From the IMG/VR virus record IMGVR_UViG_3300031576_000044, positions 1-61,019 of that record: DNA of 61,019 nucleotides. One strand, 5' to 3'. This document shows positions 1 through 61,019 of the stretch, piece after piece. A program made the position numbers and the translations under genes. Within the stretch, counting starts at the first letter, position 1. Each line of letters opens with the position of its first letter. This DNA comes from a virus (taxonomy: Duplodnaviria; Caudoviricetes). Below the pieces are notes generated by a model that was not told where the DNA came from, made no database searches, and saw only the letters and a list, made by a program, of their open reading frames with translations.

Positions 1-66
1 CGGCACAGACGATGGGCGGTGGCGTCCGGCGCGTCGGCGCACTGTCGGACGAGGAGAAGTAGCGTC

Positions 67-321
67 ATGGCCAAACGCTCGTTCAGCGGCGCCCCGACTG
101 CGCCCCGCCACCCGCGCGCGCCGCATGTCGAGGCGGCGCTGTTCCTCTCCAGAGCGGCCCGTCGCTATGCGGAGGACCGCGAGCTGACCAGCGTGGTCGT
201 CGAGGCCTTCGTCGCGTTCCTCGACGCTGCGGATCCGCTCCTCTCCGGCCCGACGCGCACCGGGCTCTTGCTGCGGTTCCCATGGCTCGCCGACGTCGGC
301 CGCGAGGCCAGGAAGGAGTAG
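67..321 (+). CDS. Hypothetical phage protein
   Basis: ATG at 67 just after the ParB stop (circularly), purine-rich SD-like sequence upstream. Confidence 0.6.
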   Translation: MAKRSFSGAPTAPRHPRAPHVEAALFLSRAARRYAEDRELTSVVVEAFVAFLDAADPLLSGPTRTGLLLRFPWLADVGREARKE

Positions 322-324
322 GCG

Positions 325-669
325 ATGCCCTGCGACGAGAAGCCAGACGCCGACGGCAAGCTGGTGGGGTTTGTCTGCACGGGGCGAGGAACGCGCGGTT
401 TCTGCGTCTCGTGTTCGCGTCCGTCGTCGAAGCTCTGCGACTGGCCGATCGCCAGGCGGTTCGGCTTCCCGGCCGAGGAGCTGCATCGGTCCGAGGTGCA
501 GACCGCCGACCTCATCGTGGTCGTGACCGAGAAGCGAGACCTGATGCGCGGGCACTGGCGCTGGCCGGTGCAGCAGACACATAGGCCGATGCTGGAGCGG
601 ATCGAACCGCTCGCGGCGGAGGCTGCGGAGGAGCTGTTCCTGGCGCGGTTCTTCGAGGTGAGGCCGTGA
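325..669 (+). CDS. Probable chimera: Cys-rich small-protein N-terminus fused to the C-terminal part of a phage HD (YfdR-like) hydrolase
   Basis: MPC...VC...CVSC...KLCDWP, then IARRFG...EVQTADL...TEKRDLM...IEPL...AEELFLARF; no HD motif. Confidence 0.5.
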   Translation: MPCDEKPDADGKLVGFVCTGRGTRGFCVSCSRPSSKLCDWPIARRFGFPAEELHRSEVQTADLIVVVTEKRDLMRGHWRWPVQQTHRPMLERIEPLAAEAAEELFLARFFEVRP

Positions 670-1160
670 GCGCGACCACATCAATGGAGTCCATGCTTGT
701 CCAGAATCTTCTTGCGCGTAGTGGTCGCGCGCTCGGCGCCGTCAAGACAGCCGCAAGAAAAACTGGCGTCGATCTCGACCGATACATCGAGCGAGTCGCT
801 GGCGGGGAGAAGTGGTGCACCGGTTGCGGAACATGGCAAGCGCGAAACGCATTCGTTGCCGACCGAAGCCGATGGGACGGGGTGAGCGCAAGCTGTCTTG
901 AGTCAAAGCGCGGTCGACCGCGAGGAAGGCGCGACCCAGATCGCGAGCTGGCGCGACGAGCGGTTGCCGTTGCTGTTCGCTTCAAGAAAATCCCGCGACC
1001 GAATGAGCTTGCATGCGTCGACTGCGGGCACACTTGGATCGAAGGCGAGCGGCGACACGAGTACGACCACTACCTAGGCTACGACGTCAAGAGCCACCTC
1101 GACGTTCAGCCGGTCTGCACAACGTGCCACGCCGACAGGGAGAAGACGCGCCGTGGGTAA
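666..1160 (+). CDS. HNH-type endonuclease with N-terminal zinc ribbon
   Basis: KWCTGC, CVDCG...HEYDH...DVQPVCTTCH; more A/T at codon position 3 than flanking genes. Confidence 0.75.
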   Translation: MSATTSMESMLVQNLLARSGRALGAVKTAARKTGVDLDRYIERVAGGEKWCTGCGTWQARNAFVADRSRWDGVSASCLESKRGRPRGRRDPDRELARRAVAVAVRFKKIPRPNELACVDCGHTWIEGERRHEYDHYLGYDVKSHLDVQPVCTTCHADREKTRRG

Positions 1161-2169
1161 GACAGAGATCGCCTGGACCGATTGGACCTGGTCGCCGATC
1201 GTCGGCTGCCGGCGGGTCAGCCCTGGGTGCGAGCACTGCTACGCGGAGAGGCTCGCGGCCACGCGCCTATCTGGCCTCGACAAGTACCGGGGCATGTCGG
1301 ACTTCACCTTTGGCAGCCCGCGCTGGACGGGGCAGATCCGACTGGTCGAGAAGGAGCTGGAGGCGCCGCTTCGGTGGCGCAAGCCGCGGAAGATCTTCGT
1401 CTGCGACATGGGGGATCTTTTCTACGAGGAGGTGCCGGACGAGTGGATCGACCGCGTGTTCGCGGTGATGGCCTTGGCGCCGTGGCACACGTTCCAGGTG
1501 CTCACGAAGAGGGCGGCGCGGATGCGCGAGTACCTCAGTCATCCGGCGCGGGGCACCAGCGGTGGCGCGATCTGGTACGCGGCCGAGAAGCTCCGGCCAT
1601 CGCCGTCACCGAACCATTGGTACCACGCCCCGCGCGGCTTCTCGTGGCCGCTCCCCAACGTCTGGATCGGGGTGAGTGTCGAGGACCAGCAGCGCGCCGA
1701 CTCGCGCATCCCGCTGCTGCTCCAGACGTCGGCGGCGGTACGGTTCATCAGCGCGGAACCTCTACTCGGTCCGATCCAGCTGACCGGGATCTGTAGCGTG
1801 CCCGCCTGCTTCAACGCTCTCTTGCCTGGTCGGTACCCGCGCCTCGACTGGATCATCGCCGGCGGAGAGAGCGGGCCAGGCGCGCGACCATGCGACCTGT
1901 CCTGGATACGCTCCATCGTCGAGCAATGCCGCGAGGCGCGTGTGCCGGCGTTCGTGAAGCAGCTCGGGGCATTCCCGGTGACGCCGAACGCGACGGACGG
2001 GCTGGCGCGAGTCGTCCAGCGCGGCGTGCCCGCCTACCGCTCCGCGCTCGCGTTGCGTGATCGGAAGGGCGGCGACCCGGCGGAGTGGCCCGAGGATCTG
2101 CGGGTCCGCGAGTTCCTCCGACAGCCGGGACCAACGAGTCAGAGGGACGAACGTGCTGAAGCTCGCTGA
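1153..2169 (+). CDS. DUF5131 / phage Gp37-Gp68 family protein
   Basis: TEIAWTDWTWSPIVGCRRVSPGCEHCYA, IFVCDMGDLF, FQVLTKR, SAEPLLG, GGESGPGARP, FVKQLG. Confidence 0.93.
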   Translation: MGKTEIAWTDWTWSPIVGCRRVSPGCEHCYAERLAATRLSGLDKYRGMSDFTFGSPRWTGQIRLVEKELEAPLRWRKPRKIFVCDMGDLFYEEVPDEWIDRVFAVMALAPWHTFQVLTKRAARMREYLSHPARGTSGGAIWYAAEKLRPSPSPNHWYHAPRGFSWPLPNVWIGVSVEDQQRADSRIPLLLQTSAAVRFISAEPLLGPIQLTGICSVPACFNALLPGRYPRLDWIIAGGESGPGARPCDLSWIRSIVEQCREARVPAFVKQLGAFPVTPNATDGLARVVQRGVPAYRSALALRDRKGGDPAEWPEDLRVREFLRQPGPTSQRDERAEAR

Positions 2170-3853
2170 CGGCCTCAAGCTTCCCGTCGACGCGATCACC
2201 CAGACCTTCGGCGTCCTAGCAATGCGTGGCGCCGGAAAGAGCAACCTCGCCGCGGTCATGGCCGAGGAGATGTTCGAGGCCGGCCTACCCTTCGTCGTCG
2301 TCGACCCGGTCGGCAGCTGGTGGGGGCTGCGCTCGGCCGCCGACGGGAAGCGCCCGGGGCTCGCCGTCCCCATCTTCGGGGGCCAGCATGGCGACGTCCC
2401 CCTCGAGAAGACCGGCGGCCAGGTCCTCGCCGACCTGGTGGTCGACGAGCGCGCCTCGTGCGTCCTCGACCTGAGCGACATGTCGGAGGGCGACAAGATC
2501 CGGTTCCTCTGCGACTTCGCCGAGCGGCTCTACCGACGCAACCGCGACCCGCTCCACCTCTTCCTCGAGGAGAGCGACGACTACGCCCCGCAGCGCCCGT
2601 TCCGCGAGCAGGCCCGGCTCCTGCGTGCCTGGGAGAATGTCGTGCGCCGCGGCCGCGCCCGAGGCCTCGGGATCACGATGATCACCCAGCGCTCCGCGGC
2701 GCTGGCCAAGTCGGTCCTCACGCAGATCGAGACCCTCTTCGTCCTGCGCACCACGTCGCCCCAGGATCGCAAGGCGGTGCAGGCCTGGGTCGACTTCCAC
2801 GGCACGGCCGGGAACGAGGTACTGGAAAGCCTGCCCACCCTGCGTGCCGGAGAGGCCTGGGCCTGGTCGCCGCACTGGCTGGGGGTGACGAAGCGGCTGC
2901 AGGTGCGGCGGCGCTGGACGTTCGACAGCGGGGCGACGCCGAAGGACCTCCGGGCCAGGCGGCGCGCTGCGACGCTCGCCGACGTCGATCTCGGCGCGAT
3001 CCGGGAGCGTATGGCGGCCACGATCGAGCGGGCGAAGGCCGAGGACCCGCGCGAGCTGAAGCGGCGCGTGGCCGAGCTCGAGCTGCAGCTCGCCTCAAGG
3101 AGTACTCCGGCGCCGACCAAGGAGCATCGGGTCGAGGTGCCGGTGCTCAAGGAGGGCCAGGTCAAGCGCCTCGAGGCGGCGGCCGTCCGGGCGGAGAAGA
3201 TCGCGGCCGGGCTGCAGGAGCGGGTCCACGACCTCCGAGAGGAGGCGGCGGCGCTGCGGCAGGTCCTGCGGCAGCCCATACCCGGTTTTACCCGGCCTGC
3301 CCGTGAAATCCCGAACACCGGAAGGTTACACAAGATCCGGGCAACTCCAGCCGCGCCAGCAGATAGGTTTAGGTCAGAGCGCCAGCTCGAGCGGTTGCCC
3401 GGGAAATCCCAGAACCCGGATTTACCCGGACCGATCGGCGGCGGCCTCCGGCGGATGCTCGTCGCTCTCGCCCAGCGCCCCCAAGGCCTGAGCGCCAGGC
3501 AGCTCGGCGTCCGCGCTGGCCTCTCCTCGAGGAGCGGGACCTTCTGCACCTACCTTGCTCGCGCCAGGACGTCGGGCTGGGTCGCTGGCGATCGCGGTCG
3601 CCTCACCCTGACCGAGGCCGGGCTCGCGACGTGGCTCGGCGAGCTCGGCGGTGGCGCTGCGCGGATGATCGAGACGCTCGCCTCCGCATACCCGCGGGCG
3701 CTCTCGAAGCAGGAGTTGGGCGAGGCCTCGGGGCTCTCGTCTGTCTCGGGAACGTTCTCGACCTACCTGAGCCGGCTCCGCTCGCTCGAGCTGGTCGAGG
3801 GCCGAGGCGAGCTGCGCGCGAGCGGCGAGCTGTTCGAGGGAGAACCATCGTAA
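2153..3853 (+). CDS. HerA/DUF87-like P-loop ATPase with two C-terminal winged-helix repeats
   Basis: Walker A MRGAGKS, VVDPVG, Walker B LFLEESD, RRGRARGLG..ITQR; duplicated GLSSxSGTFxTYL. Confidence 0.85.
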   Translation: MLKLADGLKLPVDAITQTFGVLAMRGAGKSNLAAVMAEEMFEAGLPFVVVDPVGSWWGLRSAADGKRPGLAVPIFGGQHGDVPLEKTGGQVLADLVVDERASCVLDLSDMSEGDKIRFLCDFAERLYRRNRDPLHLFLEESDDYAPQRPFREQARLLRAWENVVRRGRARGLGITMITQRSAALAKSVLTQIETLFVLRTTSPQDRKAVQAWVDFHGTAGNEVLESLPTLRAGEAWAWSPHWLGVTKRLQVRRRWTFDSGATPKDLRARRRAATLADVDLGAIRERMAATIERAKAEDPRELKRRVAELELQLASRSTPAPTKEHRVEVPVLKEGQVKRLEAAAVRAEKIAAGLQERVHDLREEAAALRQVLRQPIPGFTRPAREIPNTGRLHKIRATPAAPADRFRSERQLERLPGKSQNPDLPGPIGGGLRRMLVALAQRPQGLSARQLGVRAGLSSRSGTFCTYLARARTSGWVAGDRGRLTLTEAGLATWLGELGGGAARMIETLASAYPRALSKQELGEASGLSSVSGTFSTYLSRLRSLELVEGRGELRASGELFEGEPS

Positions 3854-3906
3854 TGCACCACCACCAACGAGAAGGCCGCAGTTCGCGCGGCCGGAGACGA
3901 GCGCAC

Positions 3907-4485
3907 ATGGCGAAGAGAACGTCGCTGAGTAAGGCAACCCGCTTCGAAGTCTTCAAGCGCGACAAGTTCACCTGCCAGTACTGTGGCCGCACCCCGCCAC
4001 AGGTCATGCTCCAGGTCGACCACATCGTCGCTGTGGCAAGGGGTGGAAGGTCTGAGATTCTCAACCTGATCACCTCGTGCGCCGAGTGCAACCTGGGCAA
4101 GGGAGCACGAGATCTGTCCAGCGCTCCGCCGTCACTGGTTGACCAGATTCAAGAGCGCCGAGAGAGAGAGGAGCAGGCCGAGGAACACAACCGCTTCCTC
4201 CTAGAGATCTACCGCAAAACGGACGAGGCCATCGACGATATCGGGCGTCGCTGGTTCAACTACTTTACCAAGCGGAAGAACCGATTCACCTTCGGTCCTG
4301 AGCGGCGTCCTTCCATCCGTACTTTTCTCAAGCATCTGACGATCGTCGACCTTCAGGAGGCCATAGAGAAGGCGCACGGCAAGATCCCCGTGGAGCGCGA
4401 TTGCGATGAGCGGACGTGGAAGTACTTCTGCGGCATCTGTTGGGGAGTGATCAAGGAACGAAATGACCGACAGTCGAAGGGCTAG
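3907..4485 (+). CDS. HNH endonuclease
   Basis: RFEVFKRDKFTCQYCG...VDHIVAVARGG...NLITSCAECNLGK. Confidence 0.9.
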   Translation: MAKRTSLSKATRFEVFKRDKFTCQYCGRTPPQVMLQVDHIVAVARGGRSEILNLITSCAECNLGKGARDLSSAPPSLVDQIQERREREEQAEEHNRFLLEIYRKTDEAIDDIGRRWFNYFTKRKNRFTFGPERRPSIRTFLKHLTIVDLQEAIEKAHGKIPVERDCDERTWKYFCGICWGVIKERNDRQSKG

Positions 4486-4497
4486 AAGGCAAGCCGG

Positions 4498-5679
4498 ATG
4501 CCGAGTCGGGCTCCAGCCTTCCAGTGGTACAGCGGTGACTGGCTCAAGGATCCAGGAGTTCGGGCCCTCAGCCTCGCCGCACGCGGTCTCTGGGCGGACA
4601 TGCTGAACCTCATGGACCAGTCCGAGACCCGCGGGTACTTGCGTCACCGGACAGGCGCGCCGGTATCGACGGAACAGCTGGCCAGGATGGTCGGCTCCGG
4701 GTTGCCGGAAGTGCGGCGGTGCATCGCCGAGCTCGAGCGCACCGGGGTGTTCTCTCGGGACCAAGATGGTGTCATCTTTTCCAGGCGAATGGTCCGAGAC
4801 GAGCGCAAGCGCGCGCTGTGCGCTGAGGCCGGGAAAAAAGGCGGGAATCCTGTATTAATGGGCACTTACGAGCAGCTGACCATTAAGGGTGATCCAAAGG
4901 GTGCTCCCAAGCCAAACCCAACCCCTTCTTCTTCTTCTTCAGCTTCTGCTTCAAAGCCTTTACCCCCGCTCGCTTCGCTCGCTGCCCCCAAGGGGGCGGC
5001 CGACCATACCGAAAACGGCTCGCCTGCGGCTGCGGTGCTCGACGTGGAGCACACGGACGACCAGGCGGCGGTCGGCGCTGAGGCCGATCGCTCCTCGCAC
5101 GCCGACGTGGGCGTGACGGAGAGGCCGAAGGTGAGGCGGCGCACCCCCCGGAGCAGCGAGAAGACGACCTGGACCCGCGTGCCACCGACCGAGACGCTCG
5201 ACGTGGAGCGCCGCCGGTTCGCCGTCGAGCTCGGCCTCGACGCCGAGTGGCAGTGGGCGAAGTTCGTCGACCACGAATACCGAGCACCCGGGCACTCCGA
5301 CGTGGGAGCGACCTGGCGTAACTGGTGCCGTGAGGCGGTCCGGCGCGGCGAGGCACAGGGGCCTCGGCGCGAACCCGATCCGTCACCCCCGCGAGCTGCG
5401 ACGTGGCAGCTACGGGCGCAGGTGACGGAAGCCGGGCGGGACGCCTGGCACGCGGCCCGAGAAGCGCTTCGCGCGCAGCTCAAGCGCGAGGCATGGGAGA
5501 TCTGGATCGCGCCGCTCGTGTACGTGGGCGACGGGGAGGGCGTGCTGTACCTGCGAGCGCCTTCGCAGTTGTTCGTCGACTGGCTCGGGGCAAACCACGC
5601 GAAGTCGTTCGGCGCGGCGTTGCCTGGCTGGCGCTGGTCGCTCGGCGTCGGCGAGGTCGAGTTCGTAGGCGTGGGCTGA
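4498..5679 (+). CDS. Phage replication initiator with C-terminal DnaA_N-like domain
   Basis: PAFQWYSGDWLKD...ARGLW.DML, SRRMVRD, poly-Ser linker, ATWRNWCR; C-terminal WEIWIAPL...APSQLFVDWL. Confidence 0.8.
   Translation: MPSRAPAFQWYSGDWLKDPGVRALSLAARGLWADMLNLMDQSETRGYLRHRTGAPVSTEQLARMVGSGLPEVRRCIAELERTGVFSRDQDGVIFSRRMVRDERKRALCAEAGKKGGNPVLMGTYEQLTIKGDPKGAPKPNPTPSSSSSASASKPLPPLASLAAPKGAADHTENGSPAAAVLDVEHTDDQAAVGAEADRSSHADVGVTERPKVRRRTPRSSEKTTWTRVPPTETLDVERRRFAVELGLDAEWQWAKFVDHEYRAPGHSDVGATWRNWCREAVRRGEAQGPRREPDPSPPRAATWQLRAQVTEAGRDAWHAAREALRAQLKREAWEIWIAPLVYVGDGEGVLYLRAPSQLFVDWLGANHAKSFGAALPGWRWSLGVGEVEFVGVG
4850..4960. other. Candidate replication origin inside the initiator gene
   Basis: Locally AT-richer; AAGGGTG twice; (TCT)n tract; matches the usual position of lambdoid-type origins. 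Confidence 0.4.
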
Positions 5680-5888
5680 TGGCGAATGGCCACCTGATGC
5701 GAGTGCGGCGGCTCCTCGAGGCGGAGATCGCGGACGCGCCGCGGATGTACAACCACGCGAGCGCTGCTGCGTCCCTGGAGGCCTTCCGGGAGCTGCTGAA
5801 GGGGGTAGGCCTGTGGCCGCTGACCGAGGGTGAAGCGACCGACGCGGAGCGGCGCCGGACTGCGGGCAAGGACGGCACTTGCCGCTGA
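5679..5888 (+). CDS. Hypothetical protein
   Basis: TGATG coupling to the initiator; overlaps the next start. Confidence 0.55.
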   Translation: MANGHLMRVRRLLEAEIADAPRMYNHASAAASLEAFRELLKGVGLWPLTEGEATDAERRRTAGKDGTCR

Positions 5889-7405
5889 CCGATGCCCAGC
5901 GTGCCGAGCTCGGGCGACTTCACGCCCGCCGCAAGGAGTTGCTCGAGCGGATGACGGCGCTGCCGCAGAGCCTCGGAGCCGCTGGGCGTGACCTGCAGCG
6001 GATCCTGGTCGAGTTCGGCGAGGTCATCGAGCGCCTCGACGAGCTCGAAGTCATCGAGCACGGCCGCGAGCTCGCGCAGAAGATGGCGCGCGACCGGGCG
6101 ATGGCCGATGTCGCTGCCTTGCAACTGGACGCCGGCGAGGAGCTGCTCAAGGCGCATCTCGCTACCAGCCGCCAGATGGGGGCTCGGCTTACCGCCCGGG
6201 TCGGCAGCCGGCGCGAGGCCTCGGCGCTCATCGATCGCGGGCTGGGCCAGGTTGCCGCGTTCTCCGACGCCCGGATCCGCGCGGTCATACGGCGGACGGG
6301 GACCGTGGCGGCCGCGCTCCAGCACGAGCTCGACGTCCGGGTCTTCGGGCGGCGGGTCGACCAGCGTGCCGACGAGGTCGGGGTTGTCCTGGGTGGTGGC
6401 ATCGAGCGGAAGCTCGTGGAGCGTCTGTGGGATGGGAAGGTCGGCCGCCCCGGGCAGCTCGGACAGCTGTTCCTTGCGAAGGTCGACCGCGCCGCCGTGC
6501 TCAGCGCCGGCTACGAGGAGACGGCCGCACGCCTCAAGGCCGAGGTCGACCGGCTGCTCTCGCTCGGCCACAGCGCCCGTACCGCCACCGCGGCGCTCCA
6601 GCGCGCGAGCTTCAGCCTCGAGGGGTACGCGAAGTGGGTGGACCAACTGGCGGCCGCAGGCCGTGGGGCCATCCAGGGTGACGCCGGCGCGCGCAAGGGG
6701 TTCCAGGCTCTCCTGCGGACGGCCAAGCGCTACGTCCAGCGCCGCGGCGCCACCGAAGTCGCGCTCTCGACCCGCGGGGCGAGCGCCAAGCTCGTGCGCT
6801 CGATCGAGAAGGCGGTCCTCGACCTCAGCGAGCAGGCGATCCAGAGCGCGGTCACGCGCTGGGTCGCGAAGAAGGCCAACTACGAGGCCATCACCATGAT
6901 GCGCACCGTCACCAACGAGACCTACCGCGCGCAGGCACAGCTCGGGATGATCGAGCGGCCATGGATCTACGCGGTGGAGTGGCGCCTCTCGCTCAGCCAC
7001 CCACGCATCGACGTCTGCAACGCGATGGCCTCGGCCGACCTCGGGCTCGGGCCAGGGCACTACTTCATCGGTCACATCCCGACGGCCCATCCGAGCTGCT
7101 TGTGTAGGATCGAGCCCGTCATCGACCAGGACTTCTTCAAGCGCGACGGCCGCCCGCTCGCCTGGACGCCGCCGTCCGACTACGGCAGGAACCTCGACGC
7201 GCTCGCCTTCCACGGTGCCTTCGCGGCCGCGGCCAACGGCGCGAAGACCCCGGCCGAGCTGCGGGACCGGATGGCGAGGGGAGGGCTCCTTGCTCAGACG
7301 CCGGCGAAGCTCGATCGGGTCTCGCCCCGGAAGGCGACGCCGGCGAACCTTTTGCGAACGCGGATCGAGGCGTCGATGAAAAGGGAAGTTCTTGGGGCGC
7401 TTTGA
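5879..7405 (+). CDS. Minor capsid / head morphogenesis protein (MuF/SPP1 gp7-like)
   Basis: Helical N-terminus; MRTVTNETY, WRLSLSHPRIDVC...LGPGHY...PTAHPSCLC. Confidence 0.75.
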   Translation: MPLTDAQRAELGRLHARRKELLERMTALPQSLGAAGRDLQRILVEFGEVIERLDELEVIEHGRELAQKMARDRAMADVAALQLDAGEELLKAHLATSRQMGARLTARVGSRREASALIDRGLGQVAAFSDARIRAVIRRTGTVAAALQHELDVRVFGRRVDQRADEVGVVLGGGIERKLVERLWDGKVGRPGQLGQLFLAKVDRAAVLSAGYEETAARLKAEVDRLLSLGHSARTATAALQRASFSLEGYAKWVDQLAAAGRGAIQGDAGARKGFQALLRTAKRYVQRRGATEVALSTRGASAKLVRSIEKAVLDLSEQAIQSAVTRWVAKKANYEAITMMRTVTNETYRAQAQLGMIERPWIYAVEWRLSLSHPRIDVCNAMASADLGLGPGHYFIGHIPTAHPSCLCRIEPVIDQDFFKRDGRPLAWTPPSDYGRNLDALAFHGAFAAAANGAKTPAELRDRMARGGLLAQTPAKLDRVSPRKATPANLLRTRIEASMKREVLGAL

Positions 7406-8704
7406 TTGGAGGAGCTGGCGCTAGACTATTCAAGAGGGGACTTACAGTTGCCGGACGAACCGAAACTAGCCGAAGAACACAACGACGTGTTCGCGCGGGA
7501 TGCAAGGCGCGACGGTCCGCTCGGCAGCGTGCAGGACCTGAAGCCAGACCCCGAGAACGCCCGTAAGCACGGCAAGCGCAACGTGGGCATGATGGTCGAG
7601 GCGCTCCAGGAGGTCGGGGCGGGCCGCAGCATCGTCATCGACGAGGACGGGGTCATCCTCGCCGGCAACGGCATCGTCCAGGCGGCGGCGGAGGCCGGCA
7701 TCGAGCGCGTCCAGGTGGTCGAGGCCGACGGCAAGACCATCATCGCCGTGCGGCGGCGCGACCTGACGCCGGAGCAGAAGCGGCGGCTCGCCCTCTACGA
7801 CAACCGGACCGCGGAGCTGGCGAACTGGGACGCCGAGGTGCTCCAAGCGCTGCACCAGGACGGCGCCCTTTCGGGACTGTGGACCGACGAGGAGCTGGGC
7901 GGTCTGCTCGACATCGAGCCCGACGGGGGTCCCGACGACCCCGGCCCCGAACTCGAGCGGGCCGAGGAGCTGCGCGCGAAGTGGGGAGTGGTTGCCGGCC
8001 AGGTGTGGCAGCTCGGCGAGCACCGGCTCGCCTGCGGCGACTGCCGCGACACGGCCACCGTCGATGCCGCCACCGCTGGCCGGAAGGCGTGCGCCATGTG
8101 GACGGACCCGCCGTACGGCGTCGAGTACCAGGGCGGCACGGGCCTGCGGATCGCGAACGACAACCGGGCCGAGCTGCCCGACCTGCTGCGGGGTGCCTTC
8201 GCCACCGCCGATGGGGCGCTCGAGAGCGGCTCGCCCATCTACGTCGCCCATCCGGCCGGGAGCCTGTCGCTCGTCTTCGGCCAGGCATTCCTCGACGTCG
8301 GCTGGCACTTCCACGAGACGCTGGTGTGGGTCAAGGACGCGCTGGTCCTCGGCCACTCCGACTACCACTACATGCACGAGCCCATCCTCTACGGCTGGAA
8401 GGGCACGATGCGGCGCTGGTACGCGGGCAGGAGCGAGACCTCGGTCTTCCAGATCCCGCGTCCCAGGAAGAGCGAGGACCACCCGACCATGAAGCCGGTC
8501 GAGCTGGTCGAGGCGCACCTCAGGAACAGCACCAAGGCCGGCGACCTCGTGTGGGAACCGTTCGGCGGGAGCGGGACGACCCTGGTTGCCTGCGAGCGGC
8601 TCCGGCGGCGCTCTGCCTCGAGCGAAATCGACCCGAGGTACGTCGCCGTGGCCCTCGAGCGCTGGGCCGTGATGACGGGCAAGGAGCCATCGCGTGTCGG
8701 TTGA
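7406..8704 (+). CDS. ParB-like N-domain fused to N6A/N4C DNA methyltransferase (start uncertain)
   Basis: DPENARKH...IVIDEDGVILAGNG...DNR; TDPPYG, HPTMKPVEL, EPFGGSGTT. Confidence 0.92.
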   Translation: MEELALDYSRGDLQLPDEPKLAEEHNDVFARDARRDGPLGSVQDLKPDPENARKHGKRNVGMMVEALQEVGAGRSIVIDEDGVILAGNGIVQAAAEAGIERVQVVEADGKTIIAVRRRDLTPEQKRRLALYDNRTAELANWDAEVLQALHQDGALSGLWTDEELGGLLDIEPDGGPDDPGPELERAEELRAKWGVVAGQVWQLGEHRLACGDCRDTATVDAATAGRKACAMWTDPPYGVEYQGGTGLRIANDNRAELPDLLRGAFATADGALESGSPIYVAHPAGSLSLVFGQAFLDVGWHFHETLVWVKDALVLGHSDYHYMHEPILYGWKGTMRRWYAGRSETSVFQIPRPRKSEDHPTMKPVELVEAHLRNSTKAGDLVWEPFGGSGTTLVACERLRRRSASSEIDPRYVAVALERWAVMTGKEPSRVG

Positions 8705-8749
8705 GCTGCCGAGCGCCGAGGAGGTCCGGGGCGAGATGACCCGCGAGGG

Positions 8750-9769
8750 ATGGTCTTGAGCGAAGGCCCGAAGAGCCCTGAAGGCGGCTGGCGCGACGAC
8801 CCCCAGGCCAGGCCCGACACCATCGCGCGGCTCGAGAAGGTGATCGAGATTCTCGCCGTCCACGGGTACGTGGAGACCGCCTGCCGCCAGGCCAAGTGCT
8901 CGAAGGACACCTTCTTCGACTTCCGGTCGCGCCATGCCGACTTCGCCGAGGAAGCGGCACAGGCCGTCGAGCGGGCGAGGACGGAGTTGGAGGCGACCGG
9001 CTGGGCCTGTGCCCGCAAGGCGCTCACCGACCAGCGCTACCTGCCCGCGCTCATCTTCACGCTCAAGGCCAAGGCGGGCTGGAAGGAGAGCGCGCGGCTC
9101 GATCTCAACTCCGACGGCAAGCGGACGAAGGACCCGCGCGACATAAGCGACGAGGAGCTGGTGGCCCTGATCCAGGAGGGCCGCGAGGTGCTCGGTGACG
9201 GCCGCCTCGTGCCGAATCGTGCCGACGACGCGCGCGGGGGGGGGGAGGGCAGGGGTGACCGGGTGCCCGAGGAGACGGTGGTGCGCCGCACCGAGTTCGT
9301 CCGTCGCGCCGTCGAGCGGGGTTGGCCGGCGAGCAGGGTCCAGGCCGAGCTCGGCATCCACCCCGACACGTACCGCCGCTACCGCCGGCGGGTCCGGAAG
9401 GTGCTGCCGCTGCTGATCGAGCCGCGAGTGGTTCGGGCGGACCTCGGGCGCTGCATTCTCAAGTTCGAGACCCAGGAGGACGACATCCTCCGCCGCCTCG
9501 AGGCGGTCACGGACCCCCGGGGAGCTGCGATGCTCCTGGGTGAGCTGACCCGGGTCCGCCAGACCCGGATCGCGCTCTACAAGGAGCTCGGGCTCTTCCA
9601 GGCACCGGTGACGCGGGAGACCGTCGAGCGCGACCTGCTCGAGCGCTTGCGGAAGCTCCCCGACGCCGAGTTCGAGCTCGAGGCGGCCAGGATCGTCGAG
9701 CTCGAGGCAGACACCGCCGACCCCTCACGGTTCGTCCGGCGGCTCGAGGCGGGCCCGCCGAGCACGTAG
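8750..9769 (+). CDS. Terminase small subunit-like; two HTH modules joined across a G10 tract
   Basis: Directly upstream of TerL; module 1 VETACRQAKCSKDTFF...ALIFTLK..GW..ISDEEL; module 2 ASRVQAELGIHPDTYRRY. Confidence 0.65.
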   Translation: MVLSEGPKSPEGGWRDDPQARPDTIARLEKVIEILAVHGYVETACRQAKCSKDTFFDFRSRHADFAEEAAQAVERARTELEATGWACARKALTDQRYLPALIFTLKAKAGWKESARLDLNSDGKRTKDPRDISDEELVALIQEGREVLGDGRLVPNRADDARGGGEGRGDRVPEETVVRRTEFVRRAVERGWPASRVQAELGIHPDTYRRYRRRVRKVLPLLIEPRVVRADLGRCILKFETQEDDILRRLEAVTDPRGAAMLLGELTRVRQTRIALYKELGLFQAPVTRETVERDLLERLRKLPDAEFELEAARIVELEADTADPSRFVRRLEAGPPST

Positions 9770-9772
9770 GCC

Positions 9773-11551
9773 ATGGCCACCGCCCCGGTGCCGGCGCCGG
9801 CGGCAGAGCCCGAGCGCCGTATCCCCCAGGAGGTCCTGCGGTGGCGCGAGCGCTGGCAGGACCCCGGTGAGCGGGCCCTCGATCTCGAGCGCTGCCGGCG
9901 GAGCCTCCTATGGTGGCAGCACCGCTGGGTCTACACCTTCGACCCGCATGGCCGGCCCAACCGGCGACGTCCGTTCCCGCGCTACCCCTACCTGGTGGAT
10001 CTCTCGCGGGCTTGGGGGGCCGGTCGCGCCGGTCAGGCCCCGGGCAACATGGGGATCTGGAAGCCACGTGCCCAGGTCGTCTCCTGGTGGTCGATGAGCG
10101 TGGCCACGCAGCTCCTCAACTACTCGCTCGAGCCCATCAGCGGCTTCGTGGTGTCCATGACCGTCGACCATGCGGACGACGGGGGGGAGCAGTCGACGCA
10201 CGAATCGCTGCTCGGGAAGGTGCGCTACATCTGGGAGCAGCTCGAGCCCTGGCACCGGGCGCCCCTCGAGTTCAAGCGCGGCATGGTGCGCAACCCGGTG
10301 ACGGGCTCCGTCCTCAAGGCGCTGCCGGCCAAGCGCGCCGGGCGCTCCGGCCAGTGGGACTTCGCCTTCCTCGACGAGATGGGGCACGTCGAGAAGTCCG
10401 AGCTGGTGATGGCGGCCGCCTCACAGGCCTGTCCCAACGGACAGATCTGGACCGGGACCCCGAACGGCATGCAGGGCGCGCTCTGGGTGCTCTACCAGGA
10501 GAAGCGACCCGACATGCAGCGGTTCTTCCTGGACTGGTGGCAGATCCCGGACCGGCGGCGGTGTCGGACCTGCGCGTCCGCCGAGCTCCTCGAGGAGAGC
10601 GTCGAGTGGAAGGGTCTTGAGGTGGGCGTGCGGCACCTACGCGACGACTGCGCGCCGACGGACGGCCTCTGGCGCGACCAGGTCCAGGACCGGTGGCGGT
10701 CGCCTTGGTTCGACAAGGCGTGCGCCAACCTGCCGAAGGTGCTGGTCTCCCAGGAGCTCGAGCGCGACTTCACCCGCTCCGCGGTCGGCCGCGTCTACGG
10801 GGACTTCCGCCGCGCGACCATGTTCCGGCTCGTGAAGCTCGACCGGCAGGCGAAGCACTTCATCTGGCGCGATTTCGGCGTGGGCGATGCGAGCGCCATC
10901 CTCTGGGTCCAGGTCCTGGGGGAGCAGGTCCAGATCCTCGAGGTCTACGAGAACAGCGGCGTGTCCGCGGAGCACTACTGCCTCTACGTCGCCTGGTGCC
11001 GGGGCGAGATGCAGGACGAGAACGGGAAGCTCTGGATCGGCGAGAAGCTGGCGGCGGAGTTCCGGCGCGCCTGGGGCGAGCCCGGCCGCTACCGAGGCCT
11101 CCGCTTCACCGAGGTGGGCGACCCCTCGGGCCGCAACCGCGACGCGATGCTCCAGGGCTGGTTCAAGTACCTGCGCCGCGGCGCCGAGCTGGAGCGAAGC
11201 GTCGCCGGCGGCGGGACGGAGACGGTGGTGGTCGGCAAGAGCTACGTCAAGCCGGCCCCGGACGTGAGCATGGACGACCGGATCCTGACGCTCCAGTGGG
11301 TGGTCGAGCGCGGCAAGCTGGTGGTGAACAGCGGGACCCACCTGGTGGAGGGCCAAGAGGTGCCGCTCGCGGAGCGTCTGGCGATCTGCCTCGAGAACTA
11401 CCGCTGGCCGACGAACGAGAGTGGGGCGGTGGTGGCGGCGACGAAGCCGCGACCGGTGCACGACGAGTTCTCGCACTCGACCACCGCGCTCGAGTTCGGG
11501 GTGACGTTCCTGTTCGGGGTGCGGCGGTTCCAGGCGGTGGCGATATCCTAG
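9773..11551 (+). CDS. terL: Terminase large subunit
   Basis: Walker A variant KPRAQVVSW, Walker B FLDEMG, motif III GTPNG, nuclease RDFGVGD, HDEFSH. Confidence 0.88.
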   Translation: MATAPVPAPAAEPERRIPQEVLRWRERWQDPGERALDLERCRRSLLWWQHRWVYTFDPHGRPNRRRPFPRYPYLVDLSRAWGAGRAGQAPGNMGIWKPRAQVVSWWSMSVATQLLNYSLEPISGFVVSMTVDHADDGGEQSTHESLLGKVRYIWEQLEPWHRAPLEFKRGMVRNPVTGSVLKALPAKRAGRSGQWDFAFLDEMGHVEKSELVMAAASQACPNGQIWTGTPNGMQGALWVLYQEKRPDMQRFFLDWWQIPDRRRCRTCASAELLEESVEWKGLEVGVRHLRDDCAPTDGLWRDQVQDRWRSPWFDKACANLPKVLVSQELERDFTRSAVGRVYGDFRRATMFRLVKLDRQAKHFIWRDFGVGDASAILWVQVLGEQVQILEVYENSGVSAEHYCLYVAWCRGEMQDENGKLWIGEKLAAEFRRAWGEPGRYRGLRFTEVGDPSGRNRDAMLQGWFKYLRRGAELERSVAGGGTETVVVGKSYVKPAPDVSMDDRILTLQWVVERGKLVVNSGTHLVEGQEVPLAERLAICLENYRWPTNESGAVVAATKPRPVHDEFSHSTTALEFGVTFLFGVRRFQAVAIS

Positions 11552-12282
11552 CGGCTGTCGTTTTTCTGCTCGCACGTGGTCGCATTCGAATCCGAATTCT
11601 CGCACAGCGCGAACGTCTCGCTCTGCAAATCGTAGCGCCAGCAGAAGGTCAGGGCGCAGGGCTTGAACCCATTGTGATAGCGGATCGTGCCCGAGATGTA
11701 GAGGGTATAGAGGCCGATCCGAGCTCCGGAAAGAAAGCTGTCGAGACGACCCGGAAGTAGCTCAACCGCGAAACGGGCGCTGTCACCGGCCGCCAGCGGC
11801 CTGTGGTGGCGGGGAATGCCGGTGGAGACGGGATAGGGAGGGTTCTCCCGAGGAACCCCTTTGTCATCACCAAGCTGATACATGGCAGCCAATGATTCAA
11901 CCACGATGCGGCTGGCAGTGGCATGTCCAGCGTTCTGCAACCCGACCTCAACTGTAGGCTTCTTGGCCGGTGGTGCGCTGTCTGGTGGAATGGCGAAGCC
12001 GCCGACGCTCACCGCAGCGAGCTCGGCGCGCTGGCTTGTCTCCAGGGTCTGCATCGCGACGCTCAGAGACCGCTCGGCCGCGGAAAGCGCCCTCCGTGTC
12101 AGGCACGCCTGCCACAGCGTAGCAGCTGTGTATACAGCGAGGAGGGCAAGCGTGCCGATCGACACGTAGAGCTTCAAGCGCTCTCTGGCCGTCCCGCACT
12201 CCACATGGACCTGCCTGGCTAGCGTCGCGAGCCATCGAAGCCCATCGAACGGATCGGGTGGTTCTTCCTCAACGTCTGGCAT
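11548..12282 (-). CDS. Membrane-anchored accessory (moron) protein
   Basis: Opposite strand between terL and portal; TM LYVSIGTLALLAVYTAATLW; lower GC; beta-rich C-domain. Confidence 0.7.
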   Translation of the reverse strand: MPDVEEEPPDPFDGLRWLATLARQVHVECGTARERLKLYVSIGTLALLAVYTAATLWQACLTRRALSAAERSLSVAMQTLETSQRAELAAVSVGGFAIPPDSAPPAKKPTVEVGLQNAGHATASRIVVESLAAMYQLGDDKGVPRENPPYPVSTGIPRHHRPLAAGDSARFAVELLPGRLDSFLSGARIGLYTLYISGTIRYHNGFKPCALTFCWRYDLQSETFALCENSDSNATTCEQKNDSR

Positions 12283-12374
12283 GGGCCGTTTCCCGGCATG
12301 ATAGCTCAGGCTCGGTCGCGCTTGTGCTCGCTTTCAGCGTAAACTGTTTGCATCGGACGAGCGCCGGAGGCCCG

Positions 12375-14117
12375 TTGGCCGAGCAGGCGCTGGAACTGAA
12401 GGACGAGAAGTTCATCGGCATCGTCGCCGACAGCGGCGACGCCAAGAAGCGCTTCTGGGTCGAGCAGACCTACGAGGGCTACGACAAGAACGTTGCCTGG
12501 TGGGACCTCCTGGACGAGCTCTGGGAGGGCGGCAAGACCTTCCAGGAAGGCCGCCACCTCGTCCCGCATCGCATCGAGATCGGCGACGACGGGAAGACCA
12601 CGCAGCGCTACGACCGGCGGCTGGAGCAGAGCTACGAGCCGTACCCGCTCGTGTCCGGCCTCATCGAGCCACTCACGGACTTCGTGGCCGCGCATCCACC
12701 GACCGCGGCCGAGCTGCCCCAGGACCTCGCCGATGTCGGTGACGTCGTCGAGGCTGCCGACCCCGGTCGCTCGCAGGACCTGACCGAGCAGTCGCTCGAC
12801 TTCTCCGAGGGGCTTCTGCGCTACGGCATCTACTACCGCGCCGTCGACACCGAGCTGACCCTCGCGAACCTGCTGCAGCTGGCGCGGCAGGCCGGCCTCG
12901 AGGAGCCGACCCTGGACCGGGACGGCAACCTGGTCGTGCCCGAGAGCCTGCGGCGCGAGCTCGGTGACCGAGGGCTCCCGTACAGCTACCTCATCCACCC
13001 CTCGTGCGTCCGCTGGGGCCGGCATGATCGGGCGGGGGCGCTCATCGAGGTCATCGTCACGGAGGAGCGGGACCGGGGCGCAACGCTCCAGTCCGGCCAG
13101 GCGGGGCGCGAGCTCGTGTACTGGCACCGCTCCACCACCGAGTGGGGGCTCTACCGGATCGACGAGGACGAAAAGGAAGACGTCGGGAGCCCGAACCGCC
13201 GCAAGCTCGTCCAGCTCGACGGCGGCACGTTCCCGAAGCCTCGCCCCGTGCCGGTGTACATCGGGCGCCTGCGGAAGACGCGCTCGCCCTGGCGCGGCCG
13301 CAGCTACGTCGAGGTCTGGGCGCTGCTCGAGCTGGCGGCCTACAACGTCGCGTCCTCGCTCACGTTCGCGCTCATCGATCAGGCCGCCACCCAGGTGTTC
13401 GCCCGGGCGGACCTGGGCCACCTCGACGACGACGAGCTGAAGAAGGCGGTCGCGCGGCTCGAGGACACGCTCGGCAAGCCGGGGATGATCCTCGACACGG
13501 TCACCGAGGTCGGCACCATCGACAAGAACTTCGCCAACGCGGCGCTGATGAAGGACCTGATCGATGACTTCCAGCGCTGGGCCTTCCACCAGACCGGGTT
13601 CCGCAGCAGGGCGATGGACAGCGCGGCCCCGGAGAGCGGGGTCGCGCAGATCACGCAGTTCCAGCTCGTCAATGCCACCCTCGCTCGGGTCGGTGGCGTG
13701 CTCGGGAAGTCCGAGGTCTTCGCGCTGCGGGAGTTCGCGCGGCTCCTCGGCAAGGACCCGGCCAAGGTTCAGCGGAACGCGCGCCAGTACCCCAAGCGCT
13801 ACGACACGAGGTCCGTCTCCGACCTGGTGATCATGCGCAAGGAACTGGACGGGCTGACCGCCCCCGAGGTCCTCAACGAGATGGTGGTGGAGATCCTGCG
13901 GAAGGGCTGGGGCGACCTGCCCCAGGAGCAGCTCGACAAGCTGGTGGAGTCCGCCAGGGTCTGGAAGCCCAGCGAAAGCGCGTTCGGGGCCGTGGAACGC
14001 TTCGGCCAGGAGGCGGCGGGAGGCGGCCCAGGAGGACTTCCGGCTGGCGACCGGGACGCTGACGAGGAGGACAACGGCGAGGGGCTGCCAGATTCCGGTG
14101 AGGAGCCCGCCGCGTGA
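12375..14117 (+). CDS. Portal protein
   Basis: Position, size, LWEGG...RYDRRLEQS, ESGVA motif, acidic tail; TTG start after GGAGG. Confidence 0.8.
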   Translation: MAEQALELKDEKFIGIVADSGDAKKRFWVEQTYEGYDKNVAWWDLLDELWEGGKTFQEGRHLVPHRIEIGDDGKTTQRYDRRLEQSYEPYPLVSGLIEPLTDFVAAHPPTAAELPQDLADVGDVVEAADPGRSQDLTEQSLDFSEGLLRYGIYYRAVDTELTLANLLQLARQAGLEEPTLDRDGNLVVPESLRRELGDRGLPYSYLIHPSCVRWGRHDRAGALIEVIVTEERDRGATLQSGQAGRELVYWHRSTTEWGLYRIDEDEKEDVGSPNRRKLVQLDGGTFPKPRPVPVYIGRLRKTRSPWRGRSYVEVWALLELAAYNVASSLTFALIDQAATQVFARADLGHLDDDELKKAVARLEDTLGKPGMILDTVTEVGTIDKNFANAALMKDLIDDFQRWAFHQTGFRSRAMDSAAPESGVAQITQFQLVNATLARVGGVLGKSEVFALREFARLLGKDPAKVQRNARQYPKRYDTRSVSDLVIMRKELDGLTAPEVLNEMVVEILRKGWGDLPQEQLDKLVESARVWKPSESAFGAVERFGQEAAGGGPGGLPAGDRDADEEDNGEGLPDSGEEPAA

Positions 14118-14261
14118 GCGTCGCCTTCTTCAGCACTCGGCCGCGCGCGCCCATCGCGCGAGAGCCGGTGCTCGCGTTCTCGGTCGACCCGGCGACGCTG
14201 GATATCGTTCCGACGCGACGTAGGCAACCGGCGACCGCGACCAGCGGGGCGTCCGCTGCCA

Positions 14262-14549
14262 CTACCGAGACGCCGGCGCCGGCGATCGCTGGAACGTCGA
14301 GGCGCCGGAGGCTCTCGGAGCGGGCGCAACCGGCGTAGGCGGATCGACTAGCGCCTCGAGCCGGACGCCCAGGGCGCGGGCGAGCGCTACCAGCTTCGAA
14401 CATCGGATGTCGCCGGCGAAACCTCCCTCGACCTTGGCGATGTAGCCCTCGGAGCAGTGGACGCCCAGCGAGCGCATCCGCTCGGCGACCTCCCAGCGCT
14501 TCAGCTTGGCTCGCTCTCGGGCGATCCGCACGCGTTGGCCGCTGAGCAC
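14262..14549 (-). CDS. XRE-family HTH regulator
   Basis: GQRVRIARERAKLKRWEVAE...YIAKVEGG...LVALARALGVRLEALV. Confidence 0.85.
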   Translation of the reverse strand: MLSGQRVRIARERAKLKRWEVAERMRSLGVHCSEGYIAKVEGGFAGDIRCSKLVALARALGVRLEALVDPPTPVAPAPRASGASTFQRSPAPASR

Positions 14550-14580
14550 GCACCCATTTTAGGCGGGAGAAATATCCTAT

Positions 14581-14623
14581 CCGCAAGAGGCATTCCGAAT
14601 TAGTGTACGCAATCCTCTTGCGG
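14581..14623. promoter_or_regulatory. 10-bp perfect inverted repeat in the divergent XRE/scaffold intergenic region
   Basis: CCGCAAGAGG-N23-CCTCTTGCGG in an AT-richer spacer. Confidence 0.55.
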
Positions 14624-14653
14624 CGCCGGGCTTGGATCCCGCACGCTGTTCCC

Positions 14654-15523
14654 ATGGCCGAAAAGCCTGGCGTTTCGCCGGAGGGTTCGTCCCATGAGGA
14701 CCCGCCTGCCGAGCCCGACGCCGATGCGGTGAAGCGCGCCGAAGAGGTTGCGGTTCAAGCCGAGGCCCGCTATCGCAAGCGCTGGAGCGATGCGTTCGGG
14801 AGGCTCCGCAAGGAGTTCCCGGACCTCCCCGAGACCGTGAAAGACGAGCGGTCCCTGGCCGAGCACCTGAAGCAGCGCCTCGCGAAGCCCACCCCGGAAG
14901 AACCCGAGCCCGAGTCGGACGACGAGCACCCCGAGGAACCATCCCGTAAGCCCCGCACCATCGGATTCGACCGCCACAAGGCCGAGCTCGCCCGCGCCCG
15001 GAAGGAAGCCGCTTCCGAGGCCTCGGGCCCGCTCAAGACGGAGCTCGACAAGCTCCGCGCCGAGACCGCTGAGCTGCACAAGAAGCTCCGGCGTGGCGTC
15101 GTCTACTCCGAGGTGCGCCGCCTCTGCGAGGACCCCGAGGTCGACCTCGTCCCCGACGGCGTCCTGCGCTACCTCGACGCACCCGATGCGGACGATCCGT
15201 TCGAGCTGCGACCCGGAGAGAAGCCGGGCTCGCTCCTCGTCTGGAACCGCAAGGACGACGAGGAAGCGACGGACGCCAAGGGCCAGCGCCTCGACGCGAT
15301 CGCGTACTTGGCGGGGCTGACGAAGCGGTCCGGCCTCGAGTACCTGAAGCGCACGCGTCTGTCCGGAGGCACGGGCGGCGGGAACGGCGCCAGCGCGGCG
15401 ACGAATCCCTCCGCGGCCGTACCCAAGAAGCGGACGAACGACCCCTGGGAGATGGAACCCGAGGAGGCCGTCGCCCGCGGCTGGGCCGAGGACGACGCGC
15501 GCAAGCAGAGGGCTCGAGCCTAG
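14654..15523 (+). CDS. Capsid scaffolding protein
   Basis: Charged coiled coil, Gly-rich GGTGGG near the C-terminus, precedes MCP. Confidence 0.75.
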   Translation: MAEKPGVSPEGSSHEDPPAEPDADAVKRAEEVAVQAEARYRKRWSDAFGRLRKEFPDLPETVKDERSLAEHLKQRLAKPTPEEPEPESDDEHPEEPSRKPRTIGFDRHKAELARARKEAASEASGPLKTELDKLRAETAELHKKLRRGVVYSEVRRLCEDPEVDLVPDGVLRYLDAPDADDPFELRPGEKPGSLLVWNRKDDEEATDAKGQRLDAIAYLAGLTKRSGLEYLKRTRLSGGTGGGNGASAATNPSAAVPKKRTNDPWEMEPEEAVARGWAEDDARKQRARA

Positions 15524-15576
15524 CTGCCGAAGCAGCCTCACGCAACGACTCGTCGGACGAGCCGTCGTGAGGCACC

Positions 15577-16497
15577 ATGGGAACGCTGCTCACCGAGCTG
15601 AGGAAGCTCACGCTCGGGACCAAGGAAGTCGGGCTCTTCAAGCACATCTTCAAGGAGGATCCCCTCCTCGGCGCCCTGCCGACGAAGCGGATCTCGTCCG
15701 ACCCGTACTACTACCAGCGCGAGAAGACGCGGCCCCCGGTCGGGCCCGTCGGCAGCGAGGGCGAGTTCATCGAGGGCACGCCCGAGTTCGACGAGCTCTC
15801 GGTGAAGCTGAAGCGCTTCGGCGGCCAGGTTCCCTACGACGACCTGGACATCAACGCGACCGCCGACGGCGACCCGCGCAGCTCCATCACCGAGCAGCTC
15901 GCCATGGCCACGATCGAGGAGGTCTCGCGGCTCCTGATCTACGGCGACGAGTCGACGAACGCCCTGCACTGGAACGGCCTGCGCAAGCTCTCCACGCTGA
16001 TCCCGGCCACGCAGAAGTACCAGATCGCCGACGCGACCACCAACGTGCTGGCGCTGAGGGACTTCTGGAAGGCCGAGACCCTGCTCCGGGCCGGGAAGGC
16101 GGGGGCCTTCTACATGGGGCCGACCGCCTTCATCCCCACCATCAAGGACAAGCTCGGCACGAACACGGCCGCGGCCGAGAAGATGCTACCCAACTTCGGG
16201 CGGCCCGTCCTGCACATCGGTCCCTACCCCTACTTCCCGAACGACCACCTGCTGATCACCGAGAACGGCACGGACTCGGCCGCCGGGACTTTCGGGTCGA
16301 TCTACCTGGTCGGCGCCGGCCCGCAGGCCTTCATGGCCGTCATCCCGAACAGCGGGGACAAGGCAGCGCGCGTCCAGACCATCGGCCCGCGGGAGAAGAA
16401 GGGCGGCTCCATCGTCCGCGCCGAGATCCAGATGGGCTTCGCGCTCCACTCCGCCTACGGCATGGTGCGCATGACGGGCATCGACCCGGCCAAGTAA
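15577..16497 (+). CDS. Major capsid protein (HK97 fold)
   Basis: LLGALP...YYYQREKT, LKRFGGQV, LIYGD...WNGLRK, GSIYLV, RMTGI. Confidence 0.85.
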   Translation: MGTLLTELRKLTLGTKEVGLFKHIFKEDPLLGALPTKRISSDPYYYQREKTRPPVGPVGSEGEFIEGTPEFDELSVKLKRFGGQVPYDDLDINATADGDPRSSITEQLAMATIEEVSRLLIYGDESTNALHWNGLRKLSTLIPATQKYQIADATTNVLALRDFWKAETLLRAGKAGAFYMGPTAFIPTIKDKLGTNTAAAEKMLPNFGRPVLHIGPYPYFPNDHLLITENGTDSAAGTFGSIYLVGAGPQAFMAVIPNSGDKAARVQTIGPREKKGGSIVRAEIQMGFALHSAYGMVRMTGIDPAK

Positions 16498-16537
16498 CCG
16501 CCGAGCTGGCAGGCTGGCAGGAAAGGAGAACTGAGAA

Positions 16538-16957
16538 ATGGCGTTCGCATACGTGGGAACAGGCGGCATCGTCCTCGAGGGCGGCCAGAGCTTCATCGTC
16601 ACCGCCAAGGCCGGCGTCTCGGGCGAGTGCGGAACGGTACTCGCCGTCGACGGCTCCAACGACGTCGTCCTGGCGCTGGCCACCGTCGGCACCGCGCTCA
16701 AGGGGTCCTTCGTCGCGCTGCATCCGTTCGCGGCCGGGGCGAAGGTCCGGGTCTCGCGCACCCCGGTGATCCAGGGCATCGTCTCGGGCGCGACCCCGGG
16801 GGCACCGATCTACGTCGCGGAGGGTACCGACTCCGGCAAGCTCACGGTGATCCAGCCCTCGACGATCGGGGACGTGAAGAGCGCGGTCGGCATGACGCCG
16901 GCCGCCGACGTCGTCGCCTTCAACTGCCCGAACCCCGACCAGCAGGTCGTCGCGTAA
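16538..16957 (+). CDS. Capsid decoration / cement protein
   Basis: Follows MCP; ATPGAPIYV..GKLT...VG. Confidence 0.7.
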   Translation: MAFAYVGTGGIVLEGGQSFIVTAKAGVSGECGTVLAVDGSNDVVLALATVGTALKGSFVALHPFAAGAKVRVSRTPVIQGIVSGATPGAPIYVAEGTDSGKLTVIQPSTIGDVKSAVGMTPAADVVAFNCPNPDQQVVA

Positions 16958-16966
16958 CCCAGTCAC

Positions 16967-16998
16967 GGCGCGGGCTCGGTCACGACCGGGCCCGCGCC
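16967..16998 (+). terminator. Strong GC hairpin after the capsid genes
   Basis: GGCGCGGGCTCGGTC-AC-GACCGGGCCCGCGCC; no U-tract. Confidence 0.5.
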
Positions 16999-17017
16999 CC
17001 CGTAGAGAGGTGGTCAG

Positions 17018-17710
17018 GTGGCGTTCAGCTACACGCCGGAGCTGCGAGACCCGGTCTCCCGGGTCCGCGGCCTCCTCGAGGACAAGACCGAGGACCGCGC
17101 GCACTGGTCCGATGAGGACATCCGGCTCGCGCTCGCGGAGACCGAGTGGAAGTCCTTCGTCTGGCTGCACTACGACACCACGGCCGACGCCGCCGCCACC
17201 TCGGCGAAGGTCGAAATCCGCATCGGAACCACCACCTATGAGCTGGTCCTCACGGTAACCACCGGGCCCAATGCCGGCACCGTGACGTTCGACCTGTCGA
17301 GGGATGCACGCTACGACCTCATCCACGAGTTGGTAGACGGGATCAACGCGCTCACGCCCACGTGGGTGGTGGGGCTCGACTCCGGGGAGCGGGTCGTCTG
17401 GCTGCCGCGGCCGCTCTCGGGCTGGCCCGGGACCTGGGCGTCATCGGCGGAGTACCGCGACGCGCTCGAGCGCAAATCGATGGACATGGCTTTGACGCCT
17501 GGAGCTCTCGAGGCCCTGGGCGTGCCGAACAAGCGCCGCCTCAGCCTCTACCAGCCGAAGGCGGCCTCTCGGCGCCTCCTGCGCCAGGCGCTGTCGAGCC
17601 TGGACCACGTCGACAGCATCACCGCCGGCGACGTGTCGCTCTCGAGGACCAACCTCCAGGACCGGCTGCGGCTGCTGAACGTCCCGGTGGCCGCGGGGGT
17701 GGCGCTGTGA
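17018..17710 (+). CDS. Head-tail adaptor protein with an inserted domain
   Basis: FSYTP...VSRVRGLLEDK...WSDEDI; ITAGDVSLS. Confidence 0.65.
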   Translation: MAFSYTPELRDPVSRVRGLLEDKTEDRAHWSDEDIRLALAETEWKSFVWLHYDTTADAAATSAKVEIRIGTTTYELVLTVTTGPNAGTVTFDLSRDARYDLIHELVDGINALTPTWVVGLDSGERVVWLPRPLSGWPGTWASSAEYRDALERKSMDMALTPGALEALGVPNKRRLSLYQPKAASRRLLRQALSSLDHVDSITAGDVSLSRTNLQDRLRLLNVPVAAGVAL

Positions 17711-17822
17711 ACCAGAAGGCCAAGTTGAATCGCTCGGCGGCGGGCGGCGGAGCTAACCATGGGCTCGTCCGACACGCGGCTCGCCGTCCGAGCGAGGTTC
17801 CCCCTCGAGGAGGTCCTCGCCG

Positions 17823-18173
17823 ATGACCGAGCTCGACCTCCACGAGAAGACCACGCTGGTCATCACCAGGACCTCCATGGTCTCGGTCGATGGCGGCGCC
17901 CAGGTCGAGGGCACCCCGAAGGCCATCGTCACCTGTCCAGCGGCCGTCGAGGACAACACCAGCGCCCTCAAGCGCACGCGCAGTGGCACGCGGATCACCC
18001 GCGGGGTGAAGGTCTACACGCGCAACTTGGCGGTCGTGCTTCCCGGTGATCGCGCCACCTTCTCCGCGTTCGGCCAGACCAACCTGGCCCTCCTGGTCGA
18101 TTCGGCCAAGCGCTACGACGTGCCGGGCTACCGCGGCCAGCAGATCCAGCTGGTCGACGAGCTGCGGGAGTAG
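17823..18173 (+). CDS. Head closure/stopper-like protein
   Basis: Position, size, beta-rich with PGDR motif. Confidence 0.55.
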   Translation: MTELDLHEKTTLVITRTSMVSVDGGAQVEGTPKAIVTCPAAVEDNTSALKRTRSGTRITRGVKVYTRNLAVVLPGDRATFSAFGQTNLALLVDSAKRYDVPGYRGQQIQLVDELRE

Positions 18174-18179
18174 CTGGCT

Positions 18180-18614
18180 ATGGCGACCATCGTCATCAAC
18201 AACCGGCAGGAGTGGGAGCAGTTCTCCCGACGCAGCCAGAGCATCTACCGCCAGCACCTGGTGCAGGGCATGACCAAGGCCGCGGACGAGATCGTCCAGG
18301 CCGCGCGCTCGGAACAGTACACCACCGGGACCTACCGAGACCGTACCGGGAACCTCCGCAACTCCACGGGCGTGGACACCGTCATCCGCGCCTCCGGAGG
18401 ACCGCTTAGCCTCGCCGAGGGGCAGGCGCTGGTGCATGAGACCCCAGCCTCCATCCTCATCGTGCTGCCAATCGGCATGGAGTACGCCACGCACGTCGCC
18501 GCCCGCGGGCCCTGGCCGGAGAACGTCGTCGAGGGACCGGCCCCCAAGATCATCGACCGGAACTTCCTCGAGTCCATGGACGCCGCGGTGCGCCGCATGG
18601 AGGCCGGCGCATGA
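18180..18614 (+). CDS. Neck protein (HK97 gp10-like)
   Basis: YRDRTGNLRNS...GMEYATHV. Confidence 0.75.
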   Translation: MATIVINNRQEWEQFSRRSQSIYRQHLVQGMTKAADEIVQAARSEQYTTGTYRDRTGNLRNSTGVDTVIRASGGPLSLAEGQALVHETPASILIVLPIGMEYATHVAARGPWPENVVEGPAPKIIDRNFLESMDAAVRRMEAGA

Positions 18615-19249
18615 GGGAGTTCCGCCGCGCCCTCGTCGCCCGGATCGTCGGCGACACCCGCGTCTCCACGGTCGGCGCCGGCTCCACCACCACCGTCGTC
18701 CAGCTCGGCGCGGGCCAGGCCGCCTCCTGGGCCGTCGCGGACATCGCCTACCTGGGCACCGACGTCCGGTCCATCACCGTCGTGGACACGGTGCTCGACA
18801 AGGTCACCGTCGAGCCGGCCCTCAGCGCGGCGCCGGCGTCTGGCACGCAGCTCAAGGGCGGCTCCCGCGAGTGGCTCCGCTACGAGAGTGCCGCCAAGCC
18901 CGGTATCTACGAGTGGGGCTGGGAGCCCTCCCCGGTCGACTCCCTGCGCACCGCCGCCGGCGAGGGCCGGGTGGTGGTCATGTTCGGCCACGCGCCGGCC
19001 AGCCGTGAGATGTTCCGGCGCCAGCGCGACGAGCTCGAGCTGCAGCTCTTCGGCCGCAACGTCGAGTTCCTCGAGGGAGCGGTCCAGGCGCTCGAGCGCC
19101 TGCTCCACGGGCAGCGTACGGGCCTCGTCGTTACGGCCCACGACGTGTGGGACCTCTCGGTCGAGAGCACGCCCGCGTTCCGAATCGACGAGAAGCTGCG
19201 CTCGGCGATCGTCCTGGTGCGCGGCGCGATCGCGCGGAAGGTAGCCTGA
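18611..19249 (+). CDS. Tail terminator-like protein with an inserted beta domain
   Basis: Position; LQLFG...ALERLLHG; N-terminal TTTVVQL...PALSAAPASG insert. Confidence 0.5.
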   Translation: MREFRRALVARIVGDTRVSTVGAGSTTTVVQLGAGQAASWAVADIAYLGTDVRSITVVDTVLDKVTVEPALSAAPASGTQLKGGSREWLRYESAAKPGIYEWGWEPSPVDSLRTAAGEGRVVVMFGHAPASREMFRRQRDELELQLFGRNVEFLEGAVQALERLLHGQRTGLVVTAHDVWDLSVESTPAFRIDEKLRSAIVLVRGAIARKVA

Positions 19250-19722
19250 TGGCGACCATCCCGACCCGCCTCATCACCGCGATCGAGGCCCTCAAGACCC
19301 AGCTCGAGACCGACATCGCCGGCAGCTCCGTGCACGTCCTGCTGCGCGACGACGACCCGGTCAAGCTCCTCGAGCCGAGCGTCTGGCCCACCACCAGTCG
19401 GACGCTCATCGCCCTCTTGGTCGGCGGCGAGCTGGCCATGGTCGACGAGGATTCCCGCGCGCGCGGGACCCAGCAGCGCTACCACCGCGCCGCCCTCGAG
19501 CTGCGCGGCTACGTCTTCGACCCGGTCCTCACCAATGCCTGGAAGACGTTCCTGAACACGCGCCGGTCGGTGCTGAACGCTATCGAGACCGTCCGGCAGA
19601 CCTACGAGTTCGGTTCCAACGGCTGGTCGGTCGACTGGCAGCCTGCGGCCAAGGGCCTTGCCGAGGTCCCAGCTCCCTACGCCGGCTTCACGGTCCCCTT
19701 CGAAGTGCAGATCCACGAGTAG
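19249..19722 (+). CDS. Tail completion-like protein
   Basis: Translationally coupled ORF before the tail tube gene. Confidence 0.5.
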   Translation: MATIPTRLITAIEALKTQLETDIAGSSVHVLLRDDDPVKLLEPSVWPTTSRTLIALLVGGELAMVDEDSRARGTQQRYHRAALELRGYVFDPVLTNAWKTFLNTRRSVLNAIETVRQTYEFGSNGWSVDWQPAAKGLAEVPAPYAGFTVPFEVQIHE

Positions 19723-19734
19723 GAGGTCACGTCC

Positions 19735-21603
19735 ATGCCCCTCAAGAAGTATTTCGAGCACCAGCGGGACAACTTCTCGCTCGGGTCGCAGCTCTCCATC
19801 TACGTCGTGCAGGAGACGAGCAAGAACACGCTCGAGGAGCCGGCCGCCGCGGACCTGATCCTCGCCGCCGCCGACGTGCAGCCGAACCAGCAGGCCGAGC
19901 GCGTCACCTCGGACGCGAGGACCTCCGGCACCCGCTCGCCGGCGAAGACGTTCCTCGGGCGCCTGAACCACGGCGAGACGCCCCTCGAGTTCGAGCTCCG
20001 GCCGCCGGGCCAGATGACGGGCACCGACGTCCCCGTAGGGGCCAAGGTCCTCAAGGCGCTCACCGGCAAGCAGGTGATCGCGAACGGGCAGGCCAAGGTC
20101 AACATCAACGCGGTCAACGCGCACTCGCGCGCCTACACCGAGATCGACATCACGGATGCGATCGCCGACTGGGCGGTCGGGATGGGCGCCCGCTTCGTCT
20201 CGCTCAACAGCGGCAAGTCCAACCAGGCCGACGGACAGCTCTGCCTGGTGACGGTGGCCACGGACATCGGCGGCGGCAGCGTGCGGCTCCGGCTCGAGCC
20301 GGGCCTGGTCGCTCGGCCCATCGTCACGGGCACCAAGGACCAGATCCAGGGCGTCAACTGCTGGTACCCGGACGACACGGTCGACTGGAATACGACGTGG
20401 ACCATGTACGTCCTCGACGGCTTCGACGCGGCCTTCCTCGTCGGCTCGTCCATCGGCAAGAAGCAGCTGACCATCGATGCCAAGTCGCTGCTGAAGCTGC
20501 AGGGCACCGTCGGCTTCCGGGAGGCGGTCCGGTGCTCGGAGGACCAGATCGCCGGGAACGGCTCCACGGACACCCTGGCCACCACCGACACCACGCTCAA
20601 GGTCGGCGACGCCCGCAAGTTCGACGTCGGCGCTCGGATCAACCTCCTGCAGTACACCGTTTCCTCGGGCGCCCTGGTGGGCACCGAGACCAAGGCGATC
20701 GTCACAGCCCGCAACGTGGTTGCCAACACCATCACGGTCACCCGGGGGGCAAGCCCTCGCACCGCGACCGATCTCACCATCGCCACATCGACCCAGGAGG
20801 TCGTCGAGACCTACAACACCACCACCACGAACAAGCTCAAGCTGGCGATCGACAACCGGCCCGCGATCGTCGTCAGCCTGACCGCCGGCGCCACGACCAC
20901 GGCGGCCACCATCGTTACCGACATCAACAACGCGCTGCGGGACAGCGAGCACTACGGCCAGGCGCCGGACGTGCCCTATGGCGGTTTCGACTGGAGCGCC
21001 GTCGCTTCGGTCGTCGCCACCAAGGTGCGGCTGACCTCGAAGGCGTTCGGCTCGCAGTCGCGCATCCAGGTCCTCGACGAGGGCACCTCGGCCTCGGCGC
21101 ACGCCGTCATCTTCACCGGCACCTTCGACATCAAGGCGGTCGACGAGATCCAGATTGCGCCCTGGTCGCCCGGAGGCTCCGTCTCGCTCGATCCCATCCA
21201 CGGCAAGGACGGCTGGTCCTCGCTCGACGGCAACATCCTCAAGGAGGTCTCGACCGCCGTCAACTTCTCGAACGAGGAGGAGTGGCTCGAGGACGTGCGC
21301 AACCGCACCGACCTCCCGGAGGGTTTCATCCCCGGGCTGCGCCGCGCGCTCGACACGACGGTGCAGCTGCCCGCCTACGGATGGACAGGCCGGCTCCAGT
21401 ACATGGCCCGGCAGGACGAGGTCGGCTTCTTCCACACCCAGGTCGGGAAGGCGGAGGGCAAGAGCTTCGCCATCATCGAGCCGCGCGTGAAGGCGAACCT
21501 GCCGACCGTCGAGGGGGAGAACCGGCGTACGAAGAGCGTCGGATTCGCGCCGGAGGAGGACACGGCGAAGGGCCTCAAGGAGATCTACATCATCCAGGGA
21601 TAG
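19735..21603 (+). CDS. Major tail (tube) protein with decorative insertion domains
   Basis: Precedes chaperones and TMP; 622 aa, Thr-rich beta inserts. Confidence 0.65.
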   Translation: MPLKKYFEHQRDNFSLGSQLSIYVVQETSKNTLEEPAAADLILAAADVQPNQQAERVTSDARTSGTRSPAKTFLGRLNHGETPLEFELRPPGQMTGTDVPVGAKVLKALTGKQVIANGQAKVNINAVNAHSRAYTEIDITDAIADWAVGMGARFVSLNSGKSNQADGQLCLVTVATDIGGGSVRLRLEPGLVARPIVTGTKDQIQGVNCWYPDDTVDWNTTWTMYVLDGFDAAFLVGSSIGKKQLTIDAKSLLKLQGTVGFREAVRCSEDQIAGNGSTDTLATTDTTLKVGDARKFDVGARINLLQYTVSSGALVGTETKAIVTARNVVANTITVTRGASPRTATDLTIATSTQEVVETYNTTTTNKLKLAIDNRPAIVVSLTAGATTTAATIVTDINNALRDSEHYGQAPDVPYGGFDWSAVASVVATKVRLTSKAFGSQSRIQVLDEGTSASAHAVIFTGTFDIKAVDEIQIAPWSPGGSVSLDPIHGKDGWSSLDGNILKEVSTAVNFSNEEEWLEDVRNRTDLPEGFIPGLRRALDTTVQLPAYGWTGRLQYMARQDEVGFFHTQVGKAEGKSFAIIEPRVKANLPTVEGENRRTKSVGFAPEEDTAKGLKEIYIIQG

Positions 21604-21715
21604 ATAACTCTCGGGGCCGGCGGCCCGCTCACCCACCACAGCGTGGTACGGGGCTCGACCTCCTGACGAGCGGGGCGCGCTCGCCGGCTCCACTTCACGC
21701 CAGGAGGTGGAGGCG

Positions 21716-22174
21716 ATGGTCTTCAATCTGGCGCCCCGGTGGGCGCCGTTCGAGAAGGACAACGAGCGTCTCTCGGGCTTCGAGATCCAGTGGAAGCCGA
21801 CCACGCGCGCGCAGTTGAACCAGGCGGCGCGCATGACGGACGCCTCCGACGCCGGCGACGCCCTGCTACGGGACACGGTCACGAGCTGGCGAGGCCTGAC
21901 GCCAGAGGTCATCCGCGCGCTGGTGGACGACGATGAGCTCGTGGGCGACGCCCAGGTCGAGGCGATGCGGGCCGAGCTGTCGACGAAAGGCCTGACCGAG
22001 TACCCGTACACCAAGGAGCGCCTGGTCGAGCTGCTCGACACCGCCCCCCGTTTCCTACGCCGACTCAACGACTTCGTGAACCGGGCCAACCCCTACATCC
22101 GTTCGGGGGCCGAGCTGCGAAAAAACGCCTCGGCCTCTGGATCCAGCACTGGCGCATCCGCGGCGGGGAGCTAG
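21716..22174 (+). CDS. Tail assembly chaperone (gpG-like)
   Basis: VTSWRGL motif; ends after slippery ...LRKN. Confidence 0.8.
   Translation: MVFNLAPRWAPFEKDNERLSGFEIQWKPTTRAQLNQAARMTDASDAGDALLRDTVTSWRGLTPEVIRALVDDDELVGDAQVEAMRAELSTKGLTEYPYTKERLVELLDTAPRFLRRLNDFVNRANPYIRSGAELRKNASASGSSTGASAAGS
22120..22126 (+). other. Programmed -1 ribosomal frameshift site giving a gpGT-like product ending at 22593
   Basis: A AAA AAC in X XXY YYZ phase; -1 frame is open from 22120 to the stop at 22593, just before TMP. Confidence 0.85.
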
Positions 22175-22596
22175 ATCCGGAGGCCTTCGGCCAGTACTGG
22201 GACCAATGCCAGCCACATCCGCCATGCACGAGAGAGGAGCCGAGGCTCGACGCCATCGCCAGACGCGCGGTCGAGATCTACGAGCGCAGGCACTTCACCG
22301 ACCTGGTGCGAGTCGAGGTGTGGCCGGAGCAGCGGACCATCAAGCGGGACGCCGGATGGGTGAGCGAGCCAGTCACATGCCGGCGCTGGTACCTGGACAC
22401 GGCGGCCGCTCGCGAGCTGCTCGCCATCTTATTGGTACCGGCGGTCGCGCAGCCGGAGACGCTCGATTACCTCGAGGTGCTCCTGGCCGCGGACCACTAC
22501 GACGCGATCCACGACCTGCCGGAGGACCTGGTCAAGCTCGCCGACCCGGACGAGCCCTTCCGCGAGCTCGCCGCGCTCGGGATCGAGGGGTGACCC

Positions 22597-25500
22597 GTGC
22601 CCGCTGAGCTGAGGCACGTCTGGCGCATCGAGGTCGACCCCGCAATCCGGGACCAGGGCCGGTTCAACCGGGCCGTCTCTGGTGGGTACGACGCGATCGG
22701 GCGTGTCGAGGGCAAGGCCCGCTCCGCGTTCGCCTCGATCGGGAACGTGGCCAAGGCAGCTGCAGGGCTCGCCGGCATCGGATCGATCGGGCTCGCCCTC
22801 GCCAAGGCTGCCAGGGACGCAACCGCCTTCGACGCCCAGTTCACGAACGTCGTCACGCTCTTCGGAGACGCCAAGTCCGCGGCCGCGCAGTTCGGCGAGC
22901 CGCTCGAGAGCGTCCGCGACCGGTTGAAGGACATGTCGGGGGCGCTTGGCTCCGCCACGGACCTCACGCGCTCCCTCTACCAGACGATCTCCTCCGGCAT
23001 CCCGGCGGCCAAGGCCTTCGATGTGGTCACCGCCGGCGCCGAGCTCGCCGCGGCCGGCATGGCGGATGCCGAGCTGTCCACGAGTCTGCTCACCACGGTG
23101 CTCAACGCCTTCCCGGGCGTCGCCGGCGGCGCCGCGGGTGCGGCGGACCTGCTCTTCAACACCGTGAAGCTCGGCAAGGTCGAGGTTGCGGACCTGGCCC
23201 AGGGCTTCGGGAACATCCTGCCGGCGGCGCAGCTCGTCGGCGTGCGCCTCGAGGAAGCGGCCGCCGGCGTCGCGGCGCTGTCGCTGACCCAGCCGGCCGC
23301 GATCGCCATGACGAACCTGCAGAACGCGTTCACCTCCATCGCTAAGGAGGCGGACGACTTCAAGAAGGCCGGGATCGACATCATCCAGATCCTCAGGGAG
23401 GACGGTCTCGCCGGGGCTCTCAAGGTCCTGCGCGAGCGGTTCGGTGATGACCCGCTGAGCCTGCGCAACATCATCAAGGACCAGCAGGCGATCGCGGGCA
23501 TCGTCCCGCTCATCACCACCCAGTACAGGGCCTTCACGGACGCGCTGGAAAGCAACAAGAGCGCCGCCGGCGCTGCACACCAGGCCTACCTGCTCCAGGC
23601 CCAGAGCCTCTCCGGGCTCTGGAAGGAGCTGAAGGAGCGGGTCAACGTCGCTTTCGTCGATTTCGGCGAGGTCCTCCTGCGAGAGGTCGCTCCAGGAATC
23701 CAGAGCCTCACCGAGAGCCTGCGGACCGGCATCGAGTCCGGCCAGGTACGCGACTTCGCCCAGGCGCTCGTCGACGCCGCGCGCGCCGCGGGCGAGTCCT
23801 TCGGGCAGATCAGCGCCGTGGTGGACGACTTCACCCAGACCATCCGGATGGTTGGGGACGACGCCTCGATCACTTTCGGCGAGGTGGTCGTCGGCGCCAT
23901 CCAGTCGGCGGGCGCCACGTTCAACTGGCTCTCGGTGCGGGCCCAGCAGGCGTTCAACCTCATACTCGCGGCCGCGACCGCGACCGGCAGCGCCATATAC
24001 CAGGCCATCACCTTCTGGTTCCAGAAGGCCGTCGACGTCGTGGCCACGTTGACGGGCGGATTGCTCGAGCGGACCGGCCGCGTGTTCGACCAGTTCGGCG
24101 AGCGCTTCGGCGTCGATCTGCTCACGGATCTGGGAGCCGGCCTCCAGCAGGCAGCTCAGCAGGCCGAGCAGAGCATTCGCGGCGTCGCTGAGGCGATCCG
24201 CGGCCCCGGGCAGGACCTCGCCGACATCGCGGAAGCGGCTAACGAGAAGATCGTGCTCCTCGAGGGGCGGCTCGTCAACCTGGCGGACGCCGCGGGCCCC
24301 GCCGGCATCGCGATCAAGGCAGCCGCGGTACAAATCGAGGTGAGCGCCAGTGCGGCCGGTGAGACCGGTGAGCGTCTGAAGGTTCTCGGCGACGAGCTGA
24401 AGCGCCTGAGGGAGCAGGGCAAGGCCGGGACGCCCCAGTACAAGGCGGTCGCCGACGCGATCGAGGAGATCGGCCGTGAGAGCCGGCGTTCCGCGCCTGG
24501 CGTCGGCGCCCTCGGCAAGGAGATCGCCCAGATCCGCGACGAGCTGCTCAAGGCCGCCGGGTTCATCTCCACCGCCGACCTCAACACCAAGCTCGCAGGA
24601 TTCTCCAGCGCTTTTGCGACCCTAAAGGCACAGGGTGGCGCCACCGGGCCCGTCATCCTCAAGCTCTCGAACAACCTCGTCGAGTTCATCAAGGACGCGA
24701 AGGCCGGAGGCATTGCGGTGGACCGCTTCCTCACGCCGTCGCTCCGCCGGCTTCTCGCTGTGGGCAGGGAGCTGACCGAGCAAGAACAGATCGGATCGTG
24801 GCTCGACCAGAAAGCGGGTGAGGCTCAGGCTCGGGTGGATTTGCAAAACGAGCAGATGCACGCCATCGGGAAGGAGATGGACGAGGCGGATGAGCGCGAC
24901 CGCGAGCGCGCCAGGCGCGCGCGCAACGAGCGAATCCAGCTCTTCGAGGATGAGATGCACCGTCGAGCGCAGCTCCTCGACGCGGGGATCGACTACGCCG
25001 GCTCAAGAATCCGCGAACTGGGCGATGCCATCACATCGGGCCAAGGGATCGGGTCCGCGATCGGCGGTGCGTTCGAGGGTCTGTTGGGCGGCGCGCAGGC
25101 AGCGCAGGCGGCGCGTGGACCGGGAGCGTCATTCCTTGACGGGCTGAAGGACGTCGCCAAGAGCGAGGAGTTCCAGAAGGCCGGCCTGGAAATGCTCGCG
25201 CAGGTCGGCGCCGGTCTGCAGGCCGCGCAAGGCGCGCTGAAACAGACCCTCGGCGGCGTGATGGTCGGCGCCTCCACATTCATCCAAAACTACAAGGAGA
25301 CCGGAGATTGGAAGCAGGCCGGCTTTGCCGCCATCGGTGCGGTCGGAGAGGGCATCGCCAAGGGGGCGTACGGCGTCAAGGCGGCGATCGGCGGGGCGAT
25401 GTCGGGAGCTGCCAAGGGCTTCGTGGTCGCCGGCCCGGTGGGTGCCGTCGCGGGAGCGATCATCGGCGGAATCGCCGGGGCATTCAACAAAAAGCCTGCC

Positions 25501-27153
25501 TGGCTGAAGGTGAGCGAGGAAGTCCAGAGGAACCTCGGGGTCTCGCTCTCCGAAGGGGCCGCAAAGGCCATCATCGAGCTGAAGCAGGTGGTCGGGCCGC
25601 AGACGCGCGCGGTCCGCGAGACCCTCGGGCTCGACATCATCCTCCAAGAGGCGACGGTCGGCGCCGACAACATCGACAAGTTCTCCAACGAGTTCCTGAA
25701 GCTCGGACGGATGGCCCAGCAGGGCGGCCGCCTCGGCGAGGAGGCCCTCAAGCACTTCGGGGCCAGCTTCGGTCTCCTGGTGGGCAAGATGCGAGAGGCC
25801 GGGCTCTCCGGGTCCAAGGCCTTCGGGGACATCGTGGCGGCCGCCAAGGTGAACGGAGCGCGGCTCCCGGAGGTGACCGAGTTCCTGAAGGGCGCGGTCA
25901 CCGAGGCCGCGGCCGGGCTCAACATCCTGTTTCAGAACGCCGGACGCGGTGGCGCCGAGGCCTTCGAGCGGCTGGGCACCATCAGCGCCGACGTGTTCGC
26001 CGCCATGAAGACCCTCCCGGGCGGGGCGCGCGAGGCGATCGAAGCCCTCGGCCCTGGGCTCGACCGCATCGTCGCCAAGTCGAAGGAGCTCGGGCTCGCC
26101 CTCCCGGAGGGGATCGCGGGCATCCTCGGTGAGCGGGCCTTCCTGGAGAAGAACGCCGACCTGTTCGCCACCGTCGAGGGCCTGACCCGCGTCACCAAGG
26201 GCCTGGGCGAGGCCGGCTTCTTCACCGCCCAGGGCTTCCAGGCCGTCAACAAGTCGGCCGTCGACACGTTCAACCAGCTGGTGAGCGCCGGCCGCAGCCA
26301 GGAGATGGCGCTCACCGATCTGCAGCCGGTCCTGCAGGAGATCGTCAATGAGCATGTGCGCAACGGCAAGGCCATCGACGCCGGCACCCAGAGCCTGATC
26401 CAGCAGGCGAGCGAGATGGGGATCATCTCGCTCAAGGGCACCGACCTGGCCTCGACCTTCGAGCGGGTCGGGGACCGGATCATCGGTGCCATCGGGGCCG
26501 CACTCGGTAAGAGCGGCGCCGTGTCGAAGTTCATGAGCGAGTCCGCCAACGAGGCCGCCATGGCGGGCCAGAAGATCGGCTCCTCGTTTTCCACGGCTGC
26601 TGGCGTCGCGACCCAGTCGTTCCGGGCCGCCAAAAACCTCATCAGCGACGCCGCGGCCGCAGCCGAGGGGTCGGTCGTGCGCATCCAGGGCGCCTTCGAG
26701 CGCGCGCGCTTCTGGGGAGAGGACATCCGCCAGCGCCTGGCCGAGCGTGAGGCTGCAGGCGTCGCCGCCGCGGCCGCCCCGGCTCTGCCGCCAGCGGGGA
26801 CCCCCGTGCCGGCCCCGGGGGTCGGCGCCGGTCACTGGGAGACGCTCCCCGCCGGCAGCCGCAACGAGCGCGGCGGTGTCCGCCGCCAGCCTGAGCGCCG
26901 GTGGGTCCCCGGGTTCGCAACCGGCATCGACTTCGTGCCCTACGACATGCACGCCGTCATCCACAAGGGCGAGCGCGTCGTGCCGGCCAAGCAGAACCGC
27001 GCCGGGAGCTTCGGCGGCGAGCCCATGCAGCTGATCGTCCAGATCGTGGCAGAGACCGGCGAGGTCCTCCGGGAGATCGTCGTCGACACCGTCAACCGCG
27101 AGAGCCGGCGGCGCCGCATCACCATCCCCAAGCTCGCGGTGGTGGCGAGGTAG
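22597..27153 (+). CDS. Tape measure protein
   Basis: 1518 aa Ala/Gly-rich helical; TP901-like core (LYQTISSG, TVKLGK); C-terminal FATG..VP..AVIHKGERVVP. Confidence 0.93.
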   Translation: MPAELRHVWRIEVDPAIRDQGRFNRAVSGGYDAIGRVEGKARSAFASIGNVAKAAAGLAGIGSIGLALAKAARDATAFDAQFTNVVTLFGDAKSAAAQFGEPLESVRDRLKDMSGALGSATDLTRSLYQTISSGIPAAKAFDVVTAGAELAAAGMADAELSTSLLTTVLNAFPGVAGGAAGAADLLFNTVKLGKVEVADLAQGFGNILPAAQLVGVRLEEAAAGVAALSLTQPAAIAMTNLQNAFTSIAKEADDFKKAGIDIIQILREDGLAGALKVLRERFGDDPLSLRNIIKDQQAIAGIVPLITTQYRAFTDALESNKSAAGAAHQAYLLQAQSLSGLWKELKERVNVAFVDFGEVLLREVAPGIQSLTESLRTGIESGQVRDFAQALVDAARAAGESFGQISAVVDDFTQTIRMVGDDASITFGEVVVGAIQSAGATFNWLSVRAQQAFNLILAAATATGSAIYQAITFWFQKAVDVVATLTGGLLERTGRVFDQFGERFGVDLLTDLGAGLQQAAQQAEQSIRGVAEAIRGPGQDLADIAEAANEKIVLLEGRLVNLADAAGPAGIAIKAAAVQIEVSASAAGETGERLKVLGDELKRLREQGKAGTPQYKAVADAIEEIGRESRRSAPGVGALGKEIAQIRDELLKAAGFISTADLNTKLAGFSSAFATLKAQGGATGPVILKLSNNLVEFIKDAKAGGIAVDRFLTPSLRRLLAVGRELTEQEQIGSWLDQKAGEAQARVDLQNEQMHAIGKEMDEADERDRERARRARNERIQLFEDEMHRRAQLLDAGIDYAGSRIRELGDAITSGQGIGSAIGGAFEGLLGGAQAAQAARGPGASFLDGLKDVAKSEEFQKAGLEMLAQVGAGLQAAQGALKQTLGGVMVGASTFIQNYKETGDWKQAGFAAIGAVGEGIAKGAYGVKAAIGGAMSGAAKGFVVAGPVGAVAGAIIGGIAGAFNKKPAWLKVSEEVQRNLGVSLSEGAAKAIIELKQVVGPQTRAVRETLGLDIILQEATVGADNIDKFSNEFLKLGRMAQQGGRLGEEALKHFGASFGLLVGKMREAGLSGSKAFGDIVAAAKVNGARLPEVTEFLKGAVTEAAAGLNILFQNAGRGGAEAFERLGTISADVFAAMKTLPGGAREAIEALGPGLDRIVAKSKELGLALPEGIAGILGERAFLEKNADLFATVEGLTRVTKGLGEAGFFTAQGFQAVNKSAVDTFNQLVSAGRSQEMALTDLQPVLQEIVNEHVRNGKAIDAGTQSLIQQASEMGIISLKGTDLASTFERVGDRIIGAIGAALGKSGAVSKFMSESANEAAMAGQKIGSSFSTAAGVATQSFRAAKNLISDAAAAAEGSVVRIQGAFERARFWGEDIRQRLAEREAAGVAAAAAPALPPAGTPVPAPGVGAGHWETLPAGSRNERGGVRRQPERRWVPGFATGIDFVPYDMHAVIHKGERVVPAKQNRAGSFGGEPMQLIVQIVAETGEVLREIVVDTVNRESRRRRITIPKLAVVAR

Positions 27154-27158
27154 CGGTC

Positions 27159-28754
27159 ATGGGCTTCCTCGACGTCGAGACAGCGGCTGGCGGCTCGAGC
27201 GACTTCTGCTCGATCCCGGCCACGGATGCCATCACCTTCCTCGCGCTCAACCTGCTCAACAACGGGTTCGCCAAGTCGGTCCTGCTCCCCGCGCTGACCA
27301 ACGTCTTCCCCAACCCCACCTCAGAGCTGCCGTGGGCGCCGGCGACGAACATCCGGGAGGGGCCGCGGCACCGCGCCTGGATCACCGAGGGCTGCTTCGC
27401 CTTCGGCGACAGCACTCTGTCGCCCGGTCGCGGCATCGAGATGACCACCGCCACCGGCGGAAACTACAACTTTCGGGTCACCGACAGCGGCGGGACCGCC
27501 AACGTGGATATCCGCAGCACCACCCCCACCACGTTTATCAAGTCGGGCGGTTACGGCGTCGCCGCGCAGCTCCAGAGCAAGCTCAACGCCGACACGACGC
27601 TCGCCGGCACCTACACCGTCACCTTCAGCGGCCGCAAGGACAGCTCGCCGACCTTCAAGTTCACGATCTCGTGCGCCGAGACCTTCTCGCTCGTTGCGCT
27701 TCGAGCGACCGACGTCAACAGTGGCTTTCCCTCGATCGGCTTCACGACGGACCGCTCGGCCGCCTCGAGCTACGTGGGCGACGAGATCGCCATCCACACC
27801 GAGGAGGCCCTGGTCATCGACATGGGGCCCACCGGCTGGCAGATCAACAACGCCACGCTCACCGACAAGTGGAGCTGGATCTACCTGGTGGACTGCAACT
27901 TCAGCGGGCCCGACGAGACCGACAGCTATGGCGGGAACAAGCTCAACCTGTACCTCGGGAGCACGCTGAGCGCCGTCGACAACAAGGCCGATGCGAACTT
28001 CAACCTGCACCGGACCATGTTCCGCCTGGGCCGCACCACCGTGCTCTCGCCCGCGACCCTCGCGAGCCTCGGCAACTGGGAGGGCACCGACACCGGCCTC
28101 TACGTGATGCGCTCAGGGGGCGCGGCCGCGGGCGCTTTCCCCAGCCGCCTCTACGCCGCCAACATCCAGCGCTGGCGGGCCGCGAACAACACGGGGGCCA
28201 ACGCCGAGGCCCCTAACCACCGCTACGTGCGGCTGAAGATCGTCGACCGGAAGAACCCCCAGGGGCAGGTGAAGGTCGGCAAGATCTACATCGGCCCCGG
28301 GTTCAGCTTCCTGCGCAATTGGATCTGGCGCTCGCTCTTCAGCCCCGTCGATCGCTCAGAGCGCTCCCAGGGCGTCGATGGCGGCGAGAACCGGCGCTTC
28401 CGGGAGCCAGGCCGTCTCGCCGAAGGCACCTGGGGCGATCGCAACCCGCTGACCGAGGTCGAGGCGATGCTGCTCGACTCTCTCGTCCTGCGCTCGCGCC
28501 GGGTCGAGCGCGACTCGAGCGGGAACCTGATCGCCACGCCGGGCCTCGACTCCGTCCTTTCGAACCCCAGGGTCATCACCGGGCGTTCGGCGCCCATGGC
28601 GGTCATGGACCCGAACTTCCGCCCCACGCTTGCCGACAGCTCGTTCAAGTACGCGGGCCAGATGCTCTACGGCACCGGCACGTTCAGCGACCTGGCGCCG
28701 CTGATGACCAACGGCTGGCAGGGTCGCTTCCGGCTCGACTCGGAGGTCCTGTAG
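27159..28754 (+). CDS. Distal tail (Dit-like) protein with insertions
   Basis: Directly after TMP; HRYVRLKIVD..NP...VGKIYIG. Confidence 0.6.
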   Translation: MGFLDVETAAGGSSDFCSIPATDAITFLALNLLNNGFAKSVLLPALTNVFPNPTSELPWAPATNIREGPRHRAWITEGCFAFGDSTLSPGRGIEMTTATGGNYNFRVTDSGGTANVDIRSTTPTTFIKSGGYGVAAQLQSKLNADTTLAGTYTVTFSGRKDSSPTFKFTISCAETFSLVALRATDVNSGFPSIGFTTDRSAASSYVGDEIAIHTEEALVIDMGPTGWQINNATLTDKWSWIYLVDCNFSGPDETDSYGGNKLNLYLGSTLSAVDNKADANFNLHRTMFRLGRTTVLSPATLASLGNWEGTDTGLYVMRSGGAAAGAFPSRLYAANIQRWRAANNTGANAEAPNHRYVRLKIVDRKNPQGQVKVGKIYIGPGFSFLRNWIWRSLFSPVDRSERSQGVDGGENRRFREPGRLAEGTWGDRNPLTEVEAMLLDSLVLRSRRVERDSSGNLIATPGLDSVLSNPRVITGRSAPMAVMDPNFRPTLADSSFKYAGQMLYGTGTFSDLAPLMTNGWQGRFRLDSEVL

Positions 28755-31472
28755 ATGGCGATCGGAACCCCGAGCATCGCCTCGCCGGTGGACGGCTCCG
28801 CCGCCCTGAACTGGCACGAGCCGATCTGCCTGCGCCTCAGCGCCTTCGTGGACACGGCGCCGCCCTCGACCTCGACCGAGCGGCAGAACTGCATCACCGA
28901 CCTCGACGGCAACTGGACCAACTCGGTGAAGTTCACGAACGGAACCGAGTTCATGGACGACCAGGCGTCCGCAACCGCGATCGGCAAGGCGAACCGCCAC
29001 GGGTTCTCGGGGCTCAACTTCACCGCGTCACCAACGCTGATCCTTTCCAACCTGCTGCTCACGCTCGACTACCTGGCGGAGTGGACGACCCCGCCCAACT
29101 ACGCCGGCAACGTCTACTGCAAGGGGCTGCTCAGCTACAAGCAGCGCACGGTTCAGGTCTGCAAGTTCCCGACGCCCACCACGCAGTGGACGAACACGCA
29201 CACGTCGACGGTGACCTACCGCAAGAAGGTCTCGATCCTGGCGACCGTACGCGACATCCTCGGGAAGCGCAACGTCACGATCGGCGACGTCGAGGGCATC
29301 GCCGCCGACCTGCACGTCGTCGTGGCGGTGGCCGGCGCGCGGCACAACTGCACCAACTTCCACGCCGGCCCGCTCTCGCTCGAGGCCGTCTACTACAGCT
29401 CGAACCCGCTCACCCAGGTCGCCGTCCAGTGGCAGTTCGCGACCGACACCGGGTTCAGCAGCATCGTGTACGACACAGGCGTCGTGGACACGGTCGAGGA
29501 CTACCTGTGGCTACCCGCGGATGCCCTGCCCCCGGGCTCTACGCTCTACGCGCGAGTGAAGCAGAAGGCCAGCGACAGCACCTTCTCCTCGTTCTCTGCG
29601 ACCCGCACGTTCACGACGCTCAGCACCGCTGCGGTCGGCGTGCTCCAGCAGGGCGCGAGCACGGTCCTCGTCGCCGACTTCGAGTTGCGAATGTTCATCG
29701 ACGGATGTCGGTGGACCGCCGGAGGCCTCAACTCCAACATGTGGTACCTCGACCTGCCTCGGTCTGGGCTCCCCTCACCCGCCTTCCGCGTCCTCGACAT
29801 CCTCGAGGAGGGCATCGCCAAGGGCTACACGGAGCGGGCGGCGGACACCGACTTCGTCGGGAATGGCGAGTTCGCCTACCCCGTCGGCGTCAACGAACGG
29901 CTCTGGGTCCGCACTTCGGATGCTCGTCCGCCAGGCGGCTGCAGCGACCACGGCATCCAGGTCCTCGTCGGCTTCGGGCTCGCGAGCAAGGGGCTCCTCG
30001 CCGGGCCCGGCGACACCTACGAATACCGCGGGCTCATCAAGAACCAGCCGGCGATCCAGGATTCGATCGACGACCTGGTGAGCGGCCATGGCGCGATCGC
30101 CACCAGCGGCCTCGAGCTGGACAACGCGGACGGGTTCTTCAACGCCTTCCTCGCCAACGTTTCGCCCGACTACGGCTGGATCGCGCACCAGTGCCGGGTG
30201 CAGCTCAGCGTAGTCGGATCCCACAGCCTCGGCGTGACCAAGTGGGCGGACCGGCACGTGCTCTGGGACGGGCTCTGCGAGTGGGAGCGCGCCGTGGTCG
30301 ACGGGACGACCGTACGGCTCGCCCTCGCGTCGCGCAAGGCAGAGACCGAGGCGCGCCTGGGGGTGACCCGGTTCACGAAGGATGAGTACCCGAACCTGCG
30401 GGACGCCGACGTCGGCCTGACCATCCCGGAGATGTATGGCGGCTTCGACCAGGTGCGCGTCCCGGCCTACGTCGTCGACTACACCGGCCGCATCCTCCGC
30501 CCGGTCGTCAAGGCGACCACGGTGGTGCACTTGTGGGCCGCCGGCGGGTCCGTCGACATGGGGACCAGCGGCACGAAGTGGAGCTTCGACTCCACCACGG
30601 GGCACATCAACATCCTCACGGCGGGCAACACCGACTTCGACAACAACAAAGACGGCGACTTCCGCTGCGAGATCTCGGTCGGCGACCGTCTGACCAACAG
30701 CCAGAGCGGCAACCTGGCGCAGTGCATCCTGCAGCGCGGCGGCGTGCCGGCCTCGCGCATCGTCTCGGCGAGCTTCGACAAGTACACGAGCGTCGCCCAG
30801 CTCTACCTCAGCGAGGAGACCGTGGTGGGGGACCTGCTCCGCCAGCTCGCGGCCGTCGATGGCTTCCACGTGGTGCAGCGCGCGGATCAGATGATCGAAG
30901 CTGTCCCCGACGTCCCGGACGGCCCTGAAGCGCGCACGGTGATCATCCTCTCCAAGGACGTGATCTCGCCGCCTCGGTTCTCGATCTCGACCGACCACAT
31001 GTGCGCGGTCGGCTCGCTGCGGTTCAAGGACCAAAAGCACAACGCCCACAAGAACGTCGAGGACGGCATGAACAGCGGGGCCTACCCCTCGGACCTGCTG
31101 CCGACCGCGACGCGTGCCGCCACCCTCTACCAGATCCGGCGCGAGATCGCCGAGGACTCGGCGGCTGACGTCAAAGTCGACATCGGCGAAGAGGTACCCG
31201 TGGTCGCCCGCTACTTCGCCGACGCCGATCGGCCGCGGCTGCACCTCGAGGTCGACACGAGCCTGCGCCACGCGCTGGCGATCGCCGGCAACACGGCGCT
31301 CGTGAGCCTGGACGAGGCGCTGCTCCCGCCGACGCCGGTCTGGTGGCCTGCCGGCATCCCGCGGCGCTTCGAGTGGGAGCTGTGCAAGGTGCTGAGCCGG
31401 ACCCGTGGCCGGGACGGGGTGACGCTATCGCTGCGTTGGCTGAAGACGCTTCCGAAGACCATCCAACCGTGA
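28755..31472 (+). CDS. Tail hub/tip protein
   Basis: Position; LDNADGFFN, IPEMYG; N-terminal Ig/Fn3-like QWQFATDTGFSSIVYDTG. Confidence 0.6.
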   Translation: MAIGTPSIASPVDGSAALNWHEPICLRLSAFVDTAPPSTSTERQNCITDLDGNWTNSVKFTNGTEFMDDQASATAIGKANRHGFSGLNFTASPTLILSNLLLTLDYLAEWTTPPNYAGNVYCKGLLSYKQRTVQVCKFPTPTTQWTNTHTSTVTYRKKVSILATVRDILGKRNVTIGDVEGIAADLHVVVAVAGARHNCTNFHAGPLSLEAVYYSSNPLTQVAVQWQFATDTGFSSIVYDTGVVDTVEDYLWLPADALPPGSTLYARVKQKASDSTFSSFSATRTFTTLSTAAVGVLQQGASTVLVADFELRMFIDGCRWTAGGLNSNMWYLDLPRSGLPSPAFRVLDILEEGIAKGYTERAADTDFVGNGEFAYPVGVNERLWVRTSDARPPGGCSDHGIQVLVGFGLASKGLLAGPGDTYEYRGLIKNQPAIQDSIDDLVSGHGAIATSGLELDNADGFFNAFLANVSPDYGWIAHQCRVQLSVVGSHSLGVTKWADRHVLWDGLCEWERAVVDGTTVRLALASRKAETEARLGVTRFTKDEYPNLRDADVGLTIPEMYGGFDQVRVPAYVVDYTGRILRPVVKATTVVHLWAAGGSVDMGTSGTKWSFDSTTGHINILTAGNTDFDNNKDGDFRCEISVGDRLTNSQSGNLAQCILQRGGVPASRIVSASFDKYTSVAQLYLSEETVVGDLLRQLAAVDGFHVVQRADQMIEAVPDVPDGPEARTVIILSKDVISPPRFSISTDHMCAVGSLRFKDQKHNAHKNVEDGMNSGAYPSDLLPTATRAATLYQIRREIAEDSAADVKVDIGEEVPVVARYFADADRPRLHLEVDTSLRHALAIAGNTALVSLDEALLPPTPVWWPAGIPRRFEWELCKVLSRTRGRDGVTLSLRWLKTLPKTIQP

Positions 31473-31483
31473 GGACCTCCGCC

Positions 31484-32800
31484 ATGATGACGATCGCCGC
31501 CTTGGTCTCGAGCGTCGCACTGAGCGCGACCCTCACCCACGGTCCGCAGGTCGGTGCGCTTGGCCCCACTTCGGTGCGGATCTGGGCCCGGGCCTGCACG
31601 CTCTCCGCAAACGGCACGTGTAGCGAGGCCCCCACGGCGGTGCTAGTGCGCTACCGCCAGGCTGGCACCTCCGGGGCATGGTCCATCGCCGGTCCCGTGA
31701 GCGCGATCTGGAGCAGCGACTGGACGGCCAGGATCGACGTGACTGGCCTGCTCCCGAGCACGAGCTACGACTACGAAGTGGACGTGGACGGCACGATCCA
31801 GGCGGCGGACATGTTCCGGGCGCTCCCGGCTCCTGGGGCCAGCTTCGCGCGCCTCGTTGTCGGTGGGGACCAGTTTACCGGGCTGGACGGTCCGAACGAC
31901 AACGCGCCGCCGTGGACCAGCTACGACCACGCGCTCGCGCTCGACCCGGATGCGTATTTCTTCATTGGCGACTGGAGCTACCCGAGTGGGACGAGTCTGA
32001 GCAAGTACCGCCTCGCCTACCGGACCACGGCGGCAGAGACGCGGATGAGGGCGTTCCTGCGGCGCGTGCCGACGGTCGCCATGTTGGACGACCATGAGAT
32101 CCGCAACGACTGGGACAGGGGCACGGCCCCGCCCTATCCGACCGCCCTGCGGGCCTGGAACGAGTACCCGGGCAGCCTGCGGCCGGCGCCCTACCGCGCC
32201 GGGGTGCTGTACTACACGCTGCGGGTCGGCCCGGCCGAGGTGTTCGTGGCCGACTGCCGTACTCACCGCTCCCTGAACAGCGCGCCGGACGACGCAAACA
32301 AGACGATGTTGGGTGCGCAGCAGGAGGCTGATGTCGCGCAGTGGCTCTCCCTGTCGCCAGCGCCGCTCCGGATCTTGGCGCTGCCCGTTCCAATGTTCGA
32401 CTACCAGTGCGTCCCAGGGGTCAACTGTGCCTGCATCCTATACGCCTCCTGCATCGACCGCTGGACCAACTTCAAGGCCGCTCGCCAGCGCCTACTCGAC
32501 GCCATCGACGCAGCGGGCAGCACCCCGGTGCTGATCGCATCCGCCGATCTGCACGCGCCGCATGTCGCGCTCTGGACGCTGGCGAGCGGTCGCACCGTCG
32601 AGGAGTGGAGCGGGGCGCCGATCGCCGCGTTCTCTGTCACCACCCCGCTCGTCGGGCCGCAGACCGTGTGGAGCGCATCTGGGGCGGGAGCCGCCTGGAC
32701 GCTGCTCGACGTATCGGTGCAGCTCGGGCAGGTAAGCGTCGCGGCCTCGATCCGCGACAAGCTCGGCGCCATTCGCCACCAGGGGGTGATCACGTGGTGA
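31484..32800 (+). CDS. phoD: PhoD-family alkaline phosphatase/phosphodiesterase with a hydrophobic N-terminus
   Basis: HGPQVG..SVRIWAR, GLLPSTSYDY, IGDWSY, LDDHEIRND, DCRTHRS, TMLGAQQ..W, DRW, SADLH. Confidence 0.88.
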   Translation: MMTIAALVSSVALSATLTHGPQVGALGPTSVRIWARACTLSANGTCSEAPTAVLVRYRQAGTSGAWSIAGPVSAIWSSDWTARIDVTGLLPSTSYDYEVDVDGTIQAADMFRALPAPGASFARLVVGGDQFTGLDGPNDNAPPWTSYDHALALDPDAYFFIGDWSYPSGTSLSKYRLAYRTTAAETRMRAFLRRVPTVAMLDDHEIRNDWDRGTAPPYPTALRAWNEYPGSLRPAPYRAGVLYYTLRVGPAEVFVADCRTHRSLNSAPDDANKTMLGAQQEADVAQWLSLSPAPLRILALPVPMFDYQCVPGVNCACILYASCIDRWTNFKAARQRLLDAIDAAGSTPVLIASADLHAPHVALWTLASGRTVEEWSGAPIAAFSVTTPLVGPQTVWSASGAGAAWTLLDVSVQLGQVSVAASIRDKLGAIRHQGVITW

Positions 32801-33612
32801 GGCGCCTCGCTCTGCTCCTCATGCTCCTGCTGCCGCGCGTCGCGGTGGGAGCGATCGCGGTCAGCGAGCCCACAGCCGACATCAACTCGACGGCAAACGC
32901 CACGTCCTACGCGATGGCGGCCTTCACCCCGGCGGCGAACTCGTTCCTGGTGGTGATGGTGTGCGCCTCCGCCACGCTGGCCGCGGATACCACGATGAGC
33001 GGCGGTAGCCTGACATGGACGCTCCGGCAGCAGCAGGGCTGGGACACCACATCGAGCGCCTACCTCTACACCGCTCCGGTAGGAGGATCGCCAGCGTCCA
33101 CGACTATTACCTTCTCGTGCGCCTCGGACGCTGCGACCGGCGCGAATATGATCGCGTACGAGTTCACCGGCAGAGACCCCACCACGCCGATCGTGCAGTC
33201 GGCGAAGAACGGCGGCACCTCCGCGAACCCGACGATCACCTTCGCGTCGGCGCTGAATACGAACAACGGGTACGCGTTCGCGGTCTGCGAGTTCCTCAAC
33301 CCGCCGGCTGGTACGCCTCCGACGAGCTGGACCGAAATCGCCGATGCCGGGCACGGCACCCCGACGGCGGGAGCTGCGGGGGCCTACCGCGCAGGAGGCG
33401 AGACGGGCACGACGTACACCTACACGGTCGCGAGCGCCGTCTGGGCCTCTCTCGGCATCGAGATCGCCGTTGAGCCGCCGAGCGTGGGCCAGCCGACGAT
33501 GCGCCGGTGGGAGCAGGTGCCCGGCATGCCGAGCGGCCGAGGCCGCGGCGGGATCACCAGGTACCGAGACGAGCTCCCATGCCTCGGGCAGGGATGCGAG
33601 GTAGAACCATGA
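32797..33612 (+). CDS. Exported beta-rich tail-region protein
   Basis: Signal peptide MRRLALLLMLLLPRVAVGA; Thr/Ala-rich beta sandwich. Confidence 0.7.
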   Translation: MRRLALLLMLLLPRVAVGAIAVSEPTADINSTANATSYAMAAFTPAANSFLVVMVCASATLAADTTMSGGSLTWTLRQQQGWDTTSSAYLYTAPVGGSPASTTITFSCASDAATGANMIAYEFTGRDPTTPIVQSAKNGGTSANPTITFASALNTNNGYAFAVCEFLNPPAGTPPTSWTEIADAGHGTPTAGAAGAYRAGGETGTTYTYTVASAVWASLGIEIAVEPPSVGQPTMRRWEQVPGMPSGRGRGGITRYRDELPCLGQGCEVEP

Positions 33613-35690
33613 GACGGCGAGCGCTCCTTCCTCCTGCGCGACCCGGGCACGCCACCGCGTCAACCGCGTCCGGGGTCAGCTCCCGGCGCCCGATTTCTAC
33701 CTCCGCGGTGGCGCGCTTCCTTTTCCTCGCGCTCTTCCTCTTTGCGCCGAGCGGCGTCGAGGCGGCGGCCAGCGACGCGAGGCCGGTTCCAATCAAGAAT
33801 GCGGCGTTCCGGATCACGCTGCCGATCCTGGATGCGGATGGCGATCTCGTGACGGGGGCCGCGACGCCTGACTCCGAGTGCTCCTGTGATGGCGGGACGT
33901 TCGCAGATTGCACCAACGAAATAACGGAGGTCGCCACCGCCTCCGGTGTGTACACCATCGACCTCACGGCTGGGGAGATGAACTGCGACACAACCGCCGT
34001 GATCGTGAAGACGGCGACGGCCGGCGCGAAGACGACGCCGATCGTGCTCTACCCGGCAACCTCAACCGGCGAGGAGATCCCGGTGGACACACGGGCTGTG
34101 GCCGGCACAGCGCAAACAGCGCGGGACCTCGGCGCGAGCGTGTTGTTGTCGGACGGGACGGGCGCTGGCCAGATCGACCTCAACGCTGGCGCGGTGGTCA
34201 GCGTCACGACGGCGACCACCTGCAGCACGGCGACGACGTGCACGAACGTGACGAACGTCTCCAGCGGCGGCATCACGGAGGCGTCGATCGCCGACGGGGC
34301 GATCAACCGCGCGACCTTCGCCGCGGACACAGGCCTCCAGACCGCCCGGAGCAACACCGCCCAGGCGGGCGCCGCGACCTCGATCACCCTGGACGCCGGG
34401 GCCAGCGCGACCACGGACTTCTACGCCCCGAGCATCGTCTACCTGACCGGCGGCACGGGGGCTGGCCAGGGATCCCGCATCGGGACGGCCTACAACGGCA
34501 CCAGCAAGGTGCTCACGGTGACGCCGGCGTGGGCGACGAACCCGGACGCGACCAGCACGTTCGCCGTCCTTCCGATCGGCGCGGCGACGCTGGAGGCGTG
34601 GCTGCGCGCCGTGCCGAATGCCCTCATTGCCGCCCGCGTGGACGCGAACGCGCAGGCGATGGGGGTCGACGTGGTTGGCCCCAGCCAGATCGCCGCGGGG
34701 GCCATCACCAGCAGCGAGGCGCCGAACCTGGACGCGGCGATGACCACCAGGATGGCGACGTACACCCAGCCGGCCGGCTTCCTGGCGGCGACCTTCCCGA
34801 GCGGCACCGTCGCCAGCACGACCAACATCACCGCCGGGACGATCACCACCTGCTCGGCGCTTACCACGAACAACGACAAGACCGGCTACGCGCTCACCGA
34901 GGCCGACAAGGACGCCATCCAGTGGCTCCGCACGGGCACGGCTGACTCTGGCACCAGCTCCACCTTCGTCGATGCTGCCTTGACGGAGGCGGACACCGAC
35001 TACTTCCACGACATCGCGGTGTGCTTCACGAGCGGCAACATCCTCGACCAGTGCGCGCTGGTGACTGGCTTCACCCCGGCGAGCGACACCGTGGCCTTCG
35101 CGCCGCCGGTCACCCAGGCGGTCGGCACCCACACGTACGGCTTCGCGGCAGCCTCGGCGGTGAACGTGGAGCGGTGGCGCCAGGCGCAGCCGCTGGCGCT
35201 CGCCTCCGGGCGCCCACAGGTTGAGGTGGACGCCTACGACGCGGCCGTGGACACGTTCACCAGGATCGGCGCCCCGGCTGGCGCCTCGATTGCCGCGGAC
35301 CTCGCCGCCATCCAGGGCGATACCAACCTCTACGACGCCGACGCCGAGCACTGCACCGCGGTCTGGGGATGCGACGCGACGTCGCAGCAGACCCAGGGCA
35401 GCTTCGGCGGGACGCTCGGGGACCAAGCGGCGGACACCGACGACGTGTGGGCGCTCTCGAACAGCTTCATGGGCGACACCTTCGCCGAGCCAGGCCAGGG
35501 GACACCGGCCGCGACCGCGACGCTGGCGACCAAGATCAACTGGTTGTACGTCGCGTGGAGGAACAAGAAGACCCAGACATCCACGCTCTTCAAGCTGTTC
35601 GCCGATGACACCACGACCGTGGTCACCAAGGCCACGGTCAGCGACGACGCGACCACCACGACCGTGAACGAGCAGGAGACCGGGCCATGA
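33609..35690 (+). CDS. Fibre-like repetitive protein with a signal peptide
   Basis: ...ARFLFLALFLFAPSGVEA then ASDARPVPIKN..PILDADGDLV; two repeated beta modules; Thr-rich. Confidence 0.7.
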   Translation: MRRRALLPPARPGHATASTASGVSSRRPISTSAVARFLFLALFLFAPSGVEAAASDARPVPIKNAAFRITLPILDADGDLVTGAATPDSECSCDGGTFADCTNEITEVATASGVYTIDLTAGEMNCDTTAVIVKTATAGAKTTPIVLYPATSTGEEIPVDTRAVAGTAQTARDLGASVLLSDGTGAGQIDLNAGAVVSVTTATTCSTATTCTNVTNVSSGGITEASIADGAINRATFAADTGLQTARSNTAQAGAATSITLDAGASATTDFYAPSIVYLTGGTGAGQGSRIGTAYNGTSKVLTVTPAWATNPDATSTFAVLPIGAATLEAWLRAVPNALIAARVDANAQAMGVDVVGPSQIAAGAITSSEAPNLDAAMTTRMATYTQPAGFLAATFPSGTVASTTNITAGTITTCSALTTNNDKTGYALTEADKDAIQWLRTGTADSGTSSTFVDAALTEADTDYFHDIAVCFTSGNILDQCALVTGFTPASDTVAFAPPVTQAVGTHTYGFAAASAVNVERWRQAQPLALASGRPQVEVDAYDAAVDTFTRIGAPAGASIAADLAAIQGDTNLYDADAEHCTAVWGCDATSQQTQGSFGGTLGDQAADTDDVWALSNSFMGDTFAEPGQGTPAATATLATKINWLYVAWRNKKTQTSTLFKLFADDTTTVVTKATVSDDATTTTVNEQETGP

Positions 35691-35959
35691 GGCGCCTTCT
35701 CGTGTTCCTCTTCGTCGCTGGCCTGGCCTCGCCCGCTGGCGCCGACCTCGATACGAAGCAGAAGCGCGGCTCGGTCGTGAGCATGGGTCAGCCCGGCCGG
35801 CCCTGGCTCGCCGAGCCGGACGGGACGCTCGCGAGCACCGACCGCATGTCGCTCATGACCTACGCCGCTGCCGTTGCGCCGGCGGCGCCTGGAGGCGTGA
35901 CGGTACCGCCGAAGGTCTACTACTACGAGCAGCTGCGAGCGCAGGAGGGGCAGCCGTGA
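35687..35959 (+). CDS. Small exported protein
   Basis: MRRLLVFLFVAGLASPAGA then DLDTKQKRGS. Confidence 0.7.
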   Translation: MRRLLVFLFVAGLASPAGADLDTKQKRGSVVSMGQPGRPWLAEPDGTLASTDRMSLMTYAAAVAPAAPGGVTVPPKVYYYEQLRAQEGQP

Positions 35960-36150
35960 AGATCGTCTGGCGAAACTGCCCGGATTGCGGCGTCCGGCTG
36001 ATGCACTACGGCTACTCGATGCACCGGCAGACGTGCCTGACCGCATCGCCTGGCTCTCGCGTCTTCTACGCGCGTAACCGCCGCTGGCCTATCACGGTCG
36101 CCGAGTTCCACGAGGCCAGGAGGCTCAACACGCGGAGGCGCAAGCGATGA
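35956..36150 (+). CDS. Small basic zinc-ribbon protein
   Basis: CPDC...H..C; 4-bp overlaps on both sides. Confidence 0.55.
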   Translation: MKIVWRNCPDCGVRLMHYGYSMHRQTCLTASPGSRVFYARNRRWPITVAEFHEARRLNTRRRKR

Positions 36151-38132
36151 GGAAGCTCCTTGCGGTCGGCCTGTCGCTGGCTCTGGCGGCGCCCGCTGGA
36201 CCAGCGTGCGTCCTGAAGCAGAGCACGGCGAAGACCATCCGCGTCGGTCCCTTCGTGGACAAGACGGACGGCGTGACCGAGGAGGTCGGCCTCGCCACCA
36301 CGGGCACCGAGCTGTCGAAGGACGGCGGCGCCTATGCGGCCGGTCCGACGCTCGGGACGCACGACGCCGAGGGCTGGTACCCGCTGGCCCTGACCAGCGG
36401 CAACACGGACACGCTCGGGGAGCTGCTGATCAAGGTCCACGACGTCGCCACGCACCTGCCTCTGTGGCGGAGCTGCACCGTGCTGACGGCCAACGTCTTC
36501 GACTCGCTCTACGGCACCGGCGATGTGCTCGACGTGAGCACCATCCAGTTCAACGGGAGCGCCGTGATCCAGTCCGGCGGCCGGCCGGAGGTGAACACGA
36601 CGCACTGGGCTGGCGGCGCGACGGCCACCGACGACGTGGCTCTCGCGACGGCGCCGACCAACTTCGCCCTGTTCGAGGTCAACGCCTCCGGGCAGGTAGA
36701 CGTCTACCAGATCGAGAACGTGGACGCCACGAACCAGATCAACTCCGAGGTGGACGTCGCCCTCGACACGGCCATCCCGACCACGCCGACGACAGACTCC
36801 ATCAACGAGCGAGTCAAGACCCTCGACGACAACTACACGGCCGCGCGCGCGCCCAAGCTCGACAACGCCGACGTGGCGACGTCGACCAGGGCCACGCCGG
36901 CCCAGGTCGGCACCGAGCTCGACAACCGGCGGCTGGACGAGCTGGCCTCCGCCGACTCGGATCTAGACGGCGCGCAGCCCCCTGCGGTGGGCAGCTACTT
37001 CTTCGAGCTCATGTCGAAGTCGACCGGGAGCTTCACCTTCGACCAGACCACGGAGTCGACCGAAGCGCTGCGGGACCAGCTCTCCACCTACGCCGGCGGC
37101 GACACCGCGGGCACCACCACCCTGCTCTCGAGGATCCCCGGCGTCGTCCAGCCGCAGACGGGCGACTCCTACGCGCGCCTGGGGGTGCCCACGGGCGCGT
37201 CGACTGCGGCTGACATCGCGGCGGTGAAGACCGACACCGGCAACCTGGTGACCCGCATCCCCGATGGCGACCTCGACATCATGTCCAACCGCTGGCTCTC
37301 CATGATCCAGCTCGACGGCGCCGACTACGAGTACAAGCCGAGCGCCCTCGAGGAGGCACCGGGCGCGAGCGACCCGACGGTGCTGCAGAGCACGGTCATC
37401 GCGACCCTGGGGAGCCAGACCAGCCTCACCCTGACGGCCGGGTCGGGGGACGACAACGCCTACAACGAGGCGATCGCCATCTTCGTCGACGCCTCAACCC
37501 CGACCCAGAAGGCGGCCGTGGCGGTGCTCGACTACACGGGCTCGACCAAGACGGTCACCTTGGCCGAGGCGCCGGCGTTCACGATCGCGGCCGGGGACAC
37601 CATCCACCTAGTCGCGACCGGCCAGCCGTGGGACGTCGCCATGGCGGACCACCTGCTCGCGAACTCAACCGGGTCGAAGCTGAACTCGGCCGCGGCCGCA
37701 GGCGACCCTCTTTCCGCCAGCTGTCCAGGCGCGTACACCGGCAACCAGGTCGGCGCGCTCATCTGCTCCAAGCTGCCGCAGATCGGCTCGCTCGAGGTGA
37801 GCTGGACCGGTCCGTACACCGAGACCGGGGAGGTCGTCGTCACCAAGGGCGACGACACTACTCTCGACTGGGTGAACTCGACCGGGAACTGGGACACGCT
37901 GACCGGCGCCAGCATCACGCTCTACGTCTACCGCGGCCAAGTCCTGGTCCTGCAGAAGACCGGGAGCATCATCTTGCCGACGGGCGCACCAAAGCAGGTG
38001 CGGGTGACCCTGACCAACACCGAGACTGCGAGCTTCACCCCCGACAAGCACGACTACGTGGTAAAGGCCACGTGGACGGGTCCCGTCATCAAGACCCTCG
38101 CCCGAGGCGACTGGCAAGTGATCTGGCCATGA
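36147..38132 (+). CDS. Fibre-like protein with a signal peptide and C-terminal BppU-like domain
   Basis: MRKLLAVGLSLALAAPAGPA; LKQSTA..VGPFVD..LSKDGG; C-terminal KGDD...LTGASITL...LTNTETA...YVVK...TLARG. Confidence 0.7.
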   Translation: MRKLLAVGLSLALAAPAGPACVLKQSTAKTIRVGPFVDKTDGVTEEVGLATTGTELSKDGGAYAAGPTLGTHDAEGWYPLALTSGNTDTLGELLIKVHDVATHLPLWRSCTVLTANVFDSLYGTGDVLDVSTIQFNGSAVIQSGGRPEVNTTHWAGGATATDDVALATAPTNFALFEVNASGQVDVYQIENVDATNQINSEVDVALDTAIPTTPTTDSINERVKTLDDNYTAARAPKLDNADVATSTRATPAQVGTELDNRRLDELASADSDLDGAQPPAVGSYFFELMSKSTGSFTFDQTTESTEALRDQLSTYAGGDTAGTTTLLSRIPGVVQPQTGDSYARLGVPTGASTAADIAAVKTDTGNLVTRIPDGDLDIMSNRWLSMIQLDGADYEYKPSALEEAPGASDPTVLQSTVIATLGSQTSLTLTAGSGDDNAYNEAIAIFVDASTPTQKAAVAVLDYTGSTKTVTLAEAPAFTIAAGDTIHLVATGQPWDVAMADHLLANSTGSKLNSAAAAGDPLSASCPGAYTGNQVGALICSKLPQIGSLEVSWTGPYTETGEVVVTKGDDTTLDWVNSTGNWDTLTGASITLYVYRGQVLVLQKTGSIILPTGAPKQVRVTLTNTETASFTPDKHDYVVKATWTGPVIKTLARGDWQVIWP

Positions 38133-38323
38133 CCGAGACGACCCGTCCCCTCGAGGTCGCCCGCGCGGACGCGGTGGTCGAGGCGCGCTCGCTCGAGCGC
38201 GAGAGCCGGGGTCATCACGTCTCCGAGGTCGACCGCCTGATGTGGCGGATCGAGGAGGTGTGGCTGGGCATGCGGGGCCGGCTCCGGGGGCTCGTCGACG
38301 ACGCGAAGGCGAGGCGCGGATGA
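38129..38323 (+). CDS. Hypothetical protein
   Basis: ATGA-coupled ORF. Confidence 0.5.
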   Translation: MTETTRPLEVARADAVVEARSLERESRGHHVSEVDRLMWRIEEVWLGMRGRLRGLVDDAKARRG

Positions 38324-38673
38324 CGCCGGCCGAGGTCGCGCTCGGTGCGGCCGGCATCCTGCTCAACACCTTCTTGGCGCTCGTGGCCCTGGTCTACTCG
38401 CGCCGGGACAAGGGCAGCCAGGACCGCGAGGACCTGCGCAAGGCCATCGACGCGGTGGCAAAGGATCTCCATGACCACCAGCTCGCCTACGAGAAGCGGG
38501 TCGGCCGGTTCGTTGAGCGCTCCGAACTCGATCGTTGGGACGACTGTTTCGACGTGCTCACGGCCTCGATCGCCAGGCTCCGCGAGATCCTTGCGGCGCA
38601 ACGCGGACGTGCCGACGAGGTCGCGCACCCTCGGCGTGCACCCAAGGGGGGAGGGGACCTGGATGAACCCTGA
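38320..38673 (+). CDS. Single-TM coiled-coil protein (holin/antiholin-like)
   Basis: TM VALGAAGILLNTFLALVALVY plus coiled coil; upstream of the endolysin. Confidence 0.55.
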   Translation: MTPAEVALGAAGILLNTFLALVALVYSRRDKGSQDREDLRKAIDAVAKDLHDHQLAYEKRVGRFVERSELDRWDDCFDVLTASIARLREILAAQRGRADEVAHPRRAPKGGGDLDEP

Positions 38674-38935
38674 GGTCCCCCGCCTGCTCATCGTCGCCAG
38701 CGGTGTCCTCGGCGCGGCCGCCATGGCGACGCTCGCCCTGCTCTGCCGCAACGGTACGGACCCGGCGCGCGCGGCGTTCCGCCGGCTCTTCTGGGTCTGC
38801 TCGCTGTCGTTCCTGCTCAGCGTCGCGCTCCGGCTGTTCGCGTCGACCTGGTACTGGGGCGGCGTGGTCAACCTGTGGCTGCCGGCGCTCGCGGCCGCAG
38901 CGACGGTCCATGCGCTGCGCGGAGGTCGGTCGTGA
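38663..38935 (+). CDS. Small multi-TM protein (holin candidate)
   Basis: Three hydrophobic segments in 90 aa, directly before the endolysin. Confidence 0.55.
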   Translation: MNPEVPRLLIVASGVLGAAAMATLALLCRNGTDPARAAFRRLFWVCSLSFLLSVALRLFASTWYWGGVVNLWLPALAAAATVHALRGGRS

Positions 38936-39552
38936 CGGTCGACGAACTGCTTGCCCGCGCGCGCGCCCAGGTCGGGCACAAGGCCCGCAGCCTCCAGGAG
39001 CCGCAGGCTGGAGAGCGTGCGATCTACCAGCTCGGCGCCGGCGCTCTCGACCCCAGCGCCCCACACCCCTGGGGCGAGGGCGAGGACGGCGCCTGCGACT
39101 GCTCGGCGTTCTCCTGCTGGTGCTTGGGCGTCTCGAAGCTGCAGCGCGGCTTCCGCTGGCTCGTACAGCTCAACGGCGGGTGGCTCAACACCGACGGGAT
39201 CTGGACGGACGCGCAGCACGAGAGCGGGTTCTTCGAACGGCTCGAGCGGCCGCTCGTCGGCTGCGCGCTCGTCTACCCGAGCGCCAAGGTCGCGAAGCTC
39301 CCCGGCACCCCACCGATCGGACACGTCGGGATCGTGACCGCGCTCGACGCCCAGGGCCGCGCTGCAAAGGTCATCCACTGCAGCTCGGGCAACTATCGCA
39401 AGACCGGGGACGCCATTCAGGAGACCGACGCCACCGTGTTCAGCCGGGTTGGAGCCACGCTCGCCGCCTGGTGCGCCACCGTCGAGCGTCCCGAGCAGGC
39501 CCGACCCAAGAAGGAGGCTCCATGCAGACCTATCTCCGCGCCCTTGTCCTGA
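38932..39552 (+). CDS. NlpC/P60-CHAP endolysin
   Basis: YQLGAG, CDCSAF.CWCLG, WLNTDGI, GHVGIV, VIHCSSG. Confidence 0.82.
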   Translation: MTVDELLARARAQVGHKARSLQEPQAGERAIYQLGAGALDPSAPHPWGEGEDGACDCSAFSCWCLGVSKLQRGFRWLVQLNGGWLNTDGIWTDAQHESGFFERLERPLVGCALVYPSAKVAKLPGTPPIGHVGIVTALDAQGRAAKVIHCSSGNYRKTGDAIQETDATVFSRVGATLAAWCATVERPEQARPKKEAPCRPISAPLS

Positions 39553-39833
39553 TCCTGGCCGCCGCGCTCGCCGGCTGCAGCGACGAGTCGCCGACCGGAC
39601 CCTTCCCAACCCCGACACCCGCCCCGGGCTGCCCGTTCACTCTCGAGGCCGTGCCCATAGCCGGCGCGGCCGGCTTCTACCACGTCCAGCCCAACCCGGC
39701 CGGGGACTACGTGCTCTTCGTCAACGGCTCGAGCACGTCGCTCGAGTTCGGCGTCATTTTCACCGCGGCGAGCGGAGACGTGATCTCCGGCTGCCGCCCC
39801 TGCGGCTGCACGACCCCCGTCACGCTGCGCTGA
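39522..39833 (+). CDS. Pro-rich lipoprotein
   Basis: Lipobox LAGC; SDESPTGPFPTPTP. Confidence 0.7.
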   Translation: MQTYLRALVLILAAALAGCSDESPTGPFPTPTPAPGCPFTLEAVPIAGAAGFYHVQPNPAGDYVLFVNGSSTSLEFGVIFTAASGDVISGCRPCGCTTPVTLR

Positions 39834-39845
39834 GAGAGGAGGACC

Positions 39846-40133
39846 ATGGTCCGCGCCAAGTTCAGGCTCAACAAGATCGAGACCTCGGAGCACACCAGGT
39901 CGCACCCGACCATCGACGGCAAGTACACGAGCGAGGTCCTCGAACTGCGCACCCTCATCTTCTCGCCCGTCTACAGCAGCGACCCCGAGAGCGAGAACCG
40001 CCACTTCTGGGATGCGACCCCGAGCGGCGAGATCCGGCTCGGCTGCGTGAACCGGGAGGCCTGGGAGAAGTTCCAGCTCGGTCACGAGTACTACCTCGAC
40101 TTCACGCCGGCGCCGGCGATGGCCACCCCATGA
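39846..40133 (+). CDS. Conserved phage hypothetical protein
   Basis: VRAKF...ENRHFWDATPSGEI...GHEYYLDFTPA; strong SD. Confidence 0.75.
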   Translation: MVRAKFRLNKIETSEHTRSHPTIDGKYTSEVLELRTLIFSPVYSSDPESENRHFWDATPSGEIRLGCVNREAWEKFQLGHEYYLDFTPAPAMATP

Positions 40134-40147
40134 AAGGAGAATCCTCA

Positions 40148-40582
40148 ATGAAGTCCCGCCTGCTCCTCACGCTGCTCCTGCCCCTGCTCGTCATCCTCGC
40201 CGCCTGCGACTGCTCCAAGTGGTACGGCAAGTACCGCGCCGGCTACAGCTTCGTCTCGGGCGCGGTCTACGGCGTGCTCGATCCACTTGCCGGCGTCGAC
40301 CCAGGCATCGGAGCCCGCTACAACCCGCTCAAGACGGCGCTCGAGGCCGCGAACAGCCTCATCGACCGGCTCTGCGCGGCCGACCCCGGCGCGAAGGAGC
40401 AGCAGGACCTGGCGGCGGCGATCGCCAACGGGGCCCAGCTCGTGTCCGAGATCGCCAAGGTCTACGGCGACGTCGTGCGGCCGCGCGACCTCGAGGAGGC
40501 CAGGGCCTGGAAGGAGACGGTCGCCGAGATGGAGGGTCTGCAGGCGGAGATCCAGCAGGCGGCCGAGCGAGGCACCAGGTAG
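40148..40582 (+). CDS. Helical lipoprotein (spanin-like candidate)
   Basis: MKSRLLLTLLLPLLVILAAC lipobox; SD AAAGGAG. Confidence 0.7.
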   Translation: MKSRLLLTLLLPLLVILAACDCSKWYGKYRAGYSFVSGAVYGVLDPLAGVDPGIGARYNPLKTALEAANSLIDRLCAADPGAKEQQDLAAAIANGAQLVSEIAKVYGDVVRPRDLEEARAWKETVAEMEGLQAEIQQAAERGTR

Positions 40583-40586
40583 CTCC

Positions 40587-41120
40587 ATGCTGTCGAAGCG
40601 CCCGCGCTCCTGGACCGCCGGCGAGCTCGCCGACCAGGTCGAGGTCCGCGTCGCCGGCGAACGCCGGAAGGTGCCCCGCCGTCTGCTCGACCTGATGGCC
40701 GGGCCACGGCCGCCAGTGGACTGCGAGTCCAACGGCTGCGGGCCGAAGCTCTCGGCGGTGCCGTGCCTGGGGCGCCTCGTCTCCTGGCTCGTGCCCGACG
40801 TGCTTCACGGCTGGCCGATCTGGATCGGATGCCACTGGCACGACTACCACTACGGGCCACACCGCCCGCTCGGAGGAACCTGGGCCTCGCGGCGGCAGGC
40901 CGACTTCCTGCTCGCCCGCAACATCCTGACCGTGATCGCTGAGGCCGGCGTCTGCAGCTGGCCGCGCGCCGCTACGGTGGCCGGGCTCTACTGGCTGGGC
41001 GTCCGCCTCGGCGGGTGGTGCGCGTTCAGCTACGGACCCGGAGAGGCCCCGCGCTCCGCCCTCGAGCGCGTCCGGGAGCGGACCGGGCTTTTCCGTCGCG
41101 CAGTGGGGAGCGTGACCTGA
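40587..41120 (+). CDS. Prokaryotic phospholipase A2-like protein
   Basis: NGCGP, CHWHDYHY (His-Asp), RRQADFLLARN, YWLGVRLGG. Confidence 0.72.
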   Translation: MLSKRPRSWTAGELADQVEVRVAGERRKVPRRLLDLMAGPRPPVDCESNGCGPKLSAVPCLGRLVSWLVPDVLHGWPIWIGCHWHDYHYGPHRPLGGTWASRRQADFLLARNILTVIAEAGVCSWPRAATVAGLYWLGVRLGGWCAFSYGPGEAPRSALERVRERTGLFRRAVGSVT

Positions 41121-42025
41121 TGGGCTGGTTCCGCAACTTCCTGGCGTGGCTGCGGGACGATGACGTCCCCGCGCCGGCACTCGCCTCGTCGCCGTCGCCG
41201 GTGACCGCTGAAGGTCGCCGCCTCACCATCGGCGTCGGCGTCAACGAGTACCTCGGCTCGCCTGAGAACGCGCTCCGCGGCTGCGTCAACGACTCGGTCA
41301 ACGTCCGCCACGAGCTCGAGCAGCGGGGATGGGAGGCACCGGCCGAGCTGCTCTTCGACCACGAGGCGACGAAGCGCCGCACCCTCGAGGTCATTGGCAA
41401 TACCTGCGCGAGCCTGCGCACCGGCGACACGCTGCTCGTCCAGTGGTCGAGCCACGGGACACGTATCCATGATCCGGCGGAGGCCGACGGGCTCCTCGAG
41501 GCGATTTGCCCGACCGACGCCATGGCCGACTGGCCACGGAACCTGGTGACGGTCCTGGACCTCGCCCGGATCTTGCGCGAGCAGGTGGCTCCCGGGGCGC
41601 TGGTGCTCCTCCTGGTCGACGCCTGCCACAGCGGGGTGCGGGGCGCGGATGCGGGCAACTACGCCCGGGCGCTGAACCCGCTCTACCGGCGGGCGCGCGT
41701 CCTCCTGGGGCCCGTGGCGGCCGGCGGGACACGGGTCCGGGGACTCAGCGGCGCTGTCACCGGGCAGGTGGCGACCCCCTGGTCGAGGACGGTGCTCCTG
41801 TCCGGCTGCCGCTCCGACCAGGTCTCGCTCGACACGTGCATCGCCGGCGAGTACCAGGGCGCGATGACCTGGGCGTTCCTGCGCGCGCTGCGCTGGACCC
41901 GGTCCGAGCGGACGCTCCGGGAGCTCCACGTCCACATGCGGCAGATCCTGACGGCGCAGGGGTACGCCCAGGAGCCGCAGCTCCTCGGGTCGCCGCCGCA
42001 GCTCGAGCGCCGGGTGTTCGGATGA
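41120..42025 (+). CDS. Caspase-family (peptidase C14, metacaspase-like) protease
   Basis: GVNEY..LRGCVND, catalytic SSHG and DACHSG, p10-like SGCRSDQVS..GAMT..QEPQL. Confidence 0.92.
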   Translation: MGWFRNFLAWLRDDDVPAPALASSPSPVTAEGRRLTIGVGVNEYLGSPENALRGCVNDSVNVRHELEQRGWEAPAELLFDHEATKRRTLEVIGNTCASLRTGDTLLVQWSSHGTRIHDPAEADGLLEAICPTDAMADWPRNLVTVLDLARILREQVAPGALVLLLVDACHSGVRGADAGNYARALNPLYRRARVLLGPVAAGGTRVRGLSGAVTGQVATPWSRTVLLSGCRSDQVSLDTCIAGEYQGAMTWAFLRALRWTRSERTLRELHVHMRQILTAQGYAQEPQLLGSPPQLERRVFG

Positions 42026-42294
42026 CGCCGGCGACGGTCGCCGCCGCGGACTCCTACCGGGAGCATCTCCGTACGCTGGGCGACGTCGAGCTGGCCAAGG
42101 AGATGCGGCGGTGCCTGGCCGAGGTCGCAGTGGTGCTGCGGGACACCGAGCCAACGGAAGGCCTGGTGCGGAGGTTGCGCGCTTGGCTCGAGGGACGGCG
42201 CCACCTCAATGTCGTGGTGACGCCCACCGGTAGGCCCGCAGTCAGGGCTTTCGTAGAGCGGTGCACAACGCCGCCACGAGCGAATCCGCCCTAG
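42022..42294 (+). CDS. Hypothetical protein
   Basis: ATGA-coupled to the caspase. Confidence 0.5.
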   Translation: MTPATVAAADSYREHLRTLGDVELAKEMRRCLAEVAVVLRDTEPTEGLVRRLRAWLEGRRHLNVVVTPTGRPAVRAFVERCTTPPRANPP

Positions 42295-42768
42295 TCGAGT
42301 CCGCCTGGCGCGCGCTTCTCTCTCGAAAGAACGTAGCGCAGCGCCCAGCCGATGGTCTGGAGCCCACTCCGCACACGTCGCAGCGACCGCAGGAAGTCGC
42401 TGCGTCGCAAGTCCTCGACGCACAGAGGATCGGCGACCCGCACCCGTTGGAGCGGCAGGGCGACACCACCGAAGTCGACGCCGAGGGCCGTCAGCCGATT
42501 GCAGATCTCGTAGAAGAGCCACTCGCGTGCATGCTCGGGAAGGTTGACGACCATCTCCTGGTGCTGTGGCTCGAGCGTCAGGCCTCCACCTATCAGAAGC
42601 TCGTCGGGGTCGTGGGCGCCCTGGCCGACCTCGATGGTTGGTCCATCTGGTGGCTTCGCCATCACCGACCAGGCAGCCGAGGGATTCGACGACGTCAGTG
42701 ATGACGAACTGCTCGGCGCGCAGCCAGGCAAGTACCCTCTCGCGGGTGGCACTGAACCGTTCGTCCAT
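42291..42768 (-). pseudogene. DUF2299-like gene with a frameshift near 42690
   Basis: MDERFSATRERVLAWLRAEQFVITDV in one frame continues as NPSAAWSVMAKPPDGPTIEV...GVDF...FLRSLRRVR in another. Confidence 0.55.
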
Positions 42769-42859
42769 GGTGGAGTTGGTGACGGCGGACGAGAGCTGAA
42801 AGGAGGTCACGTTGGGGCAATTATACCCCTCGACCCGTCCTCTCCAGTTCGCGTCCACC

Positions 42860-43114
42860 CTACGCGGCGTTCTTCGGCTTGGTGCACACCGGCGGGTCGC
42901 AGACCGAGCACGGCGTGTAGCTCTTGGCCGCCTCGCAGAGCTTCATCGCGATCTTCGACTTGGCCAGGTGCCGGCAGCCGTCGGCGTGGTACTTGGAGCC
43001 GGTCTTGGTGACGTAGACGGTGGGCTCGGTTCCCGCGAGGAGTAGCGCCGGTAAAACAAGCAGGAAGACGACTAGAGCAACAGAGCGATTCCGACTTTTT
43101 ACTCCATGCGGCAT
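42860..43114 (-). CDS. Exported small Cys/His metal-binding domain protein (Ada-like, as appended to ComEC/nucleases)
   Basis: Signal peptide; VYVTKTGSKYHADGC...YTPCSVCDPP. Confidence 0.75.
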   Translation of the reverse strand: MPHGVKSRNRSVALVVFLLVLPALLLAGTEPTVYVTKTGSKYHADGCRHLAKSKIAMKLCEAAKSYTPCSVCDPPVCTKPKNAA

Positions 43115-43127
43115 GGTTCCCTCCAGG

Positions 43128-43607
43128 CTAATGTTGGGGCGGCTTGCAGTTCGTGCAAGGACGACGAGCACGCCTCGCCTCATCGAGACTCGTCGACCGT
43201 GCTCCAGGCTTGACGTATTTGCAGTCGTCGAAGTGGTAGGCCTCCCCTTGCAGGTTGACGTAGTAGCGCACCCCTGCCGGGAAGGGCCAGGATTTGGTGA
43301 TGCCCTCCATGGTGATCGCGCCGGCCTGGTCATCGGAGATTCCATACTTCGCGCGCACGGCCGCGAGCCGCTTGTCGGCCAGCCTTTCCTTCAAGTTCGC
43401 CTGCGCTGCGAGGACCTTTCCCATCTCCGCTTTGTTCATCGGGCCACGGCTGAGGTCAGGCGTCGGGATCCGTCCCTCGGCCTCGGCGCCGGCCCTGGCG
43501 CTCGCGGCGTACAGCGCCTGGTAGATCTCGATGCGCTTCGCCTCCGTCACCTCGGCCGCGGTAACCTGGCTGGAAAGGTAGAGCAAGAGAGCCGCAGCCC
43601 TCAACAT
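43128..43607 (-). CDS. Exported protein with the same C-terminal metal-binding domain
   Basis: MLRAAALLLYLSSQVTA; YYVNLQGEAYHFDDC...RPCTNCKPP. Confidence 0.7.
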   Translation of the reverse strand: MLRAAALLLYLSSQVTAAEVTEAKRIEIYQALYAASARAGAEAEGRIPTPDLSRGPMNKAEMGKVLAAQANLKERLADKRLAAVRAKYGISDDQAGAITMEGITKSWPFPAGVRYYVNLQGEAYHFDDCKYVKPGARSTSLDEARRARRPCTNCKPPQH

Positions 43608-44302
43608 AGCGGTCCAGGACAGCGGACGCAGCGCAGACCTCCGTGGCTCGAGCAGGTGCCAGATTGATTCTGCGAGCAGGTGCCCATCCCGTCGTTGCAG
43701 ATGCCGGTCACGTCGCGGCAGCCTTGGAGGCCGCTCGACGGCAGGATGCCGCAGACAGGAAGTCCGGATGGCCCCGGTGTTACGGATGGCGTAGGCGTAG
43801 GTTGCGGCGTTCCTCCCCCAGGGGGCGGAGTTGGGGTAGGCAGTCCGGCGCCAGCCACGATCGCGACCGTGGTCGAGGCTGAAAGCCCACGGCCCCGCGA
43901 GTCGGTTGCGGTGACAGCAATGTCGAGTCGGCCATCAGCTCTCCCGTTGTTGAAGGTGTAGACCAGGCCATCCTGAAGTTGGAAGACGCCACCTGGCGGT
44001 ATGGCGTTGGCGCCCAACGCCAGAAGGTCCGCGGAGGTCAGCGTGATCGAGCCGACGTTGGCCCCGTCGGAGTTGAAGAGGGTCTTCGTGACCGACTGAA
44101 TCGTCGCGCCATCCCCCGTGCTGAGCGTGGCGGTCAGAGTCCAGAGGGCCGCGAAGCTGAAGCCCGCCGTCGGCGAGGCGGTTGCCGAGATTGGGCTCGG
44201 GGTGACGGCGAGGATGAGACTTCCGAGGGGGGAGGTTGGCGACCCACCACCGCCGCAGCCTAGGAGGGAGAGGGCCGCAAGCCCCGCGAAGATGCGTCGC
44301 AT
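43601..44302 (-). CDS. Lipoprotein with C-terminal DUF3761-like domain
   Basis: Lipobox LLGC; Pro/Thr linker; CNDG...SGTCSSHGG. Confidence 0.75.
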   Translation of the reverse strand: MRRIFAGLAALSLLGCGGGGSPTSPLGSLILAVTPSPISATASPTAGFSFAALWTLTATLSTGDGATIQSVTKTLFNSDGANVGSITLTSADLLALGANAIPPGGVFQLQDGLVYTFNNGRADGRLDIAVTATDSRGRGLSASTTVAIVAGAGLPTPTPPPGGGTPQPTPTPSVTPGPSGLPVCGILPSSGLQGCRDVTGICNDGMGTCSQNQSGTCSSHGGLRCVRCPGPLC

Positions 44303-44383
44303 GTATCTCCTTTCAAGTGCGGGGAATGCCCGACCCGCCGCTCTACGGCGGCTGGATCGTTGCGGTTTATCCTTCGGTGAAGT

Positions 44384-44746
44384 TCACTGCGGCACCACGT
44401 CGTAGTAGCAAGCTGGCGACGTGGCCTCGACCGCCCAGACCTCGAGCCGGTATGTGGTCTCGGCGCCAGGCAGATCGTTGTACACGTAGTCCTTGGTGAT
44501 CGAGCAGGTGCCGTCGCGGTAGACCTTGGCCACGCTCTGCCAGGCGGATCCGTTCCAGCGCCTGAGCTGGTAGGATTCCACCGCGGCGGTCTCGTCGTCG
44601 GTTGACCAGGTCGCGCGAATCCCGTCCGCCTCGATGGTGCCGACGAAGCTCGCGGAGACGCCGGCGCAAGTGTCCGTGACGCCGCAGGGGTTCGCAAGCG
44701 CAGGGACGAGCAGGACCGCAAGGATTGCCGAAAGGGTTTGCCTCAT
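44384..44746 (-). CDS. Exported Fn3/Ig-like small protein
   Basis: MRQTLSAILAVLLVPALA; W-S-T..E....YQLRR...Y.Y.D....TYRLE; TGATG-coupled to the repressor. Confidence 0.7.
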   Translation of the reverse strand: MRQTLSAILAVLLVPALANPCGVTDTCAGVSASFVGTIEADGIRATWSTDDETAAVESYQLRRWNGSAWQSVAKVYRDGTCSITKDYVYNDLPGAETTYRLEVWAVEATSPACYYDVVPQ

Positions 44747-45642
44747 CAGGTCTCCTTCTTCGCCCAGGCCGGGTCTGGCCGCCACATCAGCATGAACGCG
44801 TACCCGGCGAGCGGCTTCCTGATCGTAACCCGAGCCTGGCTTCCAGGTGGAGCATCGAGGTGCCAGCTCTCGCAGGAGCCTCGATCGGCCAGATCCTCCT
44901 CGACGATCTCCGCAGCACCAGGAAATGCGGCACGGAACGTCCACTCCGGGGAATGGTAGCCCACCGGGAAGCTCATCGAGATCGTGAAATCCGTCAAGTG
45001 CTGACGCGGGATATAGCTGAACCGCTGGAACGCGGGTTCCGAGGCTGGATCTTGTCGCACCAGGAGGCCGGGAACCGCGCCGCTCACGAGACACCCGACT
45101 CCCGCGGCCGGCCAGGTCCCTCCCTTCGGCTCGATCTCGTGCCAGCGCCATCCGCCGGGACCGTCCGCTGTATGATGCTCGAAGAGGATCGCTGGGTTGT
45201 CGGAGACGACGGCATAGGAGGCGATGGTTGGAATCACCGCGCACTGCGCTGCAAGGATGCGCTCTCGGAATTCGATCTTGGCCTTGTCCCGCAACGGTCT
45301 GGCAGCGGCCCAGTGCCGAGTCAGCAGGGCGGCGCCGCTTGGTTCAACGGTCAGGAAGACGCTTAGGGAGGCGGCCTCCACGGTCAGCTGCTCGCGCTGC
45401 AGGAGCCAAGCCGACTCGAAGTGGTCGTGCCAGTCGACGCTCGCGGAGTGGGCCGGGGGCCCTTCCGCGATCCGGGCCAGTTCGGCCACCACCTCGACGT
45501 CGAGCTCGTGCGGCGGCTTGCGGAGCAGGCGCGAGACGTAGGAGGCGGACTTGCCGAGGCGCCGGGCGACCTCGCGGACCCCGAGAGCGCGGGCCAGCAC
45601 TACGACGTCGGCTGGCTCGATATGGGGAGCGGCGGTGTCCAC
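44746..45642 (-). CDS. Putative immunity repressor: N-terminal HTH plus non-peptidase beta C-domain
   Basis: LGVREVARRLGKSASYVSRLL; divergent from RHH/xis/int. Confidence 0.65.
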   Translation of the reverse strand: MDTAAPHIEPADVVVLARALGVREVARRLGKSASYVSRLLRKPPHELDVEVVAELARIAEGPPAHSASVDWHDHFESAWLLQREQLTVEAASLSVFLTVEPSGAALLTRHWAAARPLRDKAKIEFRERILAAQCAVIPTIASYAVVSDNPAILFEHHTADGPGGWRWHEIEPKGGTWPAAGVGCLVSGAVPGLLVRQDPASEPAFQRFSYIPRQHLTDFTISMSFPVGYHSPEWTFRAAFPGAAEIVEEDLADRGSCESWHLDAPPGSQARVTIRKPLAGYAFMLMWRPDPAWAKKET

Positions 45643-45745
45643 GGGCCCTACTCTAATCCAGGCGGCGAGAACGGTCAAGGTCAGCGGCAGGCAACAGGTA
45701 CGGCACAGGCAGGCAACGACCGCTAGGTAGCGGCTGGAACGCCTC

Positions 45746-45797
45746 GGTGTTGCCGGTGTTACCGAGCGCTGGCATTTCCGGCAACGCCGGCAACACC
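45746..45797. promoter_or_regulatory. 18-bp imperfect inverted repeat built from tandem GGYAACRCC boxes (candidate operator)
   Basis: GGTGTTGCCGGTGTTACC-N16-GGCAACGCCGGCAACACC, 16/18 match. Confidence 0.65.
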
Positions 45798-45835
45798 TGA
45801 CGGGGCAGACCGCGGCACAAAGCAACGCGTGAACG

Positions 45836-45864
45836 TTGACGGCGGTTTGACACCGTGGTACCTT
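45836..45864 (+). promoter_or_regulatory. Sigma70-type promoter, probably giving a leaderless RHH mRNA
   Basis: TTGACG-N17-TACCTT with TGn extension; ATG 7 nt downstream. Confidence 0.65.
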
Positions 45865-45871
45865 TGTGGCC

Positions 45872-46066
45872 ATGGTCGACCAGGCCAAACGCGCGAAGCG
45901 GAGCAAGAAGGCGCTGCGCGACCGGTGGCTAAAGTTCCGGGCGACCGACGACGAGATCGAGCTCGTCAGACGCGGGGCGGCGGCGGAAGACCGGCGCCTC
46001 AGCGACTTCATGCGGGTTGCTGCGAAGGAACGGGCTCGCCAAGCCATCGAAGCCACGCGGAACTAG
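45872..46066 (+). CDS. Ribbon-helix-helix (DUF1778/Arc-like) regulator
   Basis: RDRWLKFRATDDEIELVRRGAAAEDRRLSDFMRVAA. Confidence 0.8.
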   Translation: MVDQAKRAKRSKKALRDRWLKFRATDDEIELVRRGAAAEDRRLSDFMRVAAKERARQAIEATRN

Positions 46067-46119
46067 GCCCCGCCAGCCCGGCCCACAAGCACGTCGAGCG
46101 ATCACCAGATCCTCGCGAC

Positions 46120-46148
46120 TTGACTTGACCCTACGGCGTGGGTACAAT
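46120..46148 (+). promoter_or_regulatory. Near-consensus sigma70 promoter for xis-int
   Basis: TTGACT-N17-TACAAT. Confidence 0.75.
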
Positions 46149-46157
46149 GGGGTCGCA

Positions 46158-46358
46158 ATGGACGGGACGCTCTGGAAGGTTTCCGACGTCGCGGCGTACC
46201 TTGCGGTCTCGGTCGCCTGGGTCTACGAGCGCGTCGAGCGCGGCGACATCCCGCACATGAAGATCGGCGCGCACGTCCGCTTCAAGCGCCAGGAGATCGA
46301 GGGCTGGGCGGAAGAGCACCGCCGGCCGCAGCCCGCCGCATCCGGGGGCTCGCGATGA
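46158..46358 (+). CDS. xis: Excisionase (HTH_17)
   Basis: LWKVSDVAAYLAVSVAWVY...IPHMKIGAHVRF..EIEGW. Confidence 0.85.
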   Translation: MDGTLWKVSDVAAYLAVSVAWVYERVERGDIPHMKIGAHVRFKRQEIEGWAEEHRRPQPAASGGSR

Positions 46359-46394
46359 CTCTAGCTTCCTCGGCGCTGTGGTACCCTGCCCCGC

Positions 46395-47504
46395 GTGGTG
46401 TTCTACAAGCGGGGCAGGACCTGGTACGCGGACCTCGGTCGGCGCAACGGCCGACGCCTGGTCGTCTCGCTGCGAACCACCGAGCGGGAGAAGGCGGAGA
46501 GCCTCTACCTCGAGCTGGCGCGCCAGCGGCGGATCCGCGGCCTCGCCCTCGACGAAGCAATCCTCACCGAGAGGCAGCAGCCCCGGGACCCCGTCACCGT
46601 GGCCGCGGCGATCGCCGACTTCCTGTCCTACTCGCAGAAGCACCACTCTCCGACCACGATCGAGCGCAACCAGCGGATCAGCCGGTCGCACCTGGTCCCG
46701 CAGATGGGAACGCTGGTGCTCGGAGGCATCAGCCTCGAGGCGATCGAGCACTACAAGGCGAAGCGGCTCCACGATGGAGCGAAGCCGGAGACGGTCAACC
46801 GGGAGCTGCAGGTCCTGCGCAAGGCCCTCAACCACCAGGTGGCGCTCGGCAAGATGCCGTCGAACCCGCTCCAGCGGTTCAAGCTCCTGCCGGTCGTCCG
46901 CTCCGAGGTCCCGGTGCACCTGTTGCCGGAGCAATACCGAGCTCTCGTCGAGCTCGCCGAGGAGCCGTTGCGCACCATGATCGTCGTGGCCGTCCAGACC
47001 GGGTTGCGCAAGACGGAGCTGTTCCAGCTGACCTGGACACGGGTCGATCTCCAGCGCCGCTTCATCTTGGTCGACGCCAACGACGGGGAATGGCGGCCGA
47101 AGGGGCGGAAGGCTCGACCGTTACCGCTCAACGAGGAGGCCTACGCCGCGCTCAAGGAGCACCAGGCGCGGACCCGGCTTCGGTCTCGGTACGTCTTCTG
47201 CGGCCGCACAGGCCGCCCGCTTACCACGCTCAAGACCTCCTGGACCACGCTCCGGCGAAAGACCGGCGTGAAGGTGCGCTGGCATGACCTGCGCCACACG
47301 TTCTGCTCGTGGGCGATCCAGGACGGGGTCCCGGTCCAGGCCGTCGCGGAGCTGCTCGGCCATGCCGATCTCCAGATGGTCAAGCGCTACACCCACTTGC
47401 GGCCGGAGCACCTGCGGGCAGCGGTCGACACCGTTGCGCGGGCCAGCAAGCGGGTACATAATGGCGACAGTCGTGAGGCGTCGCCGAAGCCGCCAACCTC
47501 CTGA
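46395..47504 (+). CDS. int: Tyrosine integrase
   Basis: TGLRKTE (R), PKGRK (K), HDLRH, LLGH, RYTH. Confidence 0.95.
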   Translation: MVFYKRGRTWYADLGRRNGRRLVVSLRTTEREKAESLYLELARQRRIRGLALDEAILTERQQPRDPVTVAAAIADFLSYSQKHHSPTTIERNQRISRSHLVPQMGTLVLGGISLEAIEHYKAKRLHDGAKPETVNRELQVLRKALNHQVALGKMPSNPLQRFKLLPVVRSEVPVHLLPEQYRALVELAEEPLRTMIVVAVQTGLRKTELFQLTWTRVDLQRRFILVDANDGEWRPKGRKARPLPLNEEAYAALKEHQARTRLRSRYVFCGRTGRPLTTLKTSWTTLRRKTGVKVRWHDLRHTFCSWAIQDGVPVQAVAELLGHADLQMVKRYTHLRPEHLRAAVDTVARASKRVHNGDSREASPKPPTS

Positions 47505-47519
47505 AGCCCCATCGCACCG

Positions 47520-47567
47520 TGGTAGCAGGGGCGGGACTCGAACCCGCGACCCCGGCATTATGAGTGC
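47520..47567 (-). other. attP core: 3' half of elongator tRNA-Met(CAT) ending in CCA
   Basis: Reverse complement GCACTCATAATGCCGGGGTCGCGGGTTCGAGTCCCGCCCCTGCTACCA; no 5' half; 15 bp from the int stop. Confidence 0.88.
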
Positions 47568-47848
47568 GGTGGGCAGTGAGTTGCCCACTTGCCGTTCCTG
47601 AGTGTTGCCGCCGAAAACCGCGTCCATACGGTCAGTTCCGCTCAGGGTGAATCCTGCTCATTTCGCGCCGGTTCCAGGCGCTCCTGGCGACAGATCGGGG
47701 ACAGAATCCCGACAGGTGCCTGTGCCGGCCTGGTCGGCAACACGGGACGGGCAACACCGCGTCGCGCCGGCGCCAGACCTCGTGAACACCCGGCAACACT
47801 TTCACGTCGGTCCGGGGCAGCAGCGGCAACAGCTGGAGGGGGCCACCG

Positions 47849-48433
47849 ATGATGCCCCTCCTGCTTGCGCTCTCCCTCGCGGGCGCTGACCATCTGCCAA
47901 AGGCGCTCGCCTACAACCGGACGCTGCCGGCCTACGTCCGCCTGGTCGAGATCCTCGGCACCGAGGAGGTCATCTGGGCGAGCCGGCGCGAATCCGAGCG
48001 CCGGCGCCGCGAGACGCCCTCCTTGGTCGCCTACGTCGACGGGCCCGTGGTGCGGGTCATCCGCCGGCGCTGGCCGCTCGAGGCGGTGCGTGAGAGGGAG
48101 CCGAAGCCCACCGACTTCTCGAGCGCGACCTGGGGCGGACTCGCCGGCATCCTTCGGCACGAGCTCGGGCACCAGCTCTACTACCTGGTGCTCTCTGAGG
48201 CGGAGCGCGCCCGGGTCGACCTCGCGGTCGCCCCTGTCACGACCTACGCAAGGACCTCGAAGCACGAGGCCTTCGCCGAGGCGGTCGCCCTGCTCACCCA
48301 CCCGCGCTACCGGCCCGACCGGTTCGCGCCCGAGGCGCGGCGCTACCTGGACGAGGTCGAGGCTGTGCTGGCGGGGAGAGGCATCCTGCCAGCGCGGCCG
48401 CTGCTCCTTGCGGAGGACCTGGCATGGCGCTGA
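47849..48433 (+). CDS. Zincin-like metalloprotease with a hydrophobic N-terminus
   Basis: MMPLLLALSLAGA; RHELGH...TTYART..HEAFAE. Confidence 0.7.
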   Translation: MMPLLLALSLAGADHLPKALAYNRTLPAYVRLVEILGTEEVIWASRRESERRRRETPSLVAYVDGPVVRVIRRRWPLEAVREREPKPTDFSSATWGGLAGILRHELGHQLYYLVLSEAERARVDLAVAPVTTYARTSKHEAFAEAVALLTHPRYRPDRFAPEARRYLDEVEAVLAGRGILPARPLLLAEDLAWR

Positions 48434-49168
48434 AGACGGCAGAAGAGACCTGCGGCTGCGGGCGGCCGCGATCGCACGGCGGCCTGTGCAAGGTGAGAGC
48501 TGCAGCCCTGCGTGAGCGGCGCAAGCGCGGGAAGGAGGAACCGCCCGCGAAGCCGAAAGCCGAGGCCAAGGCGGCGCGGGCGAGGACGAGGCCCTCCGTT
48601 GTAGACCGCGCGATCGAGGGGCTCGAGCGCCAGCGCGCGCGCCTGCGCCAGCGGCGCGCCCCGCTCGAACGTCGCATCCAGGACCTGCAGGAGAGGATCG
48701 GCGAGATCCAGCTTGCGGAGCAGCCGTTCTCGCGTGCGATCGAGGCGCTGCGCGGCAAGGCCTCCGCGCTGCCCCCCGGTGCGCAGGGCGCGCGAGGCCG
48801 ACGACGAGCCCGAGCCGACGCTGTCCGAGGCGCTCCCTGCCGAGGAGCTGCTCGCGCTGCGCGCCGTCAGGACATTGAAGCCCGATGCGCGCGGCGTCAC
48901 GCTCCCCGACATCCACGAGGCGGCACGCAAGCTCGGCTACGACCAGGGCGGCGCGCGCCTCGACCGGCTGCTGAAGCAGCTCGTCTCCCGCGCGGTGGCC
49001 GAAGCGGCGTTCGCGGAACTCGAAGCGATCGAGCGCGAGGCCATCGAGGCGGCGCACACCTCGAACTGCCACGCCTGGACGGTGCCGCTCACCACCCCGG
49101 AGCCGCGGCGCTCCGAGGTGATGGCCGAGCGGTGCGACTGCCGGACGAGGGAGGTGGCCCGTGGGTAG
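48424..49168 (+). CDS. Hypothetical coiled-coil protein, probably frameshifted at C6 (48772-48777)
   Basis: Plausible reading to ALPP, then plausible only in the +1 frame to 49168. Confidence 0.45.
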
Positions 49169-49469
49169 CGCCCGCGTCCACCCGTCCGCGATCCTCGCCG
49201 GCGGCCTCAACGACCGAGCTGAGCGCAACGCCCACCTGGATCTCGCACGTCTGCGCAAGGCCACCGCGATCGCCGCTGCCATCCGCGAACAGGAGCAGCG
49301 CCAGGGCGTCCGCATGACCCGTGAGGCGGTCCGGCTCATCTCGCCCGAGGGGCGGCGGCAACTCGAGCGCGCGGCCCGGGTCAACGTCTCGAGCGAGGAG
49401 ACCTGGGCCCTCGTCGCCGAGCAGTTCCCTTGGTCGGAAGGGCAGTCGTGGTCGGAGGCGCAGGCGTGA
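49161..49469 (+). CDS. Hypothetical protein
   Basis: SD GGAGG; overlapping neighbours. Confidence 0.6.
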   Translation: MGSARVHPSAILAGGLNDRAERNAHLDLARLRKATAIAAAIREQEQRQGVRMTREAVRLISPEGRRQLERAARVNVSSEETWALVAEQFPWSEGQSWSEAQA

Positions 49470-49774
49470 CCTACCACCAGAGCACCTGGGACGACGCCTT
49501 CGCCGCCCTCGCCTCGCTCCGCGACCAGGTGGGCGACGATGACCGCCGCGCCAGCGATGCCATCGCCGATCTGATCCAGGCCGCGCGCGCCGCCGAGCGC
49601 GAGGTACGCTCCGCCTGGGTCGAGCACAACCACAACCACGAGCGAGAACGGGCCGCCCATCTGGCGTTGCTCACCGCGCTCGCTACCACCACCGCTCGGC
49701 TACGGGCCGCCAAGCTGGCGCTGCTCGCCACGCTCGCCACCATCAACGAACCGGCCGCGACGGATGCGGCCTGA
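49466..49774 (+). CDS. Hypothetical coiled-coil protein
   Basis: GTGA coupling; SD. Confidence 0.55.
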   Translation: MTYHQSTWDDAFAALASLRDQVGDDDRRASDAIADLIQAARAAEREVRSAWVEHNHNHERERAAHLALLTALATTTARLRAAKLALLATLATINEPAATDAA

Positions 49775-49787
49775 GAACGGAGGAACC

Positions 49788-50210
49788 ATGGAACGACTCG
49801 ACACGATCGCGGAGCGGATCCTGATGCCGCCCCGTCCCCGTACCTGCTCGGAACCGAGCTGCGCGCTCGTTCCTGGTCATACCGGGCCCTGCCGGGACAC
49901 CCTCGGCCGGGACCTCGCGCGGACCGCGGCGGCGGAGCGGGTGCAGACCTCGCTTGGTGTCCGCCAGGAGGCGGAACGCCGGCTCCAGGTCTGCGGCCTG
50001 GTCTGCGAGGGCATCCCCACGCGGAGGCTCGCCGACCTCGGGCCGGGCGGGCTGCACCGGGTCATCGAGGCCGTGCGTGCGGCCGAGCGTTCGCGCTCGC
50101 AGGTCGACGTCGCCGGCGCCTTCGCGGCGATCCAGGGCGCGGCGCTGCTCCTGGGCGTCGCCGAGCACACCGGGGAGCAGGGCTCGGAGCGGGCCGAGGG
50201 AGGGGCGTGA
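49788..50210 (+). CDS. Hypothetical protein
   Basis: SD GGAGG; C..PSC..GHTGPC motif. Confidence 0.55.
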   Translation: MERLDTIAERILMPPRPRTCSEPSCALVPGHTGPCRDTLGRDLARTAAAERVQTSLGVRQEAERRLQVCGLVCEGIPTRRLADLGPGGLHRVIEAVRAAERSRSQVDVAGAFAAIQGAALLLGVAEHTGEQGSERAEGGA

Positions 50211-50398
50211 TGCCTGGTCCCTACTCGATCACCGAGCTGCTCTGCGCCTGCGGGAAGCGCGCCACCAACCAGGTCCTCGCCGACGGCAAGGTGCACTCGA
50301 CCCGCTGCCGCGCCTGTGCGATGCGGGAGCTGCGAGACCTGACCCGGGCCGAAGCGCAGGCGCGCCGGGAGGCGGCCGCGAAGGCCGCGGCGAAGTAG
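50207..50398 (+). CDS. Small zinc-finger protein
   Basis: CACG...RCRAC. Confidence 0.55.
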   Translation: MMPGPYSITELLCACGKRATNQVLADGKVHSTRCRACAMRELRDLTRAEAQARREAAAKAAAK

Positions 50399-50516
50399 GA
50401 AGAGGGACGAGGTCGCTGGAACGACCTCGCCCCCCGGAACGAAGCGCCGGCTGGGAAGCCGGCATGGATGGTCACGAGCAGTATAACGCGCCCGCAGGGG
50501 CGCGGAGGTAGCAACG

Positions 50517-51542
50517 ATGTCGACTCAGGCGGCGGCCGTGACGGTCGCCCAACAGAAGAAGGACGCCCTCACCCAGTTCGAGGGGCAGCTGAAGAAGATG
50601 CTGCCGCGGATCGGAGAACTTCTGCCGCGGCGGGCGGGCGACCCGCACCGGTTCGTGCGCATGGTGATGATGGCCTGCGTCCGCACGCCGAATCTGCTGA
50701 ACGCCGACCGCAACACGCTTCTACTCGCGGTCATGAACGCCGCCGAGCTCGGGCTCTCCTGTTCCGGTGGCCCGGCGAGTCGGGCTCACCTGGTGCCGTT
50801 CAAGGGAAAGGTCACCTGTATCCCCGACTTCAAGGGCCTGATCGACATCGCCCTCGACTCCGGCAAGGTCGACTCGATCGAGGCGGAGACGGTCCACCAG
50901 GGCGACGAGTTCGAGTACCGGCGCGGGACGGACCCGATCCTCAAGCACGTCCCAAAGCTCACCGAGCGGGGGGAGATGATTGCCGTCTATGCCGTGGCGT
51001 GGCCGCATGGTGCCGTGCGGCCGGTCTGGGTCGTGATGTCCCGCGCGGAGGTCGAGGGCATCCGCGACAACTCGCCGGCGTACCGGTTCGCCAAGGACAA
51101 GGGCGGCGATACCCCCTGGATCAAGAGCTTCGGCGAGATGGCGAAGAAGACCGCGATCCGCCGGCTTTACAAGTGGCTGCCGACCACGGCCGAGATGCAG
51201 CGCGCTGAGGAGATCGACACCGCCGCGGACAGCGAGGACCTCGCCACGCTGGAGGCGATCGCGGCCGAGGGCTCGCAGCTTACGGAGGGCGAGAAGGAGG
51301 AGCGCCTGCTTCTCCTGAAGGCGATCGCGGCCAAGCGCGTGCAGGACCCGGACGCCGTGGTGAAGGCGTGCATCGATCTCGGTATGGACGACGGCGAGGC
51401 GCCGGATCACCTGCACCTCGTCGCTCTGCGGGACCTCGCGAACAACCTGGGGATCGGCGGTGGCGCGCCTCCTCCGGCAAACCCGCCGGCGGCCGCCGGT
51501 CAGGGATCACTACTCGACCCCACAGCCAAGAAGGGACGGTGA
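50517..51542 (+). CDS. recT: RecT-family single-strand annealing protein
   Basis: AAELGL, LVPFKGK..IPDFKGLI, V.QGDEFEY..G, TPW...FGEMAKKTAIRRL.KWLP. Confidence 0.92.
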   Translation: MSTQAAAVTVAQQKKDALTQFEGQLKKMLPRIGELLPRRAGDPHRFVRMVMMACVRTPNLLNADRNTLLLAVMNAAELGLSCSGGPASRAHLVPFKGKVTCIPDFKGLIDIALDSGKVDSIEAETVHQGDEFEYRRGTDPILKHVPKLTERGEMIAVYAVAWPHGAVRPVWVVMSRAEVEGIRDNSPAYRFAKDKGGDTPWIKSFGEMAKKTAIRRLYKWLPTTAEMQRAEEIDTAADSEDLATLEAIAAEGSQLTEGEKEERLLLLKAIAAKRVQDPDAVVKACIDLGMDDGEAPDHLHLVALRDLANNLGIGGGAPPPANPPAAAGQGSLLDPTAKKGR

Positions 51543-51545
51543 GCC

Positions 51546-53870
51546 ATGCCGCGCATCGTCCAGCTGCACTACGCCGGCCTCAAGGCGCGTGACGCCTCGC
51601 TCTCCCTGCGCGATCCCCTCACGCTGCTGCTCGGTCCGGTTGGCGCCGGGAAGTCCAGTGCGGAGGAGGCGCTCCGCTTCGCCGCCCTCGGCTTCGTGCC
51701 GGCTCTCGGCCGCTCCGAGGCCGCGACCGCTCGCCTCCTGCGCCACGACCGGCTCGACGTCGAGGTCCACCTCGACGACGGCCGCCATTTCACGCGCGGC
51801 CTCGTCCGCGAGGGGGCGAAGCTCCGGAGCGAAGCGTTCGCCTCGTGGTTGCCGGCGAAGACGGGCGCTACCGAGGCGGGCGCCGCCATCACCGCGCTCT
51901 TCGGCGCTTCGTCGCTCGAGGCGGCGGAGGGGCTCGACCTGCGCGAGCTGCTGACCGCGACGCCGGCGACGCGCTCGAAGCGCATCGAGCAGCTCCTCGA
52001 CTCCTCGGGTCTCGCGCCCGAGGTCCTGGCGCGCCGCGGCTGGGCCCTGACGCTGCTGCGCCTCGCCGAGCTGCCGTCCGAGCGGATCCCGCCCGAGGCG
52101 GAGGCGGCCGCCACCCTGGCTGCTGCATGCGAGGCGACGATTCCCAAGGAGATCCAGGGCGCGGCCCGCGCGGTCACGCGCGAGATCGAGGAGTTACTGC
52201 GCGCGGCTGGGCTCGCCGTCGCCCAGGAGCGGGTCCGCCAGGCGAAGCTGGACGCGACGGCGGCTGTCCGCTCGAAGGTGGCGGCGCGCGGCGAGATCGA
52301 GGATCGCGCCGTCGCGGCCGCTTCTGGACCGACCGATACGGTGCAGGTCCTGCAGGTGAAGCGCGACGCCCTGGCAACCGCGAAGGCGCGGGCGGAGCGC
52401 GACCTGGAGGAGGGGGCGCGCGCCCAGCGGACCCGGCTCGAGACCGAGGAGGCCCTCCCCGCGCTCCGGGAGGCGGTGGCCGTCGCCGAGCGCGCCCAGG
52501 CGGCCGCTCTCGAGGCGCTGCCGCGCGCCGAACAGGCGCGCCGGGAGGCGGCGGCACTGGTCGATCCCCCGGACGTGGTGGCGCCGGCGGCGATGCCGCC
52601 CGACCCGGCCGAGATCGCGGAGGCGGACCGGTTCCTGCTGGAGGCGCAGGCGAGCTACCAGGCCGGCCAAGCGGTCGTGCTGCCGGAGCGGCTCAGTGCC
52701 GAGCGCGAGAAGGTCACCCTCGAGGTGGCCGAGGAGAAGCTGCGTGCAGCCGAGAAGAGCCCGTGGCGTCGAGTGGAGCAGATCGCCGATGAACTGGATG
52801 AGCTTGGCGGCCGCCAGATTGCGAACCAGCTGCGCGAACTCGCGGACGAGCACGGTGGCAGCGTCTTCAATCTGGCCCGAGTCCTCGATCAGGCCCGACA
52901 GCAGCTGAAGGAGGCCCGAGCCCAGATCGAGGCCCGCGACGGGGAGATCGCGACCGCGAAGGCGGAGCGCGCCCGGCTCCTGGCCAGCGCCGAGGAGCTG
53001 CGAGCCCGGGCGCTCGGGACGCGCAGCGCCGCGGTGGCCGCGGCCCAGTCGGCGGAGCGGCTGGCCCGCGGCACCTATGCCGAGGCTTTCGCCGCGCGCG
53101 CCCGGCAAGTCGAGCTGAACCGCCAGCATCGCAACCGGCTCCTCCAGGAGGCGTCCTATCACGAGGAGTCCGCGCGAGCGGCGCAGATGGCGCGCGACCG
53201 GGCCCGGACCGACCTGCAGGGGGTCGAGCAGCGGCTTGCCGGGATCGCCTCGGTGTCCGTGGACCTGGACGGGGCCGCGAAGGCGCTCGAGACCTCGCGC
53301 CAGGAGCTGGTGCTACTCGACGCGCGCCTGGTCGAGCTGCGCAAGGCCGAGGCCCGGCGCCAGGAGATGGCGGCACTGCTCCAGGAGATCGACCGTGCGA
53401 CGGCGCTCCAGCGCGCCTACGCGGCAGCCGAGTGGGCGTGCGAGCGGCTCCGCGGCGAGGACCTGGCGGCGCGCGCCACGGGGATCGAGGGCCGGATGCG
53501 GGGGTTCCTGCAGGCGGCGGGGCGCACCGAGGAGCCGTACTTGCGCGCCAACAAGGGCGGTGCGGAGTTCGGGCTGCGGCGCGACGGTCACGAGATCGCG
53601 GTCGAGGCGCTGTCGGGGGGCGAGCACGTGCTCTACTGTGCGGCGCTCGCCGCGACGGTGATCGCGCTGCGGGCCCCGGCGGTCCGGGTGCTCCTGGTCG
53701 AGGCGGCCGAGCTCGGGGCTGGTGAGGTGGCGCAGGCGCTGCTCCGGGGCTGCACGGCGATCGCCGGCGAGCTCCAGGTGGTGGTGGCCACGAACGCGGC
53801 CATCGAGCCACCGGAGGGGTGGTCGGTCCTCCGTTGCGGTGCGGAGACCGCGGCCGAGGTCGTGGCATGA
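51546..53870 (+). CDS. SbcC/Rad50-like ABC ATPase
   Basis: Walker A GPVGAGKS, long coiled coil, signature LSGGE, variant Walker B LLVEAAE. Confidence 0.82.
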   Translation: MPRIVQLHYAGLKARDASLSLRDPLTLLLGPVGAGKSSAEEALRFAALGFVPALGRSEAATARLLRHDRLDVEVHLDDGRHFTRGLVREGAKLRSEAFASWLPAKTGATEAGAAITALFGASSLEAAEGLDLRELLTATPATRSKRIEQLLDSSGLAPEVLARRGWALTLLRLAELPSERIPPEAEAAATLAAACEATIPKEIQGAARAVTREIEELLRAAGLAVAQERVRQAKLDATAAVRSKVAARGEIEDRAVAAASGPTDTVQVLQVKRDALATAKARAERDLEEGARAQRTRLETEEALPALREAVAVAERAQAAALEALPRAEQARREAAALVDPPDVVAPAAMPPDPAEIAEADRFLLEAQASYQAGQAVVLPERLSAEREKVTLEVAEEKLRAAEKSPWRRVEQIADELDELGGRQIANQLRELADEHGGSVFNLARVLDQARQQLKEARAQIEARDGEIATAKAERARLLASAEELRARALGTRSAAVAAAQSAERLARGTYAEAFAARARQVELNRQHRNRLLQEASYHEESARAAQMARDRARTDLQGVEQRLAGIASVSVDLDGAAKALETSRQELVLLDARLVELRKAEARRQEMAALLQEIDRATALQRAYAAAEWACERLRGEDLAARATGIEGRMRGFLQAAGRTEEPYLRANKGGAEFGLRRDGHEIAVEALSGGEHVLYCAALAATVIALRAPAVRVLLVEAAELGAGEVAQALLRGCTAIAGELQVVVATNAAIEPPEGWSVLRCGAETAAEVVA

Positions 53871-53925
53871 GGACATCGGACATGCCGGAGCCGTACGCCC
53901 TCGCGGCGGTGGAGAGGGCCGGCTG

Positions 53926-55164
53926 ATGTCCGACCTCCTCTCCACCCTCACCGACGAGCAGCGCGCCGCCGTCGAAGCAAGGGACGCCGAGGTCCACGTC
54001 CAGGCTGGGCCCGGATCCGGAAAGACGCTGGTGCTGGCTGGCCGCATCGTCCACCTGATCGCCTCGGGCGTCGACCCGCGCTCGATTCTCGCGCTGACTT
54101 TCACGCGCGCGGCCTGTGCCGAGATCCGCGACCGCGTGATCAGAGCGCTCGGGTTCGAGGTGGCGCCGCGCATCGAGACGTTCCACGGCTACGCCGCGTC
54201 GGTCGTCGTGTCACCCGGCCAGCGGGTGGCAACGGAGGCCGAGGCGGAGGCCGCCCTGCGATCGCTCTTTGAGGGGCCGATGCGACGTCCGCCGCGCGCG
54301 CTCCCGGGTATCGAGACGCTCCGCGAGGCGATTGTCAGCTACGAAGCCGAGGGGGTGTCACCTGGCAACGCCATGCGCCTGCGCCTGGTGCTCTCCCGGC
54401 TGACGTACGCCAACCTGGTACCGACCTGGGACCTGGTTCCGAGTGCGGTTGCAGGGGCGGTTGAGCTGACGAGCCGGTACCGGCACGTCCTAGTGGATGA
54501 GGCTCAGGATACCACTCACCAGGAGGAGCGTCTCGCCATCCGCGCCGTGGTTGGCGGGGGGGCCGTCTTCGCCGTCGGCGACCCGCGGCAAGCGATCTTC
54601 GGCTGGCGTTGGGCCACAGGCTGGAAGGGCGAAGTGACCCACCGCCTCACGCGCACCTTCCGGTTTGGCCACGGGATTGCCGCAATGGCCAACTCGATCG
54701 CGGCGCGTTGCGACGGAGAGCTGATCGAGGGGGCGCAAGACGTCAGCAGCGAGGCCGTGCGCCTTGACTACGGTCCTAGCCCCGGGGAGTTCGGGGCCGC
54801 GCTACACCAGGAGATCCTCGGCGGGCACGTCATCAGGCCCGCTGGCCAAGTCCTCATCTTGGCGCGGACCAACCGGGAGTGCGAGGCGATCGAGCAGATC
54901 CTGGGCAACGGCACGGCGAGACACGTCCAGCGCAACCCGCTCGATCCCCTCTCGTCGGAGTCGGATCGGTTCGTTCAGGTGTGGGCGGACGGGCGTGCGG
55001 TCATCAGCACGATTCACGCCGCCAAGGGTAAGGAATCCGACCGCGTCGTACTCGTTCGCGACCTGGAGCGCGAGGAGAAGGACCCGGAGGAGCGCCGCGT
55101 CGACTACGTCGCGTGCACCAGGGCGCGCCGCCGGTTGGCAATCCTGCGGGAGGCAAGGCGATGA
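53926..55164 (+). CDS. Compact UvrD/REP (SF1) helicase
   Basis: AGPGSGKT, LTFTR, TFHG, VDEAQD, VGDPRQAIFGWR, STIHAAKGKE, YVACTRAR. Confidence 0.9.
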   Translation: MSDLLSTLTDEQRAAVEARDAEVHVQAGPGSGKTLVLAGRIVHLIASGVDPRSILALTFTRAACAEIRDRVIRALGFEVAPRIETFHGYAASVVVSPGQRVATEAEAEAALRSLFEGPMRRPPRALPGIETLREAIVSYEAEGVSPGNAMRLRLVLSRLTYANLVPTWDLVPSAVAGAVELTSRYRHVLVDEAQDTTHQEERLAIRAVVGGGAVFAVGDPRQAIFGWRWATGWKGEVTHRLTRTFRFGHGIAAMANSIAARCDGELIEGAQDVSSEAVRLDYGPSPGEFGAALHQEILGGHVIRPAGQVLILARTNRECEAIEQILGNGTARHVQRNPLDPLSSESDRFVQVWADGRAVISTIHAAKGKESDRVVLVRDLEREEKDPEERRVDYVACTRARRRLAILREARR

Positions 55165-55280
55165 GGGGCATCCTGTTCTGGCTGGTTTGGCATATGCCGC
55201 TGGGGCGGCTGGCGCCATGGATGCTCGGGCTCGCGCTCGGACAACGCCCGAGAAAGGTGCGGCGGGAGGTGGAGCGGTGA
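55161..55280 (+). CDS. Small hydrophobic protein (39 aa)
   Basis: MRGILFWLVWHMPLGRLAPWMLGLALG; coupled at both ends. Confidence 0.5.
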   Translation: MRGILFWLVWHMPLGRLAPWMLGLALGQRPRKVRREVER

Positions 55281-55594
55281 AGCTCTCAGAGATCCGGCCG
55301 TGCGACGCGTGCGGCGGCGCCATCGCCACCGGCTCCTACCTGCTGCGCCTTTCCCTTCTGGTTGTCAGTCCGCGGGCGGTCAACCAGGTCCTCGGGCTCA
55401 ACCAGATCTTCGGCGGCGCGCTGAAGCTCGCCGAGGCGTTCGCTCCCGACGACAACCCGGTCAAGGTCGCCGGCGAGGAGGACCCATCGCTCTGGACCGA
55501 TGCGCTGGTGTGCCAGCGGTGCGCGCTCGGGGCGCCGATTGACCTGGGCCTGCTGCTGGCGAAGCGGGCGGAGGAAGGGGTGTCTCGTGCCTGA
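55277..55594 (+). CDS. Zinc-binding hypothetical protein
   Basis: RPCDACG...VCQRC. Confidence 0.65.
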   Translation: MKLSEIRPCDACGGAIATGSYLLRLSLLVVSPRAVNQVLGLNQIFGGALKLAEAFAPDDNPVKVAGEEDPSLWTDALVCQRCALGAPIDLGLLLAKRAEEGVSRA

Positions 55595-55660
55595 CTATCG
55601 CGGCCGCGCGGCCGCCGGTGGTCCGGTCGTCGAGCGAACGCACGAATGGGGTCGGAGCCG

Positions 55661-56227
55661 ATGACCGAACCCATCGTCATTCGGCTGCCCGGAGAACCCC
55701 ACGCCCAAGGGCGCGGCCGCGCCGGCGTCGTTTTCGGCAAGGGCGGCAAGCCCGTGATGGTCAACGGTCGTCCCATCGTACGCGTCCACGACCCTGTCGA
55801 GTCGCGCAACTGGAAGGCGGCGGCGGCTGACCACTTCCTGCAAGCCATGAGCGGGCGGTCTCCGCTCACCGGCGGCGTCGCGGTCGAGATCGAGGCCGTG
55901 TTCACCTGTCCGCGCTCGGCCTGGAAGAAATGTTCGATGACGCCACGGCGCTGGAAACTCGGCAAGCCAGACCTCGAGAACGTCGCGAAGGCGGTCCTCG
56001 ATGCTGGCTCCGGGATCTGCTACATCGACGACCGCCAGGTGGTCGAGCTGCGGCTGCGGAAATTGGTAGGCGCCCAGGGCGAGGCACCCTACGTGCTCGT
56101 CCGCATCGAGGAGCTGCCGGAGCTGGTCGCCAGCGCTGCCAACCTGCACCGGCCCGCGCGCGAGCTCGCCGGCGCCTCGGTGCACAGCGAGGGGTCCCTG
56201 TTCGGGACCGTGGAAGGAGACGCATAG
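55661..56227 (+). CDS. rusA: RusA Holliday junction resolvase
   Basis: PGEPHAQGRGR, KPDLENVAKAVLDA, DDRQVV. Confidence 0.88.
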   Translation: MTEPIVIRLPGEPHAQGRGRAGVVFGKGGKPVMVNGRPIVRVHDPVESRNWKAAAADHFLQAMSGRSPLTGGVAVEIEAVFTCPRSAWKKCSMTPRRWKLGKPDLENVAKAVLDAGSGICYIDDRQVVELRLRKLVGAQGEAPYVLVRIEELPELVASAANLHRPARELAGASVHSEGSLFGTVEGDA

Positions 56228-56605
56228 ATGCAGATCCTCGTCTCGAAAGTGGTCATCAGCACCAAGCAGAACCGCGTCCTGTATGCCGTGACGGCCAGCC
56301 TCACGGAACCGGAACGCTGGGCCGAGGCCGTCGCTCTCGCGGGCGACGAGGTCCTCGTGGAGGCCGCCCGGGCGGGCATCCTGGAATCCGTCACGATCTC
56401 GGGTGCCCAGGGCAACCACAAGCTCACGCTGACCGGCCGCTGCAAGTGGGGCAAGAAGCTCGCCTCCCTCTTCGAGAAGGAGGGCGAGGTGGTCGAGAGT
56501 GCCGAGCTGAGGTTCGGCGCAGACGCGCGCGCGAAGGAGTGGATCGGCCAGGATCTGGAGCTCGAGCCCGCCCAGGCCGTGCTCGCGTTCGGCGGGAAGG
56601 GGTAG
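56228..56605 (+). CDS. Hypothetical protein
   Basis: ORF with SD AAGGAG. Confidence 0.6.
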   Translation: MQILVSKVVISTKQNRVLYAVTASLTEPERWAEAVALAGDEVLVEAARAGILESVTISGAQGNHKLTLTGRCKWGKKLASLFEKEGEVVESAELRFGADARAKEWIGQDLELEPAQAVLAFGGKG

Positions 56606-56611
56606 GAAACG

Positions 56612-56788
56612 ATGCCCTCGCTGACTGTCGTCTTCATCCGCTTCCTCTTCGCCGCCGGGCTCGGGCTCGGGGCGCTTTTCACGCTCGGCATGTTCGCGAC
56701 GCTCAACGACAAGCGGGAGGCGGGGGCCGCTGCGATCGCGGCGGTGAGCTGCTGGGCGCTCGCCTGGGCCGCCTGGGGGCAGTGGTGA
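56612..56788 (+). CDS. Small two-TM membrane protein
   Basis: MPSLTVVFIRFLFAAGLGLGALFTLG...AAAIAAVSCWALAWAAW. Confidence 0.55.
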   Translation: MPSLTVVFIRFLFAAGLGLGALFTLGMFATLNDKREAGAAAIAAVSCWALAWAAWGQW

Positions 56789-57099
56789 GCGTGCCGCCCA
56801 TCTGGATTCAGGTGCCGACGTCCGCTCCGACGCCGGAGGAGGAGATCCGCCGTTTGCGGCGCGACCTGCGGGACGCGCAGGCGCAGACCCACCGGCAGAT
56901 CGCCGTGACGCTTGACTTGCTCAACGCCTTGGACGCGGCGCAGCTCGCGCTCAGCAAGTACGAGATCCAGGCGGCAGTGTTGCGCGCCGACGTCGAGCGG
57001 CTGAAGCAGGAGGCGGAGCGCGGCGTCCGGGTGAACGCGCTCTGCTACCACTGCTCGGCGGTGGTCCGGCTCATGCCGGGGCCCGAGGGGGTAGCGTGA
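56785..57099 (+). CDS. Coiled-coil protein with C-terminal CxxC
   Basis: EEEIRRLRRDL...LCYHC. Confidence 0.55.
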   Translation: MSVPPIWIQVPTSAPTPEEEIRRLRRDLRDAQAQTHRQIAVTLDLLNALDAAQLALSKYEIQAAVLRADVERLKQEAERGVRVNALCYHCSAVVRLMPGPEGVA

Positions 57100-57314
57100 A
57101 GAGCCCTCGATCCGTTCCGCGCCGCGAGAAGATGCGCCGGTACCTGGTGACCATCGCGACGCGCGGCACCTGGGCGCAGCTGCAGGAGGCCTACCAGGTC
57201 GGCGAAGTGGTGACCTACGGCCTCATCGAGAACGACGACCTGGAGGTCGTCATCAAGGACATCCGGGAGGAGAGCCGGAAGCCGGCGCCCCGCGGACGCA
57301 GGAGGCTGCGGTGA
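57096..57314 (+). CDS. Hypothetical protein
   Basis: Coupled ORF. Confidence 0.5.
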   Translation: MKSPRSVPRREKMRRYLVTIATRGTWAQLQEAYQVGEVVTYGLIENDDLEVVIKDIREESRKPAPRGRRRLR

Positions 57315-58051
57315 GCTGGTACCCCAAGCGCGAGAAGCCCTGCCAGGACTGCGGCAAGCCCTTTGTCGGCGGGCCGCCCGCGCGCTATGGGCCGTGCTGC
57401 CGCTGGAAGCACCGCGGCAGGGTGAAGAAGTACTCGTGGACGCCGGAGCGCGACCAGCTGTTGCGCGACCGGTATGACAGCCGCATCCGAAACCGAGCGG
57501 GGGAGATCGCCGTCGAGCTCGGCTGGCCAGGCTGGGCGGTGAAGCGCCGCGCCCAAGAGCTCGGGCTCAGCGTGTCCTGGCCGGCGGACCGGCGCGATTG
57601 GACTCAGGAGGAAGAGGGGTTCCTGCTCGAGCACGCCGGCAGCCGTCACGTCAACTGGATGGCGAAGAAGCTCAAGCGCTCCCTCACGTCGGTCGTGGTC
57701 AAGCTCAAGCGCATGCAGATCTCGCGGCGCTGGCGCGAGGGGTACACCCTGCAGGAGCTCCAGCTGTGCTTCGGCACCGACCATCACGTCATCGACCGCT
57801 GGATCCGAGAGGGGAAGCTCGTCGGGCGCCGGCGAGGAACCGAGCGCAACGGCACGGGCGGGCGTGACGGTGGGCCCGCCGACGCCTGGGTGTTCACCGA
57901 CGAGGACCTGGTCACGTTCATCCGGAACCACCCGATGGCCTTCGAGCTGCGCAAGGTCGACCAGCTGTGGTTCATGGACTTGCTGCTCGCTGGCGGGCTC
58001 ATCCAGAGAGCGCTCGAGGCCGCGCGCGAGGGAGAGGCGCCCGCGGCCTGA
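57311..58051 (+). CDS. Multi-HTH DNA-binding protein
   Basis: Zn ribbon CQDCG; two WTxEx repeats; VIDRWIREGKL. Confidence 0.7.
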   Translation: MSWYPKREKPCQDCGKPFVGGPPARYGPCCRWKHRGRVKKYSWTPERDQLLRDRYDSRIRNRAGEIAVELGWPGWAVKRRAQELGLSVSWPADRRDWTQEEEGFLLEHAGSRHVNWMAKKLKRSLTSVVVKLKRMQISRRWREGYTLQELQLCFGTDHHVIDRWIREGKLVGRRRGTERNGTGGRDGGPADAWVFTDEDLVTFIRNHPMAFELRKVDQLWFMDLLLAGGLIQRALEAAREGEAPAA

Positions 58052-58076
58052 GCGCCGCGGCGACAGGAGGACGAAG

Positions 58077-60842
58077 ATGGCGAAGAGGAAGAGCAGTGAG
58101 ACGGCGGAGCAGCATGGCGGCGGGACGGCGGCGGCGATCGCGGAGGCGCCCCCGCCTGGCGCACAGCAGCTCATCCCTCTCGAAGCCATCCGCATCGGCG
58201 GCGCGAACCCGCGCCGGCACTTCGACGAGGCGAAGATGGCCGAGCTGACCGAGAGCGTCCGCCGGCACGGCGTCCTGCAGCCGGTGCTCGTCCGGCACTG
58301 GCCCGACCCGGGGAGCGACCGCTACGAGCTCGTCGCCGGCGAGCGCCGCTACCGAGCCGCGAGCAAGGCCGGCCTCTCCGAGATCCCGACGCTCATCCGG
58401 GAGCTCTCCGACGCCCAGGCTCTCGAGCTTCAGGTGATCGAGAACCTCCAGCGCGAAGACCTGCACCCGCTCGAGGAGGCTGAGGGCTACCGTCAGCTCC
58501 ACGAGGTCCACGGCTACGCCGTCGAGGACCTGGCCGCCAAGGTCGGCAAGTCCCGGATGTACATCTACGGCCGGCTCAAGCTCTGCGCCCTCTCGAAGCC
58601 GGCCAAGGAAGCCTTCCTCGAAGGGCAGTTCAGCGCCTCGATCGCGCTCCTGCTCACTCGACTACAGGAGCCGCAGCAGGCCGACGCGCTCAAGGAGCTG
58701 AAGCGCTGGGGCGAGGACGGTCCGTCGTATCGCGACTTCGCTGACCATGTGCAGAGCAAGTACATGCTCCGTCTCGACGGCGTGCCCTGGAAGCTCGATG
58801 ATGCCGACCTAGTCCCGAAGGCCGGGCCGTGCACGACCTGTCCCAAGCGCACCGGCAACCAGCCGGAGCTCTTCTCGGACGTCCGGAGTAAAGACGTCTG
58901 TACGGACCCGGGCTGCTATCGAGACAAGCAGGCCGCGACCTGGATGCAGGTGCAGGCCGAGGCGGAGTCCGAAGGCCTCGAGGTCCTCGGCGAGAAGGAG
59001 GTGAAGAAGGCCTTCCCGTACGGCGACCGTCCGGGCCACAACAGCGGCTTCGTCGCCATCACCGAACGGTGCGACGAGTCCCCGAAGGGCGAGAGCTGGC
59101 AGAAGACACTTGGCAAGGCAGCGCCGCCCGCGGTCGTGGCGTGGACGCCTGGCGGCGCCGTGGTCAAGCTCTACCGCGAGAAGGAGGCGCTCGACGCGGC
59201 TCGCGGCAAGGGCTACAAGTGGGCGCAGGCGCACCGTTCGGATGCCGGCTCGGGATCGAGCGACGCGGCCGACCGCCGGCGCATGGCGGAGCAGCGGTTG
59301 AAGGGTGCGGCGCGTCGTGAGGCGATCGGCCGGCTAGTCGCCGCTGCGGAGAAGAGGGAGCCGCCTGCCTCGATCTGGCGCGAGATCGCCGGCGCCATCA
59401 TGGGCGCGGTCTGGGCGCAAGTCTCGCGCGAGATCGCCCAGCGTCGCGGCATCGAGGCAAAGGGCGGAGGCTTCGGCGCCCAAGAAGCGATCAAGAAGCT
59501 CCTGGCGAAGATGACACCTGGGCAGGCCCGAGGCCTCGCCCTCGAGGTCCTGGTTGTGCGCGGCCTGCTGGACTTCGGGAATCGGCACGATGGCGCGCGG
59601 CAGCTCCTCCGCGCGTTCCACATCGACCTCAAGGCAATCGAGAACCAGCTCAAGGTCCAGCAGAGGGCGAAGGCCAAGGAGCCCCGCAAGACTCCCTCTC
59701 AACGCCAGCGCGAGGCCGGGGAAGCCGCAAAGGAGGCAGCCGACCAGGCCGATCTCGCCAAGCTGCCCGACAAGATCCCGGCGCTGGTCGAGGACTACCG
59801 CCGTACGCTGCAGGCCCGGCACAACTTCATGCTCAAGGGCAAGGTCAAGCAGGCGCAGGAGGCGACCCGGCGCCTCGACCTGCTCCAGGCGAAGGCCAAC
59901 GGCGGCAGGAGCTTTGGCTCCGGCGTCGAGACATCGCCAGCGGAGACGCTGCGCAGGCAGACCGCGGCCCCCATCGGGCAGGAGCCGCTCTGGGGCCAGC
60001 TGGGCGTCTTCCGTGTCGAGGTCGACGGCGTCCCCTACTTGGTCGAGCACGACACGTCGATGCACTTGGCCCTCCACGCCGAGCAGGCCTCCATGCGCTG
60101 CATCTCCGAGACCGGGTTTCATAGCTTCTTCCCAGCCACGCCCGGGTCCGACGAGGAGGTGCGCGCTTCCGTCGCCGACTACGTGGTGGAGCTCATCCGT
60201 GAAGAGGTCGCCACGGTCCCGAACCGCTCGGGCGCGCAGCGCGTGCCGCGCCCGGCGAGCAAGCCCCTGCCCTACCCGGAGCGGGTCTACCGCCTGCCGA
60301 AGAAGGGCGAGGGGAGGAAGCTCATCGAGCTTGCGGTGAAGGGCGGCCGGTCCGACGAGGTGCCGACGGCGCCGGCCAAGCACCCGGCCCGTTGCGCGCT
60401 GCGCCCCGCCGTCGGCGCGACCAAGGGCAACCACGCGCCTTGCACGCTCGAGCCCGGCCACAAGGCCAAGCACAAGAACCAGACCGAGAGCTGGACGAGG
60501 TGCGAGAAGCCGGCCGGCCTCCCGGGTGTTCCGCCGAGGGCGGTTCGTTGCCGCGCCTGCAAGGCGAAGCCCGGCTTCCCATGCACCGGCCACACCGGCG
60601 GCCGCAACTCGAAGTTCCACAAGGTCCGCGAGCAGGACGCGACGCGGGTCAGACAGGCCACGCCCGGGATCTGCTGCCGCTGCGGGTGCGTCGAGGCAGC
60701 CGCCTGCCCCGGCGGCTGCGCCTGGGTCAATGCCGACCGGACGGTCTGCAGTTCCTGCGCGACGCCCGAGGAGCTGCGGGCGGCACAGACGATGGGCGGT
60801 GGCGTCCGGCGCGTCGGCGCACTGTCGGACGAGGAGAAGTAG
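58077..60842 (+). CDS. ParB/RepB/Spo0J protein with a long C-terminal extension (KlcB-like region and several Zn fingers)
   Basis: NPRRHFD..GVLQPVLVR..AGERRYRA..ENLQREDL.PLEEA; CTTCPKRTG..CTDPGCY; PLWGQLG..ISETGFHSF; three Cys/His clusters. Confidence 0.85.
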   Translation: MAKRKSSETAEQHGGGTAAAIAEAPPPGAQQLIPLEAIRIGGANPRRHFDEAKMAELTESVRRHGVLQPVLVRHWPDPGSDRYELVAGERRYRAASKAGLSEIPTLIRELSDAQALELQVIENLQREDLHPLEEAEGYRQLHEVHGYAVEDLAAKVGKSRMYIYGRLKLCALSKPAKEAFLEGQFSASIALLLTRLQEPQQADALKELKRWGEDGPSYRDFADHVQSKYMLRLDGVPWKLDDADLVPKAGPCTTCPKRTGNQPELFSDVRSKDVCTDPGCYRDKQAATWMQVQAEAESEGLEVLGEKEVKKAFPYGDRPGHNSGFVAITERCDESPKGESWQKTLGKAAPPAVVAWTPGGAVVKLYREKEALDAARGKGYKWAQAHRSDAGSGSSDAADRRRMAEQRLKGAARREAIGRLVAAAEKREPPASIWREIAGAIMGAVWAQVSREIAQRRGIEAKGGGFGAQEAIKKLLAKMTPGQARGLALEVLVVRGLLDFGNRHDGARQLLRAFHIDLKAIENQLKVQQRAKAKEPRKTPSQRQREAGEAAKEAADQADLAKLPDKIPALVEDYRRTLQARHNFMLKGKVKQAQEATRRLDLLQAKANGGRSFGSGVETSPAETLRRQTAAPIGQEPLWGQLGVFRVEVDGVPYLVEHDTSMHLALHAEQASMRCISETGFHSFFPATPGSDEEVRASVADYVVELIREEVATVPNRSGAQRVPRPASKPLPYPERVYRLPKKGEGRKLIELAVKGGRSDEVPTAPAKHPARCALRPAVGATKGNHAPCTLEPGHKAKHKNQTESWTRCEKPAGLPGVPPRAVRCRACKAKPGFPCTGHTGGRNSKFHKVREQDATRVRQATPGICCRCGCVEAAACPGGCAWVNADRTVCSSCATPEELRAAQTMGGGVRRVGALSDEEK

Positions 60843-60900
60843 CGTCATGGCCAAACGCTCGTTCAGCGGCGCCCCGACTGCGCCCCGCCACCCGCGCGCG
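60781..60900 (+). repeat. Exact repeat of bases 1-120 (circularisation overlap)
   Basis: Direct comparison: cggcacagacgatggg...cccgcgcgcg. Confidence 0.97.
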
Positions 60901-61019
60901 GCCGTGGGTAAGACAGAGATCGCCTGGACCGATTGGACCTGGTCGCCGATCGTCGGCTGCCGGCGGGTCAGCCCTGGGTGCGAGCACTGCTACGCGGAGA
61001 GGCTCGCGGCCACGCGCCT
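60901..61019 (+). repeat. Exact repeat of bases 1150-1268 (alternative junction skipping 121-1149)
   Basis: gccgtgggtaagacagag...cacgcgcct matches 1150-1268. Confidence 0.95.

Follow-up and report, generated by a model that had tools for sequence, protein, structure and literature searches.

Sec-type leaders on coupled tail-tip genes of a temperate long-tailed phage point to probable folding of its host-recognition proteins in the periplasm

The textbook view is that all parts of a tailed phage are assembled in the cytoplasm, and the Ig-like-domain baseplate proteins of lactococcal and staphylococcal phages are not known to carry a signal peptide. Phage proteins using the Sec pathway include pIII and pVIII of filamentous phages, which are virion parts maturing outside the cytoplasm, as well as signal-peptide and SAR endolysins, spanins, and T4 RI. 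The proteins described here resemble them in being phage-encoded with N-terminal Sec-type signals, but the known examples are lysis proteins or belong to non-tailed, membrane-extruded phages, with no tail fibre from a tailed phage among them. T5 Llp and lambda Lom and Cor are also exported by signal peptides and encoded near receptor-binding genes. They differ in being small lipoproteins or outer-membrane proteins that are encoded singly and expressed outside the late operon, whereas large fibre-type proteins coupled to the tail hub gene are found here.

In Cellulophaga phage phi18:3 (NC_021794.1), three consecutive genes immediately upstream of the lysis genes bear classic leaders (gp085, MKNKITIIMILMSISFGYSQ; gp086, MKKTIYILSILLLTISGVSAQ; gp087, MKHTFSIVLFFILSIGLNAQ), and this arrangement resembles the one in our phage. 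Based on MS/MS proteomics, the record annotates their products as virion structural, structural, and tail proteins. However, phi18:3 is a podovirus of a Bacteroidota host, its three proteins are cysteine-poor (0, 1, and 3 Cys), and no sequence relation was found between gp085-087 and the proteins g1 to g6 described below. A literature search yielded no description of signal-bearing tail-tip protein clusters. Here, we analyzed a stretch of 61,019 nucleotides of viral DNA (IMG/VR record IMGVR_UViG_3300031576_000044), referred to as the window.

Gene order between tail hub and lysis genes

The window belongs to a temperate long-tailed phage (integrase at 46395-47501). Downstream of the tail hub gene and ahead of the lysis cassette, the plus strand holds seven translationally coupled genes, g1 to g7, and five of them (g1, g2, g3, g4, and g6) have signal-like leaders of Sec type. 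The Tal-like hub protein (28755..31472, plus strand; 905 aa) was assigned from its open reading frame and from the tape measure (PF10145, phrog_991) and Dit-like genes that precede it, since it had no match of its own in Pfam and PHROG. It has no signal peptide by the n/h/c rule used here and is the final cytoplasmic-type tail gene ahead of the cluster.

The first gene, g1 (31484..32800), encodes a PhoD-like phosphoesterase of 438 aa (Pfam PhoD 3.6e-28, above the cut-off; PhoD_N 1.4e-5 from residue 19; phrog_24476 phosphodiesterase, 6e-16). It is followed by g2 (32797..33612) for a beta-sandwich protein of 271 aa with a leader and a disordered 40-aa tail, according to family comparison and AF2, and by g3 (33609..35690) for a Thr-rich fibre of 693 aa with a leader, according to homologue alignment. 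The leader-bearing partner protein g4 (35687..35959; 90 aa) has a homologue in a Microcystis phage, and g5 (35956..36150) encodes a leader-less CxxC protein of 64 aa with a basic tail and no match in Pfam or PHROG. The second fibre, g6 (36147..38132; 661 aa), has a leader and, at residues 21-125, an Ig-like N-domain, followed by a C-terminal part that varies; leader-less g7 (38129..38323; 64 aa) is the final coupled gene before the lysis genes. All junctions from g1 through g7 and from g7 to the gene at 38320 are 4-base ATGA/GTGA overlaps, and an alternative g1 start, GTG 31469 (443 aa), overlaps the hub stop codon as GTGA. Thereby, all seven genes are linked to the hub gene, which argues for late, stoichiometric expression.

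The genes downstream, also on the plus strand, encode a protein with one TM segment (38320-38673), a holin-like protein with three (38663-38935), both read from the sequence, a leader-less CHAP endolysin (38932-39552; PF05257, 2.9e-6), and two lipoproteins, the first Pro-rich with the lipobox ..LAAALAG/C (39522-39833) and the second with ..LVILAA/C (40148-40582), with a 95-aa gene between them. The lipoproteins may be spanin-like, and their canonical lipoboxes suggest that the host is a diderm. Together with the leader-less endolysin and the multi-TM holin-like protein, they would fit a diderm host and hole-forming lysis.

Leaders as precise N-terminal additions

As read from the sequence, the leaders carry RR or RK at residues 2-3, continue with an h-region 9-12 residues long, and have Pro or Gly before small residues at -3/-1. 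Cleavage is predicted between MMTIAALVSSVALSA and TLT in g1 (preceded by MRTSA only from GTG 31469), MRRLALLLMLLLPRVAVGA and IAVSEP in g2, ..ARFLFLALFLFAPSGVEA and AASDARPVP in g3, MRRLLVFLFVAGLASPAGA and DLDTKQKRGS in g4, and MRKLLAVGLSLALAAPAGPA and CVLKQSTA in g6. Signal-like N-termini were called by a crude n/h/c-region rule, which flagged g3, g4, and g6, and g1 only from GTG 31469. From ATG 31484 the g1 leader carries no positive charge, in agreement with the earlier note on this DNA, which had named the PhoD leader the weakest of the hydrophobic N-termini that it saw on these five coupled genes directly after the hub, all of which were present. The rule missed g2 because Arg14 sits between the h-region and the VGA/I site. 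Upstream, none of the 15 genes that run from the putative terminase through the hub was flagged; outside the cluster, plus-strand ORFs 49430 and 56612 and minus-strand ORFs 43128-43604 and 43604-44302 were.

Start codons downstream of the hydrophobic segments can be excluded for g3, g4, and g6, since no ATG, GTG, or TTG occurs after the segment and before the point where conservation with homologues sets in. In g2, an internal GTG (32845) could yield a signal-less form, MGAIAVSEP.., resembling leader-less homologues. The start of g3 is ambiguous between ATG 33609 (ATGA overlap, GAGG upstream) and GTG 33708; the latter is favoured because GC2 (0.82) exceeds GC3 (0.73) in the stretch 33609-33707. 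The signal-coding stretches, pooled to 94 codons, have coding-type composition (GC1 0.72, GC2 0.50, GC3 0.86). In AF2 models, residues 1-20 of g6 lie outside the fold (pLDDT 62-69; above 90 for residues 21-125), and g2 (pLDDT 87) is folded at residues 21-228 and unfolded at 1-20 and 230-271.

As the earlier note had proposed, homologues with and without leaders were compared, and both kinds exist. A phmmer search with g6 residues 1-156 yielded 7825 representatives at E<=1e-3. Among the 150 matches listed, which range from 134 to 1364 aa, 140 have at most six residues ahead of the domain, six have a hydrophobic leader, and four a non-hydrophobic extension; across the six leader-bearing relatives, the h-region is kept in character alone, not in sequence. 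Among 120 matches listed for g3, 118 are leader-less and start with MASTDARPVP.. at g3 residue 52, the predicted cleavage site. From residue 21 onward, g4 aligns pairwise (E 5e-5) with residue 3 onward of a leader-less 70-aa protein encoded after the fibre gene of Microcystis phage Mvi-Yong1342-1, in which the g4 and g6 homologues begin at the predicted cleavage sites. For g2, g3, g4, and g6, these sites lie 0-2 residues from Met1 of leader-less homologues, so that comparison of the sequences shows the predicted leaders to be precise N-terminal add-ons. Similar leaders recur on independent database proteins of the g6 and g2 families. In the one close relative, P0153, the g3-type leader is embedded in a longer reading frame that also includes a g2-type C-terminus, and is not a simple N-terminal signal. 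For g1, no close homologue was found (best 30% identity among five matches besides itself).

The g2 family is dimorphic, with 35 leader-bearing, 53 leader-less, and eight other members among 96 cluster representatives, and its tree needs 15 leader changes, at least five of them forced by well-supported branches. In IMG/VR, the two loci whose g2 homologue bears a leader each hold five consecutive leader genes, whereas none of 13 leader-less loci has a run longer than two. As judged by these predicted leaders, leader status is shown to be all-or-none within the tail-tip gene cluster and switched many times in evolution. Such frequent switching on an unchanged mature domain fits a protein that ends up outside the cell by either route.

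Cysteine content and leaders

The cysteines listed in the earlier note are present in the translations (g1, 7; g2, 5; g3, 11; g4, 0; g6, 4), and its expectation that cysteine gain tracks with signal peptides held in two families. Cys21 and Cys110 of g6 occur together in five of six leader-bearing rows versus none of 144 others among the matches listed (Fisher 1e-8, inflated by kinship). In a quick tree, the five Cys-pair proteins fall into a seven-row clade (SH-aLRT 92) with two leader-less members lacking the cysteines, and they represent only two to three evolutionary events. Cys91, Cys93, and Cys126 of g3 each occur, among the 120 matches listed, only in g3 and P0153, its sole leader-bearing relative. 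Cysteine gain is hence shown to co-vary with the predicted leaders in the g6 and g3 families. Within the window, leader genes contain 1.25% Cys versus 0.58% in the other structural genes (p 0.003), with 1.44% in the leader-less hub, and in L013 the values are 1.88% and 0.24%. Enrichment is not universal among leader clusters: in L011, an unrelated phage in which five leader genes form a run, these contain 0.41% Cys and the other genes 0.99%.

Destination of the leader-bearing proteins

At 60-76% identity, g3 and g6 retain an N-domain that leader-less fibre-type proteins share in their thousands, and the two N-domains are distantly related (hhalign 70%, E 4e-5). The two proteins resemble modular tail fibres and receptor-binding proteins, in which an N-terminal adaptor is conserved and distal parts are exchanged, in that these N-domains occur on proteins of very different lengths and the g3 C-terminus is joined to another N-domain in Mvi-Yong1342-1; they differ, together with a few relatives, in the secretion signal preceding the adaptor and in the extra cysteines. 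The model of the g6 N-domain matched over about 90 residues the 80alpha baseplate (6v8i; Z 7.0) and TP901-1 BppU/ORF48 (3uh8, 4v96; Z 6.2 for the BppU N-domain, 6.1-7.0 overall), at a level (Z 6-8) that the fold tool itself calls common. In BFVD, it matched entries bearing the names BppU N-terminal, tail fiber, minor tail, and baseplate component. The g6 gene also follows Dit and hub as in lactococcal and staphylococcal siphophages, but the protein has no Pfam BppU_N match. The BppU likeness assigned to the C-terminus in the earlier note was thus seen, weakly and at fold level, in the N-terminal domain instead; a Phage_depo_C match of g6 (0.0033) is below the cut-off. A fold search with g2 pointed to a lectin/CBM-like sandwich at weak Z and gave no clear match (best Z 7.8). 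By hmmsearch, positions 26001-42000 hold one g3-type and one g6-type gene only and no leader-less copy. The conserved docking-type N-domains, the lack of a leader-less paralogue in 26001-42000, and the phi18:3 proteins annotated as virion parts indirectly favour the virion as the fate.

We infer export, cleavage, disulfide formation, and late docking on the virion. Each of the five proteins would carry a cleavable SPase-I-type signal peptide for the Sec pathway, and removal of the leader would restore the N-terminus with which leader-less homologues are made. The mature proteins would fold in the oxidising periplasm of a diderm host and form disulfides there from the cysteine pairs that leader-bearing lineages alone have gained. 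Capsid, tail tube, Dit, and hub, being signal-less, would be built in the cytoplasm; particle and exported proteins would therefore come into contact only at lysis, when holin action breaches the inner membrane, and g3 and g6 would then dock via their conserved Ig-like N-domains. Docking after lysis implies dilution and, before holin triggering, a topological barrier. We give about an even chance to this complete scheme, in which five distal-tail parts are re-routed through Sec, disulfide-bonded in the periplasm, and docked at lysis.

It is unlikely, but the most serious alternative, that the exported proteins never join the particle and instead work in the cell envelope during infection or lysogeny, by masking or destroying receptors (superinfection exclusion, sparing progeny from debris), by PhoD-type polymer loosening for release, or as shed adhesins or enzymes. 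Such roles would suit a temperate phage, the enzyme g1, and the weakly lectin/CBM-like g2, have precedents beside tail genes in Llp, Lom, and Cor, and draw on the fact that g1-g6 were placed in this virion by inference; yet the overlaps join all seven genes to the hub gene, the fibres keep widespread fibre-type N-domains with no leader-less copy in 26001-42000 to arm the virion instead, the leader-bearing proteins of phi18:3 carry virion annotations, and repeated leader gain and loss on the same mature domains is hard to square with action in the cytoplasm in some cases and in the periplasm in others.

We consider it improbable that uncleaved N-termini tether the proteins to the membrane, as a surface or envelope structure or an assembly platform, with g6 a lipoprotein via Cys21. 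A Cys directly follows the leader in five of six leader-bearing g6 relatives, P0004 (..SPASAG/C) is compatible with a loose lipobox, and the two hydrophobic segments of P0153, parted by RRVAR, resemble a helical hairpin. However, the h-regions are shorter than is usual for spanning a membrane, Pro/Gly and small residues at -3/-1 come after them, and g6 (GPA/C), P0029 (WGQ/C), and P0032 (GSQ/C) depart from L-[AS]-[GA]-C, which the two real lipoproteins of this phage match; Cys21 is invariably paired with Cys110, which fits a disulfide and not lipidation.

Quite improbable, too, is a lack of export, with the N-termini as virion parts buried in the baseplate or entering the host membrane at infection and the cysteines oxidised only after release: cytoplasmic assembly is the textbook rule and the leader-less hub is likewise Cys-rich, but the n/h/c anatomy with RR/RK, the unconserved segments outside the AF2 fold, and their absence from 140 of 150 (g6) and 118 of 120 (g3) matches listed speak against it. 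A start-codon artefact is very improbable, as only g2 (GTG 32845) and g1 (TTG 31502) would allow it, while g3, g4, and g6 lack such codons, leader codons are coding-type (GC3 0.86), and similar leaders stand on independent database proteins.

Export and oxidative folding of the five proteins, as proposed in the earlier note, are well supported by the sequence comparisons, both of which came out as predicted. Because five proteins encoded at the tail tip bear predicted secretion signals of the ordinary bacterial kind and newly gained cysteine pairs, the host-recognition gear of this phage probably folds in the periplasm, not in the cytoplasm.

Gene layout and leader anatomy

The phage DNA, a whole IMG/VR virus record, is linear, with 61,019 bases and about 69% G+C, and is about 70% complete (CheckV estimate). 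Its structural module on the plus strand is of the siphovirus type and encodes a portal (phrog_145), a major head protein (phrog_212), a tail assembly chaperone and a tape measure of 1518 aa (PF10145, phrog_991), together with a Dit (531 aa) and a hub protein (905 aa), both assigned from their position. Since integrase, RecT, RusA and ParB are all encoded to the right of this module, the phage was regarded as temperate. Seven plus-strand genes (g1 to g7) span the region from the hub stop codon (31472) to the lysis genes, with a 4-base ATGA/GTGA overlap of each start with the previous stop. The lysis cassette comprises a 1-TM coiled-coil protein (38320-38673) as first gene after g7, a 3-TM holin-like protein (38663-38935) and a CHAP endolysin without leader (38932-39552); two lipoproteins with the canonical lipoboxes LAG↓C and LAA↓C are encoded 3′ of the endolysin. 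These lipoproteins and the coiled-coil protein would point to a diderm host. Directly 3′ of the lysis and lipoprotein genes follows a gene (41120-42025) whose product has a caspase domain (PF00656, 3.3e-19), and two minus-strand ORFs beside the integrase (43128-44302), one with a signal-like leader (MLRAAALLLYLSSQVTA) and one with a lipoprotein-like leader (MRRIFAGLAALSLLGC), are probably lysogenic-conversion genes. No Dsb, signal-peptidase or Sec genes were found among 33 further ORFs scanned, and no near relatives of the phage were found in IMG/VR with hub and Dit as queries or in GTDB genomes with the hub as query.

The earlier note had described hydrophobic, signal-like N-termini (leaders) in five tail-region genes, and these were confirmed in five of the seven coupled genes, namely g1 (PhoD-like, 438 aa; 31484-32800), g2 (271 aa; 32797-33612), g3 (693-aa fibre; 33609-35690), g4 (90 aa; 35687-35959) and g6 (661-aa fibre; 36147-38132). 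The other two encode 64 aa each and have no leader: g5 (35956-36150) is Zn-ribbon-like, with three cysteines, two of them in a CxxC motif, and a basic tail, g7 (38129-38323) is charged and helical-looking, and neither gave a family match. In gene order (after tape measure, Dit and hub, before lysis) and family architecture (a conserved N-terminal adaptor and a variable distal part), the fibre genes look like those of siphovirus tail fibres or RBPs.

The n-regions of g2, g4 and g6 carry RR or RK at residues 2-3, and that of g3 carries R3 when starting at GTG 33708. For g1, an Arg is gained only from a GTG start at 31469, in line with the earlier rating of this leader as the weakest. All h-regions are uncharged and 9-12 residues long (best 8-residue Kyte-Doolittle mean 2.4-3.4; g2 read by eye). 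In g2, g4 and g6, and likewise in g3 when read from GTG 33708, the c-region has Pro/Gly followed by small residues at −3/−1, and that of g2 holds an unusual Arg (Arg14). The predicted cleavage sites have small −3/−1 residues (VGA↓I in g2, VEA↓A in g3, AGA↓D in g4, GPA↓C in g6 and LSA↓T in g1), and those of g2, g3, g4 and g6 lie at Met1 of leader-less homologues or within two residues of it. A crude n/h/c rule of our own making flagged g1 (GTG start), g3, g4 and g6; of the 15 genes that lead from the putative terminase up to the hub, it flagged none. It missed g2 because of Arg14 in the c-region. When g3 is read from the coupled ATG 33609, a 33-residue n-region precedes the signal anatomy. The composition of this stretch (33609-33707; GC2 0.82 above GC3 0.73, unlike coding sequence here) favours GTG 33708, where the true start may lie; this would leave a 95-base gap behind g2.

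With regard to other export signals, the g6 leader ends in A-G-P-A↓C and does not conform to the lipobox of bacterial lipoproteins (L-[AS]-[GA]-C). Leaders of g6 relatives end in ASAG↓C, VRAA↓C, AWGQ↓C and AGSQ↓C, those of the phage's own lipoproteins in LAG↓C and LAA↓C. Concerning the Tat motif (S/T-R-R-x-F-L-K, ahead of a mildly hydrophobic h-region), an SRRPIS sequence is part of g3 only if translation starts at 33609; it stands 10 residues ahead of an h-region that is strongly hydrophobic. No RR is present in g1. The g1 product matches the PhoD-like phosphatase family (PF09423; 99.1 bits vs a cut-off of 27, E 3.6e-28), with PhoD_N at 25.9 bits, under the cut-off of 30. Members of the PhoD family are usually exported via Tat.

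Homologues with and without leader

Comparison of homologues with and without signal, as suggested in the earlier note, was possible for g6, g3 and g2, whose families contain both kinds. Residues 1-156 of g6 were searched with phmmer against 1.84 billion representatives, giving 7825 matches at E ≤ 1e-3, of which the best 150, self included, were classified. Among these 150, at most six residues precede the domain (M-x-x-LKQSTA..) in 140, non-hydrophobic extensions are present in 4, and a hydrophobic leader in 6 (self, P0004, P0006, P0029, P0032 and P0076). The closest g6 relative among the matches listed, P0005 (76% identity), has no leader, and P0004 as query gave three relatives only, all leader-less. 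For g3 (residues 1-180), 118 of the 120 homologues listed start with MASTDARPVP..; this start corresponds to g3 residue 52, the position immediately behind VEA↓. The exceptions are P0229 with an internal domain and P0153 with a hydrophobic leader, the latter probably from the same relative phage as P0004, since each is encoded on a JGI contig of 5121 nt. The first ~35 residues of P0153 align to the C-terminal tail of the g2 frame (GQPTMRRWEQVP..) and the remainder to the g3 frame (window 33480-33770); therefore, g2-type and g3-type reading frames are continuous in that relative. Either a fusion with a signal in its interior or truncation of an ORF at the end of the contig would account for this. 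In P0153, the mature g3 domain is preceded by two hydrophobic segments, VGLALLLALLV and LAVSAGLALLLPATAFA, with RRVAR between them.

The g2 family is dimorphic. In 35 of the 96 members listed (g2 itself counted among the 96), a leader runs into AIGVSEP.., and another 53 begin directly with MAIGxSEP..; the remaining ones show short hydrophobic stubs (2), a missing N-terminus (4) or an internal domain (2). The homologue search with g1 returned distant PhoD proteins only and no close relative.

In cultured phages, tblastn searches of INPHARED gave no matches with g2, g3 or the g3 N-domain, and three records with g6, of which only Microcystis phage Mvi-Yong1342-1 covers the N-domain. Its g6 N-domain homologue starts with MTIYLKQSTA and its g4 homologue with MAIDTAAKRASV, each at the predicted cleavage site. 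In this phage (PP496355.1, 5986-8002), the g4-like small gene adjoins the g6 N-domain gene and a metallophosphoesterase is encoded between the fibre genes and the lysin, all without leaders; a phosphoesterase thus recurs at this position, its family differing from the PhoD family of g1. The g3 N-domain family had 574 matches among 8000 scored candidates. Both N-domain families (g3, 33762-34160; g6, 36207-36560) are very large in metagenomes. Neither has a Pfam model, and they are met very rarely in cultured phages (0 and 1 INPHARED records, respectively).

A scan of IMG/VR with the g2-family profile gave 15 loci, two of which carry a leader on the g2 homologue. These two, L011 (40% G+C) and L013 (56% G+C), are unrelated phages and look podovirus-like, with portal or DNA-ejection proteins upstream. 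In both (L011, 4537-12002; L013, 7932-11700), the g2 homologue belongs to a row of five successive leader-bearing genes that closes the structural module. A protein of 1071 aa in these runs matches a tail-fibre PHROG. In L011, four leaders out of five end in ..SQ or ..AQ. In the 13 leader-less loci, the crude scan found no leader run longer than two. On the g2-family tree (69 rows; 27 of 96 left out for an ambiguous automatic label), leader status takes 15 changes, of which no fewer than five are forced. From these runs and repeated changes, the leader appears to behave as a switchable module, put on the whole tail-tip gene set at once with mature domains unchanged. In the cultured Cellulophaga phage phi18:3, gp085, gp086 and gp087 just upstream of the endolysin all have classic leaders, and on the basis of MS/MS proteomics the GenBank record annotates these three as virion, structural and tail proteins.

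Cysteines and predicted structures

The expectation that Cys gain tracks the signal peptide was borne out in the g6 and g3 families. In g6, Cys21, the first mature residue, and Cys110 occur together in 5 of the 6 leader-bearing rows and in 0 of the 144 others listed; among the latter, Cys110 alone is present in 8 and a Cys at position 21 alone in 1. Position 110 is Phe in 104 of the 150 rows. A quick ML tree was built from the mature domain after masking of column 110, and here the rows with the Cys pair, five in all, fall in a seven-row clade (SH-aLRT 92). The two further rows of this clade, P0005 and P0034, lack leader and cysteines alike. P0076, which has a leader without the pair, is located in the other half of the tree. 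Parsimony requires at least three leader/pair changes, of which two are forced by well-supported branches, so the Fisher value of 1e-8 for pair vs leader overstates the evidence because the evolutionary events are few. The pattern suggests that leader and Cys pair were gained or lost jointly each time in the g6 family. In g3, Cys101 is general (114 of 120 rows), Cys91, Cys93 and Cys126 are confined to g3 and P0153, and these two also have the pairs VCFTSG..DQC and EHCxAVWGC in common. The five leader genes of the window have a Cys content of 1.25% vs 0.58% in the other structural genes (p 0.003); against this trend, the leader-less hub has 1.44%, and the leader run of the unrelated phage L011 has 0.41% vs 0.99%. 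The DNA pattern of the Cys junction was found in metagenomes only in the 1.5-kb contig of P0006 and in one chance match, and had no match in IMG/VR.

According to the AF2 model, g6 residues 21-125 form a confident beta-sandwich (pLDDT >90) preceded by unstructured residues 1-20 (pLDDT 62-69), with Cys21 in the first strand (21-24) and Cys110 in the last strand (103-113). PDB searches with this N-domain gave Ig-like sandwiches only (Foldseek best E 1.5e-3; VIA Z 8.0-5.8), including among many such rows the 80alpha baseplate (6v8i_BN, Z 7.0) and the TP901-1 BppU N-domain (3uh8, Z 6.2). Neither the g6 N-domain (VIA best Z 8.0) nor g2 (best Z 7.8) had a clear PDB match, and Pfam gave no BppU_N match in g6. 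Among 37 BFVD matches to the g6 N-domain at E ≤ 1e-3 are entries with the names tail fiber, minor tail, baseplate component and BppU N-terminal, the last with E between about 6e-4 and 9e-4. A distant relationship was found between the N-domain profiles of g6 and g3 (hhalign probability 70%, E 4e-5), whose cysteines occupy different columns. The g2 model shows beta-sandwiches (pLDDT 87), and neither its leader nor its 40 C-terminal residues belong to the fold; the best fold matches are CBM-, lectin- and RBP-head-like (Z <8). The C-terminal residues (232-271; 33490-33612) form a disordered C-terminal tail with CLGQGC (pLDDT ~50), which is absent from the family profile.

Probable export, proposed virion docking and competing readings

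On sequence grounds, it is well supported that the five proteins carry Sec-type leaders as evolutionary add-ons. Probably, the products of g1, g2, g3, g4 and g6 are exported by Sec, cleaved at the predicted sites, which would recreate the N-terminus of leader-less family members, and disulfide-bonded. They would then join the cytoplasm-built tail once the holin has opened the inner membrane. We infer this docking as virion parts because the fibres retain a docking-type N-domain, no leader-less copy is present in the searched stretch (26001-42000), start/stop coupling ties the genes to the hub gene, the endolysin itself lacks a leader, a feature compatible with hole-forming lysis, and the phi18:3 annotation gives a precedent.

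The main rival to docking is that the five proteins act in the envelope and never become part of the particle. Superinfection-exclusion lipoproteins of the Llp/Cor type are small, have a lipobox and are expressed apart from late structural genes; in contrast, the leader proteins comprise 90-693 aa, lack a lipobox and are coupled to the hub gene. It is less likely that the N-terminal segments are uncleaved anchors: the h-regions are short for crossing a membrane and have small −3/−1 residues behind them, the g6 leader does not end in a lipobox, and the joint occurrence of Cys21 and Cys110 fits a disulfide better than lipidation. A structural role without export, for which the Cys-rich, leader-less hub would speak, is also less likely, because the segments have n/h/c anatomy, are missing from most homologues listed for g6 and g3 and stay outside the AF2 folds of g6 and g2. 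A start-codon artefact, conceivable for g2 (GTG 32845) and g1 (TTG 31502), is less likely as well. In g3, g4 and g6, no further start codon separates the hydrophobic segment from the first residue common to homologues, so that these segments must be translated, and the leader codons are coding-like (GC3 0.86 over 94 codons).

Tailed-phage morphogenesis is described in textbooks as wholly cytoplasmic. Phage proteins known to bear Sec signals include coat proteins of filamentous phages, some endolysins, spanins and T4 RI, and small exported proteins are known beside tail genes. A full-text literature search (including PMC5723332 and PMC8951688) found no description of a tailed phage whose tail fibres carry Sec signals. 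For the tail fibres or RBPs considered here, the proposed export route is backed by family-wide counts, cysteine co-variation and an all-or-none pattern. As a serious, still tentative possibility, many tailed phages may run a second, extracytoplasmic assembly line, in which all distal parts for host recognition, from fibres through lectin-like and enzymatic accessories to small partners, would be Sec-exported. They would fold with the help of the host's periplasmic machinery, with disulfides here and glycans in other cases, and be added to cytoplasm-built particles only just after the holin opens the inner membrane, as a switchable module gained and lost repeatedly and always for the whole gene set.

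The large g3 and g6 N-domain families without Pfam model make this question testable across many genomes. If receptor-binding parts do mature in the periplasm, pipelines counting signal peptides against a structural role would mislabel such genes. In that case, fibres could also bear disulfides or periplasmic modifications missed by recombinant cytoplasmic expression, which matters for RBP and depolymerase production and for host-range engineering of laboratory phages. Likewise, host Dsb and Sec functions would be phage-production factors, and virions would become infectious only at lysis.
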